A stretch of DNA of 64,000 bases, taken from assembly GCA_035288105.1 (NCBI GenBank), contig DATEAY010000013.1, positions 6,668 to 70,667 of the forward strand, written 5' to 3'. This DNA is from Candidatus Babeliales bacterium. Lineage in GTDB: Bacteria; Babelota; Babeliae; Babelales; Vermiphilaceae. The first letter of the stretch is position 1; the number at the start of each line of letters is the position of its first letter. A program made the position numbers and the translations under genes. Under the pieces are notes generated by a model. That model was not told the DNA's origin. It worked only from the letters and a program-made list of their open reading frames with translations, and did not search any database. Shown piece by piece: positions 1-64,000 of this stretch.

Positions 1-1381
1 CACATGCATAGCCAAGTTGTTTGAGTGTTTCCGGGTTAACAATATTACGTGCATCCACAATGATAGCATTGCGCATTACTTTTTTGAGCCGCACAAAATC
101 AATTTGTTTAATCTCATCCCAATCGGTCATAATAACAACAGCATCAGCAGTTGTTGCCGCTTCATATGGCGATGTACAGTACATTAATCCTGGAAAAATT
201 TTACTCATATTGTTCATTGCAATTGGATCATACGCTCTGACAATTGCTCCCTGTTCTAGCAACAATTCAATTGTTTTAATTGAAGGAGAATAACGAACAT
301 CATCAGTATTTGCTTTAAAAGCAAGACCCAACACAGCAATTGTTTTTCCTGCAAGATCTTCATGTAATTCTCTTTGTACAAGTGCTTGCAATTTTTCAAC
401 CGGCTTGCCCTGCTGCACCACATTTGCATCTAATGCTGCTTGAACAGTATGAAACGGCAAGTTATGTTCACGAGCAATATACACTATAGCTTGCGAATCT
501 TTTGGAAAACATGATCCGCCAAAACCAGGGCCCGGATTAAGAAATGCAGGACTAATACGATGATCTAGCCCCATTGCATATGCAACTGTTTTTACATCGG
601 CATCGGTTGCATCGCAAAGATTAGCAACTTCATTTATATAACTTATTTTTACTGATAAAAATGCATTTGAGGCATATTTAATCATTTCCGCAGTTTGCAC
701 ATCAGTCAAGACGTAAGGAGTCCCACCAGTAATTAATGTCTCGTATATTTCACACAATGCAATAAGTGCACTGTCCGAATCAGTTCCAATAATTAGACGA
801 TCTGGGTAGAGAAAATCATTAACAGCAAGACCCTCACGCAAAAATTCAGGATTTGAAACAATGCTAAACAAACTTGGATCTATGCCATAATTTTCTTCCA
901 ATTGTGCTCGTATTTTTTTTCCTGTTCCTACTGGTACCGTACTTTTAGTGACAATAATTTTGTATGAATTAAGACTATCAGCAATTGTTTTAATAACTGC
1001 ATTAATGTAAGAAAGATCGGCATTTCCATCTTCTCCCATAGGTGTTCCAACCGCAATAAATATAATATCTCCCATTTCAATTGCCTGGGAAACATCATCA
1101 GTGAACATTAATCTTCCTGCCTCAACATTTCGTTCTACAAGGTCTTCAAGTCCCAGTTCATAAATTGGCATAATATAGTCGCGTAATAATTCTATTTTTT
1201 TTGTATCAACATCCGTACAAATTACTGAATTACCAATTTCAGCAAGGCAAGCACCTGAAACAAGGCCCACATATCCTGTACCAACTATAGTTATCACCTT
1301 GTCGCTTTGTGCAGAAAGAAATAATGGCGGTAACAATAATAATCCAAGAAAAAAATTCCTACGAATAATTGATGAAAACAT
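1..1381 (-). CDS. ugd: UDP-glucose 6-dehydrogenase; the C-terminus runs off the left edge of the window
   Basis: My own minus-strand translation (absent from the ORF track because there is no stop in the window): MFSSIIRRNFFLGLLLLPPLFLSAQSDK-VITIVGTGYVGLVSGACLAEIGN (Rossmann GxGxxG) and ...LNPGPGFGGSCFPKD (catalytic Cys motif). AAGGAG lies 6 nt upstream of the ATG at 1381. An alternative GTG start at 1297 would remove the hydrophobic leader. Confidence 0.85.
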   Translation of the reverse strand, partial: MFSSIIRRNFFLGLLLLPPLFLSAQSDKVITIVGTGYVGLVSGACLAEIGNSVICTDVDTKKIELLRDYIMPIYELGLEDLVERNVEAGRLMFTDDVSQAIEMGDIIFIAVGTPMGEDGNADLSYINAVIKTIADSLNSYKIIVTKSTVPVGTGKKIRAQLEENYGIDPSLFSIVSNPEFLREGLAVNDFLYPDRLIIGTDSDSALIALCEIYETLITGGTPYVLTDVQTAEMIKYASNAFLSVKISYINEVANLCDATDADVKTVAYAMGLDHRISPAFLNPGPGFGGSCFPKDSQAIVYIAREHNLPFHTVQAALDANVVQQGKPVEKLQALVQRELHEDLAGKTIAVLGLAFKANTDDVRYSPSIKTIELLLEQGAIVRAYDPIAMNNMSKIFPGLMYCTSPYEAATTADAVVIMTDWDEIKQIDFVRLKKVMRNAIIVDARNIVNPETLKQLGYAC

Positions 1382-1581
1382 GAAAGACTCCTTTTTTACA
1401 AATCCTCATTACAACACCAGTGCATCTTCATTATTGTATTGTATAAGTTGTTTTATAATATCAGCAACCATTTATCTATATATTGCTACTATTGGACTGC
1501 AATTAATAAATTTTTTTGTAGAATTTGTTGCTGTTTTTTTGTAATTTATCAACAATATCGTTATAAAAAAAGGAAAACGTA

Positions 1582-3099
1582 ATGAACTTAAGAGTAATAG
1601 CTGCATTTTTTTTATGCATTGGACAATTGATCAGTGGAGCTCCTTTAAAAGAAAACTCCATCGAACGACCAATTGTAGTTGTTGTTTGCTCATATAACAA
1701 TGACAAATGGTCCGAAAACACTCTTAATTCAATTTTTTCTCAGGAATATAACAACTTTAGAGTTATTATAGTTGATGACTGTTCAACAGATAACAATGCT
1801 GAAGTGATTCAAAAGTATATAGATGACCACAATCTTACCAACCGCATTACCTTTATTAAAAACGAAGTACGTCATCGTAAATTATTTAATCTGTATCGAA
1901 CACTTTATGATTGCAACGATGATGAGATCGTCTTTATGGTTGATGGAGATGATTCAATAGCTCATTCAGAAGTTCTTGCATATATCAACAGTGTCTATGA
2001 AGATGAGAATGTATGGTTTACCTATGGTCAATATCGCAACGTTCCTGCTTCTCAAGCAATTCAATGGGGACACAAAGAAATGGGCTATTGTCGCGCTATC
2101 CCCAAACACATTCAACGAAAACAAGCATATCGTTACTACAGTTTTGTTTATATGCATCCACGATCATTTAAGGCATGGCTCTTTAAACTTGTCAAGTTGG
2201 AAGATTTAATAGCAGATACCATAGACGGCTTTGAAGGAGATTTTTATCCTGCAAGCAATGATGTTGCTATGTATTTTCCCATGGTTGAAATGGCGCACAC
2301 TCATATCAAATTTATTCCTGAAGTTTTGTACATAAGAAATTTATATTCAGAAATTGTTGGTTTTAAGGTTGATCGACGTATCCAGACAGCTTCAGCACGA
2401 GAAATTAGAAAAAAAAATTGTTATTCTGTCTTATTTCAACCAAAAAAAAATAGATTCGCCAACTTAGAAAACGCAGCTGCTGATGTATTTCTTTTGTGTC
2501 GATCCAATCTCACTGAAATAGAAACCATTTTAAAAGAAATTCAAAGCAAAGCTACCGGAATAGGTACTGTATATGTCTTCTTTAATGGTACAACAGAAAA
2601 CAAAAAAATCTGCCGCTTTATAAAAAAACAATTTCTTAATGTTACCTTTGTTCCTTACGAACCTAACGGCAGTAAGAGTCTAAAAAATCGTCTTCTGGAT
2701 TATTTAAGCGTTGCTAAAAATGATCATATTTTTGTAACAACGGATGCTTGTTCCATAGTAGAAAATATAACATTTTCTGATTACATATTCTGGCTTGAAA
2801 AAACATATGCCTATCGATTTTATCTCAACAGACATGCATCACATCAAGGGACACCAAGATTTATCCCTCTTACCGACACAATATGTGCGTGGAAAATTTC
2901 TCAGGGTTTAGACAGGTGGAGAGGAATATCAATTGGAGAAGACTCCTTCATCTGCCGTAAAGCAACTCTCTACCAAGAGGCTAAAAGGTTAGATTTTAAC
3001 AACATTTATACCTTTTTAAAAGCAATTCACCTCATCCCAACACTGCCAGCACGTGTAGGATTGTTTCCAAAAGATGAAATCGTTAAGGCTGTCTTTTAG
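1582..3099 (+). CDS. family 2 glycosyltransferase with N-terminal signal/anchor and about 250 aa C-terminal region of unknown function
   Basis: VVVVCSYNNDKWSENTLNSIFSQEYNNFRVIIVDDCSTDN plus DGDD motif, which is the classic GT-A/GT2 N-terminus. Hydrophobic leader MNLRVIAAFFLCIGQLISGA. Confidence 0.75.
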   Translation: MNLRVIAAFFLCIGQLISGAPLKENSIERPIVVVVCSYNNDKWSENTLNSIFSQEYNNFRVIIVDDCSTDNNAEVIQKYIDDHNLTNRITFIKNEVRHRKLFNLYRTLYDCNDDEIVFMVDGDDSIAHSEVLAYINSVYEDENVWFTYGQYRNVPASQAIQWGHKEMGYCRAIPKHIQRKQAYRYYSFVYMHPRSFKAWLFKLVKLEDLIADTIDGFEGDFYPASNDVAMYFPMVEMAHTHIKFIPEVLYIRNLYSEIVGFKVDRRIQTASAREIRKKNCYSVLFQPKKNRFANLENAAADVFLLCRSNLTEIETILKEIQSKATGIGTVYVFFNGTTENKKICRFIKKQFLNVTFVPYEPNGSKSLKNRLLDYLSVAKNDHIFVTTDACSIVENITFSDYIFWLEKTYAYRFYLNRHASHQGTPRFIPLTDTICAWKISQGLDRWRGISIGEDSFICRKATLYQEAKRLDFNNIYTFLKAIHLIPTLPARVGLFPKDEIVKAVF

Positions 3100-3841
3100 A
3101 TAGCCCTTTTGTTGTGCGCACTGTTCTCGCAACATATTTAAGTTGTTTTATTTTGTTGCTGATTCCAGGAGTCCAATTAGCGTGATGCATCTTAATATCC
3201 TCTGGTATTGGTAGGTACATTCCAGGACGCCATTCATAACCAGTGAGCGTTCCTCCCCCAAAAAAACTATCTGGTAAATAGTCCCACACTAATCCATAAG
3301 GATTTCTTTTGCTCTTTTTTTTGATGCATTGGTTAAATGAATTTTGATCACTGTTAGATGATTTTTTTTGCATTGTTTTTTTGACATCTTTCCACAATCG
3401 TAACGTTTTTTCATTACCACGACATGCAAAAAAACCGGTACATAAAACGCCACTCGGATTATTCCTTTGCATGATAATATCCTTGCCTTCCATCAATGCA
3501 AGAATAGTGTCTTGAATAGGCGCAAAAAATTGAATATCAACATCTGAAAAAATAAAAATTTTACCCCAATTTTCTTCGATTGCACGAATAATAAGGTCAA
3601 CCTTACGCATTGTTGTTTTTGTCCACCCTTCATTCATAAATTTTGCTGTAGCACATGTTTGCTCACAAAACTCAAGAACAATGTCAAAGTCATCTTGTAT
3701 AGACGGTAAAAAATATTCATCTTTCAGTACTTCATGCGACGGTGTGTATAAGGCATATAACTTTATTTTTTCATGAGAAAAAGATTCCGTTATGTAACAA
3801 AGTAAAGCAATACAAGAAAAAACATATAATTTTTTCACCAT
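3083..3841 (-). CDS. putative nucleotide-diphospho-sugar transferase (DxD type), signal/anchor peptide
   Basis: FIFSDVDIQF DxD-like motif and size/pattern reminiscent of nucleotide-diphospho-sugar transferases. Leader MVKKLYVFSCIALLCYITESFS. Overlaps the 3' end of the convergent GT2 gene by 17 nt. Confidence 0.45.
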   Translation of the reverse strand: MVKKLYVFSCIALLCYITESFSHEKIKLYALYTPSHEVLKDEYFLPSIQDDFDIVLEFCEQTCATAKFMNEGWTKTTMRKVDLIIRAIEENWGKIFIFSDVDIQFFAPIQDTILALMEGKDIIMQRNNPSGVLCTGFFACRGNEKTLRLWKDVKKTMQKKSSNSDQNSFNQCIKKKSKRNPYGLVWDYLPDSFFGGGTLTGYEWRPGMYLPIPEDIKMHHANWTPGISNKIKQLKYVARTVRTTKGLSKRQP

Positions 3842-3932
3842 AACTCCTTTTTTTGTGATTGCGTTTTTTTATCTTGATTACTACTTTAACACTAAGAAGA
3901 CAAAAAAATAGTTCCCAAAAAAAAGGACGTTT

Positions 3933-5042
3933 ATGAAAAATATTTTTTTATTGTGCATGGCAACAACAATCATCCAGATAACTCTATTACTGCCTACGTT
4001 TTCTGCTTCAGCTTCTTCCGATGGGCACCCACTACAGAATGAAGTGAGTATTGGGTTAGAAGAATCAGAGCACTCTCAATCGGACTTCGCTGAAACTTCA
4101 TTGGATGCAATTCCCAGCTTTAGCGACGACGAACAAGTTCAGAATGATCGCCAAGAGCAGTCTATTAAAAATAAACCCTGCGCCATCACATGGCAACCAA
4201 ACGGTGGACGGTTTGGTGACGATTTAGCATCTTATTGCAGAACAAAATGGCTCTCACGCGAGCTTGATATTCCACTCCTTTGCTTGCCATTTCCTTATTC
4301 TGACCAGTTGATGTTGCATGAAAATGAAGAATTGTGCACAGCAGAATGTCGACAACAATTTTCCAAAATTGTACAACTCATAAAAAAACCTCCGTACGTA
4401 TTATCAAAAAATAACAACACTCTCTACATTTGCCGCTGGAAAACTGAAGTTACGATTGATTGGTTTGATCAAAGCTTTTTAATAGAGCTGAAAAAAAACA
4501 TTACTCCTCGCTATGAAATACAAAAAATTGAAATTCCTGCTGAAGTCGTATCAATTGCGGCACACGTGCGAAATGGTGGAACTTTTGCCGCTGATACTCC
4601 CGAAGAAAAAGAACGTTGTCCATTACGGTTTGTTCCCGAAGAATTTTTTATTGATCAAATAGAACGCCTTGCTGCAATGTTTCCTGCAGACAACCTGTAT
4701 GTATATATATTTACAGATCATCCAGAACCAGCGAAATTAGCAAAAAAATTCACACGAGCACTCAACGACCCTCGCATTACGTTCGATTATAGAAAAGAAG
4801 ACAACAGTCACAAGGCAAATGTTCTGGAAGATTTTTTTTCTATGATGGATTTTGATTGTCTTATTCGTCCGGGATCAAATTTTACGCGTTTTGTTCAACG
4901 ACTCGGTAATAATAAAGTTGTTATTTACCCAGAAAGCGTCAAAGAAATTGCTCCAGGAAAAAAAGTTATTGATACCATAAAAGTTAAAACACGAACCGAT
5001 AGTGATGAAAGATGGAAAACACAAAATATAACAATTGCTTAA
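3933..5042 (+). CDS. secreted/anchored protein with fucosyltransferase-like (GT11/GT23-type) C-terminal motifs
   Basis: Signal peptide MKNIFLLCMATTIIQITLLLPTFSASA, then an acidic low-complexity stretch. AAHVRNGG resembles the HxRRGD motif, and EDFFSMMDFDCLIRPGSNFTRF resembles GT11 motif IV (ED..lM..C...I.snStFs). Confidence 0.4.
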   Translation: MKNIFLLCMATTIIQITLLLPTFSASASSDGHPLQNEVSIGLEESEHSQSDFAETSLDAIPSFSDDEQVQNDRQEQSIKNKPCAITWQPNGGRFGDDLASYCRTKWLSRELDIPLLCLPFPYSDQLMLHENEELCTAECRQQFSKIVQLIKKPPYVLSKNNNTLYICRWKTEVTIDWFDQSFLIELKKNITPRYEIQKIEIPAEVVSIAAHVRNGGTFAADTPEEKERCPLRFVPEEFFIDQIERLAAMFPADNLYVYIFTDHPEPAKLAKKFTRALNDPRITFDYRKEDNSHKANVLEDFFSMMDFDCLIRPGSNFTRFVQRLGNNKVVIYPESVKEIAPGKKVIDTIKVKTRTDSDERWKTQNITIA

Positions 5043-5044
5043 AT

Positions 5045-5704
5045 TTATTTTCTCACAAACAACGCATTACCAAAAAATGATGTGTTTGTATCTTCAAAAT
5101 CACGCCCAATATGATCAAACCCATGATTGGTCATCCATGCAACAATATCCTCATACAGTGGTTGACCTTCATAACTTTCAATAAATGATACCTCTGCTAA
5201 AATAATAGTAATGTTTTTGATCATTATTGGTGCAGCTTGAAGTATCGCAAGCTCATGACCTTGTGTATCAAGCCACATAAGATCAATTGTTTGTATTGCA
5301 TTCTCGTTCGCCCATGTATCCAGGGTAACGGTTTGCACCATTGTTGTTCGAGGAAATATTAGTGGGGATTTTGACAATCGTTGTTTTGGTTTACGTAGCG
5401 ATCCAGCTTGTGATGCAACTCCCGGACGAGTAGAGCGTTCTGAAACATAAAAAAGTTCAGTTCCATTGTTACTGCTCAATGCCAACCGATAATAATGAAC
5501 ATTATTTAATTCGGTTGTATTTGTAACTAATCGATCATAAATTTCTGGCAATGGTTCAAATGCATGAATTGTCGCGTTTGGCCATTGTTTTGCCATTTTT
5601 TTAGTATCATTACCATCAAATGCACCAGCTTCAACAATAACCGGATTATCAGGCAAAAATTGCTTTACTATGTCTATGGTTTTATGCGAATTAAATATAA
5701 TCAT
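5045..5704 (-). CDS. FkbM-family SAM-dependent methyltransferase
   Basis: VIVEAGAFDGNDTKKMAKQWPNATIHAFEPLPEIYDRL matches the FkbM pattern (D.GA..G..t ... .FEP.p). Length is about 220 aa. Confidence 0.7.
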   Translation of the reverse strand: MIIFNSHKTIDIVKQFLPDNPVIVEAGAFDGNDTKKMAKQWPNATIHAFEPLPEIYDRLVTNTTELNNVHYYRLALSSNNGTELFYVSERSTRPGVASQAGSLRKPKQRLSKSPLIFPRTTMVQTVTLDTWANENAIQTIDLMWLDTQGHELAILQAAPIMIKNITIILAEVSFIESYEGQPLYEDIVAWMTNHGFDHIGRDFEDTNTSFFGNALFVRK

Positions 5705-5748
5705 CTATTGCTAACTTCGTTTTGATGGTACAATGAATTTCATAAATA

Positions 5749-5875
5749 GTTCGTTTCCTTCGACAGGCTCAGGACGAACGGAGATAAAACTAAACTCCAT
5801 CAAAACAACTCGGTACTTCTTTATATTAATAAAATTCAAGTCCCGTTCGTCCTGAGCCTGTCGAAGGAAACGAAC
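5749..5875. repeat. palindromic dispersed element, copy 1 (type B arms)
   Basis: Perfect 33-nt inverted repeat GTTCGTTTCCTTCGACAGGCTCAGGACGAACGG (5749-5781) and its reverse complement (5843-5875), with a 61-nt spacer. Lies in a divergent intergenic region. Confidence 0.9.
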
Positions 5876-5906
5876 TTAAAATTATTTATATTATAAGTAG
5901 TATACC

Positions 5907-6635
5907 ATGAAAATAAGTATTATTATTCCCGCATATAACGAAGAAGAGCGCATTGAAAGAACAATGCGCGCATACCATCACTTTTTTACAGAAAAACAAC
6001 AACAAATCAATCTGTTTTTTGAGCTTGTCATCGTACTCAATGGTTGCAAAGATAACACCATCGGCGTTGTACAAGCAGTACGCAATGATCTGCCAGAAAA
6101 CACCATTGTTATCATCAATATGCAACAAGCCGGAAAAGGTTTAGCTATCAAAGCAGGCTTTGTCGACACTTTAATCAGAGACAATGATTTAATCGGATTT
6201 GTTGATGCAGATATGGCAACTGCTCCGCAAGCATTTTACGACCTTGTAGCAAACATTGCAGATGTTGACGGTGTCATTGCAAGTCGCTATATGCCTGGTG
6301 CACACATAACTCCAGAACGCCCCGCATACAAACGCTGGGGCAGTCGTATTATTTATGAACCATACGTATGGTTACTGTTTGGATTAACATATTATGATCT
6401 GCAATGTGGTGCAAAATTATTCAAAAGGGCGGTTATAGAACGCATAACGCCACAACTGACCGTTACGCAATGGGCATTTGATGCAGAACTGCTTTATTTA
6501 TGCAAAAAAGCTGGCTTTACCATTAAAGAAATACCAACCGTGTGGCACGATCAAGCTGATAGTAAATTAACACTACGAGGTGGAATGCGCATGTTCAGTG
6601 CACTATTTAAAGTGTGGCGTCAACATCGTTTTTAG
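5907..6635 (+). CDS. GT2 polyprenyl/dolichyl-phosphate glycosyltransferase-like
   Basis: MKISIIIPAYNEEERIERT..., VDADMATAP (DxD) and QCGAKLF motifs are typical of DPM/DPG-synthase-like GT2 enzymes. Confidence 0.8.
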   Translation: MKISIIIPAYNEEERIERTMRAYHHFFTEKQQQINLFFELVIVLNGCKDNTIGVVQAVRNDLPENTIVIINMQQAGKGLAIKAGFVDTLIRDNDLIGFVDADMATAPQAFYDLVANIADVDGVIASRYMPGAHITPERPAYKRWGSRIIYEPYVWLLFGLTYYDLQCGAKLFKRAVIERITPQLTVTQWAFDAELLYLCKKAGFTIKEIPTVWHDQADSKLTLRGGMRMFSALFKVWRQHRF

Positions 6636-6676
6636 ACGTAAGGCCTTTAAAGATGGCTGCCTCTGAACTAAATTCA

Positions 6677-7969
6677 TTACAAATTTATCGGAAACTGCGC
6701 ACATAAGTTTCGTGCTTTAACTTTTATCGCACTCAAAACTACATCGTTATCATGATGCTTAATTACATCGTCAATCAAATGTACTATTTCTTTCATCTGT
6801 TGTTCTTGCATACCACGTGTTGTTACAGCAGGGCTACCAACACGAATACCACTTGTTTCCCATGGTTTTCTTGTATCAAACGGAATACAGCTACGCGTTA
6901 TATTTATTCCTGCTTTTTCAAGCGCGTTATCAGCTTTTAATCCACTGATATTTTTTGCAGTTAAATCAACAATAAATAAATGATTATCTGTACCACCTGC
7001 AACAATACGATATCCGAGCGAAATAAATTCATTCGCTATTGCGCGAGCATTGTTAATAATTTGTTGCTGATACTCCACAAACGATGGTTGGAGCGCTTCG
7101 TGGAACGCAACTGCTTTTGCTGCAATAGTATTCATTAATGGGCCACCTTGCATACCCGGCATAATTGCACGATCAATTTTCAACGCATGTTCAGCAGAAC
7201 TCATAATCAATCCACCGCGTGGACCACGCAATGTTTTGTGCGTTGTACTTGTTACAAAATCGGCACAATCAATAGGACTTGGATGTAATCCTGTTGCCAC
7301 CAGACCGGCAATATGCGCAATGTCTGCAAGCAGCAGGGCGTTAACACTTTTTGCAATCTGCGACAGTTTTTCAAAATCTATGATGCGCGAATACGCTGAT
7401 GCACCACAAATAATTAATTTTGGTTTGTGTTGCTGCGCCAATCGTTCAATTTCATCATAATCAAGACATTCAGTTTCGCGGTTTACTGTGTATTGTACAC
7501 TGTTGAATAATGTACCAGAAAAGTTTACTCCATGCCCATGCGTCAAATGGCCACCAGAACTTAAACTCATACCCAAAATGGTATCACCTGGCTGCAACAA
7601 TGAAAAATAAACCGCCATATTTGCTTGTGAACCAGAATGTGGTTGCACATTGGCATGCTGCGCATTAAAAAGTTTTTTACAACGCTCTATTGCCAAAACT
7701 TCCGCCTCATCAACCTGCACACAACCAGGATAGTACCGTTTGCCAGGATAACCTTCAGCATATTTATTGGTCAGTACTGACCCTGTCGCAGCCATCACTG
7801 CCGATGAAACATAATTTTCTGAAGCAATAAGATTAATTGTCTCTTCTTGACGCTGTTTTTCCCGTTCAATAATGTTAAAAATTTCTCGATCAGGACTATT
7901 TACATTCATAGCATATCCCATAGGTCTAGTACGTGAATTGATAGTAGGCACATCCATGTTATATTCCAA
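6677..7969 (-). CDS. glyA: serine hydroxymethyltransferase
   Basis: [27 protein letters not shown] (PLP-lysine motif). The track ORF starts at a TTG; the true start is probably an internal ATG (7957, 7921 or 7909). Confidence 0.95.
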
Positions 7970-8227
7970 GCATAAAAGGGTTAGGCTTTTAGACTACCAC
8001 CGAGCCGATATTGCATCAAATAGTTTATTTTTAACCTATTATAGCCCTACAGCGGTGCCATTTGCCTTTTTTACAGCCTTTTTTTATACTGATAGATAGG
8101 ACCTCTTATATGGGGTCCTTATAGCCCATATTCCGATTCTCTCCATACGGGCACCCAATTGGAATGAAGTGAAGATTGGGTTAAAAACATGGAATTAAAC
8201 TAATCCGTCAACCATGAAGGAAATGCT

Positions 8228-8794
8228 GTGATTGCTACGACAGATTTTAAAAAAGGCATGAAAATTCTTTATAACAACGCCCCATACATGATTTTGGACT
8301 ATCACCATGTAAAACCAGGAAAAGGCGGCGCTTTTGTTAAAACAAAAATGAGAAATATGATAACCGGGCTTATCTGGGAAGATACCTTCCGTTCCGGTGA
8401 AAAATTCGATCAACCAGACCTTGAATACAACGATATGCAGTTTCTTTATGCTGATGGTGGCCTCTATCACTTTATGGATCAAAAAACCTTTGATCAAGTT
8501 TCATTCAATAAAGAACAAATTGAAGAAGTGCTCGATTTTCTTAAAGAACAAGAAGTATATACCGTGCTTAATTTTGAAGGCAAACCAATAACGGTGACTG
8601 CTCCTATGTTCATGGAAATAGCAGTTAAAGAAACAATGCCAGGAGTCAGAGGCGATACCGCTCAAGGTGGCGCAACAAAACCGGCAACTTTAGAATCTGG
8701 CCTTGTGATTCAGGTTCCTTTGTTTGTGAATGAAGGCGATATGATCAAAATAGATACACGCGATAAATCGTATATGGAACGAGTTAAAAAATAA
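8228..8794 (+). CDS. efp: elongation factor P
   Basis: DFKKGMKILYNNAPYMILDYHHVKPGKGGAFVKTKMRN (KPGKG loop). 188 aa, GTG start. Confidence 0.95.
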   Translation: MIATTDFKKGMKILYNNAPYMILDYHHVKPGKGGAFVKTKMRNMITGLIWEDTFRSGEKFDQPDLEYNDMQFLYADGGLYHFMDQKTFDQVSFNKEQIEEVLDFLKEQEVYTVLNFEGKPITVTAPMFMEIAVKETMPGVRGDTAQGGATKPATLESGLVIQVPLFVNEGDMIKIDTRDKSYMERVKK

Positions 8795-8874
8795 TTATAA
8801 CTATCCTGTTTTTCTCCATTACTCTTGCGCGGTGTCCCCGTGTGAAATGAAATGGAGTATGGGGTCAAGGGACT

Positions 8875-9390
8875 TTGATTATGTGCTCACTCTTTTCATC
8901 TTCAGAAGAAATTACTAAACAAGACAGCGAACAACAAGCTCCCAAATCATACGATGATTTGTCACGGCGTGATGTTCGTTCTCTTGTTTTCCATTTTTTA
9001 TATGCAGCAGAAGCTTTTAATTATGAAGAATCTGTAGAATCTATCATAGACAGCTTTAATCGTGGATTTGATCTCAATATTCCCTTAGATGGAGAACTCG
9101 CTAACATTGTGAATGCAATTGTTACTGCACGCGATGAGCTTGAAAAAACCTACGAACCGTATTTAGCAAACTGGCGTTCTGAACGAGTAAGTGTTTGCAC
9201 CAAACTTATTTTATTGTTCGCAATTTGGGAACTTAAAAATACCGAAACTGATGCTCGCATTATTATTAATGAAGCGATTGAACTCGCAAAATGCTTCGCC
9301 GAGGAAGACGCTTACAGATTTGTTAACGGGATATTGGATCCAGTTTCTAAAGAATTCCGTAAAGAATCAAGTATCAGTACTGAAAGTTGA
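8875..9390 (+). CDS. nusB: transcription antitermination factor NusB
   Basis: RRDVRSLVFHFLY...RVSVCTKLILLFAIWEL...IINEAIELAKCF...YRFVNGILD matches the NusB consensus. Stop codon is TGA. Confidence 0.85.
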   Translation: MIMCSLFSSSEEITKQDSEQQAPKSYDDLSRRDVRSLVFHFLYAAEAFNYEESVESIIDSFNRGFDLNIPLDGELANIVNAIVTARDELEKTYEPYLANWRSERVSVCTKLILLFAIWELKNTETDARIIINEAIELAKCFAEEDAYRFVNGILDPVSKEFRKESSISTES

Positions 9391-10142
9391 CGATCTCTTT
9401 CCAATAATGCAGTTCTATTGACATCAAAAACATATTCTGGAGCCTTGTCGCTAGCAAAATATACTATGCTTGGCTCCGATATATATCCTACAATACCCTG
9501 ATCTTGTAAATGCTGTTTAAAGTGCTGATGCAGATAAGGCAGCCATTTGCCAATAAGCGTATGATGCAACCCGGCATGATCAGGCTCTTTTCCATTAATA
9601 TAAACTCGTAAATTTGCTATGCGTTTGTGCTCAGGATATTCACGCAACGATACACCAAAAACAGTTTGTATAATATCTTCAAATGAAAACAAATTATACA
9701 AATAATGTATAGTGTTCATGTTCGGAAAATAGTTGCTCATAATTGGAGTTCCCAGAGTGAATAATGCACGAATATGATGCTTGTTGTCTTCTTCTTGCGT
9801 CAACATATGAGACGCGAGCGTTGCAACATTACCACCATGGCTATGCGCTACTAAATAAATGGCAACAGAAGGGTGATACGTTCTAATAAGTTTTACAAGG
9901 CTCTGCGCTGCTTTTACGCGCGCATCATGGCCAGCTCCACCACTCCAGCGGAACGAAACAACCGCACTATTTTTTTTGCAAACGGTTTCTTCAAGCGCAT
10001 CAAAAAAATCGCCTTTGGGCACATACCAACTACAATCTGCTCCCCATGTTCCATGGATAAGGATAAAAACTGATTGCGCTTGAGCTACAAAAACTGTTGA
10101 TATAATACAAAAAATACTGATGATTTTCTTGATAGTACGCAT
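9312..10142 (-). CDS. secreted alpha/beta hydrolase (esterase/lipase-like)
   Basis: Signal peptide MRTIKKIISIFCIISTVFVAQA. ILIHGTWG and nucleophile elbow LVAHSHGGNV. The 3' end overlaps the nusB 3' end by 79 nt. Confidence 0.6.
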   Translation of the reverse strand: MRTIKKIISIFCIISTVFVAQAQSVFILIHGTWGADCSWYVPKGDFFDALEETVCKKNSAVVSFRWSGGAGHDARVKAAQSLVKLIRTYHPSVAIYLVAHSHGGNVATLASHMLTQEEDNKHHIRALFTLGTPIMSNYFPNMNTIHYLYNLFSFEDIIQTVFGVSLREYPEHKRIANLRVYINGKEPDHAGLHHTLIGKWLPYLHQHFKQHLQDQGIVGYISEPSIVYFASDKAPEYVFDVNRTALLERDRQLSVLILDSLRNSLETGSNIPLTNL

Positions 10143-10215
10143 ATACCAATTCTTTATTAAAAACCTATTCTTCTTAATATAAATTATGACTATTTCTAGT
10201 CAACTTATTATAAAG

Positions 10216-11016
10216 TTAAGACTTTTTTTGAAGGTTCTTACACACACCTTTTTCTAGAAAATATTTTTGCAATGGTGTTTGTGAAACAACCTCGCTCTGT
10301 CTAACTGTACTGTTTTTTTCCACTTTGGGTTTAAGAGCATAAATCCAATATGGTTTAAGATTCGTATTTTCTTGTTTTTTTAGCATGCCATGCACAATAA
10401 TATGCGTTCCTTGTTTGTTAAAATCAGCCGCAAGAACCGTATCAATATGACCAGGAACATGATCTATTTTTTGTAATTGGCTGCCAATCTTATTTATTTT
10501 TAAAGTATGTATAATTTTATTTTTCTTATGTTTACCGAGTGTATCTTTAATGGGTCTTGTTTCAACAGTTGCAAACATTTTTGCAACTCGAGAAACTGCT
10601 ACCGCACTATAACTAGCTGACTCAAGTTCAACCTCATACAATATTTTACGTTCATCTTTATCTGTTGTTAAATCAAAAAGAGTAAGCTTTGCTCTTGGTT
10701 CTTTGTAAAATTTTCGTATTAAGACAAACTTGCTATAGTCACAACAAAAGGCAGGATTATAGTGCATAACACCAATCAATACTGAAACATTATTGACCAA
10801 AAATGCATTAAACGGATCCCCTATATTTTTTTCTGGCGTAGTTCGCGTAATAAATTGTTTTTCTGTTTCATCTTGTCAATCACATGTCAAAAAATATGTT
10901 ATCAAATTGTGTATATCGAGCGGCATTTGAGCCAAATAACAAACGTCAGGTTGATCCATAGCATGTACTTGCAATGTTCCAATGATACTGAGAAGCATAC
11001 ATATTTTTTTTAACAT
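10216..11016 (-). pseudogene. gene for a signal-peptide protein interrupted by an in-frame TGA (10876-10878)
   Basis: ATG at 11016 with AGGAG 7 nt upstream gives MLKKICMLLSIIGTLQVHAMDQPDVCYLAQMPLDIHNLITYFLTCD-TGA-QDETEKQFITRTTPEKNIGDPFNAF-LVNNVSVLIG.... This joins, in the same frame, the track ORF 10216..10800, which only has a TTG start. Confidence 0.5.
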
Positions 11017-11086
11017 ACAAAGACTCCTGTTGTAGAAAACAAAACTTCTATTGGAGTATAATCTTTTTTAAAAATATATATGCAAT

Positions 11087-11124
11087 AAAAAAAGATCCCC
11101 GGAATTACCCAAGGATCTTTTTTT
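11087..11124 (-). terminator. terminator-like hairpin flanked by A-run and T-run
   Basis: AAAAAAAGATCC-CCGGAATTACCCAA-GGATCTTTTTTT downstream of the 11152..11616 gene. Homologous to the hairpin at 13007-13048. Confidence 0.45.
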
Positions 11125-11151
11125 GTCATGATATTTTTCAAATATTTTGCT

Positions 11152-11616
11152 TTACTCTAATTTGGATAGCGCATCTTCTATAGGCTGAGAAAAATCTTTT
11201 TTATATCCAAAATCTTCATGTTCCATGATGCCGCTTATAAGCACTATCGGAAGAATAACGGAAGAAACTGCTCTAACAGGCCAGCTTAATCTTGATCCGG
11301 TTGCAAGACAGCGATATGCAATATGAGATAATTGTTTTTGTTTTGCTGTTGCTTTAGTGAATGATGATTCGTGAAATGATCTTGGATAATTGTCATGTCC
11401 ACCATCATACAATGCAGTCCAAGGATTCTGGTTAACAACATAAGCAGGAGCACCCGATTTGAGATAACAATATTTACCAAAACCATACAGCCCAGTAGAT
11501 ACCGGAGTTAGCAAAGCTGAACCCCCTACCATTACGACACCAGCGAGATCCATTGCATTCACAGTACCCATCGAAACAACCATCATAATAACTGATAAAA
11601 ATAATGACCTTTTCAT
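11152..11616 (-). CDS. hypothetical secreted/membrane protein
   Basis: GGGAGG precedes the ATG at 11616. MKRSLFLSVIMMVVSMGTVNA signal peptide. No recognisable family. Confidence 0.5.
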   Translation of the reverse strand: MKRSLFLSVIMMVVSMGTVNAMDLAGVVMVGGSALLTPVSTGLYGFGKYCYLKSGAPAYVVNQNPWTALYDGGHDNYPRSFHESSFTKATAKQKQLSHIAYRCLATGSRLSWPVRAVSSVILPIVLISGIMEHEDFGYKKDFSQPIEDALSKLE

Positions 11617-11822
11617 AATTGCCTCCCGTAAACAATACACTATTCTAACCTACTTTTAACATAACAAAACTATTCATATTGTCAATATTTGCACTAAAAA
11701 CATACAATCGACCAACTCAGGAGCTGTTTTAATAAAAATATTGATCTAATCATCGTTTTTAATGTACAATATTTGTATAATTATTAATTCAATTACTAAT
11801 CATACAAAATTTAGGGGTTAAA

Positions 11823-13004
11823 ATGCATATAAAACGTATATTGACCGGTCAGGTTATTGAAGCTGCTTCTGAATTTCCTGTTGTTGCAATTGTTGGCCCT
11901 CGCCAATCTGGCAAAACAACCCTTGTCCAAACTGTATTTTCTGAACATAAATACATATCGCTAGAAGATTTCGATATTCGGGCACTCGCCAAAACTGATC
12001 CTCGCGCTTTTTTAACTAACTACCCAACCGCAAATGGCATAATTTTAGATGAAATACAACATGCTCCAGAATTGCTATCGTACATGCAAACTATAGTTGA
12101 TCGCGAAAAAAAGAACGGTTTTTTTATTGTCACAGGTTCACAAAATTTTTTGGTTGACGAAGCAATAACACAAACTCTCGCAGGAAGAATGGCTGTGTTA
12201 ACACTTTTACCATTATCACTCAGTGAACTTGAAGCAGCTGCCCTATTACCTGAAAAAGCGGAAACTCTTATATACAAAGGCTTCTACCCCAAAGCTCATG
12301 CCGAAAATATTTCTGTTGAACGTTTATATAGCAACTATCTTCGCTTGTACGTGGAACGTGATGTCCGACAAATTACCAATGTTTCTGATTTAAATACCTT
12401 CCAGAAATTTATGCGATTATGCGCAGGACGCACTGGTCAGATTTTAAACTTAACCTCTTTAGGCAATGACTGTGGAGTAAATTACAATACTGCAAAAGCA
12501 TGGATTTCATTGCTAGAAGCAAGCTATGTTCTTTTCTTATTACACCCTTACTATAAAAACTTTGGAAAACGACTCATCAAAGCGCCAAAGCTCTATTTTA
12601 TTGATACGGGCATTGCATGTTCACTATTAAAAATACGCTCTGTTCAAGAATTATCTGACCACTATTTACGTGGCAGCCTTGTTGAATCAATGATTATTGC
12701 GGACCTATTAAAACAACAATACAATCTCGAACAACAGCCGAGTTTATATTTTTGGCGAGATGTTAGTGGTCACGAACTCGATTGCATTATTGATGAATCG
12801 CAACATCCAATCCCAGTGGAAATTAAAGCAGGACAAACTATTGCAACTGATTTTTTTAAGGAGTTAAACTTCTGGAATAAAACAACAAATACTCCACATG
12901 CACCACAATATCTTATTTATGGCGGCAATGAGGATCAAAAATGGCCTGCAGCTCAAGTATTAAGTTGGAAGCATGCTGGCACATTAATTAAAAAAATACG
13001 CTAA
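11823..13004 (+). CDS. AAA+ ATPase of the DUF4143-containing family
   Basis: VVAIVGPRQSGKTTL Walker A, ILDEIQ Walker B, and overall layout (about 390 aa) typical of the AAA_14/DUF4143 'ATP-binding protein' family. Confidence 0.8.
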   Translation: MHIKRILTGQVIEAASEFPVVAIVGPRQSGKTTLVQTVFSEHKYISLEDFDIRALAKTDPRAFLTNYPTANGIILDEIQHAPELLSYMQTIVDREKKNGFFIVTGSQNFLVDEAITQTLAGRMAVLTLLPLSLSELEAAALLPEKAETLIYKGFYPKAHAENISVERLYSNYLRLYVERDVRQITNVSDLNTFQKFMRLCAGRTGQILNLTSLGNDCGVNYNTAKAWISLLEASYVLFLLHPYYKNFGKRLIKAPKLYFIDTGIACSLLKIRSVQELSDHYLRGSLVESMIIADLLKQQYNLEQQPSLYFWRDVSGHELDCIIDESQHPIPVEIKAGQTIATDFFKELNFWNKTTNTPHAPQYLIYGGNEDQKWPAAQVLSWKHAGTLIKKIR

Positions 13005-13006
13005 GT

Positions 13007-13048
13007 AAAAAAAAATCCCCGGAATATCCGAGGATCTTTTTTTTAATA
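13007..13048 (+). terminator. terminator-like hairpin, homologous to 11087-11124
   Basis: AAAAAAAATCCCCGGAATATCCGAGGATCTTTTTTTT lies between the convergent AAA ATPase and ndk genes. Confidence 0.45.
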
Positions 13049-13064
13049 ACTATATTACAATAAT

Positions 13065-13556
13065 TTATTCATCATTCATGCAACAGTCATCATCATCTGA
13101 ACATCTGTCTTTTGAACAATTTTCTTCTGCAGATTCATAACCAAATAAATCAGGGAAGAATAGTTCAAGTTCTTTTGTTGCAGAAGCAGAATCTGCTGAT
13201 CCGTGAACTGCATTTTTCCCAATATCTGTTCCATATAATTTGCGAACAGTACCAGCATCAGCCTTAAGAGGATCTGTTGCGCCAATCAAATCGCGCCATG
13301 ATGCAATAGCATTATCTTTGTGCAATGCCATAATAATCACTGGTGCTGATATAACAAACTCAACTAATTCACCAAAGAAAGGTCTTTCTCTGTGTTCACC
13401 ATAAAATTCTTCTGCTAATTCTTTAGCAATAATAACTTTTTGCAAACGAACAATTTCAAAACCGTTATGTTCAATCATATCAATAATTTTACCAGTATTT
13501 TTAGCTGCAACAGCATCTGGTTTAATCATCGCATAAGTTAATTTAGTTAATTCCAC
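13065..13556 (-). CDS. ndk: nucleoside diphosphate kinase with Cys/Asp-rich C-terminal tail
   Basis: TYAMIKPDAV...RPFF...NAVHGSD (active-site His). About 20 extra residues at the C-terminus: ENCSKDRCSDDDDCCMNDE. Confidence 0.9.
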   Translation of the reverse strand: MELTKLTYAMIKPDAVAAKNTGKIIDMIEHNGFEIVRLQKVIIAKELAEEFYGEHRERPFFGELVEFVISAPVIIMALHKDNAIASWRDLIGATDPLKADAGTVRKLYGTDIGKNAVHGSADSASATKELELFFPDLFGYESAEENCSKDRCSDDDDCCMNDE

Positions 13557-13570
13557 AGTAGCTGCCTCTA

Positions 13571-15499
13571 TTATTGATCTTCGTCTTTGTTGTTTTTATC
13601 AGACTTTTGCATTGCAGATTCAAGAGCAATTTGTAAAGATCCACGTACTTTTTGTTGCTGTGGTTCTTCTCTTTTCTCTTTTTTCGCTACAACTTTAGGC
13701 TGCTGTTTAGACTGAACTTGTTGTTTACCTTCAGACGCGTCCGCCGAAGCTTTAGCGAAGGAGGATTCTTTTTTAGGTTGTTGTTCAGTTTTTTTAGGCT
13801 CAACTTTTTTCGGCTCTTGTTTCTTTTCTTCAAGAAGCGTACTTAAAGCAAGCTTGCGTTCTTCTTTATTGATATTAACAATACGGAATTGCGCTTTTTG
13901 ACCTACTGTGAAGAATTCTTCAGCTTTTTTACTTTGTTCCTGAGAAAGAACAGTATTATGCATAAGTCCTTCAATATTGTTTGGCAGTCTTACAAAAGCA
14001 CCAAAGTTGGTTATTTTGCTAATTTCACCTTCAACAACAGAACCTACTGGATATTGTTCTGCAACTTTTTCCCATGGATCAATGCTTAATTGCTTAATAC
14101 CAAGAGATATTTTCTTGCTATCTTTATCAATGCCCAAAATAACCGCTTCAACTTCTTGACCTAATTTGTAACGATCAGACGGATGTTCAATATGTTCTGT
14201 CCATGAAAGATCAGAAATATGAACTAAACCATCAATACCTGGCAACAATTGAACAAAAATACCAAAGTCAGTAATATTGCTAATTTTACCTTTAAGTGTT
14301 TGTCCTGGTTTAAACTGTTCGTTTACCGTTTCCCAAGGATTTTTACCAAGTTGCTTAACACTCAATGACATACGACGATTTTCTTTATCCAATGAAACAA
14401 CAAGCACTTCAATCGCATCGCCAACTTTATACAGACGATTAAGGTCAGTAATACGATCAGTCCATGAAATTTCAGAAATATGGACAAGCCCTTCAACTTC
14501 TGGAGCAACCTCTATGAATAGACCATAATCGGTAATACTAGAAATTTTACCTTTAGTTTTGTTGCCAACCGCGATATCAGGACTAATTTGATCCCAAGGA
14601 TTTGTTTGCAGTTGCTTAAGACCAAGCGATATTTTTTCGTTGTTCTTATCAAAGCTCAATACTTTCACTGCTATACTATCGCCAATGCGTACCATTTCGC
14701 TTGGATGAGCAACACGACCCCATGTCATATCGGTGATATGCAGAAGCCCGTCAACACCACCTATGTCTATAAACACACCATAGTTAGTGATATTTTTAAC
14801 GATACCCTGAATAACTTGACCTTCGCTCAATGTTTCTAAGATCTTCTTGCGATCTTCTGAGCGTTGATCATGGAGATATTTACGACGTGAAATAATTACA
14901 TTTCCACGTTTTTTGTTCAATTTAAGGATACATGCTTTGATTGTTTGACCAACATATTGATCAAAATCAGTAACACGTTGTAGATCAATTTGAGATCCTG
15001 GTAGAAACGCAGGAATACCGATATCAACGTTCAAGCCACCTTTAACTTTATGCGTAACCACACCTTCAGCTGGTGCACCATCTTCGAAAAGCTTAGTGAC
15101 AGCATCCCATGCGCGCATTTCTTTAGCTTTTTCGTATGATAATACGATTCTGCCATCAGTATCTTCAAGTTGATCAAGAATGACTTCAATCTCATCGCCT
15201 GCATGTAACTTTTTAAGTTCATGTTCGCCAAATTCATAGCGAGGAACAAGGCCACGAGATTTATATTTGATATCAACAAGAACACCGTTGTCTTCTATTG
15301 CTACAACAGTACCCTTGATTAATTTGCCCAATTGGAATGTTTCAACAGCACCTTTATAAAGCGCATCAAGCTCCCTTTGGAGCTCATCGTTAAGTTGTAG
15401 TGCTATCGAATCTAAACCAGCTTTCATTTTAACCGTACAGAATTGTTCCGGTCTTACGAGTTCTTTTGCCATTCGGCTCATCCTAAGGTCTTTTCCCAT
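13571..15499 (-). CDS. rpsA: 30S ribosomal protein S1 with Lys/Gln-rich C-terminal extension
   Basis: Six repeated S1 motifs (G.V..I..yG.FV.....dGL.HiS). The exact start among several N-terminal Met codons is uncertain. Confidence 0.9.
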   Translation of the reverse strand: MGKDLRMSRMAKELVRPEQFCTVKMKAGLDSIALQLNDELQRELDALYKGAVETFQLGKLIKGTVVAIEDNGVLVDIKYKSRGLVPRYEFGEHELKKLHAGDEIEVILDQLEDTDGRIVLSYEKAKEMRAWDAVTKLFEDGAPAEGVVTHKVKGGLNVDIGIPAFLPGSQIDLQRVTDFDQYVGQTIKACILKLNKKRGNVIISRRKYLHDQRSEDRKKILETLSEGQVIQGIVKNITNYGVFIDIGGVDGLLHITDMTWGRVAHPSEMVRIGDSIAVKVLSFDKNNEKISLGLKQLQTNPWDQISPDIAVGNKTKGKISSITDYGLFIEVAPEVEGLVHISEISWTDRITDLNRLYKVGDAIEVLVVSLDKENRRMSLSVKQLGKNPWETVNEQFKPGQTLKGKISNITDFGIFVQLLPGIDGLVHISDLSWTEHIEHPSDRYKLGQEVEAVILGIDKDSKKISLGIKQLSIDPWEKVAEQYPVGSVVEGEISKITNFGAFVRLPNNIEGLMHNTVLSQEQSKKAEEFFTVGQKAQFRIVNINKEERKLALSTLLEEKKQEPKKVEPKKTEQQPKKESSFAKASADASEGKQQVQSKQQPKVVAKKEKREEPQQQKVRGSLQIALESAMQKSDKNNKDEDQ

Positions 15500-15651
15500 G
15501 AAGCATGGAAAAAAGGTAAAAAGGTTAAAAATATATAATAAAAACTATCTTGCTCCTATAATACCACGATAATTACTTGTTGACAATCAGACCTACCAAA
15601 ATAGAAATCAGAAAATGATTACGTAAAATTTCCTTGCTATATACTTCACTT

Positions 15652-15720
15652 CGCGCTCATCCTGAACTTGTTGAAGGATTAAGCGCGCTCTGATCCTTCA
15701 ACAAGTTCAGGATGAGCGCG
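15652..15720. repeat. palindromic dispersed element, copy 2 (type A arms, tight hairpin)
   Basis: Perfect 28-nt arms CGCGCTCATCCTGAACTTGTTGAAGGAT (15652-15679) and reverse complement (15693-15720), with a 13-nt loop. Lies in the rpsA/ldh divergent region. Confidence 0.9.
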
Positions 15721-15747
15721 GAAGATCTTATCAAGATGGATAAAAAC

Positions 15748-16647
15748 ATGAAACACTCAAAAATAGCTGTAATTGGTGCTGGCACCGTTGGATCAACAAC
15801 CGCATATGCCTTACTACTCAAGAACATAGTTGCCGAGATTATTTTAGTAGATATTGATGAAGCACGTTGCCATGGTGAAATTCTTGATCTTTCTGATGCC
15901 CTTGCATTTGATGGAGCTTCAAAAATACGATCAGGCAGCTCTAAAGATGCCTCAGAAGCTGATATTATCGTCATAGCAGCAGGAAGAGCGCAAAAGCCAG
16001 GGGAAACACGCGCAGAGCTACTGACAACAAATAAAACAATCATTACCGATATTTTCACCGCTATTAAACCAATCAACCCGCAAGCCATTGTTATTATGGT
16101 GACCAATCCTCTTGATGCACTCACTGCTCTTGCACAATCTCTATCTGGACTCCCGCGCAATCAAGTATTTGGTACGGGAACATTCTTGGATACTTTGCGC
16201 TTGCGTGGTATTATTGCCGAAAAAACGAATGTCGCTAAAAGTTCTGTACATGCGTATGTCATTGGTGAACATGGCGATTCACAATGTGTTGCATGGTCAT
16301 CAGCAGAAATTGCCGGTATTTCGATTGCACAATTTGCTGGAATAGAAAAAAAAGATTTTGAGAGTATCGCACAACAAGCAAAAAACACCGCATACGAAAT
16401 TATTGCATGCAAAGGATCAACACATTTTGGCATTGCTGCATGCGTAGCAGCCATATGCGAAGCAATCGTTTTTGATCAAAAATTAGTTATGCCACTTTCT
16501 ACGTATATTCAAGAATATGATACTGTGTTCAGCATGCCTGCTATTTTAGGTGAAAATGGGATTGAAAGAATACTCCCAATCCCACTTGATGATCTCGAAC
16601 AAAAAAAATTAACTGATTCTGCTGAGCAATTACGTCAATTAATTTAA
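15748..16647 (+). CDS. ldh: L-lactate dehydrogenase
   Basis: KIAVIGAGTVGSTTAY, AAGRAQKPGETR (Gln at the substrate-specificity position favours LDH over MDH), GEHGDS. The start is moved to the ATG at 15748 because the track start at 15712 lies inside repeat copy 2. Confidence 0.85.
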   Translation: MKHSKIAVIGAGTVGSTTAYALLLKNIVAEIILVDIDEARCHGEILDLSDALAFDGASKIRSGSSKDASEADIIVIAAGRAQKPGETRAELLTTNKTIITDIFTAIKPINPQAIVIMVTNPLDALTALAQSLSGLPRNQVFGTGTFLDTLRLRGIIAEKTNVAKSSVHAYVIGEHGDSQCVAWSSAEIAGISIAQFAGIEKKDFESIAQQAKNTAYEIIACKGSTHFGIAACVAAICEAIVFDQKLVMPLSTYIQEYDTVFSMPAILGENGIERILPIPLDDLEQKKLTDSAEQLRQLI

Positions 16648-19347
16648 CTACACTCTTCCCGCTCGCACCGTAATCATCTTATCTGAATGTAAGATATCTT
16701 TAACTGCAGTTTTCATATCTTCAAGTGTGATTGTTTCCAAACTTGCCGCACGATTATCAAAATAATCTGCAGGTAATTTAAAGCGATCGAGAAACAAAAA
16801 CGTAGCTGCGAGGGCATCATTAGATACAAAATTATTAACCAGATTATTGATTATTGTACGCTTGGCTTCTTCAAATTCCTCTTGTGTAACTGTATCCACA
16901 ACAGTATCAATTAAATTTTTCAACATTTCCTCAGCCTCTTGTAATCTATCCGGCGATACAATTGCAGTTACTTGAAATACTCCTGGTTGTTTGCCAGCAC
17001 CACTAACCAGAGATCCTCCAACAATATAAAATATACCTGTTTGTTCTCGCAAACTAAAAAGGCGAGATCCTCGACTAAAGTTTCCCCCACTGAATATATA
17101 ATCAAATATCCGATATTTATCAAAATCAGGATGATATCTGTCTATTGATAGTTGTGCAAGGCAAATGAAAGCTTGGTCACGATTAAGTTGATGATTGACC
17201 TCGATGGTGGGTACCTTAAATAGGGGCGGATACTCTATATCTTCTACTACCGCTCCACACCAATCCCCTAGTTCTTGCGCAACTACTTCTTGTATATCGT
17301 AGTTATGTAAATCACCAACAATCACAAGATGTGCTTCTTGTGGGGAGATATATTTTTTATAAAAATCTAAAAGATCAGCCCGCGATATTGCGCCAATGGA
17401 TGATGCATTACCATTCGCTTGCTTGCTGTATGGATGACCTTTATAAAGAATATTTTTCAACACCATATCTTTACAGCATGCAAGATCGTCGGAAGCTTTT
17501 TTTACATGAACCAGCAGCTGCTGTCTAACTTTCTCTAATTTATTTTCAGGAAATGTAGATTTATTGAGAATATCGTTTAGCATCCTCAATCCAAAAACCA
17601 AATCTGATTCTAGAAGATTAATCGAAATCGCTTCGGAAGAAACTATCAGAGAAATTCCATGAGCATCGAGAATGTCTATTAATTCCTGTGCCGTATATGT
17701 TTCGGTTCCCTCAACCATCATTGCCATGACAAACTTACACAGCCCTTGCTTGTCTTGGGGATCATAATAAGAATCTGCTTTAAAGTTCAAAGTAATTTTG
17801 ATTCGCGGAGTTGCACCATTATGATGGTGCAATACGTTTAATCCATTAGACAATATTATCTTTTCTGCCTTAGGAAAAGCAAAGGGCTTCATTGTTTCTT
17901 GTAGATTAACTCTTTTTGCATACAAAGCAGACTCCACTTGCGTATGTCGAACACGCTGAGATAGTATTTCCTTGTCTTTTTGATCTGAAGCTTGCTGTAA
18001 AGTTAACCAATTATTTTTTTCACTTTCAGATAATGGCAACAGGTAACCTTTATGTATTACTGAAGGTCTAAAGAATTGTTCAATTATATCATGTGTGTTT
18101 TGTTTAAGCTCATGGGAGGATTGCATGGATAGAGTTGAACCATAGTTTTCATCTTTTGTTGCAAGATACATAAGACCAATGCGAGAAGCTTGTTCATTAA
18201 AATTTTCCAAGAGAGTGTAAAGCCGCATTTGAGTTTTTTGGAGAGCTCTTTTAAATTCACTGTCACTGAGTCCATTTGAAGCTAATTCGATTAATTCCGC
18301 ATCAATGACATCTTCAATTTTTTCTTTATCCTTTTGATTTTTTGGATCTACCTGAATAAAAAAAATTCCATGCTCAAATAAATCACTCCAGCTTCCTGTT
18401 GTAACATTTGTTGCCAAACCATAATCATGAACAAGTTTTTTATATAGCCGTGATCCCCTGCCTTGGCCTATAATCCACTCTAAAATACTTATTTCGAAAA
18501 TGTTTTTTTTACTGAGACCAGGAATAGCAAAAGCATAGATAAAAGAAGGATGTACTATATCGCGGTATAATGTTACAGATTTTGATACAATATCGAAAAT
18601 ACAAGAATTCTCTTTTTTTATACATGCTTCATCATGTGGTATATGTCCAAAATATTGATTAGCAAGGTCTATAACTTCATCAGTCTCTACATCACCAACA
18701 ACCACCAATGTTGCATTATTTGGTTTATAATGCTTCTTATAAAATGCGTGCAAATCTTTACCGGTAATATTTATTAAATCTTTTTTATAACCAATAACAG
18801 GATAATGATAGGGGTGATCTGCAAAAATTGCCTTTTCTAATTCTATCCTAAGGGATCTACCGTAATTATCGTTATACATTTTCAATTCTTGAATAACTGC
18901 TTTCATTTCAGAATTGAGCACATCATCGCTAAATGTACAATTCGTCATGCAATCGGAAATGATTGGTAAAATATTTCTCCAATTGTGGGATGGAAGATCA
19001 TAGATGTAACGAGTCCAATCAGCAGAAGTAATTCCATTACAAGTACCCGAAAGTTTGCGAACAACTGCACCATGATCCGTTTCAGAAAGTGTATGAGTAC
19101 CTTTAAATACCATATGCTCAAGCAAATGAGCTATTCCTTTTTCATGGAGCAATTCATCTTTTGATCCAACATTATACCAAATTTGAACAGCAACTTTTGG
19201 TATGTCATGCTTTTCTCGAATCAAAACAGTCAGACCATTTTTTAAGGTATGCCTTATAATGGCATCACTAGCGGTAAGATATATATTGATTCCGAATAAC
19301 AATGAGAAAAATAAAAAAACAGAACATGTTTTTAACATACAATTCAT
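16648..19347 (-). CDS. double-length M16 (pitrilysin-family) zinc peptidase, secreted
   Basis: HLLEHMVFKGT (HxxEH) in the N-terminal half and a second, motif-less M16 unit in the C-terminal half. Signal peptide present. Paralog of 19437..22220. Confidence 0.85.
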   Translation of the reverse strand: MNCMLKTCSVFLFFSLLFGINIYLTASDAIIRHTLKNGLTVLIREKHDIPKVAVQIWYNVGSKDELLHEKGIAHLLEHMVFKGTHTLSETDHGAVVRKLSGTCNGITSADWTRYIYDLPSHNWRNILPIISDCMTNCTFSDDVLNSEMKAVIQELKMYNDNYGRSLRIELEKAIFADHPYHYPVIGYKKDLINITGKDLHAFYKKHYKPNNATLVVVGDVETDEVIDLANQYFGHIPHDEACIKKENSCIFDIVSKSVTLYRDIVHPSFIYAFAIPGLSKKNIFEISILEWIIGQGRGSRLYKKLVHDYGLATNVTTGSWSDLFEHGIFFIQVDPKNQKDKEKIEDVIDAELIELASNGLSDSEFKRALQKTQMRLYTLLENFNEQASRIGLMYLATKDENYGSTLSMQSSHELKQNTHDIIEQFFRPSVIHKGYLLPLSESEKNNWLTLQQASDQKDKEILSQRVRHTQVESALYAKRVNLQETMKPFAFPKAEKIILSNGLNVLHHHNGATPRIKITLNFKADSYYDPQDKQGLCKFVMAMMVEGTETYTAQELIDILDAHGISLIVSSEAISINLLESDLVFGLRMLNDILNKSTFPENKLEKVRQQLLVHVKKASDDLACCKDMVLKNILYKGHPYSKQANGNASSIGAISRADLLDFYKKYISPQEAHLVIVGDLHNYDIQEVVAQELGDWCGAVVEDIEYPPLFKVPTIEVNHQLNRDQAFICLAQLSIDRYHPDFDKYRIFDYIFSGGNFSRGSRLFSLREQTGIFYIVGGSLVSGAGKQPGVFQVTAIVSPDRLQEAEEMLKNLIDTVVDTVTQEEFEEAKRTIINNLVNNFVSNDALAATFLFLDRFKLPADYFDNRAASLETITLEDMKTAVKDILHSDKMITVRAGRV

Positions 19348-19360
19348 ACTTTCTAAGAAG

Positions 19361-19389
19361 AAGGAATTGAAAATGATTTCAATTCCTTC
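19361..19389 (-). terminator. hairpin between the two M16 genes
   Basis: AAGGAATTGAAA-ATGAT-TTCAATTCCTT. The T-tail on the minus strand is weak. Confidence 0.35.
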
Positions 19390-19436
19390 AAATAATAATT
19401 AATATAATTTAACCGATTCTGCTACGCTGCTATACG

Positions 19437-22220
19437 TCAAACGCGCCCCGCTCGCACAGTAATAAGCTTGTCAGAACTTAAAATATCTTTCACCGCTTTT
19501 TTCATATCTTCAAGCGTAATTCTTTCTAACACTTCCGCACGAGTGTCAAAATAATCAGCAGGAAGTTTAAAGCGATCAAGATACAAGAACGTACTCGCAA
19601 TATCACTGTTAGAAACAAAATTATCAACAAGTGTATTAGTTATTGCTCGTTTTGCTTCTTCCAAATCTTCTTGCGTTAATGTATCAACAACGGTATCAAT
19701 TGTATTTTTGATTGCCTTTTCAGCTTCAGCTAATCTATCCAAGGAAACAATGGTGCGCACCTGGAACATTCCTGGTTGTTCATCAGTTCCCGCAATTAAT
19801 GATCCACGAATGGTATAAAATAATCCGGTATGTTCACGCAATTCAAACAACCGAGAACTCATAGAACCTAAAGCTCCTCCGCCAAATATTTGATCGAACA
19901 ATAAATAAGCATCAAATTTAGGATGCTTACGCTCAATTGATAATTGTGCTAAACACAAAACAACTTGGTCACGATTAATTGTATAATTTACTTCTTTTGT
20001 TGGTACAGGAGTAAGCGCAGGACATTTTATTTCTTCAACTTCGCTTATCTTCCAATCTCCAAGTTCTTTTTCTAATACATCTTTTATATTATAACCTTCT
20101 AGCTCACCAACCACCGCTATATGAGCACCAAAAGGAGAAATGTATTTCTCATAAAAATCCACTAAATCATCACGAGAAATTGATGAAATAGATTCTTCTG
20201 TTCCAATACTTTGCTTGCTGTATGGATGATTTTTATAAATTTCTTCGCGCACCAAATGACTCACAAAAGAACGTGGCTCATCCCAGTACTGCTTAATATC
20301 GGTTAATAACTGATGTCGAATTTTTTCTATTTCATTCTCAGGAAATGTTGCTTTGGTAAGAATTTCTTTTAAAATACCCAGCCCAAAAACAAAATCACTG
20401 CTTAACATTTTCATAGCAATGCCACCAGGATACACGCCTATAGACATTCCACGCGATTCAATTGCATCAGCAAGCTCTTCGCTTGTGTAATTCTCAGTTC
20501 CTTCGGTCATCATATCTGCTACAAATGTGTATAATCCTTGTTTGTCTTGCGGATCATAGTGAGGACGTGCTTTGAATTCCAAAACAATATTAATTTTAGG
20601 AGTGATATCATTATCATGATAAAGCACTTTTAAGCCATTCGATAATGTACACAGTTGCGGTTTAGGAAAAGTAAAATGAGTCTGCTTTTGTACATCAACA
20701 GTTTTTGCATATACTGCCGGCTCTACCTCTGTTGAACGCACACGTACAGCAAGAATTTCCTCATCTTCAGTATCCGATTCTTCTTGCAACACTGCCCATT
20801 CACCTTTTTCACGCTCTGGCAATGGTAACACAAAACCTTTATGCGTAATAGCCGGTCGGAAATACGCAGCAACAATATCTTGCACTTGTTGTTTTAATAA
20901 TTCTGCAGGTTGTTCCAAGCATGTAAATACATAATTTTCATCGCCTGTTGCAAGATACGCATGTCCAATGGCATATGCCTGATCTTCAATGCCTTCAAGA
21001 AGACTATAAAACTCCATTTGCGTCTTTTTAAAGCCTCTTTCAAACTCTGCTGCTCCGACACCATTTTTAGCAATATCTTCCAATTCTGCCATAATAATAC
21101 GCTCAATTTCCGCAGCATCTTCTATTTTTTTTGGTTCAACCAAAATAAAGAAAACACCATGATCAAACAGCCCCCAAGATCCGGTTGCAACACTTGTGGC
21201 AAGCTGCGAATCATTCACCAATTTTTTATACAAACGTGAACTTTTACCTTTACCAAGAATCCACTCAAAAATATCAATGGCTGTATCTTTTTTATCCACT
21301 GCACCAGGAACAACAAATACGTATGCTAAGGTTGGTTGAGCTACATCGCGATATATTGTTAATGATTTTGATGCAATATCACGATGGAAAAAATTTTCTT
21401 TTTTAGCATAGTCTGGATCTTTTGGTATTGAACCAAAATACTCATTTGCCAAATCTACCACCTCATCGGTATCCACATCACCAACAACAACAAGTGTTGC
21501 ATTGTTTGGTTTATAATGTTTTTTATAAAATGCTAACAAATCTTTGCCTGCAACACTCCACAAATCCTGTTTATACCCAATAATAGGATAATGATATGGA
21601 TGATCAGCAAATATCATGCCAATCATCTCTTCCAACAAAGAACGCTCATACTGATCTTTGTATAATTTAAGTTCTTGGATAACTGCCTTCATCTCCGAAT
21701 TGAGCATATCATCGTTAAACAAGCAGTTAGTCATACAATCGGCGACGACAGGGAATGCTTCATGCCAATGATGCGTAGGAAAATTGAAGTAATATCCAGT
21801 GCAATCGTATGAAGTAAAAGCATTACAATTACCAGAAAGTTTATGTACAAGAACATTGATATCTGATTCAGACAATGTATCAGTACCTTTGAAAATCATA
21901 TGTTCAATAAGATGTGCTATGCCTTTTTCTCCCAGCAATTCATCCTTTGACCCAACATTATAAAAAATCTGAAAAGATACTTTTGGTATTTCATGCGATT
22001 CACGAATTAAAATGGTCAAACCATTATCTAACACTACTTTTTTAACATGTTGATGAACAGACTTTACTTCTTGTTGCATCATATTTTTCTCATCTGACAT
22101 GAAATCCTCAAGTTCTATTGGTGTATTATTTTTTCCGACTAGATGCACATGCGCAACACATGCACTCATAAGAAGTATAGAATAACTAAGATACATTAAT
22201 TTTACAAAACAAGATTGCAT
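19437..22220 (-). CDS. double-length M16 (pitrilysin-family) zinc peptidase, secreted
   Basis: HLIEHMIFKGT (HxxEH). Collinear similarity to 16648..19347 over the full length, for example the C-terminus FLYLDRFKLPADYFDTRAEVLERITLEDMKKAVKDILSSDKLITVRAGRV. Confidence 0.85.
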   Translation of the reverse strand: MQSCFVKLMYLSYSILLMSACVAHVHLVGKNNTPIELEDFMSDEKNMMQQEVKSVHQHVKKVVLDNGLTILIRESHEIPKVSFQIFYNVGSKDELLGEKGIAHLIEHMIFKGTDTLSESDINVLVHKLSGNCNAFTSYDCTGYYFNFPTHHWHEAFPVVADCMTNCLFNDDMLNSEMKAVIQELKLYKDQYERSLLEEMIGMIFADHPYHYPIIGYKQDLWSVAGKDLLAFYKKHYKPNNATLVVVGDVDTDEVVDLANEYFGSIPKDPDYAKKENFFHRDIASKSLTIYRDVAQPTLAYVFVVPGAVDKKDTAIDIFEWILGKGKSSRLYKKLVNDSQLATSVATGSWGLFDHGVFFILVEPKKIEDAAEIERIIMAELEDIAKNGVGAAEFERGFKKTQMEFYSLLEGIEDQAYAIGHAYLATGDENYVFTCLEQPAELLKQQVQDIVAAYFRPAITHKGFVLPLPEREKGEWAVLQEESDTEDEEILAVRVRSTEVEPAVYAKTVDVQKQTHFTFPKPQLCTLSNGLKVLYHDNDITPKINIVLEFKARPHYDPQDKQGLYTFVADMMTEGTENYTSEELADAIESRGMSIGVYPGGIAMKMLSSDFVFGLGILKEILTKATFPENEIEKIRHQLLTDIKQYWDEPRSFVSHLVREEIYKNHPYSKQSIGTEESISSISRDDLVDFYEKYISPFGAHIAVVGELEGYNIKDVLEKELGDWKISEVEEIKCPALTPVPTKEVNYTINRDQVVLCLAQLSIERKHPKFDAYLLFDQIFGGGALGSMSSRLFELREHTGLFYTIRGSLIAGTDEQPGMFQVRTIVSLDRLAEAEKAIKNTIDTVVDTLTQEDLEEAKRAITNTLVDNFVSNSDIASTFLYLDRFKLPADYFDTRAEVLERITLEDMKKAVKDILSSDKLITVRAGRV

Positions 22221-22422
22221 ACATAATCCTCACAATAAAAATTTCATACTACCTTTTTTGAAAACAGCATAACGAGAAATGGAACTAATGCAAAGTTCAC
22301 AAAAAACTTCTACTATGTATATAATAAAATATTTTTTCATAAAAACTTATATATGTGTTATTGTATCAAAAAACACTATTTATATTAATACTACACTATA
22401 ACAGAAATAAAAACTGATCCCT

Positions 22423-23556
22423 ATGCATTTTTTTACGAGCAACTTTCACTGCATCAACATACCTCCACTTTTTGCCATTACACTTTTTTTTATTGTCGGC
22501 ATTATCTGGCATTCTGCCGTATCATTATTTTTTATACTTTTTTTAACAACACTGTGTTGCACTTTATTTGCCTACAAAAAACAGTTTGCATTTCCAACGC
22601 AATTCATTATGTGCTCATTTTTTGTATTAGCTGGCGCTTGGTTACATCAAAAAGAATTACGTGATTATGATGGATTTTATGCATTTATTGATAACAAAAA
22701 ATTTTCTGTAACAGGAACAGTGATAGATAAAAATGAAGCAACAGTAAACCATCAAAAAACAACGGTTATTACTCTTGCAATTGACACAATAGCAACAGAG
22801 CACTCCACAAAAAAATGCAACAAAGTGGTGATGTTTTATGGAAAAAGCAACAACGCCTTCGTTGTTGGTGATACGGTAACTTTTTTTGATATGCATTGTA
22901 AAATGCCATCTAGTCGAGATTTTCAGCTCTACCAAATCAAAGAGCAAATTGTTGCAACAATATTCAGCAATGATGTGCATTATCGTATTGATTATCATTC
23001 ACCATGGTCATTGCGTTACTGGATATGGAATGAGAAAACAAAACTATTAAACAGATTAGAAAATAAACTTTCTCAACGTGGATTTCAGTTTTTTTCTTCT
23101 TTATTTTTGGGAAACAGGTCGTATGTAAAATCATCCCTAGAAGAAACAAATGAACAATTCAAAGCATGGGGTATCTATCACTTTCTTGCACGATCAGGAA
23201 TGCACTTAGCTCTTTTTATTTTTATCTGGCAAGCCATTTTCTGTCTTCTTCCTCTTCCCATGATTATAAAACAAATCATACTATCGCTCTTCAGCTGTAT
23301 TTACTTTGCTTTAACGTGGACATCCACCCCATTCACTCGATCATTTGCACTTTTTTTGCTCAATAAAATATGCTTATTTAGTAAAACTCCTTTTCACACA
23401 CTACACTACTTAACGCTTGTCTGTTTTGGATTTCTACTTTATTGTCCACTTTATTTGTTTTTTCTCGACTTTCAACTTAGCTTTGCCCTAACATTTGCAC
23501 TCGCATGGTTTAACCAAGTAGCAATTCAACACAGATCTCAATTATCAAAATATTGA
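22423..23556 (+). CDS. short ComEC/Rec2-like integral membrane protein
   Basis: N-terminal TM pair plus OB-like region, then WGIYHFLARSGMHLALF, which resembles the ComEC competence-domain motif (HLLAISGLH). Only 377 aa; no metallo-beta-lactamase domain. Confidence 0.6.
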   Translation: MHFFTSNFHCINIPPLFAITLFFIVGIIWHSAVSLFFILFLTTLCCTLFAYKKQFAFPTQFIMCSFFVLAGAWLHQKELRDYDGFYAFIDNKKFSVTGTVIDKNEATVNHQKTTVITLAIDTIATEHSTKKCNKVVMFYGKSNNAFVVGDTVTFFDMHCKMPSSRDFQLYQIKEQIVATIFSNDVHYRIDYHSPWSLRYWIWNEKTKLLNRLENKLSQRGFQFFSSLFLGNRSYVKSSLEETNEQFKAWGIYHFLARSGMHLALFIFIWQAIFCLLPLPMIIKQIILSLFSCIYFALTWTSTPFTRSFALFLLNKICLFSKTPFHTLHYLTLVCFGFLLYCPLYLFFLDFQLSFALTFALAWFNQVAIQHRSQLSKY

Positions 23557-23625
23557 TTATTTTGATCGCTATTACCTACGATAAAAACATTAACGCGCTA
23601 CCAATAAAAAAAGGGGAGACAAATA

Positions 23626-25131
23626 ATGTTGCCAAAACGTATTACAACATTCATGAGGCTGATGAGCAAATTTATCCTTATAACTTTATGCTTAACAGTT
23701 GGAACAATTCACACAGAAATAAATCATGAAATGTATTCCATAGATAATGATGCTATTTGCCAAACATGCCTCTGTGATTTTTGTGATGAAATTCGCCAAA
23801 CAAGTTCGATCAAAACATATAAAAATCGAATTCATAAAAAAAATATTTCTCGCAAAAAAAAAATAAAAACAAGTAAAACAAACAAACGAGTAGTAATGGT
23901 ATACATGGCAGCAGATAATGATTTGCGACCATTTGCAGCCCGTAATATTCAACAAATGGCAAACATTGGATCTAATAGCAATCTCACCATTGTCGTTCAT
24001 TTAGATATTCGCATATCAGGAAACAAAAAAATTACTCGTCGATATCTCATCGAAAGAGACCAAGTATTACATATTGATCCCTATAATCCCCTTATACAAC
24101 AAATGGATAGCGGAAACCCTGCAACACTTATTTCTTTCTGTGAATGGGCCATTAAAAATTATGCCGCTGATGAATACGATCTTATTTTATGGAATCATGG
24201 CACCGGAATTCTTGAACCACCTCATGGAAAAATTATCAATCCAATGGACTTGTTCGTATTCAATCCATCCACCCACCGGCTCGAACTTGACAGATCAATT
24301 GGATTTATGGATGCCATTGATCACTTAGAACCAAAACAACGAGGTGTCTGTTGGGATGATACAACGGGAAATTACTTATCGAACAGAAAGCTTGAAGCTG
24401 CCCTTGAAACAATATGTCAAAAATATCTTAATGGTAAAAAATTTGGCATTATTGGATTTGATGCATGCCTCATGTCAATGATAGAAGTGATGACCTTTAT
24501 ACAAAAATACGCCCAAGTAATGGTCAGCTCAGAAGAGGTTGAGCTTGGAATGGGATGGAAATATGACGAAGTATTATTCCCATTTACAAAAGAAGCGTTA
24601 AGTACCTTCGCCTTTGCAAGTCATATTGTTAATGCTTACAACAGAACATATCAATCAATAACTAATGATTACACGCTATCCGCAATCAATCTTAATTCCA
24701 TTGAGCTACTAGAAAGAAATATTGATCACATTGCAAGGTTACTTATCGAATGCCTTGATCAACAAAGAACCACTATCCATCAAACAATAAAAGATAGTAA
24801 AAGCAAAATACTCTGTACCCATTTTGACGAACCAACATACATAGATCTGCATCATTTCTACAAAAATTTGTCAAATAACCTAAAAAAACTCTCCACAGAA
24901 AACAGCCACATAGGTTCTGTTGTAAAAAATACTCTTTTAACAAAACTTGACGAAGGTATGCATCTCATTGAACAACTCGTTATAGCTAATACTGCCGGTA
25001 AAAACTTAAAAAATGCGCGCGGCATTGCTATATATTTCCCTGAACGCGGCATTCACAGCTCGTACCAAGAAGCTATATTCCTTAAATCTAATTCCTGGGG
25101 AACTTTACTTTCTCGTTATATTTTTGGTTGA
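23626..25131 (+). CDS. clostripain-like cysteine peptidase (C11 family), secreted
   Basis: VMVYMAADNDL, LWNHGTG (catalytic His region), GFDACLM (catalytic Cys region). Signal/anchor peptide present. Confidence 0.7.
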   Translation: MLPKRITTFMRLMSKFILITLCLTVGTIHTEINHEMYSIDNDAICQTCLCDFCDEIRQTSSIKTYKNRIHKKNISRKKKIKTSKTNKRVVMVYMAADNDLRPFAARNIQQMANIGSNSNLTIVVHLDIRISGNKKITRRYLIERDQVLHIDPYNPLIQQMDSGNPATLISFCEWAIKNYAADEYDLILWNHGTGILEPPHGKIINPMDLFVFNPSTHRLELDRSIGFMDAIDHLEPKQRGVCWDDTTGNYLSNRKLEAALETICQKYLNGKKFGIIGFDACLMSMIEVMTFIQKYAQVMVSSEEVELGMGWKYDEVLFPFTKEALSTFAFASHIVNAYNRTYQSITNDYTLSAINLNSIELLERNIDHIARLLIECLDQQRTTIHQTIKDSKSKILCTHFDEPTYIDLHHFYKNLSNNLKKLSTENSHIGSVVKNTLLTKLDEGMHLIEQLVIANTAGKNLKNARGIAIYFPERGIHSSYQEAIFLKSNSWGTLLSRYIFG

Positions 25132-25134
25132 TAC

Positions 25135-25195
25135 ATGACAATAGCGCGTTGTTTATATACACTTTTTATGTATACAACGCGCTATTGTCATTTTA
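25135..25195 (+). terminator. strong rho-independent terminator
   Basis: 18-bp perfect stem ATGACAATAGCGCGTTGT (25135-25152) / ACAACGCGCTATTGTCAT (25174-25191) followed by TTTT, directly after the C11 peptidase stop. Confidence 0.75.
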
Positions 25196-25209
25196 AAACG
25201 AGAAAAAAA

Positions 25210-25788
25210 ATGAACCAAAAGGAATCAAAATCTCTCTTGCTGCAAAAACTGTATGCCCCTTATAAAGAATGCGCATCATGCCCCTTAGAGCTGCAAACAA
25301 AACACAATTTTGTATGCGGCTATGGCAATCCTGAGGCACAATTAATGCTTATTGGAGAAGCTCCCGGCCAACATGAGGACGAACAGGGCGTACCATTCGT
25401 TGGAAAATCTGGCATGTTGCTCACTAAAGCATTAGCATGCCTTGGTATAGATAGAAAAGATATATTTATTACCAATAGTGTAAAGTGTCGCCCACCTCAA
25501 AACCGCAAACCAACCCCACAGGAAAGCAAAACGTATAAAAATTTATTTTTACTCAAAGAAATTGAAATTATCCGGCCAAAAGTCATCTGCACGCTTGGAG
25601 CAACAGCTCTTGAAAGTCTTCTTGAATCTCCTACAAAAATGAATGCTATACACGGCAAAGAGCTGTCTTTTAATGGCACTATTCTCATTCCAACGTTTCA
25701 TCCTGCATATATTTTACGAGATCCAAACAAATTTGATGCCTGGTTTGCCGATTTGCAAAAAGCATGGGCGCTCAGCCAGTCTAAATAA
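25210..25788 (+). CDS. family 4 uracil-DNA glycosylase
   Basis: GEAPGQHEDEQGVPFVGKSG and HPAYILR motifs. The start is moved to the ATG at 25210 because the track start lies inside the terminator hairpin. Confidence 0.85.
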   Translation: MNQKESKSLLLQKLYAPYKECASCPLELQTKHNFVCGYGNPEAQLMLIGEAPGQHEDEQGVPFVGKSGMLLTKALACLGIDRKDIFITNSVKCRPPQNRKPTPQESKTYKNLFLLKEIEIIRPKVICTLGATALESLLESPTKMNAIHGKELSFNGTILIPTFHPAYILRDPNKFDAWFADLQKAWALSQSK

Positions 25789-25849
25789 ATTTGTGACTGT
25801 GTATTATATTTTTACAAAAAAACAAAATTCAAGACAAACACTATTAAAC

Positions 25850-26104
25850 GGGTGGTGCATAAGTGGTTGATAAGTGGTGCATAAGTGGTTGATAACTTGT
25901 TCATAACTTTTTTTTGGCCATTTTTTTGTGTTTTTAAACATACGATCTGATAAGCATATTCGCTGGGAGTTGCTCGATCTGAACGTTCCACTCACTGTTT
26001 TCAGAGTTATCAACCACTTATGCACCACTTATGCACCACCCACTTAAAAAAAATTATATCGATATGATCGCTGTATTGAGGAAAAAAACACCGAGTTATG
26101 CACC
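25850..26104. promoter_or_regulatory. inverted cluster of five DnaA-box-like 9-mers (candidate oriC or iteron/operator array)
   Basis: GGTGCATAA at 25854-25862 and 25876-25884. TTATGCACC at 26018-26026, 26029-26037 and 26096-26104 (8/9 match to TTATNCACA). Arms 25850-25897 and 26005-26045 are inverted copies. Confidence 0.35.
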
Positions 26105-26371
26105 ACCTACCCCTTCGCCTATTATCTTAAGAGATATAAATATCTTTTATTAAAGAGTCTTATAATAGGCTCCGGCGGTGGTTTAAAAAAACGACAGGCC
26201 TTTGGCGATTGTTTCTATAAAAAAGGGTCTGTTTGTTTTTACTATTGCCAGAAAAAAATAATTGTAATAAGCTTTGATTATGAGACTTGACATTGCGCCT
26301 ACAGCACTCAATTTTTTGCTGTCGTAAAAATCTAGTCAAAAAACGATCACATTTATCGTTGTAAAAGCATT

Positions 26372-27469
26372 ATGTACCACCATTTGAGGAATCTTGTGAA
26401 ACTTGCGGATGTAATAGACGAATTAGTTGAAGAACGTGGACTGGAAAAAGAATCTTTGGGAGCAGTTGTTTGCGAAGGTATGCTTGCTGCTTACCAACGT
26501 AAGTATCCAGACCTTGCTTTGAAAGTAGAAGAAGACTCTGTCACAGGAGACCTTGTTGTGCTTGCTCAAAAGATTGTGGTGGCAACTGTTGATGATGAAT
26601 ACAGCGAAATTTCTCTCAAAAAAGCGCGCAACATTAACAAAGATATCGCTTTAGGTGATCAAGTCTGGCTTCCTTTTGAAGGAAAAATTGGGCGAGTTGA
26701 AGTACTCAGAGCCCGCCAAGTCATTGCGAGTAGAATTAAGCAAATTGAAGCTCGTGTTGTTTATGACCTGTTCAAAAATAAACAAGGCCACATTATCGTT
26801 GGTTCTGTGCACAAGGCTGAGCGCAATGGTATATCCGTTAAGTTTGGTGATGTTTATGCATTTTTACCGTATTCTCTCTCTATTCCCGGTGAAAAATTTG
26901 CAGTTGGCTACACTGTCAGAGCGTTGTTGAAAGAGGTACTTATCGAACCTCAAGGCGATAATCAGCTTATTTTAGATCGTGTTTCGCCAGAATTCTTAGA
27001 GGCGTTGTTTGAGTTAGAAATTCCAGAAGTGTTTGAAAAATTGGTTGAAATCAAGAAAATCGTTCGCTCTCCTGGATATAAATCAAAAGTTGCTGTTTTC
27101 TCGCATGACAGAAATATTGATCCGGTCGGAACATGCGTTGGAGTTGGTGGAAGTCGTATCAAACCAATATTAAAAGAGCTCAGTGGTGAGACAATCGATG
27201 TTTTTCTCTGGAGTGATTCGCTGCCTTTCTTTGTGACAAATTCCTTAAAGCCCGCTGTTATTGATCGAGTAGAGTTAAGTTCAGATAATACAGTTGCTCG
27301 GGTATGGCTTAATGAAGATCAACGATCATTTGCCATTGGAAAAGGTGGACAAAATATATCATTAGCCTCTCAAATTACCGGTGTAAGTATTCAACTTGTT
27401 CGTGAAGAAACTTCGCAAAAAGGTAAAGAAGATGCTAGTGATGAAGTGTTAATCGACGATCAAGATTAG
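26372..27469 (+). CDS. nusA: transcription termination/antitermination factor NusA
   Basis: S1 plus two KH domain pattern (GTCVGVGGSRIKPI, FAIGKGGQNISLASQITG); conserved nusA-infB order. Confidence 0.95.
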   Translation: MYHHLRNLVKLADVIDELVEERGLEKESLGAVVCEGMLAAYQRKYPDLALKVEEDSVTGDLVVLAQKIVVATVDDEYSEISLKKARNINKDIALGDQVWLPFEGKIGRVEVLRARQVIASRIKQIEARVVYDLFKNKQGHIIVGSVHKAERNGISVKFGDVYAFLPYSLSIPGEKFAVGYTVRALLKEVLIEPQGDNQLILDRVSPEFLEALFELEIPEVFEKLVEIKKIVRSPGYKSKVAVFSHDRNIDPVGTCVGVGGSRIKPILKELSGETIDVFLWSDSLPFFVTNSLKPAVIDRVELSSDNTVARVWLNEDQRSFAIGKGGQNISLASQITGVSIQLVREETSQKGKEDASDEVLIDDQD

Positions 27470-27493
27470 AAAAAAGATGTTTAGTTTTGTATT

Positions 27494-29515
27494 ATGCGAA
27501 TATATGAATTTGCCCAATTGAATAATGTTTCGAGCAAAGATATTATAGAAAAATTGCAAACAAATGGCTTTGATGTTAAAAGTCATATGTCTATTTTGGA
27601 CGAAAAAGCCCTCTCATTTCTCAATAAGTTATTTACAGAGATTAATGCAAGCACCAAAAAAGAAGCTGAATCGTTAAAAGAATCAAAACCTGTTACTCCG
27701 ATTGAAAATAAAGTGCCTGAATTATCACAAAGAACGACTAAGGTGACGCCAAGATCATCTGAAAATAACAAACAGCAATCAGTTCTTGCAAAGAAAGACC
27801 AGTCAGCTGCTGTCTCTCCTGTTGAGTTAGTAGTCTATCAAATGAATGTTGCAGAACTTGCTGAAAAAATTAAAAAACCTGTCACAGATGTTATAGTTAC
27901 TCTTTTAAAATGGGGTATTATAGCAACAAAAAATCAAATTATATCAGAAGATGTGGTTCATCGAGTTGCGAACCATTACGAAATTCCTGTTGTAAAGGTT
28001 TCTGCTAAGCAAGAGTCTGCTGAAGTAACTAAAAAACTTGCAAGTGGAGCTGCTTTAGAAAAAAGACCACCTGTTGTTGTAGTCGTTGGTCATGTTGATC
28101 ACGGTAAGACAACCTTGCTTGATTACATCAGAAAAACGCGTGTTGCGTTTAAAGAAAAAGGTGGAATAACTCAGCATTTAGGTGCGTACGAAGCAACAAC
28201 TTCCCACGGAAGTATTGTCTTTCTTGATACACCAGGTCACGAAGCGTTTGTTAAAATTAGACAACGCGGTATAAAAGTTGCAGACATTGTTATTCTTATT
28301 GTTGCAGCGGATGATGGTGTAATGCCTCAAACTATTGAAGCAATAAAATATGCTCTTTCCACGAAAGTACCAATAGTTGTTGCGATAAATAAAGTTGATA
28401 AGGTTGATTCAGCCCGCTTAGAGGTAATAAAACGACAGCTTAATCAGTATGGCATCACTGTGGAAGATTGGGGCGGCGATGTTATATGTGTTCCGATTTC
28501 GGCAAAAGTTGGAACTGGTGTTGATCGCTTACTCGAAATGGTTGCATTGCAAGCAGAAGTAATGGAATTGCGTGCGGAAATTAACGTTCCTGCAGATGGC
28601 TATGTTTTGGAATCAAGTTCAGAAAAAGGACGTGGTTGGGTTGTAACTCTTATTACTCAAAATGGAATATTAAAAGTTGGTGACTATGTGTTATGCGGTA
28701 ACACTTTTGGTCATATTAGTTCTTTGTTTGATTCTTATGGTAAGCGCATTAAAGCAATTCATCCTGCATTGCCTGCGCAAGCAGCGGGTTTTGATGGACG
28801 ACCAGAAGCAGGAGATTTTTTTAGAGTTGTGTCCAAAGATCAGTATTTGAAAGCGAAATCAGCTGGAGAAGGAAAAATTTCTCTTGCAGGTAAGCGCTTT
28901 ATGTACGAAAATGGCATTAATATTCTCGTGAAGGCAGATAATCATTCATCTCTTGAAGCTATTGTAGAAGGCATCGATCGCCTTTCTAAAAAACAAAAAA
29001 AAGGCTTCAATATTTTGCGTCAAGATGTTGGTGATGTGAACGAAGGTGATATTGAGTTTGCATTCAATACCGGCGCACGAATTGTTTGTTTTAACGTAAA
29101 AACAGAAACAAATGCACATGTTCTTGCAGATCGTAGAAAAGTGTCGATATTGTACTATGGTATTATTTACAAACTGCTTGAAGATTTGGACAACATTGCT
29201 GAATTAGCAAAAGATATAGAAATGGTTCGCACTAAAATTGGTGAAGCCGTTGTCTTGCGTGTATTCGACATAAAAAAAGTTGGTGTTATCGCCGGTGTTA
29301 TTATGCGTGATGGTCGCTTTACTCGTGATGGGTATGCGGTTATTTGGCGTGGTAAAACAAAAATTGGTGAAGGAAAAATTACAAGTCTACAGCGTGATAA
29401 AAAGTCAGTAAAAGAAGTATTTGCTGGTTTTGAGTGTGGCTTTATGGTAGACGGTTTTTCTGATTGGGCTCAAGATGATCGTGTTGAGTGTTTTATTGAT
29501 GTTCCAAAAAAATAA
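27494..29515 (+). CDS. infB: translation initiation factor IF-2
   Basis: GHVDHGKTTLLD, DTPGHEAF, NKVD GTPase motifs. Confidence 0.95.
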   Translation: MRIYEFAQLNNVSSKDIIEKLQTNGFDVKSHMSILDEKALSFLNKLFTEINASTKKEAESLKESKPVTPIENKVPELSQRTTKVTPRSSENNKQQSVLAKKDQSAAVSPVELVVYQMNVAELAEKIKKPVTDVIVTLLKWGIIATKNQIISEDVVHRVANHYEIPVVKVSAKQESAEVTKKLASGAALEKRPPVVVVVGHVDHGKTTLLDYIRKTRVAFKEKGGITQHLGAYEATTSHGSIVFLDTPGHEAFVKIRQRGIKVADIVILIVAADDGVMPQTIEAIKYALSTKVPIVVAINKVDKVDSARLEVIKRQLNQYGITVEDWGGDVICVPISAKVGTGVDRLLEMVALQAEVMELRAEINVPADGYVLESSSEKGRGWVVTLITQNGILKVGDYVLCGNTFGHISSLFDSYGKRIKAIHPALPAQAAGFDGRPEAGDFFRVVSKDQYLKAKSAGEGKISLAGKRFMYENGINILVKADNHSSLEAIVEGIDRLSKKQKKGFNILRQDVGDVNEGDIEFAFNTGARIVCFNVKTETNAHVLADRRKVSILYYGIIYKLLEDLDNIAELAKDIEMVRTKIGEAVVLRVFDIKKVGVIAGVIMRDGRFTRDGYAVIWRGKTKIGEGKITSLQRDKKSVKEVFAGFECGFMVDGFSDWAQDDRVECFIDVPKK

Positions 29516-29552
29516 TTTTTTTTGACTTTTTGTATTGATGAAAAATAATTTT

Positions 29553-29580
29553 GGCGCCGCTTTATTGCGGCGTCATTTTT
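29553..29580 (+). terminator. rho-independent terminator after infB
   Basis: GGCGCCGC-TTTATT-GCGGCGTC followed by ATTTTT. Confidence 0.7.
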
Positions 29581-29600
29581 AATAATTACAATAAAACTTA

Positions 29601-31361
29601 ATGAAAAAGGGTGTCGTTATGAAGTCAGTTTCTGAAGTTTCTGTGTTGATTGAGAAAGTGCGTCTTTCTCCCGTAAAATTTGTTGTTGTCACTGGTGGAG
29701 TTTGTTCATCTATCGGTAAGGGAATACTTATTGCATCTCTTGGTGTATTGCTAAAAGGGGCAGGATATTCTGTTTCAATTCTTAAGTGGGACCCTTATCT
29801 TAATGTTGATCCTGGCACAATGTCACCACTTGTTCATGGTGAAGTTTTTGTTACTGCAGATGGTGCTGAAACTGATTTAGATTTGGGGCACTATGAACGA
29901 TTGGTAGGTCTCAATTTAGGCAGAGACTCTTCTGTTTCATCAGGCCAAATTTATAAGGAAGTGCTTGAGGGAGAACGAGAAGGTCGTTTTTTGGGCAAAT
30001 GCATTCAAATGGTGCCACATGTTGTTGATGTTGCTAAGAAACGTCTTCTGGAATTTGCGCTCAAACACAATGTTGAATTTGTTTTACTTGAAATAGGTGG
30101 CACTGTTGGTGATATAGAAGGTGAAGTTTTTTTAGAAGCAGTTCGTCAGCTTAAGATGGATTTAGGACCAAAACATGTGATGCATTCACATCTCAGCTTG
30201 GTTCCTTTTCTGAGTTGGGCCAATGAAGTAAAAACCAAGCCAACACAACATAGTGTCATGGAATTAAAAAGAGCTGGATTGATTCCAGATTGTTTATTTT
30301 TACGTGCTGATAGAGCGATTGAAGAGCAGTCAATTGATAAGCTTTCAATCATGTGTGAAGTGAAAAAAGAATATATTTTTCAAGTATTAACAGTAGATCC
30401 TCTTTACAAAATATTTCTTGATTTGCAAGGACAGGGTGTGGGCGAAGAAATTCAAAGATTCTTCGGTCTTCCAGTGCTTAAGAAATCAGATATATCATTA
30501 TGGAGTCAATTTATTGACAACATAGCACAAAGTAGACAGACATTATCTGTTGGCCTTGTAGCAAAATATGTTGGCAGCAATGATCCTTATATCAGCGTTA
30601 TTGAAGCAATAAAATCATCTGCATATAATCTTAGTTATCACGTTAAAATAGTTACAATTGCAGCAGAGATGCTGGAGAAAGATTACCACAACCAAGATGC
30701 CAGTCGAGCTTGGCAGGACTTACAAAGTGTTGATGGTATAATTGTTCCAGGAGGTTTTGATTCTCGTGGTGTTGAAGGAAAAATTTTGGCGTGTAAATGG
30801 GCTCGTGAGCAAAAAATTCCTTACTTGGGACTTTGCCTTGGCATGCAAGTGATGATAATAGAAAGTGCGCGATCGTTGTTGCACCTTGAGACTGCAAACA
30901 GTACGGAATTTGATGCAGCAACAAAAGATCCTGTTATTTGCTTGATGAGCGAGCAACAAAATATAACGACAAAAGGTGCCAACATGAGGTTGGGATCTTA
31001 TTTGTGTACGCTTGTTCAAGATACCCATGCACATAATGCTTATAAAACAGATGCGGTCTTAGAAAGACACAGACATCGCTATGAAGTGAACAAAAACTAC
31101 AAAGAGCGACTTGAAAAAGCAGGAATTGTCTTTTCTGGTATACATACTGCCATGGATTTAATCGAAATAGCGGAAGTTAAAGATCATCCTTTTATGGTAG
31201 GATCTCAATTTCATCCAGAGTTCCAATCATCGCCCGTTAAAGTTCATCCTTTATTCAAAAGTTTCATTGAAGTAGTAGCAAGTGAGTGTAATAAAAGGCA
31301 GCAGCAGGGTTTGACAAAGCCAGTCCTTGTAAAAAAAGAGGTGAAAAACCTTCATTTTTAG
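29601..31361 (+). CDS. pyrG: CTP synthase
   Basis: VVVTGGVCSSIGKG, GLCLGMQ (glutaminase Cys), HRHRYEVN. Confidence 0.95.
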   Translation: MKKGVVMKSVSEVSVLIEKVRLSPVKFVVVTGGVCSSIGKGILIASLGVLLKGAGYSVSILKWDPYLNVDPGTMSPLVHGEVFVTADGAETDLDLGHYERLVGLNLGRDSSVSSGQIYKEVLEGEREGRFLGKCIQMVPHVVDVAKKRLLEFALKHNVEFVLLEIGGTVGDIEGEVFLEAVRQLKMDLGPKHVMHSHLSLVPFLSWANEVKTKPTQHSVMELKRAGLIPDCLFLRADRAIEEQSIDKLSIMCEVKKEYIFQVLTVDPLYKIFLDLQGQGVGEEIQRFFGLPVLKKSDISLWSQFIDNIAQSRQTLSVGLVAKYVGSNDPYISVIEAIKSSAYNLSYHVKIVTIAAEMLEKDYHNQDASRAWQDLQSVDGIIVPGGFDSRGVEGKILACKWAREQKIPYLGLCLGMQVMIIESARSLLHLETANSTEFDAATKDPVICLMSEQQNITTKGANMRLGSYLCTLVQDTHAHNAYKTDAVLERHRHRYEVNKNYKERLEKAGIVFSGIHTAMDLIEIAEVKDHPFMVGSQFHPEFQSSPVKVHPLFKSFIEVVASECNKRQQQGLTKPVLVKKEVKNLHF

Positions 31362-31724
31362 CAAAAGAAAAAAAGATGTTGTTTTTTTGTGATTTTTTGA
31401 ATAAAACAACACGCATTTTTCAAAATAGTCTCTGTTTATAGCATTTTTTTGTTGTTGCACAAATTTAAACAAAAAAAAAATTGTTTTTTCTCTGATCATG
31501 GTCACAATTAATAATGCTTTTAAGTATTTTGATTCCTTTTTATTAGTGGTTAGTTAAAAGGGATGGTTGAAAGCACTGTTTTAGTGACGAGATAATGGAT
31601 TATGTTTTTTTGGGTTATTATACTACAATTTCTTCTTAGCTCACTTTTAAAGATGTAATCTATTATCTCAGTTTCTATTTTTAGCGAAAATCAGTAACCT
31701 TGTCCGTTGAATTTATATTCTCTT

Positions 31725-31828
31725 CGCGCTCACCCTGAACTTGTTGAAGGGTCAAGCGCGATGTATTATTTAAAGAATGATAAAAGAGCGCTCGAATACT
31801 ATCCTTCAACAAGTTCAGGACGAGCGCG
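31725..31828. repeat. palindromic dispersed element, copy 3 (type A)
   Basis: CGCGCTCACCCTGAACTTGTTGAAGGGT (31725-31752) and ATCCTTCAACAAGTTCAGGACGAGCGCG (31801-31828), with a 48-nt spacer. Lies between convergent pyrG and nfo. Confidence 0.85.
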
Positions 31829-31866
31829 GTGGAAATAACAAAGAAAAACAAGCACATTCTATGATA

Positions 31867-32754
31867 TCACTCGGCAACGTGTAAAAGCGTTCGCGTTTTT
31901 TTACTGAGCAAACTCATCAAAATTTCCATATTTTTTCTATCATCAGCAAGATCAGCCTTTGGTGTTTCAATAATTTTAGGAATATCAAAAAGTGCTGGAT
32001 CATTGAATAATAACTCAAAGGCTTTAAGTCCTATTTTTCCCTTTCCAATGTCCGCATGGCGATCAACGCGAGATCCAAGGTCTTTTTGTGAATCATTCAC
32101 GTGGATTGCTTTGAGCTTGTTGATGCCAATTGTTTTATCAAATTGCTTCCACATAAGGTCATACGACTTTTCTGTTCTGAAGTCATATCCAGCAACAAAT
32201 GCATGGCATGTATCAAAGCATATACCGATACGTCTTTTATGGTCTGAATATTTGATTATTTGGGCAAGTTGCTCAAAAGTATAGCCAACTTGGCTTCCTT
32301 GACCGGCCATTGTTTCTAATAAAATGGCACCATGAGGCACCTTTGTGAGCACTTTATCTATATTTTTACTAATTCTTGCAAGACATGATTCTTCATCGGT
32401 GTTGGTATGTGAGCCAGGATGAAGCACAAGATAGGGGATAGTAAGATCTGCGCATCTGGTAAGTTCCAGCTCAAGAGCGTCGACTGATTTTTTTTCAAGG
32501 TCTGCGTTTGGTGATCCAATATTGAGAAGATATGATGCGTGAGTGATAACCGACTGGACAGATGAGCTTTTCCAGGTTTGTTTAAAGGAGTCTATATCTT
32601 GTTGAGAAATGGGTTTTGCATGCCATTGGCGATTGCTTTTTGTAAATATTTGTATTGCTGAACACCCAATAGATTCGCCCCGTTCTATGGCCAGGCGCAT
32701 TTCGCCACTTATTGACATGTGGGCACCAAATAAAAGTGAATATTTTTTTTTCAT
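31867..32754 (-). CDS. nfo: endonuclease IV
   Basis: GAHMSISG, LVLHPGS, CFDTCH, HVNDS metal-ligand motifs. Confidence 0.9.
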   Translation of the reverse strand: MKKKYSLLFGAHMSISGEMRLAIERGESIGCSAIQIFTKSNRQWHAKPISQQDIDSFKQTWKSSSVQSVITHASYLLNIGSPNADLEKKSVDALELELTRCADLTIPYLVLHPGSHTNTDEESCLARISKNIDKVLTKVPHGAILLETMAGQGSQVGYTFEQLAQIIKYSDHKRRIGICFDTCHAFVAGYDFRTEKSYDLMWKQFDKTIGINKLKAIHVNDSQKDLGSRVDRHADIGKGKIGLKAFELLFNDPALFDIPKIIETPKADLADDRKNMEILMSLLSKKTRTLLHVAE

Positions 32755-32916
32755 AAAAAATCCTTTTGCAGATAGGTTTAAAAGCGCTTTTTGGTTGACA
32801 AATCAGTGCAATCGAGTACGATTATTTTTATAGTAATCTATTCAAATAAAAATTCGAATTTTTTACATGATTCTATCTGTTTTATTTTTTTAGTGATCCA
32901 GGAACCAAAGGAAGAC

Positions 32917-34857
32917 ATGCGCATTAAGGGATACTTGTTGGCGGCTGTTGTTTTACAGCTCTTTTCTGCTGACTTATTACATGCTGAATTACGGACGACA
33001 TACAATGATCTAGAATTTATTTTTTCTGGTGTATTTAAACCAGAAACGTTTTACGGCAAAAATATTAACTGGCTGAACAATGATAATGATTTTGATAAAA
33101 CATATTTTTCTCGTCATACATTGGATCTTATGTTTAATGTGCTGTATGGAGCAAAAACATATACACAAAATGTATTAGAATTTCTTTGTCAGGTTCGTAA
33201 CAAAGGAATATGGGGAAACCCGGAAAGTATAGCAAGTACAACATTTGCTGATATCAAGGTTCTTGACGCGATTAGAGGAACTCATAAGCACGGATTCCCT
33301 CGTCATATATTTTGGATTAGACAATTGTGGTTGCAGTTCAATCTTAATCAAGCAGTGGGTCTACCGTTTAAAAATAGACATACTTTCACTCTTGGATCAT
33401 TTCCATTTCAGTTGGGACGTGGTATTGCTCTTGGTGATGCATATGCTGTTGGACCTGAAATTCTTGGTTTCTGGGCTGATAGTGCTATTGATCAATATGC
33501 ATTTGGTGCAAAATTTTCTGGAGAAATTTTCCCAGCAATTTTATCATATGATTTGTATACTGCTATTTTGCAAAATAATAGTAGCAGTTTGTTTGATACT
33601 GAAAAGAGAGTATTGGCACAGCAATTTGGGGGACTTGAAAATCCTGAGCGCGGGTTTGGTAAAGTGAACTATATTGTTGCGGGTCGTTTTAACTGGACTA
33701 CTTTTGATAATACGTGGCTTGGTAGAATGACGCTTGAACCTTATGGGTTATATAACAACGATCCTGAACAAAAAATTGAATTTCCTGCTGATGCAACCAG
33801 TAAACTTGGAACTGCAGGTTTAGCAGGTGAGTTTTATGGCAATCGTTTTGAATGTGGTTTTGATTATGCGGTCAACTTTGGTCAACAACGAGTAAAAGGT
33901 TGGGACCGAAATATTGTAAAAGAAAACAATAAAGGCGGCATAGTTACCTTGATTAACGATAATGTTACTGCAACGTACACAAACTTAGCAGGGGTTGAAG
34001 TTACTGAACCAGCTCCTTACGTTCCTGATAGTGATGCGCAAAAAATTATTAATTCGACCTTCAGAAACGAATCACAAAATGGCAAAAAAATTAATGGTAC
34101 TGCTGTTATCACAGAGCTTGGCTACTTAGCAAATATTCCTAACTCTCCAATAATTCTTAAAAATAGTCAGGCTCGTTTTGGTAATTCTTATACAAACAAG
34201 TATGAAGGATGGATGTTTGTAACTGATGCATCATATTCTTTCTGTGATAAAGACTTGCAACTCGCGATAGCTGCAGGTGTTACTGCTGGTGATAATAATC
34301 CTAATTTTGAAACCAAAGATAAGAACTATAGCGGATTTATAGGATTACAAGAAGTGTATTCTGGTAAACGTGTACGAAGCGTGTTCTTGCTTGGTGGTGC
34401 AGGAAAATTAAAACGATTACTTTCAACACCAGCATCAACGGAGATTCAAGCACCAAGCAGAAAAGCTCAAGCGATTTCTGGTTTTACCAACTTAGTATTC
34501 TGCGGTACGTCGTTAAAGTGGAAACCAAAAGCGTGGAAGAAACCGTTTGAAATAAATCCTAACGTTTTGGCATTATGGCAAGAACGTCAAATTGGTAACG
34601 CACGAACATTCCTTGGTGTTGAAACAGGATTGTTTATTAACTGGAGTTTACTCAAAGACCTTAAGTTATTCTGGGTATCTTCAATGTTCTTCCCTGGATC
34701 GCACTACAAAGATCGTATGGGGACACCGGTACAAACACAAGAAGAAAAAGATTTTGTGGATAATGAAAATCCGACTGGTCTTAAACAAGATCGTATTACC
34801 GGTTTAGGTAACAATGTTGCTTACACATTCAACTTGGGATTGATCTATACGTTCTAA
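32917..34857 (+). CDS. outer-membrane beta-barrel protein, family unknown
   Basis: ATG at 32917 preceded by AAAGGAAG. Signal peptide MRIKGYLLAAVVLQLFSADLLHA. Alternating hydrophobic pattern and a C-terminal ...NLGLIYTF (terminal Phe, an OMP signature). Confidence 0.55.
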   Translation: MRIKGYLLAAVVLQLFSADLLHAELRTTYNDLEFIFSGVFKPETFYGKNINWLNNDNDFDKTYFSRHTLDLMFNVLYGAKTYTQNVLEFLCQVRNKGIWGNPESIASTTFADIKVLDAIRGTHKHGFPRHIFWIRQLWLQFNLNQAVGLPFKNRHTFTLGSFPFQLGRGIALGDAYAVGPEILGFWADSAIDQYAFGAKFSGEIFPAILSYDLYTAILQNNSSSLFDTEKRVLAQQFGGLENPERGFGKVNYIVAGRFNWTTFDNTWLGRMTLEPYGLYNNDPEQKIEFPADATSKLGTAGLAGEFYGNRFECGFDYAVNFGQQRVKGWDRNIVKENNKGGIVTLINDNVTATYTNLAGVEVTEPAPYVPDSDAQKIINSTFRNESQNGKKINGTAVITELGYLANIPNSPIILKNSQARFGNSYTNKYEGWMFVTDASYSFCDKDLQLAIAAGVTAGDNNPNFETKDKNYSGFIGLQEVYSGKRVRSVFLLGGAGKLKRLLSTPASTEIQAPSRKAQAISGFTNLVFCGTSLKWKPKAWKKPFEINPNVLALWQERQIGNARTFLGVETGLFINWSLLKDLKLFWVSSMFFPGSHYKDRMGTPVQTQEEKDFVDNENPTGLKQDRITGLGNNVAYTFNLGLIYTF

Positions 34858-34883
34858 GTAAACATATTTGAATTAAGATAATA

Positions 34884-34930
34884 AACAAAGGGTAGATTGC
34901 ACAATGTTGCGCTACCCTTTGTTGTTTGTT
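34884..34930 (+). terminator. rho-independent terminator after the OMP gene
   Basis: AACAAAGGGTAG (34884-34895) / CTACCCTTTGTT (34912-34923) followed by a T-rich tail. Confidence 0.6.
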
Positions 34931-34998
34931 GTGATACAATTACTATTATTAGGCAATTTTATAAATTTAGCAGAGATTTTTAGCTGTAAGGAACGTAT

Positions 34999-36768
34999 AT
35001 GCTGTCTGAGCGTACTACAGGGTGTGGCTTAGTTAATGAGCAATTTTTAAATAAAAATATTTCTCTTTCTGGGTGGGTTCATCGGCGTCGTGATCATGGT
35101 GGATTGATTTTTATTGATTTACGGGATCGCAGTGGATTGATGCAACTTGTTGTCAACACAGAAAATTCAAAAAAAGTGCATGAAATTGCACATAAAATTC
35201 GTTCTGAATATGTCATAAGCGTTACAGGAAAAGTAGTAGAGCGAGCACCTGAGACAATCAACAAAGAGTTGACGACTGGATGCTGGGAATTGCTTGTTGA
35301 TGATCTTGAAATTTTGAACACTGCAAAAATGCTACCGTTTTCCATTGAAGGTACTGACGTTATTGATGAAGAATTACGTTTGAAATATCGGTATCTTGAT
35401 TTGCGTCGTCCTGAAATGCACAAAAATTTTGCGTTGAGGCATAAAGTTATTTATGCAATGCGTGAATTTTTGAATAAAGAAGCATTTTATGAAATTGAAA
35501 CTCCTATTTTGACAAAAAATACGCCCGAAGGAGCACGAGAATTTTTAGTACCATCGAGAATCCATCAGGGATCTTTTTATGCATTGCCGCAGTCCCCACA
35601 GTTGTATAAACAAATTTTAATGTGTGGTGGTATGGAAAGATATTTCCAAGTTGCTCGTTGTTTTAGGGATGAGGATTTGCGCGCAGATCGTCAGCCAGAA
35701 TTTACGCAGCTTGATATTGAAATGTCATTCATTCAAGAAAAAGATATTCAGAGCTTGATCGAACGATTACTGAAATATGTATTTTCTACTGTTCTTGGGA
35801 AAGATTTGCACATACCATTTAAGCGCTTAACATACGATGAAGCATTTTCATCGTACGGTTCAGATAAACCTGATTTGCGCTATGGTTTAAAAATTACCGA
35901 TTTTACGGATGTTTTTGCTGATACAGAACTAAAATTTTTGCGTGATGTGATCAGTAGAGGCGAAAAGATTGGCGGTATTGCTGTTACTGGTCATACGTTT
36001 ACGCATTCTGAACTCAATCGCTGGGTAGACAAAGCACAAAAATTAGGGGCAAAAGGATTATTGTGGATAGATCTAGAAAGTCCTGATGCAATTAGTTCGC
36101 CTGTAGCAAAATTTTTACCAAAAGATTTTTTTGCACGAGCAGTAAGTGCGTGTGAAGGAATCACTAATGGAAGTATACTGTTTATTGTAGCTGGCGAATA
36201 TGAAGTCGCGTGGGAAATTTTAGGGCGCTTACGACAGGAACTTGCAAAAGAGCTTAACATTATTCCACAAGATGAATTTAATTTTTCATGGGTTACTGAT
36301 TTTCCGTTGCTTGAGTATGATAAAAAAGATAAAACGTGGAATGCAAAACATCATCCATTTACCTCACCAAGTCCTGGTTGGGAAAACAAAGATCTTGCAG
36401 CAATTACCGCACGCGCATACGATGTTGTGTTGAATGGTATTGAACTTGGTGGTGGATCAATACGTATTCATGATCGCGCAGTGCAAGAAAAAGTGTTTAA
36501 CCTTCTTGGTTTAAGCAAGGAAGAAGTTGAATCAAAATTTGGATTCTTGCTTGAAGCACAAGAATTTGGATTTCCTCCACATGGAGGTATTGCACTTGGT
36601 CTTGATCGTTTTATTATGTTGCTAACACATTCAATATCTATTCGTGAAGTAATTGCATTTCCAAAAACTGCGCGTGGTTGTGATCCTATGATGGAATCAC
36701 CAACACCAGCAGAAAATAAGCAATTGAAAGATTATGGGCTACAGCTGTTGCCTACAAAAAAAGAATAA
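34999..36768 (+). CDS. aspS: aspartyl-tRNA synthetase
   Basis: GWVHRRRDHGGLIFIDLRD, QSPQLYKQ, FRDEDLRADRQPEFTQLD, GGGSIRIH class II motifs. Confidence 0.95.
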   Translation: MLSERTTGCGLVNEQFLNKNISLSGWVHRRRDHGGLIFIDLRDRSGLMQLVVNTENSKKVHEIAHKIRSEYVISVTGKVVERAPETINKELTTGCWELLVDDLEILNTAKMLPFSIEGTDVIDEELRLKYRYLDLRRPEMHKNFALRHKVIYAMREFLNKEAFYEIETPILTKNTPEGAREFLVPSRIHQGSFYALPQSPQLYKQILMCGGMERYFQVARCFRDEDLRADRQPEFTQLDIEMSFIQEKDIQSLIERLLKYVFSTVLGKDLHIPFKRLTYDEAFSSYGSDKPDLRYGLKITDFTDVFADTELKFLRDVISRGEKIGGIAVTGHTFTHSELNRWVDKAQKLGAKGLLWIDLESPDAISSPVAKFLPKDFFARAVSACEGITNGSILFIVAGEYEVAWEILGRLRQELAKELNIIPQDEFNFSWVTDFPLLEYDKKDKTWNAKHHPFTSPSPGWENKDLAAITARAYDVVLNGIELGGGSIRIHDRAVQEKVFNLLGLSKEEVESKFGFLLEAQEFGFPPHGGIALGLDRFIMLLTHSISIREVIAFPKTARGCDPMMESPTPAENKQLKDYGLQLLPTKKE

Positions 36769-36772
36769 TGCA

Positions 36773-36807
36773 AAAAAACACTTGGTAAATGCCAAGTGTT
36801 TTTTTTT
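36773..36807 (+). terminator. rho-independent terminator after aspS
   Basis: AAAAAACACTTGG-TAAATG-CCAAGTGTTTTTTTTT. Confidence 0.7.
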
Positions 36808-36832
36808 ATCTTGTAAAAAAGGAGTTAAAAAA

Positions 36833-38074
36833 ATGAAAATACAAGATATTCACGCACGTGAAATTTATGATTCTCGAGGAATCCCTACTGTTGAATGTGA
36901 TCTTTTTTTAAGTGATGGAATGATGGTTACATCATCTGTACCTTCTGGTATTTCGTGCGGTATGTACGAAGCCGTCGAATTACGTGATGGTGGTGATCGG
37001 TTGATGGGGCTTGGTGTTCAAAAAGCTGTTTCGACAATTGAAGATATCATAGCACCAATGTTAGTCGATAGGGTTCCAGATCTTATTACTTTTGATCTTG
37101 AATTGTTAGACCTTGATCAAACAATCAATAAATCTCATCTTGGAGCAAATGCTTTGTTAGTGATAAGTATTGCTGTGTGTAGAGCGCAAGCGTATGTAGA
37201 AGATCTTGAACTATACGAGTTTATTGCGTATGTTTCCAATTATCCCTCTGTTGCATTACCATGTCCAATGTTCAATATGCTCGGAGGTGGATTGCATGCA
37301 GACAATAATTTTCCTATTCAAGAACTACTTATTGTGCCAACAAAAGAACTTTCGTTCCACGAAGCTATGGAAACAGGTATTACTGTTTTTCATACATTAA
37401 AAAAGATTCTGAAATCTAAGAATAAGATAACTGCTATTGGCTACGAAGGAGGATTTGTTCCTCCTTTTAAAGATGCATTTGAAGCGCTTGATATACTCAT
37501 GGAAGCGATTGATCAATCTGGCAGAGGTAGCAATGTTATGATATCACTCGATGTTGCAGCTTCTCATTTATATAATCATGAAACAGGGTTGTACAAGTGG
37601 TTTGGGAGTGAAATAGCGGCACCTGAACTCGTAGAATGGTACAATTCACTCATTTCTCGTTATCCTATTTATTCAATAGAAGATGGTTTGGGTCAAACTG
37701 ATTGGCATGGATGGCACGAAATGAAGCGTAAAATAGGATCTCGCGTTAAATTGATTGGGGATGATTTATTTGTTACTGATCCACAACGCATTTGGAATGG
37801 CATAGAAAATGATTGTGCGACAAGTGTTCTTATTAAACCAAATCAAATTGGTACCGTAACTGAAACATTGCAAGCTGTCGCTTTATGTAAAGATAATGAT
37901 TGGGATGTTGTTGTTTCTCATAGATCAGGAGAAACAAATGATTCATTTATAGCAGACCTTGCTGTTGGTGTTAGCGCAGTCAATATCAAAGCAGGTGGGT
38001 GCTCTCGTGGTGAACGCATGGCAAAATACAATCGCTTGTTGAGTATAGAAGAAGAGTTGCTAGGAGCTTATTAA
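36833..38074 (+). CDS. eno: enolase
   Basis: MKIQDIHAREIYDSRGIPTVE..., SHRSGETND, IKPNQIGT. AAGGAG precedes the ATG at 36833; the track start at 36734 overlaps aspS and the terminator. Confidence 0.95.
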   Translation: MKIQDIHAREIYDSRGIPTVECDLFLSDGMMVTSSVPSGISCGMYEAVELRDGGDRLMGLGVQKAVSTIEDIIAPMLVDRVPDLITFDLELLDLDQTINKSHLGANALLVISIAVCRAQAYVEDLELYEFIAYVSNYPSVALPCPMFNMLGGGLHADNNFPIQELLIVPTKELSFHEAMETGITVFHTLKKILKSKNKITAIGYEGGFVPPFKDAFEALDILMEAIDQSGRGSNVMISLDVAASHLYNHETGLYKWFGSEIAAPELVEWYNSLISRYPIYSIEDGLGQTDWHGWHEMKRKIGSRVKLIGDDLFVTDPQRIWNGIENDCATSVLIKPNQIGTVTETLQAVALCKDNDWDVVVSHRSGETNDSFIADLAVGVSAVNIKAGGCSRGERMAKYNRLLSIEEELLGAY

Positions 38075-38080
38075 GCAAGA

Positions 38081-38116
38081 AAAGACCAGCGCAAGTATGT
38101 AAAAGCGCTGATCTTT
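38081..38116. terminator. bidirectional hairpin between eno and the convergent small secreted-protein gene
   Basis: AAAGACCAGCGC-(12 nt)-GCGCTGATCTTT with A/T-rich flanks. Confidence 0.5.
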
Positions 38117-38125
38117 TTCTTATTT

Positions 38126-38572
38126 TTACTTTCTAAATTGACCCATGCCACCATCAATGATGTACGATTTATCTATATTGTTTTTGAGTGAAAGGCCTGT
38201 GGATGTTGTTCCACCGAGTCCCATGTATGTACCTGTTTGAGGATATACAGTAGGTCTTTTTGTAGGTTCAAATGTTAAGTATTTTGTATTTTCCCGTGGT
38301 TCTATTCTTTTAAAAATAGCCTGTCCAGCCATACCTTCTTCCTGTATCATGAGGAATGTAGGCTTATCATTAGGAACATTTCTTCTACCAGCTAATCCAG
38401 CAGGTATAACAAACATTGGTTGCTCGTCATCTCCGAATTTCATGACAACCTTGATTGGTTTAGCTGACTTGTTATATAATTCAAAATTTTCAACAGCTTG
38501 TACTGACGAGCAAAAACCAACAACTGAAGCAAGCACGAATGTTGTTACGATCATCATTTTGATACTTTTCAT
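38126..38572 (-). CDS. small secreted protein, paralog of 38608..39018
   Basis: Signal peptide ending SSVQA, then VENFELYNKSAKPIKV. Shares the post-signal NFEL(Y/V)N motif and size with its neighbour. Confidence 0.5.
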   Translation of the reverse strand: MKSIKMMIVTTFVLASVVGFCSSVQAVENFELYNKSAKPIKVVMKFGDDEQPMFVIPAGLAGRRNVPNDKPTFLMIQEEGMAGQAIFKRIEPRENTKYLTFEPTKRPTVYPQTGTYMGLGGTTSTGLSLKNNIDKSYIIDGGMGQFRK

Positions 38573-38607
38573 ACTAATCCTCCCTATAATAATAATGACT
38601 ATACATT

Positions 38608-39018
38608 CTATTTTACGCTTTTGATGTCTGCAGCTTTAATATTTGTGTCTTTTGAGAAGAAAGATTTTTTTGCCGGTGATTGAGGTTTTAAATGTGGCGT
38701 ACCTGTATGGTTCCATTCTAAAAATATTGTTTTTGTTTTTTTTGGATCTATATCAAGGTGATAGTCATAACCTTTGGGGTTATGACCAGAAAACACTGTT
38801 AATATTGTTGTTTTATTCAGTGGTATAGAACCAGTATATTTGCCACCGTCCCAGTCTATAGTCCCTAGGTCAGTTTCTTTACCTGTACTTGAATCGTAGA
38901 GGGTAGCGCTGATTTCAACACCATTAGTTGAATTGTTCACCAATTCAAAGTTTGCTTTCGCCTGACCAATAGTTACTATTGCTACAATAGCAATCAATAT
39001 TTTTTTAATGTTTTTCAT
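38608..39018 (-). CDS. small secreted protein, paralog of 38126..38572
   Basis: Signal peptide ending GQAKA, then NFELVNNSTNGVEISA. Confidence 0.5.
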   Translation of the reverse strand: MKNIKKILIAIVAIVTIGQAKANFELVNNSTNGVEISATLYDSSTGKETDLGTIDWDGGKYTGSIPLNKTTILTVFSGHNPKGYDYHLDIDPKKTKTIFLEWNHTGTPHLKPQSPAKKSFFSKDTNIKAADIKSVK

Positions 39019-39194
39019 AAAAGGTTTCCTTGTAATACTATTATTATAATTATTATTTTACTTGTACATACTAAGTATAATATATAAATTATTCAGATTG
39101 CAATATTTTATATAATTATTATGAAAAACTCCTGTTGAAGGTGCATTGCATACACATTCAATAAGGAGTTTTTATAGGCTGTACGGCAAAATAT

Positions 39195-41627
39195 CTAACT
39201 GCTTAGAAAAGGATTAGGGTCGTCCTTAACAATATTCTTCAAATCAGGCAATTGTTCTATTTTATTTTCAGCAATAGAAATGCCCGCTTTTCGTGTTATT
39301 GGGTCAGAGCTATCGATAGTATCAAAATCAGGATTTTCTGATTTTTTTAAATCTTTATCTTGGATGGTATTTTTTCGCGCAGCAAGATTTTCATCTTTTT
39401 CACTAAATTTATCTAAAATTTCTGCTGTAGGAATTGGATCTTTAAAGAACCATCGTGTGATAGGATCTTTAAGAGAATCAAACAAATCTCCCCGTGAATA
39501 ATCTTTTGCAATATCAATGTAGTCTTGCGTGTATTCATTAATTCCTGCCCGCAGGCGAGGTTCAACAATCGTAGGTGAAATAAAAACAGTAAGGTTGTTT
39601 TTTCTTATATTGTTACTTTTTCGTTTGAAGAACCACCCAATTATTGGAATTTTTCCTAGTATTGGTGTTTCTGCAATAGTGCTAGTGGTGGTTGTTCTTA
39701 TTAGCCCACCCAGAGCAAAAATACCACCACTCTTTACATTAGCATTTGTCTCAAGTTTTCGAATGTTCTTAACGTTATTAGGACCATCTTGCCATTCATT
39801 TATATCAATAAAAACTTGCAAGTTAACTGTATTTGCTGTGCTAATGCGGGGGGTAATTTTAACTCTAAGATCAGCGGAAATAGGTTCAAACTTAATTGTT
39901 GTTGCACCACCATAATAATTGCTTGCAACATCTTTTACTTTGTCCTTGAGCCAGCGTGTTTGGCCAATAGAAACAATCGCTTCTTTGTTATGTCGTGTCA
40001 TAACATGGGGATGAGAAAGTATTTTTGAGTTAGAGAATAATTGTAGTAATTCCCAAATGCTCCAGGTGCTTCCATTATTATCATTTAATGAAAGTAGGGT
40101 GGTCCCAGCAGCAGCAAAGTCTGCAAGATTGTTTGTACCAGGAGAAGGATTTTCAAGAGCACTACTAGCTTTATAGGCATTTTTGAGAAGATCAGATTCA
40201 ATAGTGGTGGTTGCTACTGGAGGAAGTTCGCTTGGAATTGGCTGACCAAGCATTGCTGCCTGAAATTCTATATCGTCAGGCAGAGGCACTTTATCAGGCA
40301 TACGAGTCATCGCTCCTAATAAGCGTGCATCATCGACAGTTAAGTCTGCTATGAGTACTTCAATAAGAACCTGTTTTTGTGGAATATCTAATTCTTCAAT
40401 AAGCTTTTTTATTTGTTTCCAATCATCATTACGAGCAGCAATAACCAAATTATTACCTCCGTAAGAGATAAAACGTTGTTGTCCAATTTCAGTATTGGCT
40501 TCATCTTTGCCCAGATCTATTGGGCTATCAGTGTAAACAATTACTTTATCAAAAAAGCGTTCAACACCACCGCCTTTTTGCTCTCCTGCGCTTGCTTGGC
40601 TTGGTCCACCATTCTCTCCTCCTCCGCCTTGTACTATTTTTTGCAATACGGGAGCAAGATCGCGTGCATCAAGATATTGTAAATGGTAGACATGTAATAT
40701 TGATTCGCCTGTATCAGGAGCAACATCTATATATTTTTTGATAAAATCTTTTAAGCGTTCAACTGCTTGAGGCCGACCAAGTATGATAAGTTTATTCAAA
40801 TTATTCAAAGTGACTGGAACTATTTTGGTAAATCCAGAAAAATATGGTATTTCTTTTGCTTTTTTTGTATCAAGTCTATAAGGATTGGCGTTTTCTGATT
40901 TGATTAATTCTTTATTGATCAATTCTGCTACCAAATATGCAGAGGTGTGATGAAGGGAGATGATATCAACTTTTTCTTGAAAGCTCACTTGATCAAGTTC
41001 CATAATAATTTTCATAGCAGAGCGAATGTCATTCGCTTTTGCTATTAATAACAATCCGTTAGTGACAGAGTCTGCTTTTATCAAAGTATTTTTAGGTAAA
41101 AGATCTTTTAATATACCGTTTAACTCATTTTCTGGTTGATCAGAAACCTTTATGTTTGCAAGATAATAAAGATAACGAATTGGTTGATCAGTATTTGGTA
41201 AATCATCGGGATTAACGCCTATATAGGTTGGCATTGGTTCGCGCGATATTTCTTCTCCACTTTTGACAATTCTCATGATAGAGCCTTGTGGAACTATGAA
41301 AAATCCGGCAACATCTAGTAACGTATCAAGAAGGTTCCAAGCTTGAGCCAGAGGGATTTTTTTCTCTATGTGAAGTGTTACTTTTGTGTTTAGAGTTTCC
41401 CCTGGTGGAAAAATAACATTGACGTTTTTTAAAGCAGCTAATTGATTAATAATATTGGAAAGGTCTTCATTTTCGTAACTAAAAAGTACATCGGGAGTTT
41501 CTTGTTCTGTTGCAATTTCCTCAATGTCATCTGCTGTCTCTTGGCAATGAATTAGTGAGCCCGCACAAATGCTAAGGATGATAAAAGAAAAAAAGAGTTT
41601 TTGTTTCACAATATTTATTATTTTCAT
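39195..41627 (-). CDS. secretin (GspD/PilQ superfamily), copy 2
   Basis: C-terminal secretin signature GGIFALGGLIRTTTTSTIAETPILGKIPIIGWFFKRKSNNIRKNNLTVFISPTIV. N0-like start LFSYENEDLSNIINQLA... and repeated N-domain pattern. Signal peptide present. Confidence 0.85.
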   Translation of the reverse strand: MKIINIVKQKLFFSFIILSICAGSLIHCQETADDIEEIATEQETPDVLFSYENEDLSNIINQLAALKNVNVIFPPGETLNTKVTLHIEKKIPLAQAWNLLDTLLDVAGFFIVPQGSIMRIVKSGEEISREPMPTYIGVNPDDLPNTDQPIRYLYYLANIKVSDQPENELNGILKDLLPKNTLIKADSVTNGLLLIAKANDIRSAMKIIMELDQVSFQEKVDIISLHHTSAYLVAELINKELIKSENANPYRLDTKKAKEIPYFSGFTKIVPVTLNNLNKLIILGRPQAVERLKDFIKKYIDVAPDTGESILHVYHLQYLDARDLAPVLQKIVQGGGGENGGPSQASAGEQKGGGVERFFDKVIVYTDSPIDLGKDEANTEIGQQRFISYGGNNLVIAARNDDWKQIKKLIEELDIPQKQVLIEVLIADLTVDDARLLGAMTRMPDKVPLPDDIEFQAAMLGQPIPSELPPVATTTIESDLLKNAYKASSALENPSPGTNNLADFAAAGTTLLSLNDNNGSTWSIWELLQLFSNSKILSHPHVMTRHNKEAIVSIGQTRWLKDKVKDVASNYYGGATTIKFEPISADLRVKITPRISTANTVNLQVFIDINEWQDGPNNVKNIRKLETNANVKSGGIFALGGLIRTTTTSTIAETPILGKIPIIGWFFKRKSNNIRKNNLTVFISPTIVEPRLRAGINEYTQDYIDIAKDYSRGDLFDSLKDPITRWFFKDPIPTAEILDKFSEKDENLAARKNTIQDKDLKKSENPDFDTIDSSDPITRKAGISIAENKIEQLPDLKNIVKDDPNPFLSS

Positions 41628-41640
41628 TTACCTTGACTCC

Positions 41641-42204
41641 TTAGATGGAGGTACTTTCTATTTTTGGTAATAATGTCGAAATAGCCAGACCAACTTCAAT
41701 TGTTTTAGGTTTCTTTTTTGATTTAGTTATTTCAAGTCGATTTGTAGCTACGCGTGGATTTTGTTCAATTTTTTCTAATAATCTTGTTAAGTCTTGCATT
41801 GTCATGCCTTCAAATTTTGCACTCAATTCACTTTTTCGATAATTTTCTTCAAGATCTGTTGTTGTGATTTCTTCGGCAACTTCTTTATCTTTTAAGTTAA
41901 GTTCTAGTAACAGATCTTTAAAATAACCGGCAATTTTAAAATTAGGATCTTTGGCAAGAATTTCTTCAACTATTAACTGTTGTTGTTTGATTAGCGCATA
42001 TTTTTCTAGTATTTCCAAAACTTCTTCGCGAGTAGCATTAATGTTTTTTATCTTTTTTTGTAACGCATTTGTTGAGCTGTAATAGTACACAATAATAAGA
42101 ACAACGAGCACCACACACGTAGCACTATAACCGATTATATAGGTGTAAAAAGTTTTTAAGTCAGTTTTGTTAATAAAACTTTTTATTGGGTCTAGTAGCT
42201 TCAT
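41641..42204 (-). CDS. bitopic membrane protein, PilO/GspM-like
   Basis: Short cytoplasmic N-terminus, one TM (YIIGYSATCVVLVVLIIVYYY), a coiled coil, then a small periplasmic domain. Position and 4-nt start overlap with the upstream PilM/N-like gene. Confidence 0.4.
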   Translation of the reverse strand: MKLLDPIKSFINKTDLKTFYTYIIGYSATCVVLVVLIIVYYYSSTNALQKKIKNINATREEVLEILEKYALIKQQQLIVEEILAKDPNFKIAGYFKDLLLELNLKDKEVAEEITTTDLEENYRKSELSAKFEGMTMQDLTRLLEKIEQNPRVATNRLEITKSKKKPKTIEVGLAISTLLPKIESTSI

Positions 42205-43829
42205 AAAGGTTCCTCGCTACCGGTAGCTAATGTTAGTTTCATAGTAAATTGTGGCGTTTCTGGCGATTCAAGTGGGCGAAGCATTTTTGATTGTTCTAGT
42301 TCGCGTTCAAGAACTTTAAGTGCATCGTGATCTCTTACTTCAGCCTTAAGAGTTAAGATTCCTTCTGCTATAGTAATTTGATCGATTTTAAGGTCGATGC
42401 TTTTTCTGTCAATTTTTGAAGATAATTCAAGAAGGTATTGTAAAAATGATGCACGAGATTGATTTGAGAAGGCAAACCATCTTTTTTGTTGTTCTATTAC
42501 CTCTTTATTAGCGTCGTCAATAAGTTCTTCATCCAATAGTTTTGCATCTTCTAAATTTTTGAATGTTGTTGTAAGAGCAGAGAGTGCTTCTTGCTCAGAT
42601 GCAGCCATTTCTTTTTGAAGTTTACTTGTTTGTAGAGAATAATGAGTTATGAGTGCTGCAAATAATCCTATGGTAAGAACAACAAGCACAACTAATTGTT
42701 TCAGAAGCAATGAGTTGTCTTGTGTGATAAATTCCTTTTGAATGAGGTTGTAATCAACGGTTGTAGGCAGTGGTAATGTAGCGCTTGCACTAATAATATT
42801 GGCGGGTGTAATGAGGTTGCTATTATTAATGACGCACGATGGATCATTTCCCATTCCTTCAACATTGAATAGTTCGCAGCTGACTCCTGTCTTTTGTCCA
42901 ATAAATGGAACAAGACCTTTAATAAGCGATCCATTGCCAAGAAAAATAATTTTTGTCATTGGTTGTTTATTTAATAATTGTGTGCTGAATGAGTTCAGCG
43001 TAAAGTGAACAGAATCCCACCAATCTGCAACCATTTTTTCTATGGCTGGCGAATGTTCGTTGGTTTCCAGTCCAAATCGCACAAGATGTTCTACTGTTTC
43101 TTGTGGAGACTTATTAAGCTCTTGAGCAATTTGTTTAGTAAGTGCAACAATGCCTTTTGGTAGAGTACGTATTGTTTTCAGTTGTCCGTTAATCATGAGA
43201 GCGATAGCTGTTGAATGAGCAGTAATATTAATCAGTACAGTACCGCCTTGTAGTTGTTTATAAGCATCAATGTGTTTGTAGAGTCCGTAGACAGAAATCA
43301 TATCAACAGTAATAACTTCTGGTTTTATTCCCACAGCTTCAAACAGAGCTAAGTGTTGAATTATCTGTTGTTTTTGAACGGCAGTAACTAAAATTTCTGA
43401 GCTTTTTTCTTCAGGGATTTCTCTTGTTATAATAAAATCAACTGCAGCATCACGGAGAGAAAATGGTAAAAGTGGCTCTATTTCAAAACCTACGATCATG
43501 CTAATTTTATCGCGTGAGGTAAACGGAAGTTTCAGTTCTTTAAATACAACAATAGAGCTTGGCAATATCGTATGTATTTCGTCATAGTTACCAATCTTGG
43601 AAAAAATTGCAGTTAACGCTGGCGAAGTTCGATCGAAATCTTCTTCCGATACTTCTTCTGATATTTTTTCTTCAACAATCAATTCTATGGTACTCGTGGT
43701 GCCTTTGATACGAGTTTTTGTCGCAATGATATGTGTTTTATTAATTTCAATACCAACAACAATTTTTGAAAAAAGATAATAAGATTTTATTTTTTCTGGT
43801 AAAAAAATATCTTTAATCAACGCGCTCAT
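42201..43829 (-). CDS. PilM-like actin-fold domain fused to a TM plus PilN-like periplasmic region (GspL-like architecture)
   Basis: VVGIEINKTHIIA..., ILPSSIVVFKELKLPF, FEAVGIKPEVITVDMISVYGL match the PilM pattern. TM LVVLVVLTIGLFAALITHY at about aa 375-395, then a coiled coil. Confidence 0.6.
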   Translation of the reverse strand: MSALIKDIFLPEKIKSYYLFSKIVVGIEINKTHIIATKTRIKGTTSTIELIVEEKISEEVSEEDFDRTSPALTAIFSKIGNYDEIHTILPSSIVVFKELKLPFTSRDKISMIVGFEIEPLLPFSLRDAAVDFIITREIPEEKSSEILVTAVQKQQIIQHLALFEAVGIKPEVITVDMISVYGLYKHIDAYKQLQGGTVLINITAHSTAIALMINGQLKTIRTLPKGIVALTKQIAQELNKSPQETVEHLVRFGLETNEHSPAIEKMVADWWDSVHFTLNSFSTQLLNKQPMTKIIFLGNGSLIKGLVPFIGQKTGVSCELFNVEGMGNDPSCVINNSNLITPANIISASATLPLPTTVDYNLIQKEFITQDNSLLLKQLVVLVVLTIGLFAALITHYSLQTSKLQKEMAASEQEALSALTTTFKNLEDAKLLDEELIDDANKEVIEQQKRWFAFSNQSRASFLQYLLELSSKIDRKSIDLKIDQITIAEGILTLKAEVRDHDALKVLERELEQSKMLRPLESPETPQFTMKLTLATGSEEPL

Positions 43830-46405
43830 GTTTGTGTCTCCTTGTCACGCAAGAATTGTGCCAGAGATAATTGTGTGCGCTTTTTGTTGTGCATAGTTTC
43901 TATAAGGCTATTGTGTGCTTGTCCACTTGTTTCTTTCAATTTTTCAGAAGATGCTTTATTTGCTATTTCTGCAGCTTCTGCTTGTTGGATGAGTGTAGCT
44001 TGTTCTTTTTTTGCTTGGCGTTCAAAAATAAGTCCTTCTACAGATCCTTTTGCTCTGTCGGCTTTATCTTGGAAAAATAGTCTATGAATAGGATCGCGAT
44101 TAACTGCGGTGGATTCCATATAATTGATAGTATTTTGGTAGTCATTAATATGTTCACTGGTGAACGCTTTCATTTCTTCTCCCTTATTTGACTCAATGAT
44201 GCTTGTTGAGATAAGAACGAGAAGGCTCTGTTTGATATTTATTTTACGTTTATTTTTAAAGAACCAACCAAGGATTGGGATGTCGCCAAGTATAGGAACC
44301 TTTGTTTCTAGGTTTTGTATATTATTTCTAATTAAACCACCAAGTGCGAGAACTTCTTTGTTGGCAACAATAGCATTTGTATAGATCTCGCGAGTATTTT
44401 GTGTTGCGTTTGCTCCTGATGCAGAAGTTGCACTATTATCTGGATTAGCAAAATCGTTAATGGTAATTTTTATAGTAAGTGCTATCATTCCATCAGAGTT
44501 AATTTGTGGAGTAATGGTAACTTCAAGCAACGCATTATTGGCATCAAAAGCATTCTGCCTGGTATCTGTTGCTACAATTTCACTCGTAATAATACGACGT
44601 TGCTCACCAATTGAAACGGTTGCTTTTGCATTGTTGGTTGCAAGTATAAATGGGTTCGATACAACTTCTGCATCAGTAATTGTTTGTAATGCCTGGAATG
44701 CTCCCCATACACCAAAAGCATCTTTGCCAAGAGTAAGGAATGTTGTTCCAGGGACAGCTCCGATAACAAGATTGACAAGGTTGCCAAGTAATCTTTCTGC
44801 TCCTGTTACAGCATTACCAGGGCGTGTTACGACAGGAGAATCTCCAAACATCCCTGATGTTTGGAATTTAATATTGTTGCCAAGAAGACCATTAGGACCA
44901 GGTTCCTTGCTTCTTATTTGAGCTCCAAGATTTTTTGTGTCATTAAGATCTACTGATGCGATTAAAACCTCAATAGCTGCTTGCGGTTGCTTTGCATCAA
45001 GCTGTTTAATAATTTTTTCTGCTTTTATGTAGTCATCGTAATGACCTTTTATAATGATTCTATTTGTTTCTTTTTCAGCAATAAATGCCATTGGTCGCAT
45101 GTATTGATCTACTCCACGTACACCACCAAATGTTCCTGCAGCTGTTCCTGCGCCAAAAGCCGTAACTTTAGACATAATGTCAACAATTGTTTCAGCATCA
45201 GCATATTTAAGTTGATAGGTGTACAAAGGGGAATATGATTGATCAAGCTCAACATCAATATATTTTACAATGAAATGTTCAATCTTTTTAATTGCGGTTT
45301 GAGGTCCGAGCAATATAAGAGTATTTGTTCTTGGGTCAGCAATAATACGTGTATTTTCGGGAAAGAAAAGAGATGTCGGCTGCTTTTTTGTAAAAAATCG
45401 TGATGTTGTTTCTTCTTTAGGCAAAAGTTCTTGATATAATTTTTGTACTGCATCTGCATCAGCATTGCGTAGTTTGAGAATGGACATTGATTCTGGAACG
45501 CTTACTTTATCAAGTTCTCTGACAATAGCCATAAGCATTTTGATGTTATATGCCTTATCGGTGAGAATAAAGCCTTTATGTTCTCTGAGTGCGATAAGGC
45601 CTTGCGAGCTGCTGCTACGCAATGGTCCAACAATTTCCATGATGGTATCTACTGATGCATTTTCTAAAAAATAAACATAACGAATTAATTCATCCGTATC
45701 GGGCAATGTTTTATAATCAACACCAATAAACGTTGGCAGCGGAGATTTTCTCGCAGCATCTATTGTAGTAATACGAAAAATTTTTGGATCTGCTTGAGGT
45801 GTGATTGCAAATCCAGCTATATCAAGAAACGTAACAAAAAGATTCCACGATTCTTTTTTAGAAAGCGGTATGTTTGTTTTGAATGATATCTTGTTATTTT
45901 TTATTGCTTTTTTACCCTGCGGAAGTGGTGAAAGAGCATCGTCACTAATAAAGGTAACTTCAAAGATATCTTCAATTTGTTTAACAAAATTTTGAAGATC
46001 TGCGTTTTCAAAATTAAGCTCTATACTATCTTCTTCATCTTCACTAACAGTAAGAGGCATCTCTACTGGTTGTGTTGCTTTATCAACAGTAGCAGGACTT
46101 TTTGGACTCACAAATGGATCATCATATTGTACAATAGGTTGTTGTAATTTATTTTGTAATTGCGGAGCACCTGTTGCGTTTGCAGCGGCATTAGGCCTTT
46201 GAGCAAAACTGGTAGAGGTGCTCGTTACAGTTTGTGCTTTAGTTGGCGCAGTTTGGCTTACGTATGCATCAATATTCATATGAGTATTAACGCTTTTATC
46301 TGTCGATTTTTTTTTGCGATAGCGTTTTCTACTTCCCGTTTCTGTTATACTCATAACGGTTGCAAGAATAAAAACAAAACAGAAATGAACTCTAAATTTA
46401 TTCAT
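43826..46405 (-). CDS. secretin (GspD/PilQ superfamily), copy 1
   Basis: VLALGGLIRNNIQNLETKVPILGDIPILGWFFKNKRKINIKQSLLVLISTSII. N0-like IELNFENADLQNFVKQIEDIF.... Signal peptide and a long Ser/Thr/Ala/Gln linker. Confidence 0.85.
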   Translation of the reverse strand: MNKFRVHFCFVFILATVMSITETGSRKRYRKKKSTDKSVNTHMNIDAYVSQTAPTKAQTVTSTSTSFAQRPNAAANATGAPQLQNKLQQPIVQYDDPFVSPKSPATVDKATQPVEMPLTVSEDEEDSIELNFENADLQNFVKQIEDIFEVTFISDDALSPLPQGKKAIKNNKISFKTNIPLSKKESWNLFVTFLDIAGFAITPQADPKIFRITTIDAARKSPLPTFIGVDYKTLPDTDELIRYVYFLENASVDTIMEIVGPLRSSSSQGLIALREHKGFILTDKAYNIKMLMAIVRELDKVSVPESMSILKLRNADADAVQKLYQELLPKEETTSRFFTKKQPTSLFFPENTRIIADPRTNTLILLGPQTAIKKIEHFIVKYIDVELDQSYSPLYTYQLKYADAETIVDIMSKVTAFGAGTAAGTFGGVRGVDQYMRPMAFIAEKETNRIIIKGHYDDYIKAEKIIKQLDAKQPQAAIEVLIASVDLNDTKNLGAQIRSKEPGPNGLLGNNIKFQTSGMFGDSPVVTRPGNAVTGAERLLGNLVNLVIGAVPGTTFLTLGKDAFGVWGAFQALQTITDAEVVSNPFILATNNAKATVSIGEQRRIITSEIVATDTRQNAFDANNALLEVTITPQINSDGMIALTIKITINDFANPDNSATSASGANATQNTREIYTNAIVANKEVLALGGLIRNNIQNLETKVPILGDIPILGWFFKNKRKINIKQSLLVLISTSIIESNKGEEMKAFTSEHINDYQNTINYMESTAVNRDPIHRLFFQDKADRAKGSVEGLIFERQAKKEQATLIQQAEAAEIANKASSEKLKETSGQAHNSLIETMHNKKRTQLSLAQFLRDKETQT

Positions 46406-46420
46406 ATTTTTTTACTCAAT

Positions 46421-47521
46421 TCAACTGCTACTATGCATTGGAGCGCTGCCTTTTTGGAACATCATTTGATGATCTGCTTTTTTTATTTTATCTACAGTAG
46501 GAGCAAATGCATAATGTTGTTGTCTAATGGTGTCATTTTTTTTGTGCAAAAGGAAAGCTGTTTCTTGTTTTTCTTCGATATCATTTTCTTCGTTTTCTAC
46601 TTGCGTGAAGTCTTCCAGAGTATAGACAATAGTAACTTCCTTATTTTTGCGAATGAGTTTTATTGTTACCGTATTTCCAGCTTTGAGTGAGGTAATATTC
46701 TTGTAAATAGCAAGCCGCTCTTCTGTTGTCTGTGCAGGAATACCATTGATAGAGAGAACTATATCACCGTTTTGCAGACCCATCAGTCCACCAAATGGCG
46801 ATTTGCTTAAATTTCCTATTCGTAATCCAACACTTTTTCCTTGTTGATATGCAGTTGTTGCATTCAGAAGATCAATACATTCTGTTAAGTTTTTTATTTG
46901 TTCGGTAAATGATTTAGGATTGATGAGATAATTATTTGGAGTAATTTTTTGAATTACTGTATCCCATTCATGAGCAAGATTATAAGCTGGATCAATTTTT
47001 GCATCCTGTTCTCGCAAGTAGAGCACTTCCTGTTGGCCATTCAATCGCAAGAAAATAATTTTATTTTTAAAGATTCTAATCAGTTGTGCGTCTTGAATAA
47101 GATCACCAACTTTATAGGTTCCTTCTTGCATTGTTTTGTTGTCTTGCACCATAGCTCTATTTTTTGAATCATTAGAACTCACAACAATAATTCCCTTAAG
47201 TGTTATTTGCAAAGGATCAAGAAATTCCGGTTCAACAACAGCAGGGATAGTTATTTTTTGTTGCGCTGGAGGTGGAGGGAAAGGAATGGAAGCTTCAAGT
47301 TGTTTTATTTGAGGAAGGTCTTTAACATACGTTCCAAAAAGATCGTCTTCATATATTTTTTTGATATTGATAGCAACTCTTTGTTCTTTTCTTGGTGATA
47401 ATTGTGCAGGTTCAATGTCTACTCGCTCAGGAATTTTGATGCTTGATACATAAATAAATGCAAAGGCAGCCAGGACTAAAGAAAGTAGTCCAAGATTTAT
47501 GATCCAAAAAGGATGTTTCAT
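46421..47521 (-). CDS. GspC-like protein (TM, HR/PilP-like domain, PDZ domain)
   Basis: TM FWIINLGLLSLVLAAFAFIYV. ITLKGIIVVSSNDSKNRAMVQDNKTMQEGTYKVGDLIQDAQLIRIFKNKIIFLRLNGQQEVLYL (GspC HR/PilP pattern). PDZ-like GLRIGNLSKSPFGGLMGLQNGDIVLSINGIP. Confidence 0.65.
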   Translation of the reverse strand: MKHPFWIINLGLLSLVLAAFAFIYVSSIKIPERVDIEPAQLSPRKEQRVAINIKKIYEDDLFGTYVKDLPQIKQLEASIPFPPPPAQQKITIPAVVEPEFLDPLQITLKGIIVVSSNDSKNRAMVQDNKTMQEGTYKVGDLIQDAQLIRIFKNKIIFLRLNGQQEVLYLREQDAKIDPAYNLAHEWDTVIQKITPNNYLINPKSFTEQIKNLTECIDLLNATTAYQQGKSVGLRIGNLSKSPFGGLMGLQNGDIVLSINGIPAQTTEERLAIYKNITSLKAGNTVTIKLIRKNKEVTIVYTLEDFTQVENEENDIEEKQETAFLLHKKNDTIRQQHYAFAPTVDKIKKADHQMMFQKGSAPMHSSS

Positions 47522-47645
47522 CGGCGATTCCTTGCATTATTTTTTTTACTTTTTTCACAATAACGCTCTTGTCTTATTCTTGTCAAGTATACCAACAGAT
47601 GTTATTTTTACGAAGAATAAGAATTTATAAGAACAAGATATTTCA

Positions 47646-48692
47646 TTATGGTGTAGGAATAGTGCTTATTATTTTCTTAATAATAGTATCTGCAGATACG
47701 TTATCAGCCTCTGCCTCGTATGTTAAGTGTAATCGATGTCGTAATGCTGGAAGACATATTGCTTTAACATCATCAGGAGTTACGTAGTGACGTTTTGCTA
47801 AAAATGCGTGTGTTTTTGCTGCATGATACAGAGCAAGTGTTGCTCGTGGTGAAACACCATAACTAATATATGAAGTAAGATCATTCAGTTTATAATCAGC
47901 TGGTTTGCGTGTTGCAAAAACAATAGCAACGATATAGTTGATTATTTTTTCGTCTACATAAATTGATTGAGTAAGTTTTTGTGATTCTAGAATGTCGTTT
48001 TTTGTTAATACTTGCGAAATTGTGTTGGTGCTCAGTGAGCGATATAAAATTTCACGTTCTTCAAATATGGTAGGATAATCAACATGTATCTTGAACAAAA
48101 ATCGATCTAATTGTGCTTCGGGTAAACGATACGTACCTTCTTGTTCAACGGGATTTTGTGTTGCAAAAACTAAAAATGGTGTATCAAGTTTGTAGGTATG
48201 AGAACCAATGGTAACTTGTTGTTCTTGCATGGCTTCGAGCAATGCAGCTTGCACTTTTGCAGGGGCACGATTGATTTCATCAGCTAGGACCAAATTTGCA
48301 AAAATAGGTCCTTTTTTTGTTTCAAAATCATGTGTTTTTGGATTGAAGATTAACGTACCGATTAAATCTGACGGTAACAAATCTGGGGTGAACTGAATTC
48401 TATTAAAAGAAAGTCCGAGTGCAGATGCAACGGCTTTAATCATTGTTGTTTTTGCAACACCAGGAACACCTTCGAGCAATATGTGTCCTTTGCACAAAAT
48501 GGCATTAACTATTAGGTTAATAATATGATGTTGCCCAACAATGACCTTACTAATCTCTGTTGGTAGATCGTTGAAACGGTTACTTTCTAATTTTATTTGT
48601 TCAATGTCGGCTTGATTTGGCATTACACTGTTTATCATAGTAATATCTTTTTTAAAAAAATAATCATGGTAACTTATAGTATACGTTAACAT
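47646..48692 (-). CDS. MoxR-family AAA+ ATPase
   Basis: ILLEGVPGVAKTT, LADEINRAPAKVQAALLEAMQE, GTYRLPEAQLDRF. The true start is probably the internal MINSVMPNQ (about 48638). Confidence 0.9.
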   Translation of the reverse strand: MLTYTISYHDYFFKKDITMINSVMPNQADIEQIKLESNRFNDLPTEISKVIVGQHHIINLIVNAILCKGHILLEGVPGVAKTTMIKAVASALGLSFNRIQFTPDLLPSDLIGTLIFNPKTHDFETKKGPIFANLVLADEINRAPAKVQAALLEAMQEQQVTIGSHTYKLDTPFLVFATQNPVEQEGTYRLPEAQLDRFLFKIHVDYPTIFEEREILYRSLSTNTISQVLTKNDILESQKLTQSIYVDEKIINYIVAIVFATRKPADYKLNDLTSYISYGVSPRATLALYHAAKTHAFLAKRHYVTPDDVKAICLPALRHRLHLTYEAEADNVSADTIIKKIISTIPTP

Positions 48693-48701
48693 TATCTTTA
48701 A

Positions 48702-49247
48702 ATGAGTTCAATAAGGAGCGTTATGATTCTTTCAGGAAACGAAATTAGACGACGTTTAGGTAAAGAGCTTTTTATAGAGCCATTCAATCAATCACAACTT
48801 GGCCCAAATAGTTATAATTTACGCTTGCATAATGAACTAGTAGTGTACGATGAACCTTTTCTTGATATGAAGAAAGAGCATCAAATAGCAACAATTACTA
48901 TTCCAGAAGAAGGATTGCTGCTTGAAGCGGGTAAGCTTTACTTAGGCAGAACTGTTGAATACACCAGAACTGATACATTAGTTCCTATGATTGAAGGTCG
49001 TTCTTCAATTGGGCGTCTTGGTTTATTTATTCATGTTACTGCTGGCTTTGGTGATGTTGGGTTTCGTGGGTATTGGACGCTTGAAATATTCTGTGTTCAA
49101 CCAGTTCGCATTTACCCAGGTGTTGAAATATGTCAGATTTTTTATCACACCATTGAAGGTGATTACGCAAAATATTCTAGCAATAAATATCAAAATAATC
49201 GTGGTATTCAACCGAGTATGTTGTACAAGGATTTTCAAAAAGAATAG
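48702..49247 (+). CDS. dcd: dCTP deaminase
   Basis: ILSGNEI..., EGRSSIGRLGLFIHVTAGFGDVGFRGYWTLEI. Confidence 0.85.
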   Translation: MSSIRSVMILSGNEIRRRLGKELFIEPFNQSQLGPNSYNLRLHNELVVYDEPFLDMKKEHQIATITIPEEGLLLEAGKLYLGRTVEYTRTDTLVPMIEGRSSIGRLGLFIHVTAGFGDVGFRGYWTLEIFCVQPVRIYPGVEICQIFYHTIEGDYAKYSSNKYQNNRGIQPSMLYKDFQKE

Positions 49248-49255
49248 TTAAAAAT

Positions 49256-49318
49256 GCGCTCATTCTGAACTTGTTGAAGAATAGCGCTCAAACCCTTCGA
49301 CAAGCTCAGGGCGAGCGG
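49256..49318. repeat. palindromic dispersed element, copy 4 (hybrid type A left arm / type B right arm)
   Basis: GCGCTCATTCTGAACTTGTTGAAGAAT (49256-49282) and CCCTTCGACAAGCTCAGGGCGAGCGG (49293-49318), with a 10-nt loop. Lies between convergent dcd and mlaF. Confidence 0.85.
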
Positions 49319-49324
49319 GATTAA

Positions 49325-50119
49325 TTACGCCTTATCTTTAAAATAAGAAATTTCGTGAGTAATCGGACCTTCTGTTAATCCTCTAATGAATTGGTACACA
49401 TACGGATTGTCCGATTCCCATATCGTTTTTGCATCACCAAAGTATTGAATTTTGCCATCGTGTAGCAAAGCAACTTTGTCTGCATATTTGAATGTTTCAA
49501 CATCATGAGAAATGATGACAGATGTTATTTTGAGTTGTTTTTGCATGTCAAACATAAGTTCATGAATAACGCGAGAAGTGATAGGATCGAGTCCTGTTGT
49601 CGGCTCATCGTACAAAATAATTTCTGGATTTGTCACTAGTGTTCGTGCCAACCCAACTCGTTTCCTCATACCACCTGATAATTCTGAAGGATATTTATAC
49701 AAAGTGTTTTCTGAAAGTTGTACTAATGCAAGTTTTTCCTTAACAATGGGCATAACTTCATCATGATGTATTCCTCGTTCAATAAGCGTTATGCCAATAT
49801 TTTCATAAACATTTAATGAATCAAGCAGTGCAGCAAATTGAAATACATAACCAAATTTACTCAAACAGGCATCGAGTTCTTTGCCTTTTAGTGTGGTGAT
49901 ATCGGTTCCATCAATAACGATGCTACCGGAAGTTGGTTTAATAAGTCCAATAACTTGTTTGAGTAGAACTGATTTACCTTCACCAGATCGACCAATAACA
50001 ATGGTCATCAATCCCTCAGGAATGTCAAGATTGACCCCTCGAGTTACCCAATGGCCTTCAAATTCCTTGCATAGATCAACAATTTTAATTTTGGTTTTAT
50101 TGGAGCTTTTTTTGTCCAT
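49325..50119 (-). CDS. mlaF: ABC transporter ATP-binding protein, MlaF-like
   Basis: GRSGEGKS Walker A, LSGGMRKRVGLAR signature, ILYDEPTTGLD Walker B. Directly downstream of the MlaE-like permease gene. Confidence 0.8.
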   Translation of the reverse strand: MDKKSSNKTKIKIVDLCKEFEGHWVTRGVNLDIPEGLMTIVIGRSGEGKSVLLKQVIGLIKPTSGSIVIDGTDITTLKGKELDACLSKFGYVFQFAALLDSLNVYENIGITLIERGIHHDEVMPIVKEKLALVQLSENTLYKYPSELSGGMRKRVGLARTLVTNPEIILYDEPTTGLDPITSRVIHELMFDMQKQLKITSVIISHDVETFKYADKVALLHDGKIQYFGDAKTIWESDNPYVYQFIRGLTEGPITHEISYFKDKA

Positions 50120-50130
50120 TACAATTCTTT

Positions 50131-50910
50131 CTACAGGTGCTCAAGCATTTTTGTTAAGAAGTAGTTACTAACTAAAATTAAGATTGAACTTGCAACGACA
50201 CTTTGTGTTGTTGCGGTACCAACACCACGAGCACCACCATGTGTGTAAATTCCCTTGTATGTTCCTACCCATGAAAGAATTAACCCAAATATGGCTGCTT
50301 TTTTCAGACCGCCATGAATATCTGTTAATTCAACATAGTTGCGAATGCTACTTTCGTAATCTTCTGGGCTCAATTCTAAAACATATACACATACAATGTA
50401 GCCACCAATGATACCAAAAAACATAGAAAAGAGTGTGAGAAAAGGAAGTATGATAGTGCTTGCAACAATGCGTGGTACAACAAGGTACTGAAAAACATTA
50501 ATGCGCAACGTTGTCAAAGCGTCAACCTGTTCGGTGATGATCATGGTACCAATTTCAGCAGTAATAGCTGATCCTGCACGACCAGTTACCATGAGTGCTG
50601 TGAGTACTGGACCAAGTTCACGAATCAGACCAAGTGCAACAATTGCGCCGATAAATTGTTCTCCACCAACGCGTTGAAAGCCGATGTATGTTTGGAGAGC
50701 AAGAACCATCCCGGTGAACAATCCTGTTAGAACTACAATACTGAGTGATTCAACGCCGATACGGTTCATTTGAACGAATGTTTTAGAAACTTTGAGTTTT
50801 GTAGTAAAAAAGGTTTTTACAGCTTCTAAAAAAAAGAGAGTAAATTCACCTAAATAAGTGCATGTATTGATAACTGATGCACCCAAAAAGTTAACAAATT
50901 GAATGAACAC
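50131..50910 (-). CDS. mlaE: ABC transporter permease, MlaE-like
   Basis: IRELGPVLTALMVTGRAGSAITAEIGTM..TEQVDAL is the MlaE/Ttg2B family signature. Confidence 0.85.
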   Translation of the reverse strand: MFIQFVNFLGASVINTCTYLGEFTLFFLEAVKTFFTTKLKVSKTFVQMNRIGVESLSIVVLTGLFTGMVLALQTYIGFQRVGGEQFIGAIVALGLIRELGPVLTALMVTGRAGSAITAEIGTMIITEQVDALTTLRINVFQYLVVPRIVASTIILPFLTLFSMFFGIIGGYIVCVYVLELSPEDYESSIRNYVELTDIHGGLKKAAIFGLILSWVGTYKGIYTHGGARGVGTATTQSVVASSILILVSNYFLTKMLEHL

Positions 50911-50936
50911 TTATTACTACCTTTTTTTATGCATGT

Positions 50937-51266
50937 TTATTCAGTATCTTCGTCGGAAGAATCTACAGGAGCTGGTATTTGTGGTATTTGTTGTTGAATC
51001 ACATTTTTGCTGTTGATGTATCTAAATTTTTTATGTTCTGTTGACTTCATAAGAGAAAGAATCATTGCGCCAACCATAAAAATCGATCCGAGAACCCAGG
51101 TAATTTTTTGGAAAAGATCTTGTCCGCCGCCGCCGCCAAAAATCATTTGCGCTCCGCCGCCAAGTCCACCTAAACCAAGACCGCCTTTTCCTTTTTGCAT
51201 AAGGATAATGAGTACGAGCAAGAAGCAATTAATTAAATAAAGGGTGAGTAAAAATCCGTATAACAT
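50937..51266 (-). CDS. secG: preprotein translocase subunit SecG
   Basis: LLVLIILMQKGKGGLGLGGLGGGAQMIFGGGG, then a second TM segment; the neighbourhood includes tpiA. Confidence 0.8.
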   Translation of the reverse strand: MLYGFLLTLYLINCFLLVLIILMQKGKGGLGLGGLGGGAQMIFGGGGGQDLFQKITWVLGSIFMVGAMILSLMKSTEHKKFRYINSKNVIQQQIPQIPAPVDSSDEDTE

Positions 51267-51397
51267 GTATTTTCCTTCTTATTGTAGTATCTACTATTGT
51301 AAGTATAGCATGATTAATTTTTTTATAAAATTGGTGTTTTTATGATAGGTATTTCTTCTTATTTTTACTACACTGGATCGCATAGAAAGGGCTTGTC

Positions 51398-51928
51398 ATG
51401 AAAAAATTGGCTTTGTTGTTTATGTTAAACATATCGATTGTTAGTTGCTATGCAATGGAAGTAGAATATCAGGTTGCGGTCGGCAATAAAACATTTGGTA
51501 AGAATGATTTTAAAAATCTTTCAGGTGAGCAAAAAGATGACTTAATCGCTATGAGTAAACCACCATGTATTCTGGGATTATGTGGAGTTAATAATAAGGT
51601 GCTTACTCCTGAAAATGTTGAAAAACTAAGAAATATGCCCGTTCATATCAAAAAAGATATGGCTACTGCTCGATGTTCTACGTGCGACAGAGTATATAAT
51701 GATCAGCGAGTATCGTATTGTACTAATGGTACGATGTGCTGTGGAGCGATTGGCATTTGTGGGACTGGTTGGGTATGGACGTTTATTAAATGTAATATGT
51801 CCACTCGTGCGCTTGCAGCGTTATCTGGAGGATGCTTGGGAGTTTCCGCGATCCCATGTATGGTATGTGGAATTTATACTGGTGCAGAGCTTTGTTGTTG
51901 CAGAGACATACGTGAAGTCAAATTATAG
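51398..51928 (+). CDS. Cys-rich hypothetical protein with signal peptide and hydrophobic C-terminal half
   Basis: MKKLALLFMLNISIVSCYA leader. 17 Cys, many in the C-terminal CCGAIGICGTGW...CMVCGIYTGAELCCC region. No family recognised. Confidence 0.45.
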   Translation: MKKLALLFMLNISIVSCYAMEVEYQVAVGNKTFGKNDFKNLSGEQKDDLIAMSKPPCILGLCGVNNKVLTPENVEKLRNMPVHIKKDMATARCSTCDRVYNDQRVSYCTNGTMCCGAIGICGTGWVWTFIKCNMSTRALAALSGGCLGVSAIPCMVCGIYTGAELCCCRDIREVKL

Positions 51929-51933
51929 AAAAA

Positions 51934-52674
51934 TTATGTGGTAATAATTTTTTTGAATTTCTCACAATCTGTACTTGCGCTACCAACTAAAAAGCCATCA
52001 ACATCAGATATGTTTTTCAGTTGATGGATATTTTTTTCATCGACACTACCACCATAAAGCAACTGTTTTTTTATGTGTGGCAGGTATGAATCAACGTATT
52101 TCTGTAGCCATGCAAAAATTTCTTCTAAATATTTGTCTTCAGGAATAATTCCAGTACCAATTGCCCAAAACGGTTCATATGCGATGATTACACGGTCGTA
52201 TTTTTGGTATGCGATTGTTTTTAAGATAAGTTCAAGCTGTTGTGTTAATGCATCAAATGTTTTTTTGTGCAAAAAATCTTCTTTTGTTTCGCCAATGCAA
52301 ATGATTGGGGTTATATTATTTTTGTATAACAAATCTATTTTTTTTACGATTGTTTCAGTTGTTTCTCCGTAATATATGCGTCGCTCGCTGTGTCCGATAA
52401 AACAATAGGTAGCGCCAACTTCTGCTAATGATTGTGCAGAGACTTCGCCAGTATAAGATCCGTTTTCATATTCAGAACAATTTTGTGCACCAACAGCAAT
52501 TGCACTGCTTTTAAAAATTTCAGCGATTGGTGCAAGGGCAATAAAAGAAGGGCATAGTATTATGTGATTATTTGCAGCTAATTGTTCTAACTGTTCTTTA
52601 TTGTTTTTACAAAAACTGACGCTTTCATTAAAACTGAGATTCATTTTCCAGTTGGCGACGTATGTGTATTTCAT
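51934..52674 (-). CDS. tpiA: triosephosphate isomerase
   Basis: VANWKMN, IGHSERR, AYEPFWAIGTG, GGSV. Confidence 0.95.
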   Translation of the reverse strand: MKYTYVANWKMNLSFNESVSFCKNNKEQLEQLAANNHIILCPSFIALAPIAEIFKSSAIAVGAQNCSEYENGSYTGEVSAQSLAEVGATYCFIGHSERRIYYGETTETIVKKIDLLYKNNITPIICIGETKEDFLHKKTFDALTQQLELILKTIAYQKYDRVIIAYEPFWAIGTGIIPEDKYLEEIFAWLQKYVDSYLPHIKKQLLYGGSVDEKNIHQLKNISDVDGFLVGSASTDCEKFKKIITT

Positions 52675-52699
52675 AAAGACCTTTATTCGGCTATTCCGT

Positions 52700-52878
52700 C
52701 GCGCTCATCCTGAACTTGTTGAAGGATCGGCGCGAATTAATATTGTCTTGTTAAAGAATATTTATAGTAATTTATAGAATAAATCAGTATTTTTTTAACT
52801 TTTTGTTATGTGCGCTTAATTCTTCAACCCTCCTTCGCATAAAGCTTCGGAGGACACGGCAAGTTCAGAATGAGCGCG
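52700..52878. repeat. palindromic dispersed element, copy 5 (type A) with a 31-nt insertion splitting the right arm
   Basis: Left arm CGCGCTCATCCTGAACTTGTTGAAGGAT (52700-52727). Right arm is ATTCTTCAAC (52819-52828) + insertion CCTCCTTCGCATAAAGCTTCGGAGGACACGG (52829-52859) + CAAGTTCAGAATGAGCGCG (52860-52878). Confidence 0.8.
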
Positions 52879-52915
52879 ATAATTACTTCAGGAAAGTTAA
52901 AAAGATACAACCGTT

Positions 52916-53827
52916 CTACGTTGCTGGTACTTGGCACGATAAATATGGCAAAGTATTTTCCACAAAGTTTTGTACGTCTTCCTGATAATCTGAATGCGCA
53001 CAATGAGCAAATTGTAAATGTAATCGTCCGCTATCAGCAAGTGTTTTAAGGCCTAACTTATCTTCTTGATACCAGCAAGAATCAAAAATATTTTCTAATG
53101 TGTCAATGGATCCTATTGGATAAAAACCAAAATGGCTTGACACAGCAGGATCAACAACTTCTTCTTTGGTTGATTGCACAAGCACCATATGTGCAAGGCT
53201 GCAAATATTGTTTTTAAATAGTGCAGCATCAGGGTGTTCTATTTCATTGTTTATGTAGGGTAAAAATCTACATTGTTGTAGATAATCTTGATAGTGCAAA
53301 GGATCTTTCCAATAGCCTGCAAAGCTTATTGCTCGCTGTATCAGATAACAGTACATAAGTTTATAAGAATATTGTTGCATTTTTCGCAGCCATTCAAATC
53401 GTTGATCCATTGTGCCAGGCGATCCAAATATGCCATTTTCAGGGGTACCCCATGAAATATATACATACACTTTTGGATTGTTATATTTTTCAATAAAACA
53501 ACGAGCAACCAGACCACCTTGCGAATGTGCAATGATAATGCATCCGTCTTGTAACCGTTCATCCGACTCCATTTTTTCTTTGAGCCAATTAACTTGATCG
53601 TGCATATTAAAAAATGAAGTTATTTTTCCTTTTCCGAGGGTAATTTTTTTTACGTATACATCAGGAAGGTATTTTTTGATAAGTCTTTTGGTAGGAGCCA
53701 TAGCGTGTTTATCAGAGAGTATTCCATGTACAAGTACGATGGGTAGATTTTTGGCATGTATGCACGCAAAAGAGAATGTAGCTAAAATCATTAAAGAGAG
53801 ATAATAAAAAGAATATTTATGTGGCAT
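52916..53827 (-). CDS. secreted alpha/beta hydrolase (lipase / palmitoyl-protein-thioesterase-like)
   Basis: Signal peptide. PIVLVHGILSD and nucleophile elbow IIAHSQGGLVAR. About 300 aa. Confidence 0.55.
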   Translation of the reverse strand: MPHKYSFYYLSLMILATFSFACIHAKNLPIVLVHGILSDKHAMAPTKRLIKKYLPDVYVKKITLGKGKITSFFNMHDQVNWLKEKMESDERLQDGCIIIAHSQGGLVARCFIEKYNNPKVYVYISWGTPENGIFGSPGTMDQRFEWLRKMQQYSYKLMYCYLIQRAISFAGYWKDPLHYQDYLQQCRFLPYINNEIEHPDAALFKNNICSLAHMVLVQSTKEEVVDPAVSSHFGFYPIGSIDTLENIFDSCWYQEDKLGLKTLADSGRLHLQFAHCAHSDYQEDVQNFVENTLPYLSCQVPAT

Positions 53828-53895
53828 CGGTTTCCTTGGTAAGAAGAAAACAATTTTTCTGATGCTAACATAAATTTTTTTGTAAGAGCTAGTAT

Positions 53896-53929
53896 AAAAA
53901 AAGCGCTTCTGTTATGAAGCGCTTTTTTT
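53896..53929 (-). terminator. bidirectional rho-independent terminator
   Basis: AAAAAAAGCGCTTC-TGTTAT-GAAGCGCTTTTTTT immediately downstream of the 53941..54387 gene. Confidence 0.7.
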
Positions 53930-53940
53930 ATATTGATTAA

Positions 53941-54387
53941 TTATCTACGATATGCCTTCAAGATGGTTTCTTTTCTATCCATAAGATCACGTTTATTTTT
54001 TTGACGTTCTTCTTCGCGTTTATGATCGCCATGGCTTGCTAACATTCCTCCTCCAACTGCTCCAACTGTTAAGATGCCTCCCATTGCCACTGTATTAGTG
54101 TGTTTATCGTGTGCTCCGATGGCGAGCATAATTACACCAACAGCTCCTGCAAGATAGGCCAATTCTATTCTATGATAGGGATCGCGGCCTGCTTCATTTA
54201 TAGCGGCAATCTGAGTATCGAGATCATCGAGCATATTTTTGTCTTCCTTGCTTATTGTAGGCTGATGATTGTGGTGGCGATGATGATCACCTGCTTGATA
54301 ACCTCCAGTTGCAGGATAGCCGATTTCTGCAGAAATATAATTGACACTCACTAATAATGCAAACAAAGCAATATTTTTTTTGTACAT
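53941..54387 (-). CDS. hypothetical membrane protein with His-rich N-terminal segment
   Basis: Signal peptide, GDHHRHHNHQ, and two Gly/Ala-rich hydrophobic segments. Confidence 0.45.
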   Translation of the reverse strand: MYKKNIALFALLVSVNYISAEIGYPATGGYQAGDHHRHHNHQPTISKEDKNMLDDLDTQIAAINEAGRDPYHRIELAYLAGAVGVIMLAIGAHDKHTNTVAMGGILTVGAVGGGMLASHGDHKREEERQKNKRDLMDRKETILKAYRR

Positions 54388-54503
54388 ACAAACCCTTTAT
54401 ATTTTGATGTGTAAAAATGTTTTTGTAATCTGTACTAATATTATAGGAAAAAAGTATTTTTTCTATTGTGGTGAATAAAAAAGCAAAAAATTAGGATATT
54501 GAT

Positions 54504-54746
54504 GTGGAAAGCAGACTAGAAAAATATAAAAATATTATTGTTCCCATTATTTTGCGGTATGTACCGAATGCAAAAATTATATTGTATGGTTCTCGTGCCC
54601 GTGGTGATGCTAAAGAAGGTTCTGACATAGATGTTGCATTGGACACGGGAAGTAAAATAGATAATTTATTGATGAGCAAAATCGAGGGAGACTTAGAAGA
54701 TTCAGATTATCTGAGTCTGAAGGTGATGAATGTATGGATATTGTAG
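54504..54746 (+). pseudogene. MNT-type nucleotidyltransferase (HEPN-MNT module partner), C-terminally aberrant
   Basis: ILYGSRARGDAKEGSDIDVALD is the minimal nucleotidyltransferase GS...D.D motif. The reading frame departs from the family pattern after LEDSD and stops at 54746. Confidence 0.55.
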
Positions 54747-54874
54747 AGGCAAGAAATAAAATATCTCATACTTACCATGAAGCTATGGCAGATAAAATTG
54801 TGCATAAAATACCAGAATATTATGAATTAATGCAAAAAATAGCAGAACGTATGCAAAAAAGATGGGGTGAATAA
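54734..54874 (+). pseudogene. C-terminal fragment of a HEPN (HI0074-like nucleotidyltransferase substrate-binding) protein
   Basis: My own translation: MDIVEARNKISHTYHEAMADKIVHKIPEYYELMQKIAERMQKRWGE. It contains the R-N-x-x-x-H-x-Y HEPN motif but only about 46 of about 130 expected residues, in a different frame from the MNT stub. Confidence 0.5.
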
Positions 54875-54875
54875 A

Positions 54876-56150
54876 TTATTCCTGCCAGCTCTTTTTTCTT
54901 TTTAATCGATGATAACTAACCGCAAAATGGTGCGCATAATCGCGCAATGCGATCAGTAATCTGCCAACATTTGTTTGCAAATCAAGACGAATACCTTGTG
55001 GAAATTGTGGTCCGTATAACGTTTCTTCGCGCTTTGCTAAGCTTACCATTGGTGCATGTGGTAAAATGTGTTGCGCAGCACTTAGTTGTCCTTTGCCACC
55101 ATCAATAACAATAAGATCAGGAATGTCAGTTTTATTTTTGTAGCGCCGCTCTATAATTTCTTGTAGTGCGGCGTAATCATTTTGTTCTGTTAATGTTTTA
55201 ATTTTGAAATGTCGAAAAGCATGTTTTTCTGGTTTGCCATCTGTAAATCGTACGCATGAGCCAACTAAGTAGCTACTTTGAAAATGCGAAATATCAAAAC
55301 AATCAATGGTTCGCACTGGTGTTGGAAAACCTAAAAATTTCTGTAAATCCGTATTAATTGTTGCATCATTATCCGATGTATATGGTGTTTGTGTACTTAC
55401 GACAAAAATATCAGTCGCAAATTTATCCGCGCTGAAGTGTGTGTTGAGTGTTGCAAAAATGGTATCGACGTTGTGTAGATATTCGTTCAGACGCTTCGCT
55501 TTTTCAAATGCAAATTCAACACTATATTTTTTCATCTGATCTTTAATCTGTTGTATAAAACCATCCTGGTTATTTTTAAGTGCTTCTTTTGCGAGAGAAA
55601 TACGGAAAATATAATCAGTCAGATCAAAATCTGGCTTACAGCTACCTGCGCAGTTGCCAATGTGATAGTCTAAACATCCAAGCTCTATTTTTTTGTTGCA
55701 GAGATTTAATCGGAACGTTTGCATTAAAAAATGGTACGTTTTGCGCGCGGGAGTTTTTTCTAAAAAGGGGCCAAAATAGGTTCCTTTTTTCTTTTTGTTG
55801 CGGACCAGCTCAATAGTTGGAACCTCGTGCGGTGTAAAAAGAATGTATAAAAAAGGTTGGCCTTCTTTGAGTAGCACATTGAATTTTGGCTTATGTTTTT
55901 GTACCAATTCAGCTTCTAGAAGCAAGCTTTCTGTTTCAGTGGGTGTCAAAATGTAGTCTACGTCAGCATATTCGTTAATAAGTTGGTTGATCTTCCAATC
56001 GGTGCTGTATTTTTTGAAATAGGAATTAACCCGCAGATGCAAGTTTTTGGCTTTGCCAATATAGATAAATGCACCTTGAGCGTCTTTAAAAAAATAGACG
56101 CCGGTGAGCTTTGGGATTGATTTTTCAAGTTTTTTTGTGGTTATTTTCAT
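54876..56150 (-). CDS. uvrC: excinuclease ABC subunit C, short form lacking the C-terminal (HhH)2 domain
   Basis: GIY-YIG N-terminus (GVYFFKDAQGAFIYIGKAKNLHLRVNSYF), a UVR-like helix pair, and an endonuclease domain (IDCFDISHFQ..., LIVIDGGKGQL). The protein ends at 424 aa. Confidence 0.85.
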   Translation of the reverse strand: MKITTKKLEKSIPKLTGVYFFKDAQGAFIYIGKAKNLHLRVNSYFKKYSTDWKINQLINEYADVDYILTPTETESLLLEAELVQKHKPKFNVLLKEGQPFLYILFTPHEVPTIELVRNKKKKGTYFGPFLEKTPARKTYHFLMQTFRLNLCNKKIELGCLDYHIGNCAGSCKPDFDLTDYIFRISLAKEALKNNQDGFIQQIKDQMKKYSVEFAFEKAKRLNEYLHNVDTIFATLNTHFSADKFATDIFVVSTQTPYTSDNDATINTDLQKFLGFPTPVRTIDCFDISHFQSSYLVGSCVRFTDGKPEKHAFRHFKIKTLTEQNDYAALQEIIERRYKNKTDIPDLIVIDGGKGQLSAAQHILPHAPMVSLAKREETLYGPQFPQGIRLDLQTNVGRLLIALRDYAHHFAVSYHRLKRKKSWQE

Positions 56151-56285
56151 ATTTATAGTGTAGCACGGATAGGGTATAATTACTAATGGTAATTTGATGT
56201 GCTGTTTTTAGTTTTTACCTTCGGTTTAAAAATAACTATACTAACTAATATTTATTTTTACATTTTTTGAATCTTGAGGTATTAC

Positions 56286-57473
56286 ATGAATCTTTTTAGA
56301 CATGCTCCTAAAGTTATTGCGTTATTAATTGCATTGTGGGTTGGTTGGCAGGCATATGCTTATTTTTTAGATACAACAATTGCGTGCGTTGCGGTTAATG
56401 GCATTAATGAAAATTGTTACTATTCAGGTGATGTGCGCTGTTGTGTGCAAGCCGATAAAACCGGAGATATTTCATTGTGGCTTGATGGTCAAGGTTTGAC
56501 CAATAATGTAAGAATTAAAGCGCATCAGGAAGGTCAATCATTTGCTATACCGACTAAAACATTAAGCAATGGTAAGCATGTATTAAAAGCAGAATTTGCT
56601 GATAGTACTTTTAATCGTAATAAGGTTGCTTTGAGTTGTGATTTTTATGTTGACAATTTACCGTTGCAAGCAGTGTTTGTAAAAACTGGAGCGCCACACA
56701 AAGTGTTTCAGGGAAGAACATTACACGTTCAATTTCAGGTAAATAAAGAAATAAAACATGCATATATTAATACCCTGTCACGCGTATTTGAATGTTTCCC
56801 TGAGGCTAAAAATTCAAAAATATATGAATGTTTTATTCCTATCGAATGCGAAGAGCAACCAAGTGAATATCTTTTTTCCGTGGATATAGAAGATAAGGTA
56901 GGTAACGCATTGCATCTTGATAATAAGTTTCAGGTTGTTGTGTATCCATTTAAAAAAGAAGTAATTACGGTAACATCTGACAAAGTGCAAGAAGAAAAAG
57001 CGTTGGGGCGTGATGGTAAAGGCTTAGAAGATGAAATTGCACAATTATCAACACAGTCGCCACGCGAAAAATTATGGCGCGGAACATTTTGCGCACCGAT
57101 AGAAATTCAGCGTACTACCTGTGAGTATGGAACCATTCGTACAACACAGCATAAGGGACGTTATGCACACAAAGCCGTTGATGTGATCAATATGCCTCGT
57201 AGTGTTGTGTGGGCGCCGCAAGATGGCATTGTGGTGCTGAAAGATAGATTTGCACCAAGTGGTAACACGGTAATTATTGATCATGGTCTTGGTATTGTGT
57301 CACTCTTTTATCACTTAGAAGATTTTGCTGATATTGAAGTTGGACAAAAAATTATGCAAGGCAATCCGCTCGGTACTATTGGAAAAACAGGATTTGCGAC
57401 TGGGTATCATTTGCATTGGGAAATGCGAATCAATAATACTCCTGTTGATCCTATGCAGTGGATTAAAATGTAG
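56286..57473 (+). CDS. M23-family metallopeptidase with N-terminal TM and Ig-like/unknown middle region
   Basis: HKGRYAHKAVDV, GNTVIIDHGLGIVSLFYHL, TGYHLHWEM (HxxxD / HxH motifs). Confidence 0.85.
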   Translation: MNLFRHAPKVIALLIALWVGWQAYAYFLDTTIACVAVNGINENCYYSGDVRCCVQADKTGDISLWLDGQGLTNNVRIKAHQEGQSFAIPTKTLSNGKHVLKAEFADSTFNRNKVALSCDFYVDNLPLQAVFVKTGAPHKVFQGRTLHVQFQVNKEIKHAYINTLSRVFECFPEAKNSKIYECFIPIECEEQPSEYLFSVDIEDKVGNALHLDNKFQVVVYPFKKEVITVTSDKVQEEKALGRDGKGLEDEIAQLSTQSPREKLWRGTFCAPIEIQRTTCEYGTIRTTQHKGRYAHKAVDVINMPRSVVWAPQDGIVVLKDRFAPSGNTVIIDHGLGIVSLFYHLEDFADIEVGQKIMQGNPLGTIGKTGFATGYHLHWEMRINNTPVDPMQWIKM

Positions 57474-57497
57474 AATAGTTTTTTTTCATCCTTTAGC

Positions 57498-57615
57498 GTT
57501 CGTTTCCTTCGACAAGCTCAGGACGAACGGGTAGGAAGTTTAGAATAAGCAAGAAAGAAGATTCGCGAACTAATTTTTTCCGTTCGCCCCGAGCTTGTCG
57601 AAGGGTTACTCGAAC
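57498..57615. repeat. palindromic dispersed element, copy 6 (type B)
   Basis: GTTCGTTTCCTTCGACAAGCTCAGGACGAACGG (57498-57530) and CCGTTCGCCCCGAGCTTGTCGAAGGGTTACTCGAAC (57580-57615), with a 49-nt spacer. Confidence 0.85.
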
Positions 57616-57636
57616 GGAACAAAAAAAGGAGTTGTA

Positions 57637-58212
57637 ATGTATTTTATTCCACGCAATAACGCAGTGTACAATTATATTGCACATACAAGTTCTCAGCGTC
57701 GCTATATAGCGACGTTTTTTATTGTGGCGAGCTTAGCGGGTATTTGTTTTTATGGTATATATACGCCACTAAGTGCACATATTATTTTGTATAAGGCAGA
57801 AAGTGCGCGTTTGCAAAAGCAGTATGCAGAAATTGGCCAGGCGGATAAAAGCGGTCAAGAATTGTTATTGTTAGTCGAAACTGGCAAAAAGAACATTGCG
57901 GAACATGCAATGTCTGCTGATAAACGTGAGGAACAATGCCATAAATCTATGCAATTTATATTGGATACCATTACAAAATCAGGACTTACGCTTACTACAT
58001 ACGGATCGTGTAAAGATAAAGATAAGGCATGGTATACCAAAGATTCAGCACATTGTGCGATGACAGGATCTCTTGAAAAAATTATATCTTTTTTAAAAAC
58101 AATCAAAGAATCACAACAAATGATTACTCTTTCTCGGGTTGCTCTAACGCGTGTAAAAGATGATTTGTTTCAGATGAGTTGCGATGTTGGATTGATTACT
58201 ATAAAGAAATAA
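57637..58212 (+). CDS. hypothetical bitopic membrane protein
   Basis: AAGGAG lies 5 nt upstream of the ATG at 57637; the track start at 57595 lies inside repeat copy 6. One TM (YIATFFIVASLAGICFYGIY), then a coiled coil. Confidence 0.5.
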   Translation: MYFIPRNNAVYNYIAHTSSQRRYIATFFIVASLAGICFYGIYTPLSAHIILYKAESARLQKQYAEIGQADKSGQELLLLVETGKKNIAEHAMSADKREEQCHKSMQFILDTITKSGLTLTTYGSCKDKDKAWYTKDSAHCAMTGSLEKIISFLKTIKESQQMITLSRVALTRVKDDLFQMSCDVGLITIKK

Positions 58213-58216
58213 TCTT

Positions 58217-58253
58217 CGCGCTACGATCCTTCAACAAGTTCAGGATGAGCGCG
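58217..58253. repeat. palindromic dispersed element, copy 7a (left arm deleted to CGCGCT)
   Basis: CGCGCT-ACG-ATCCTTCAACAAGTTCAGGATGAGCGCG. Confidence 0.7.
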
Positions 58254-58336
58254 GGGATAATTCATTTAATTAGGAAAGTTACATCTCTTGTTTTTAGATA
58301 AGGTTGAATTTTTCGGAAAAGCTTAAAAAAATCCCC

Positions 58337-58426
58337 CGCGCTCACCCTGAACCTGTTGAAGGGTCAAGCGTGCAGTGGAAAAATAAAAATCCCTTCAACT
58401 TTGAATAAGCTGAAGGGTTAGGGGGG
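58337..58426. repeat. palindromic dispersed element, copy 7b (degenerate right arm)
   Basis: CGCGCTCACCCTGAACCTGTTGAAGGGT (58337-58364) and CCCTTCAAC-TTTGAAT-AAGCTGAAGGGTTAGGGGGG (58391-58426). Confidence 0.65.
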
Positions 58427-58861
58427 TGAACAATACATTAAAGCATTGTTCAGTTAGGGACGTTTTTTATGTTTCTTTTAAATATTTGCCTAATGCTAAC
58501 AGTCGTCTAGTGCTTTGTCAAGTTGATGGTTAAGATGAGGCAAGACAAAATATAGCAACCTGGTATATACTGGAAAAGTACATGGAATTGGTCGGCTGAA
58601 AGGGAAAAGATGCAAATCGTACGAGATAAAATTACTCTTGATGAATTGAAAAAAATGTCAGATCGTAGAGGTTTATAAGCTAAAAATAAACATAAGGATC
58701 TTACATAATGCAAAAAATAACAAAAAATAATTTCTTAATCATTTTTCTGCCAATTCTTACAACATGTTATAGTACCTATTGAGAAATTAGAGCGAGACGT
58801 AAATAGAGACGGTCATAGAGAAAAAAGGTTTTTAATAATTTATGATGGTTTAATAGATTAA

Positions 58862-58896
58862 AACCCCCATGCCTTAAAAAGCGTGGGGTTTTTTGT
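58862..58896. terminator. bidirectional terminator downstream of the amino-acid ABC operon
   Basis: AAAACCCCCATGC-CTTAAAAA-GCGTGGGGTTTTTT. Confidence 0.6.
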
Positions 58897-58942
58897 GTTT
58901 ATCGATTAAAAACACTGTGCTTGACAATTGATCTAATGTTTA

Positions 58943-59659
58943 TTATTCATGTCCCGCGATGAATTTCTTAATTTTTGGAAAATTATCAGGATTGTTTCGT
59001 AAATTTTCTGATTGTGCAGTTTCTATAATTGCACCTTCACTCATCAAATAAATAGTGCAATTAAGTTTTTCAAGTAACCCAGTATCATGCGTTGCAACAA
59101 GAACAATGTAGCCATCAGTTGCTAATTGTTGAATATTGTTTGCAACGTATGAAGTCAGTACAGGATCAAGCGCTGATGTTGGTTCATCCAAGCAAATTAT
59201 TTTTGGCTCCATCGCAATTGCGCGTGCAATTGCAAGGCGTTGTTTTTGTCCGCCAGAAAGTTGCGATGCGTATTTATTGTTTTTATCCAATAAGCCATAG
59301 CGCTGTAATAAATGACGGGCTATTTTTGTTGCATCAGCAGAGCTTTTTTTTAGTACTTTTTCCAGTGGCAGTGTGATGTTTTGTTCCACCGTAAGATGAT
59401 CAAAAAGATTAAAGTGTTGAAACACCATGCCAACCGTATGTGTTGTGTTAATGGTAGCAAGGTTTAATGTTTTATCATCTAAAGAAATTGTTCCGCTGTT
59501 AACAGTTTCTAGGTTGTTTAAGATACGCAGCAGTGTTGATTTACCCACGCCGGATGAGCCCAAGAACAGAGCAATTTCACCTTTTTTTACCGTGAGATTA
59601 ATGTTGTTAAGAATTTTTTTTGTGTTAAAAGATTTATTGAGTTGATTAATCTTGAGCAT
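58943..59659 (-). CDS. polar amino acid ABC transporter ATP-binding protein
   Basis: GSSGVGKST, LSGGQKQRLAIARA, ICLDEPTSALD. GlnQ/ArtP-like size (238 aa). Confidence 0.9.
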   Translation of the reverse strand: MLKINQLNKSFNTKKILNNINLTVKKGEIALFLGSSGVGKSTLLRILNNLETVNSGTISLDDKTLNLATINTTHTVGMVFQHFNLFDHLTVEQNITLPLEKVLKKSSADATKIARHLLQRYGLLDKNNKYASQLSGGQKQRLAIARAIAMEPKIICLDEPTSALDPVLTSYVANNIQQLATDGYIVLVATHDTGLLEKLNCTIYLMSEGAIIETAQSENLRNNPDNFPKIKKFIAGHE

Positions 59660-60320
59660 GAATGTTCATCCTTTTTTCTAGGCGTGCAACAAGGAACGAG
59701 ACTGTTGAGGTGAGAATAAGATACAGAATTGCAACGGCAAAATAGACGGTAATTGCATCAAATGTTTTGCTCTTTACAAAATTAGCTTGCTTGGTTAGTT
59801 CTGATACACCAATGAGTGATGCAAGTGCAGAATCTTTTATTAAGGTAACAAATTCATTACCAAGAGCCGGCAACGTTGTGCGTAATGCTTGTGGTAATAC
59901 AATGTATCTAATTGTATCGGCTGTCGAAAAGCCAAGTACTTTTGCTGCTTCAACTTGACCAATACCAACCGATGATATTCCTGATCGTATTACTTGGCTG
60001 ATATATGCAGCACTGTTCAATCCTATTGCAATAATTGCTGTCCAAAAAGCAGGAATATGAATGCCAATTTGTGGCAATAAAAAGTAAGCGCACAAAATTT
60101 GAATAAGCATCGGAGTACCGCGAATAATTACCACATACACATTCACGAATAAACGTAACAATGTATTGTGGCTTGTTTGCATTAGTGCAAGTATGGTACC
60201 GAGTACAAGCCCAATGCAGCAGCCAGCAGCAGCAATTTGCAAGGTAACAACAAGCCCTTGTAGCAATACTGGCGCGTATTCAATAATAAGATTAAAATCT
60301 ATAATCATAAAAGATTCCAT
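59646..60320 (-). CDS. polar amino acid ABC transporter permease
   Basis: HisM/GlnP-type: ...IRGTPMLIQIL..., AAKVLGFS...IVLPQALR (EAA loop). 14-nt overlap with the ATPase gene. Confidence 0.9.
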   Translation of the reverse strand: MESFMIIDFNLIIEYAPVLLQGLVVTLQIAAAGCCIGLVLGTILALMQTSHNTLLRLFVNVYVVIIRGTPMLIQILCAYFLLPQIGIHIPAFWTAIIAIGLNSAAYISQVIRSGISSVGIGQVEAAKVLGFSTADTIRYIVLPQALRTTLPALGNEFVTLIKDSALASLIGVSELTKQANFVKSKTFDAITVYFAVAILYLILTSTVSFLVARLEKRMNIHAQD

Positions 60321-61111
60321 TTAGTTTTGATTGCCGCAAGTGTACCATCTTTTTCCACATCATTAAGAGTAACTTGAATATCTCTGCGTAGATCTGGATA
60401 ATGTTTGGATATTGCAAAAGCACTCGTTTCTTGCGTATTTGGAATTGGTATTACATTAAAATCATCAATGCTATATTTTTCAAAATAAGGCTTTATTGAG
60501 TGGGATGCGGTAACAAAAGCATCAGCTCTGCTACTCTGCAATGCTAGCATTCCATCACTCACCAATGGAGAAGAAAGACGAAGCAACTCTACCCCAGGTT
60601 GCTCAGACATGAATGAATCGGATAAGTATCCTTCGTTAACAACAACTGTTTTGCCTGCAAGGTCTTCAAGTTTGGTTAGTGCTTGTCCTTCCGAATCTAG
60701 GGAAGTCTTTTTAGAGCTGATAATTACAAGGGGATTACCAGTTAAGTGAGGATGAGTAAATAACGCCCGTTGAGCACGTTCTTCTGTTGGCGTTATTCCT
60801 GCTGCAATCACGTGGATATTACCGATCTGAATTTCGGGGATTAAGGCATCAAATGGCATATCTTTTAAGGTGATTTGTTTGCCAAGCCGCTTAAACACTT
60901 CTTGTATAACATCAATATCAAAGCCGACAATTTGATCATTATGTTTAAAGCTAAATGGCTGAAATTCAGCATTGGTACCAACAATAATAGTGTCGAGAGT
61001 TGGTTCAGGGGTAATTGTTTTTTCCGCTCTATACCAGATTACAGCTGAAATTGCTGCAATGAGTGCTATGACAATATATAATGATGTTTTTTTCATAGAA
61101 GTCTTTCTCAA
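60305..61111 (-). CDS. amino acid ABC transporter substrate-binding protein
   Basis: Signal/anchor, then IIVGTNAEFQPFSF...GFDIDV..., the family 3 SBP pattern. 16-nt overlap with the permease gene. Confidence 0.85.
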   Translation of the reverse strand: MRKTSMKKTSLYIVIALIAAISAVIWYRAEKTITPEPTLDTIIVGTNAEFQPFSFKHNDQIVGFDIDVIQEVFKRLGKQITLKDMPFDALIPEIQIGNIHVIAAGITPTEERAQRALFTHPHLTGNPLVIISSKKTSLDSEGQALTKLEDLAGKTVVVNEGYLSDSFMSEQPGVELLRLSSPLVSDGMLALQSSRADAFVTASHSIKPYFEKYSIDDFNVIPIPNTQETSAFAISKHYPDLRRDIQVTLNDVEKDGTLAAIKTKWNLL

Positions 61112-61293
61112 TTAAATACGCTTGATTGCTATTTTGAATAGTAATTCTTTTTTTGAATGAGGTCAAAAAAGCTTATGAAATAATATTCTCTATATAGTTA
61201 GAATAGAAGCTTTTCGTGTTGCTTCCGATGAATGAATTATGTACACTACTCCAAAATAATTTTACAACACAAAAAACAACTGGAAAAGTCGCA

Positions 61294-63753
61294 ATGACGC
61301 ACAAAAGAATAGCTATTTTGTTTTGTCTCTTTATCTCTTGTATTTCTTTTTCAAAACTCAAAGGAATGTTCAATCTACCTGAGCCAGTCATCGTCAACAC
61401 TCTAACTTCGACCATAAAAAATGATCCTTTTTTCTGGCTTATGATGTCTTACCCCAATTGTATTAAAATATTGGAAGGTGGCTATATTGAAATTAAAGGA
61501 CCTCTCTTAGAGCAAATAACGTTAAACCCTGAATTGTTTCCTAAGATATCTTCTGAGATAGCTCAGTCAGCTGCAAATGACATGAGCGGGGCCAATAGTA
61601 ATGCTGTTACGCTACCATCAGAATCAATTATATCTCAACCTACTAATCAACCCAATTCATCGCCCTCAACCGAACAGAGCTCAGGTTTCTATGGAGCAGT
61701 GCAAGGTCCTACGGGAACTTATGATTATGGTAATGTACCTCAATCCTCTGCTAGACAATACATGCATGGCACATCATGTTCTCCACATATACCTAATCTT
61801 TATTTTTATGATGCTCAGCAATTAGCGCGATATTTCTGGGAGCATGGCTATTCTGAAAAAAACATACTCAACTTGCGACGTCTTTATCTTTCCAATGAAT
61901 TTGTAAAGTTTGCAAAAACTATTCCTGGATATGAAGAGGCAATAGAACGCATATACAAGGACATCACAAGACATACTTGTGGACAAAGACTTGAGGCATG
62001 GTTTAGAGGTCAGCATGCGTGGAAATTGGAAAATCGCATAAGAAAATTATATAACGAAATTCAGATTGAGAAAAAAGTAAGAGAATTTGATCTACAGAAA
62101 CAAAGAAACCTTCAAATTCAGAAAGAACGCGAACTTCAACTCCAGAAACAAAGAGAGCTTGAGATTCAAAAACAAAAAGATCTTGAATTAGAAAGAGAAT
62201 TTGAGGAACTTCATCTTGAAGCACAAGAAGAACTTGCATCTTCTTCGGTATCTTCACAGTCCTCTGATAAAAAATCAAAACCTGTTGTTCAGAGTACTCG
62301 TATTGATGAACAAATACCTGGAAGGAAACCTCCCAGGAATATTACGTTACCAAAAGATTCTTTAAATATTTATGATACGTCTCTTCTTGCCCAACTCGAA
62401 GATGATTGGTTATCACGAAAAGATACTGCTTATAATTCGGCAAGATTAGAGGAACGTCTTGATGCTCTTAATAAAGTTCAAATGAGGCAAGGTTTAGAAC
62501 TTGACGAGCAGTTACTCAAAGAACTCACTGAATCGCGTTCTGTTATGCAAGAATTGGATCGTAATTTTGGTCATGATCATCACGTTCAAATATTATCACC
62601 ATTTGTACATCTTCGTGCGGATCAAGCTGCGAGAGAATCCAATCCAATTGTTGCTTTTGAACTATCTGATTTTTGTGATACGGCAACAAAGGTTCTTCTT
62701 CATAGTATGCATGTACTTTACGATGCTAGTTATGCGGTTGATGAAGGAATAATGAGTGGCATAAAGCACGCTCTAAGTATTGAGCATTGGAAAGATATGG
62801 CAATCGGTAGTGTGCAGATGGGATTGTCATGCGCTAAGGTTATGGTACTTGATGATCTAGAAAAATATTGCGCAGCTATTGCAGATCTGATACCAGGATC
62901 AGATGTAATGAGACAATTGGAAGAGCGGGATCGATTGCATACACAAGCTCAAGTAAAGGCAGCTTTTGAATTAATGTGCAAAACTCATGACAAGTTAGAC
63001 GCTATGACTTGGCAACAAATCATCGAAAATGGTACCGAAATAGGAACTACGATGATTTTGGATACATTAGCATTTCATGCTATTGGTGAGTTTGCGAGTA
63101 TAGCAAGTAATGCATTCATCAAAGAGTTGGCCAACGTGACTGAAAACGGTCAACTTTTTACGAAAGAATATGCTATTGAAGTTGCTGGTGTTGGCAAAAT
63201 GGCTATTCAAGAGGGCGCTGATGCCACCGCTACCATGTTTGAAAGCATGAATGAGGTGGGTGATCTTACAAAAAATATTTCAAAATCTGAGACTATTCCA
63301 AGTAACGCTCCTAAGACAGCTACAGTTTCGAAACAGTCTACTATTGCAAAACAGTCTGAAGTTTCTAAAATTGGCGAGATGAGTGCTGAAGAAGTGATGC
63401 CTTTAACCAATATTTGTGAAAAGGGTGCAGCCACACTTGAAAAAATTCGAAAAATGAAAGAACATGGATTTATTTTAAAATCAGGGGGAGATAATATTTG
63501 GGAATCTCCCACCAGTTTGTTTTATAAACCTGATAAGGAGTATGGTAATCGCATTAACCATGTATTAAGTCATTCAACAGCTAATTTGGCAAAAAAGAAG
63601 CATACAGTTTTTAATGTTCCTGAACATGAAATTTTGGCATTAATTGATGAGGCTTGGCTTATGAAAGGAGATCCGATCAAATCCGATTTAGGTGCGCATA
63701 TAGTTGATATGAAAAGAATTATCGGTCTAGATGGGGAATCGGGAGTAAAATAA
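61294..63753 (+). CDS. large secreted protein: signal peptide, Ser/Pro-rich linker, coiled-coil octad repeats, C-terminal toxin-like module
   Basis: The ATG at 61294 gives MTHKRIAILFCLFISCISFSKLKG. LQKQRNLQIQKERELQLQKQRELEIQKQKDLELEREFEE repeat. C-terminus ...GNRINHVLSHSTANLAKKKHTVFNV...LIDEAW...IVDMKRIIGLDGESGVK. No family assignment is possible by eye. Confidence 0.5.
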   Translation: MTHKRIAILFCLFISCISFSKLKGMFNLPEPVIVNTLTSTIKNDPFFWLMMSYPNCIKILEGGYIEIKGPLLEQITLNPELFPKISSEIAQSAANDMSGANSNAVTLPSESIISQPTNQPNSSPSTEQSSGFYGAVQGPTGTYDYGNVPQSSARQYMHGTSCSPHIPNLYFYDAQQLARYFWEHGYSEKNILNLRRLYLSNEFVKFAKTIPGYEEAIERIYKDITRHTCGQRLEAWFRGQHAWKLENRIRKLYNEIQIEKKVREFDLQKQRNLQIQKERELQLQKQRELEIQKQKDLELEREFEELHLEAQEELASSSVSSQSSDKKSKPVVQSTRIDEQIPGRKPPRNITLPKDSLNIYDTSLLAQLEDDWLSRKDTAYNSARLEERLDALNKVQMRQGLELDEQLLKELTESRSVMQELDRNFGHDHHVQILSPFVHLRADQAARESNPIVAFELSDFCDTATKVLLHSMHVLYDASYAVDEGIMSGIKHALSIEHWKDMAIGSVQMGLSCAKVMVLDDLEKYCAAIADLIPGSDVMRQLEERDRLHTQAQVKAAFELMCKTHDKLDAMTWQQIIENGTEIGTTMILDTLAFHAIGEFASIASNAFIKELANVTENGQLFTKEYAIEVAGVGKMAIQEGADATATMFESMNEVGDLTKNISKSETIPSNAPKTATVSKQSTIAKQSEVSKIGEMSAEEVMPLTNICEKGAATLEKIRKMKEHGFILKSGGDNIWESPTSLFYKPDKEYGNRINHVLSHSTANLAKKKHTVFNVPEHEILALIDEAWLMKGDPIKSDLGAHIVDMKRIIGLDGESGVK

Positions 63754-63826
63754 TAATAATACCAGGAACATCTGACATACTAACAGCTTATCCAATAAAA
63801 TTATAAATAATGAAAGGAAAAAGAAT

Positions 63827-64000
63827 ATGATATGTCCACGATGTGATGAACAAGGATTAATTTACAGAGCAAGGGTCGTTAATTTGGAAATTGAATTATA
63901 TATATGCGATGAATGCGATGCTTGTTGGACAAATAGAAATGTAATCAGTATTGAAAATTTTAAAGATCTGTCAACATTTCTTAAAGAGCACGGCTTAACG
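63827..64000 (+). CDS. small zinc-ribbon (CxxC...CxxC) protein; 3' end runs off the window
   Basis: My own translation: MICPRCDEQGLIYRARVVNLEIELYICDECDACWTNRNVISIENFKDLSTFLKEHGLT.... AGGAAA upstream. Starts 74 nt after the stop of the large protein, or 20 nt after the frameshift-extended stop. Confidence 0.4.
   Translation, partial: MICPRCDEQGLIYRARVVNLEIELYICDECDACWTNRNVISIENFKDLSTFLKEHGLT

What the first reader, a model, noticed from the sequence alone, without database searches (positions are those of the whole stretch)
39195..47521. Single operon with two paralogous secretins: a gspC-gspD-like front end joined to a pilM/N-pilO-pilQ-like back end, with no ATPase, platform or pilin genes
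Five same-strand genes are packed with 4-nt start/stop overlaps (43826-43829, 42201-42204) and gaps of 13 and 15 nt, so they are almost certainly co-transcribed and translationally coupled. The order is GspC-like (TM + HR/PilP-like + PDZ), secretin 1 (859 aa), PilM-actin-fold/TM/PilN-like fusion (GspL-like architecture), PilO/GspM-like, secretin 2 (810 aa). Both secretins carry the canonical C-terminal motif GGLIR...PILG(D/K)IPI(L/I)GWFFK. They also share private motifs: P(L/M)PT(F/Y)IGV..(D/K).LP(D/N)TD..IRY(V/L)Y(F/Y)L near N0/N1, and DPI(H/T)R(L/W)FF(Q/K)D in a C-terminal tail. They are therefore diverged paralogs, not a recent duplication. Canonical T2SS loci have one gspD followed by E, F and G-K. 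Canonical T4P loci are pilMNOPQ with one pilQ. Here the C-D pair (T2SS syntax) and the MN-O-Q triplet (T4P syntax) sit in one transcription unit, and no GspE/PilB ATPase, GspF/PilC or prepilin genes occur within at least 8 kb on either side. Three readings are possible: a hetero-oligomeric or dual-channel secretin machine, two outer-membrane conduits sharing one inner-membrane alignment complex, or a lineage-specific merger of T2SS and T4P alignment subcomplexes.
Basis: partly seen in the sequence, partly recalled or inferred. Interest (0 to 1): 0.75.

Follow-up and report, generated by a model that had tools for sequence, protein, structure and literature searches.

The report
Conserved two-secretin T2SS scaffold operon
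This is the conserved operon, found throughout the intracellular-parasite phylum Dependentiae (TM6), that encodes the envelope scaffold of their only known secretion/pilus machine. Unusually, it carries two anciently duplicated outer-membrane secretin channels instead of one, a gene count already noted in 2016 but still unexplained.

Summary
Five tightly packed minus-strand genes (47521..39195) encode:
- a GspC-like protein;
- secretin 1;
- a PilM-like/TM/periplasmic fusion with GspL architecture;
- a PilO/GspM-fold protein;
- secretin 2.

The window comes from a Candidatus Babeliales (Dependentiae/TM6) genome.

The "T2SS front end joined to a T4P back end" reading is not supported. Both secretins are GspD-type, not PilQ-type. 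They are paralogs from one ancient duplication within this lineage.

The same gene order occurs in every related locus that has enough sequence (about 30 complete loci, anchor identity down to 25%). No ATPase, platform or pilin gene lies within ±10 kb of any of them.

Published COG tables for Babela and TM6SC1 show those genes elsewhere in the genome: PulE/PilB ×2, PulF ×2, PilM ×1, prepilin peptidase ×1, PilT ×0.

Yeoh et al. 2016 already reported "two gspD, no pilQ" in all TM6 genomes. The operon architecture does not appear in the papers I could search.

Most likely the two secretins form two channels that share one inner-membrane alignment complex. This is inferred, not shown.

Interest is moderate: a new variant of a known kind, partly anticipated in the literature.

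The parts
46421..47521 (-). GspC-like protein (366 aa): N-terminal TM anchor, HR/T2SSC domain, PDZ domain
   Evidence: Pfam T2SSC 29.4 bits (cut-off 27) and PDZ_2 28.9 bits (cut-off 27). NCBIfam GspC_delta 85 bits, below its cut-off of 150. Hydrophobic segment at about 4-31. First gene of the unit in all related loci.
43826..46405 (-). Secretin 1 (859 aa), GspD-type: signal peptide, about 100-aa disordered extension, N0, Secretin_N domains, secretin barrel, 120-aa C-tail
   Evidence: Secretin 123 bits, Secretin_N 61.5 bits, N0 29.7 bits. TIGR02517 GspD 274 bits vs PilQ model 142 bits. PDB GspD 143.5 bits vs PilQ 69 bits. All 33 position-1 orthologs form one clade. Median pre-N0 region is 125 aa.
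42201..43829 (-). PilM-like actin-fold domain + single TM + coiled-coil/periplasmic domain (542 aa): a PilM-PilN fusion with GspL architecture
   Evidence: PilM_2 69 bits (cut-off 27); T2SSL 23.4 bits (below cut-off 25.5). Profile hit to M. xanthus PilM, 75.7 bits. TIGR01709 GspL C-terminal half 20.6 bits, below cut-off. TM segment at about 372-399. ATGA overlap with secretin 1.
41641..42204 (-). PilO/GspM-fold bitopic protein (187 aa)
   Evidence: No Pfam, NCBIfam or PDB sequence hit. AF2 model pLDDT 84.8. Foldseek top hits: P. aeruginosa PilO 2rjz (E 8.8e-5, TM 0.66), then PulM 8ab1, EpsM 1uv7 and Amuc_1100. TM segment at about 19-48. ATGA overlap with the upstream gene.
39195..41627 (-). 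Secretin 2 (810 aa), GspD-type paralog: signal peptide, N0 close to the N-terminus, Secretin_N domains, secretin barrel, 120-aa C-tail
   Evidence: Secretin 118 bits, Secretin_N 64 bits, N0 29.1 bits. TIGR02517 GspD 286 bits vs PilQ model 127 bits. PDB GspD 108 bits vs PilQ 58 bits. 31% identical to secretin 1. Orthologs found at 43-100% identity, and the sources that name an organism give Babeliales/Dependentiae.
47557..47586 (-). Promoter-like site (TTGACA-18-TATTGT) in the 124-nt gap upstream of the GspC-like gene; a candidate operon promoter
   Evidence: Consensus scan, 10 of 12 matches; sequence read. This is weak evidence: the number of such matches in the region is no greater than in shuffled sequence.
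47646..48692 (-). MoxR-family AAA+ ATPase (348 aa), invariably directly upstream on the same strand; not shown to belong to the system
   Evidence: AAA_3 218.6 bits, AAA_lid_2, bpMoxR. Upstream of the GspC-like gene in nearly every locus that reaches that far. The whole block TIM-SecG-MlaE-MlaF-(Dcd)-MoxR-operon-Eno is syntenic, so a specific linkage cannot be separated from background synteny.

Best explanation
What it is (shown): the conserved 'envelope scaffold' operon of the Dependentiae (TM6) type II secretion / type IV filament machinery. It encodes:
- an inner-membrane GspC-like protein (HR + PDZ);
- a GspL-architecture protein whose cytoplasmic domain is PilM-like;
- a PilO/GspM-fold partner;
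- two full-length GspD-type secretins that come from one ancient duplication inside this lineage.

The motor ATPases, platform proteins, pilins and prepilin peptidase are encoded elsewhere, scattered around these small genomes.

How it most likely works (inferred):
- The genes are co-transcribed from a promoter upstream of the GspC-like gene and are partly translationally coupled.
- Each secretin forms its own homo-oligomeric outer-membrane channel.
- Both channels dock, through their conserved N0 domains and shared lineage-specific motifs, onto the single GspC / PilM-N / PilO inner-membrane assembly.
- Each channel serves one of the two GspE/PilB-GspF/PilC motor pairs found in these genomes.
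- One route secretes Sec-exported effectors in T2SS fashion. The other extrudes a non-retractile pilus or pseudopilus, or acts in DNA uptake.

Which paralog does which job is not known.
For: Identity of the parts.

Organism: Candidatus Babeliales/Dependentiae, from source names.

Conservation:
- The same MoxR-C-S1-L-M-S2 order in 4 divergent genomes.
- The same order in a deep lineage and in every sufficiently long locus among 55 metagenome loci, with anchor identity 25-99%.
- Tight spacing is conserved.

Both copies are maintained:
- Ortholog identities are near-equal (S1 69/49/50/62% vs S2 66/50/47/59%), and paralog identity is 30-34% in all genomes.
- All domains are conserved in both copies. 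47 columns are fixed in both, always with the same residue, including private LP...R and DP...FF motifs.

Single ancient duplication:
- Position-1 proteins form one clade.
- 24 of 30 position-2 proteins form another (bootstrap 84).
- Copies from one lineage are never sisters.

Motor genes elsewhere and in pairs:
- Babela/TM6SC1 COG counts are PulD 3/2, PulE-PilB 2/2, PulF 2/2, PilM 1/1, PulO 1/1, PilT 0/0.
- One PulF paralog is an orphan gene in Babela and in two further lineages.
- No E/F/G hits or prepilin motifs in the window or within ±10 kb in any related locus.

Copy number is flexible: L011 has extra S2-type copies and Babela has three PulD. This argues for independent channels rather than a fixed-stoichiometry heteromer.

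Literature:
- 44% of Chromulinavorax CDS carry signal peptides, so a route across the outer membrane is needed.
Against: - The pairing 'two motors, two channels, one alignment complex' rests on COG counts from only two genomes. It was not checked in this genome, which is not available beyond 64-71 kb.
- PilN/PilO/GspL/GspM-type proteins are too divergent for COG detection, so a second alignment complex could have been missed.
- Obligate co-transcription and translational coupling of both secretins would fit a single shared complex at least as well as two separately acting machines.
- No pili were seen on Babela by EM (cited).
- Monophyly of the two paralogs was tested only against two E. coli outgroups with NJ. 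The six deep-lineage position-2 proteins are unresolved (bootstrap about 50).
Confidence: 0.5

Rival explanations
1. The two paralogs co-assemble into one machine. This could be a hetero-oligomeric ring, or two coaxial or adjacent rings built on a single inner-membrane complex.
For: - Both genes sit in one translationally coupled operon in all loci.
- Evolutionary rates are near-equal.
- Lineage-private motifs in the N0-N1 junction and C-tail are shared, and could be mutual or common-partner contacts.
- There is only one GspC-like and one PilM-like gene per genome.
Against: - To my knowledge no secretin heteromer is known, and searches for the phrases found none.
- 31% identity is low for a mixed 12-15-mer barrel.
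- Secretin copy number varies: there are extra S2-type copies in L011 and three PulD in Babela. That is hard to reconcile with fixed stoichiometry.
- Two ATPase-platform pairs exist.
Confidence: 0.15
2. Only one secretin is the working channel of a single T2SS-like machine. The other paralog has a derived role, for example as an envelope tether, a gate/cap-like accessory or a stage-specific spare.
For: - The secretin-1 type alone carries a variable disordered N-terminal extension: median 125 aa before N0, against 52 aa for the secretin-2 type.
- One representative has Ig/cadherin-like repeats in that extension.
- The N0 domain of secretin 2 is somewhat less conserved (0.37-0.42 vs 0.48-0.54) and often falls below Pfam detection in orthologs.
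Against: - Both copies keep every domain, including the barrel and the GGLIR...PILGDIPILGWFF motif, under similar constraint.
- Neither copy shows degeneration.
- Both are retained in all lineages surveyed.
Confidence: 0.15
3. The operon is a recombinational merger of two originally separate systems: a T2SS gspC-gspD module and a T4P pilMN-pilO-pilQ module.
For: - The gene order resembles C-D followed by M/N-O-Q.
- The cytoplasmic domain of the 542-aa protein matches PilM profiles and structures rather than GspL.
- The 187-aa model matches PilO slightly better than PulM/EpsM.
Against: - Secretin 2 is GspD-type, not PilQ-type, and has no AMIN domain.
- The two secretins group together against E. 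coli GspD and HofQ and share private fixed residues.
- There is no PilP-like lipoprotein.
- By established knowledge, GspL and GspM are themselves homologs of PilM+PilN and PilO. A PilM-like GspL therefore does not require a merger.
Confidence: 0.05
4. The five genes form a self-sufficient conduit that works without a type IV filament motor, for example as a passive or chaperone (MoxR)-assisted export or uptake pore.
For: - No motor, platform or pilin genes lie within ±10 kb in any locus.
- A MoxR AAA+ gene is always upstream.
Against: - GspE/PilB, GspF, pilins and prepilin peptidase are present elsewhere in Dependentiae genomes, and they would have no other outer-membrane exit.
- PilM/GspL-type proteins are known to couple to the ATPase (established knowledge).
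- MoxR adjacency is part of a much longer conserved synteny block.
Confidence: 0.05

Closest known systems
Canonical type II secretion system (gspC-O operon, e.g. E. coli K-12 Gsp, Klebsiella Pul)
   Same: - GspC with HR + PDZ directly upstream of a GspD-type secretin that has N0 and Secretin_N domains.
- A bitopic GspL-architecture protein followed by a GspM/PilO-fold protein.
- Tight operon packing.

   Different: - Two secretins instead of one.
- The cytoplasmic domain of the L-like protein matches PilM rather than T2SSL.
- gspE, F, G-K and O are absent from the locus and scattered elsewhere.
- Both secretins have C-tails of about 120-140 aa with a private DP..FF motif, where E. coli has a roughly 50-aa S-domain region.
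- All NCBIfam equivalog scores fall below their cut-offs.
Type IVa pilus alignment/secretin operon pilMNOPQ (e.g. P. aeruginosa, M. xanthus; E. coli hofMNOPQ)
   Same: - The order 'PilM/N-like, PilO-like, secretin' in the second half of the unit.
- A PilM_2 match above the Pfam cut-off, and a match to M. xanthus PilM.
- A PilO fold for the 187-aa protein.

   Different: - PilM and PilN equivalents are fused.
- There is no PilP lipoprotein; the only HR-domain protein is GspC-like, with a TM anchor and a PDZ domain.
- The secretin lacks AMIN domains and is GspD-type.
- No PilT retraction ATPase in Babela or TM6SC1.
Genomes with several GspD-family paralogs, e.g. P. aeruginosa XcpQ / HxcQ / orphan XqhA (from my own knowledge, not tested here)
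   Same: More than one GspD-type secretin in one organism. A paralog can serve a second machine or substitute for the first.
   Different: Those paralogs sit in separate loci, each with its own machine or as an orphan. Here both are in one operon, flanking the only alignment-complex genes, and the arrangement is fixed across a whole phylum.
Akkermansia Amuc_1098-Amuc_1102 type IV pilus-like cluster
   Same: A large PilM-like protein, a PilO-like protein (Amuc_1100 appears among the Foldseek hits) and a secretin in one cluster. There are weak NCBIfam hits to the Amuc_1101 and Amuc_1098 families.
   Different: Scores are far below the family cut-offs (51 vs 650, and 56 vs 750). That cluster has a single secretin and no GspC-like gene.

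Membership tests
Type II secretion system (Gsp/T2SS) | GspD-type secretin with N0 plus N1-N3 and a secretin barrel | tested here: met
   Both proteins align end to end with TIGR02517 (positions 1-594 and 2-592 of 600), at 274 and 286 bits. They are best hits to solved GspD structures. Caveat: both are below the equivalog cut-off of 351 bits, so they are divergent members.
Type II secretion system (Gsp/T2SS) | GspC with HR domain (and usually PDZ) encoded next to gspD | tested here: met
   Pfam T2SSC 29.4 bits (cut-off 27) and PDZ_2 28.9 bits (cut-off 27). The gene lies directly upstream of secretin 1 in all loci. NCBIfam GspC models score below their cut-offs.
Type II secretion system (Gsp/T2SS) | GspL and GspM inner-membrane components | tested here: inconclusive
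   The architecture (cytoplasmic actin-like domain, TM, periplasmic domain) fits GspL. However, T2SSL scores 23.4 bits, below its cut-off of 25.5, and PilM_2 is the stronger match. The 187-aa protein has the PilO/GspM fold only by predicted structure. hhalign against E. coli GspL and GspM was uninformative.
Type II secretion system (Gsp/T2SS) | GspE ATPase, GspF platform, GspG-K pseudopilins and GspO peptidase, usually in the same locus | tested here: not met
   Absent from the 64-kb window and from ±10 kb in all related loci. They are present elsewhere in Babela and TM6SC1 according to published tables. Their presence in this genome is not testable with the sequence available.
Type II secretion system (Gsp/T2SS) | One secretin per machine | tested here: not met
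   Two full-length GspD-type secretins per operon in all lineages. Some lineages have extra copies.
Type IVa pilus PilMNOPQ module | PilQ-type secretin (AMIN domains, PilQ-specific profile) | tested here: not met
   The TIGR02515 PilQ model scores 142 and 127 bits against a cut-off of 284, always lower than GspD. No AMIN domain at E <= 0.1. PDB PilQ scores are about half the GspD scores.
Type IVa pilus PilMNOPQ module | Separate cytoplasmic PilM, bitopic PilN and PilO, lipoprotein PilP | tested here: not met
   The PilM-like domain is fused to the TM/periplasmic part. A PilO fold is present. There is no PilP-like lipoprotein; the only HR-domain protein is the TM-anchored, PDZ-bearing GspC-like protein.
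Type IVa pilus PilMNOPQ module | PilT retraction ATPase in the genome | not testable with these tools
   The rest of this genome is not available. Published COG tables give PilT = 0 in Babela and TM6SC1.
Dependentiae/TM6 'two gspD' gene set (Yeoh et al. 2016) | Two GspD homologs and no PilQ in a TM6 genome | tested here: met
   The organism is assigned to Candidatus Babeliales by source names. There are two GspD-type genes and no PilQ-type gene in the window. This matches the statement in PMC4776705.

The most novel reading that the evidence does not exclude
The two secretin paralogs are obligate partners in one trans-envelope machine. They would form either a mixed ring or two coupled rings on a single GspC/PilM-N/PilO platform. 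That would be the first heteromeric or dual-channel secretin apparatus. It would serve as the sole effector-export and filament route of a whole phylum of intracellular parasites.
Probability: 0.15. Interest if true: 0.8.

Novelty: new variant of a known kind. Interest (0 to 1): 0.5.

Why it matters
Dependentiae are widespread obligate parasites of protists. According to the literature, a T2SS-type system is their only recognisable secretion machine. A very large share of their proteins carry signal peptides, including many ankyrin-repeat candidate effectors. The apparatus encoded here is therefore probably the gateway for host manipulation.

All well-studied T2SS and T4P machines use one secretin. 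An operon that has kept two diverged secretins around a single alignment complex since the base of a phylum poses a clear structural question: how is one inner-membrane platform matched to two outer-membrane channels, or do the two co-assemble?

The question is open (raised in 2016) and is now sharply testable. The exact genes, their invariant order and the paralog-specific features are defined.

The practical limits are that these organisms grow only inside hosts and have no genetics. Progress would depend on cryo-ET, heterologous expression or structure prediction.

Tried and rejected
1. Rfam scan of the window: no matches.
2. Profile search of the 187-aa protein against PDB sequences: only chance-level hits. 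Structure prediction was needed instead.
3. hhalign of the PilM-like and PilO-like alignments against single E. coli GspL, GspM, HofM, HofN and HofO: probabilities 0.1-25%, uninformative.
4. AF2 of the 542-aa protein. The single-sequence model had pLDDT 36.5 and was not used.
5. The genome-contig scan returned only one relative, a frameshifted nanopore MAG. The metagenome scan was far more useful.
6. The supplementary tables of Yeoh et al. are not held. The Babela tables were used instead.
7. Tested whether MoxR is specifically linked to the operon. Rejected as unprovable, because the whole TIM-SecG-MlaEF-MoxR-operon-Eno block is syntenic.
8. Tested whether the two small ORFs downstream of secretin 2 are missed pilins. 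Rejected: they have ordinary Sec signal peptides and no prepilin motif.
9. Tested whether the N-terminal extension of the secretin-1 type hides AMIN-like domains, which would make it PilQ-like. No AMIN was found, and only one representative has Ig/cadherin-like repeats.
10. The 'INT' secretin clade first looked like a pre-duplication outgroup. Its genomic context showed it is simply the position-1 secretin of a deeper lineage.
11. Literature searches for 'two secretins' or a heteromeric secretin found nothing relevant.

Full report
**Observation.**
The two 4-nt overlaps are ATGA start/stop overlaps preceded by AAGGAG and GAGGAA ribosome-binding sequences. The other gaps are 15 and 13 nt. A TTGACA-18-TATTGT promoter-like site lies in the 124-nt gap upstream of the first gene. 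This is weak evidence, because such matches are no more frequent here than in shuffled sequence.

**What the five proteins are.**
- Gene 1 passes the Pfam cut-offs for T2SSC (29.4 bits) and PDZ_2 (28.9 bits). It has an N-terminal TM segment, so it is GspC-like.
- Both large proteins are complete secretins, with N0, Secretin_N and Secretin domains.
- Both align end to end with the GspD model TIGR02517, at 274 and 286 bits. They score only 142 and 127 bits on the PilQ model.
- Against solved structures, GspD chains score 143.5 and 108 bits, and the best PilQ chains 69 and 58 bits.
- No AMIN domain is detected. So secretin 2 is not PilQ-like; both copies are divergent GspD-type proteins, below the equivalog cut-off of 351 bits.
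- The 542-aa protein has a PilM-type actin-fold domain: PilM_2 69 bits, and a profile hit to M. xanthus PilM at 75.7 bits. It then has one TM helix at about 372-399 and a C-terminal part with a sub-threshold GspL match. This is a PilM-PilN fusion with GspL architecture.
- The 187-aa protein has no detectable sequence relatives outside its own family. A confident AF2 model (pLDDT 84.8) matches P. aeruginosa PilO best (E 8.8e-5), then PulM, EpsM and Amuc_1100.

**The two secretins are old paralogs, both maintained.**
- They are 31% identical over 723 aa, E = 3e-83.
- In five genomes, paralog identity is a constant 30-34%.
- Orthologs diverge at almost the same rate: S1 69/49/50/62% and S2 66/50/47/59%.
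- Across about 30 lineages, every domain of both copies is conserved. 47 alignment columns are fixed within both paralogs, always with the same residue. These include lineage-private positions (LP...R at the N0-N1 junction, DP..FF in the C-tail) that differ from E. coli GspD.
- The consistent architectural differences are small. The secretin-1 type has a longer, poorly conserved region before N0 (median 125 vs 52 aa). Both have C-tails of about 125-140 aa, against about 50 aa in E. coli GspD.
- The long extensions contain no AMIN domain.

**Organism and prior knowledge.**
- Source names assign the proteins to Candidatus Babeliales / Dependentiae (TM6).
- Yeoh et al. 2016 (PMC4776705) wrote that pilQ is absent in TM6 while two gspD copies occur in all genomes. 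They suggested that one copy may substitute for PilQ and left the question open.
- Deeg et al. [quoted passage not shown] They also report that 44% of CDS carry signal peptides.
- Pagnier et al. [quoted passage not shown]
- None of these passages describes the operon architecture. Phrase searches for two or heteromeric secretins found nothing relevant.
- The broad TFF survey of Denise et al. 2019 does not mention Dependentiae.

**Conservation of the arrangement.**
- Four divergent genomes, with secretin-2 identity 64, 55, 48 and 43%, have the same order MoxR-GspC-S1-PilMN-PilO-S2.
- A metagenome scan anchored on the PilM-like protein returned 55 loci at 25-99% identity.
- Local HMM annotation shows the same order in every locus that reaches far enough (about 30 complete). 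There is no exception in which either secretin is missing.
- A group of secretins that first looked intermediate between the paralogs proved to be the position-1 secretin of a deeper lineage with the same operon.
- In an NJ tree with 100 bootstraps, all these secretins group against E. coli GspD and HofQ (bootstrap 89).
- All 33 position-1 proteins form one clade (bootstrap 50). 24 of 30 position-2 proteins form another (bootstrap 84).
- Six deep-lineage position-2 proteins are unresolved. The two copies of one lineage are never sisters.
- This indicates one ancient duplication and no recent gene conversion. The limitation is that only two outgroups and a distance method were used.

**Where the rest of the machine is.**
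- No ORF in the 64-kb window matches GspE, GspF, GspG or GspO, or carries a prepilin motif. The same is true within ±10 kb of the anchor gene in all related loci.
- The published COG table for Babela / TM6SC1 lists PulD 3/2, PulE-PilB 2/2, PulF 2/2, PulG 3/0, PilV 2/0, PilM 1/1, PulO 1/1 and PilT 0/0.
- In Babela, pilin genes with a classic FTLIE motif and an orphan PulF lie hundreds of kilobases apart.
- The same orphan PulF context recurs in two other lineages.
- Scattering is therefore the norm in this phylum. The absence of motor genes near the operon says nothing about independence from them.

**Mechanism.**
Shown: a conserved, co-oriented, tightly packed unit encoding one GspC-like, one PilM-N/GspL-like and one PilO/GspM-like protein, plus two intact GspD-type secretins.

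Inferred: the two secretins form separate channels that share the single alignment complex. Each would work with one of the two ATPase-platform pairs, one for secretion of Sec-exported effectors and one for a non-retractile filament or DNA uptake.

Three things favour separate channels:
- variable secretin copy number (extra S2-type copies in L011, three PulD in Babela);
- the 2:2 motor counts;
- the absence of any known secretin heteromer.

Against it, strict co-transcription and shared private motifs would also fit co-assembly. The motor counts come from only two genomes. I therefore put about 0.5 on the stated explanation, 0.15 on co-assembly, 0.15 on a derived non-channel role for one copy, and 0.05 each on the T2SS/T4P merger and on a motor-independent conduit.

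**Comparison and novelty.**
The system works like a T2SS-type scaffold but fails several membership features of both canonical families:
- it is not a single-secretin system;
- it has no local E/F/G-K/O genes;
- the L-like protein is PilM-like;
- it has no PilQ, PilP or PilT.

It is best filed as a new variant of the T2SS/type IV filament kind, specific to Dependentiae. What this analysis adds:
- both copies lie in one operon that flanks the only alignment-complex genes;
- both are GspD-type sister paralogs from one ancient duplication;
- the order is invariant across the lineage;
- the merger reading can be set aside.

Interest is moderate (0.5). It would be high only if the two paralogs prove to co-assemble.

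Noticed in passing
window 38126..38572 and 38608..39018 (minus strand); also L019:4790-11300, L003, L004, L015, L022, L029: Two paralogous small secreted proteins (136 and 148 aa) lie directly downstream of secretin 2. They have a Sec signal peptide and the mature N-terminus NFEL(V/Y)N, with no Pfam or NCBIfam hit. The family recurs at this position in several related loci and is amplified to 8 tandem copies in L019. They may be substrates or accessory factors of the secretin system.
   Followed up: partly
L011:10001-14476 (JGI 2140918012 contig00016): Directly after a normal GspC-S1-PilMN-PilO-S2 operon there is a 1491-aa ORF containing two further complete secretin units. Both are S2-type and closest to that locus's own S2. 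This could be a real tandem amplification and fusion, or a sequencing artefact that joined two genes. It fits the three PulD copies in Babela.
   Followed up: partly
window 47646..52674 and 36734..38074; L010, L053, L054, L059, L062, L065: A long block TIM-SecG-MlaE-MlaF-(Dcd)-MoxR-[secretin operon]-...-enolase is syntenic across very divergent lineages. In the deep lineages MlaF is followed directly by MoxR on the same strand. This may be an envelope-biogenesis supercluster. A functional link between the MoxR AAA+ ATPase and secretin assembly is possible but untested.
   Followed up: partly
window 42385..42412 (minus strand): The best sigma-70-like match in the region (TTGACA-16-TAAAAT, 11 of 12) lies inside the 3' part of the PilM-like gene, about 180 nt upstream of the PilO-like start. 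It could be an internal promoter for the PilO-like gene and secretin 2, or a chance match.
   Followed up: no
window 22423..23556 (+): A ComEC-like ORF of only 377 aa. It has DUF4131 plus the first 149 of 270 positions of the Competence domain, and is followed by an unrelated C11 peptidase gene. It is either a short or truncated DNA-uptake channel or a remnant. This is relevant to a possible DNA-uptake role for one secretin.
   Followed up: no
window ~25000..27000: GC skew switches from negative (1-26 kb) to positive (26-64 kb), with the cumulative minimum near 26 kb. The predominant gene strand changes in the same area, and there is a 584-nt intergenic gap at 25789..26371. This pattern is typical of a replication origin.
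   Followed up: no
window 16648..19347 and 19437..22220 (minus strand): Two tandem, paralogous, double-length M16 (insulinase/pitrilysin-type) peptidases of 899 and 927 aa.
   Followed up: no
window 52916..53827 (minus strand): A palmitoyl-protein-thioesterase-like gene (Pfam Palm_thioest on the identical contig). To my knowledge this family is mainly eukaryotic, so it may be a host-derived or host-targeting enzyme.
   Followed up: no
protein P0369 (representative library, 5532 aa): A 5532-aa predicted protein with 26 separate stretches matching secretin 1. It is probably an assembly or gene-calling artefact, or a highly repetitive locus.
   Followed up: no
L003 (OY969561.1, 1.2-Mb chromosome MAG): The orthologous operon is broken into many short ORFs: S1 in four pieces, the PilM-like gene in three and S2 in two. 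This most likely reflects long-read frameshift errors rather than pseudogenisation.
   Followed up: no
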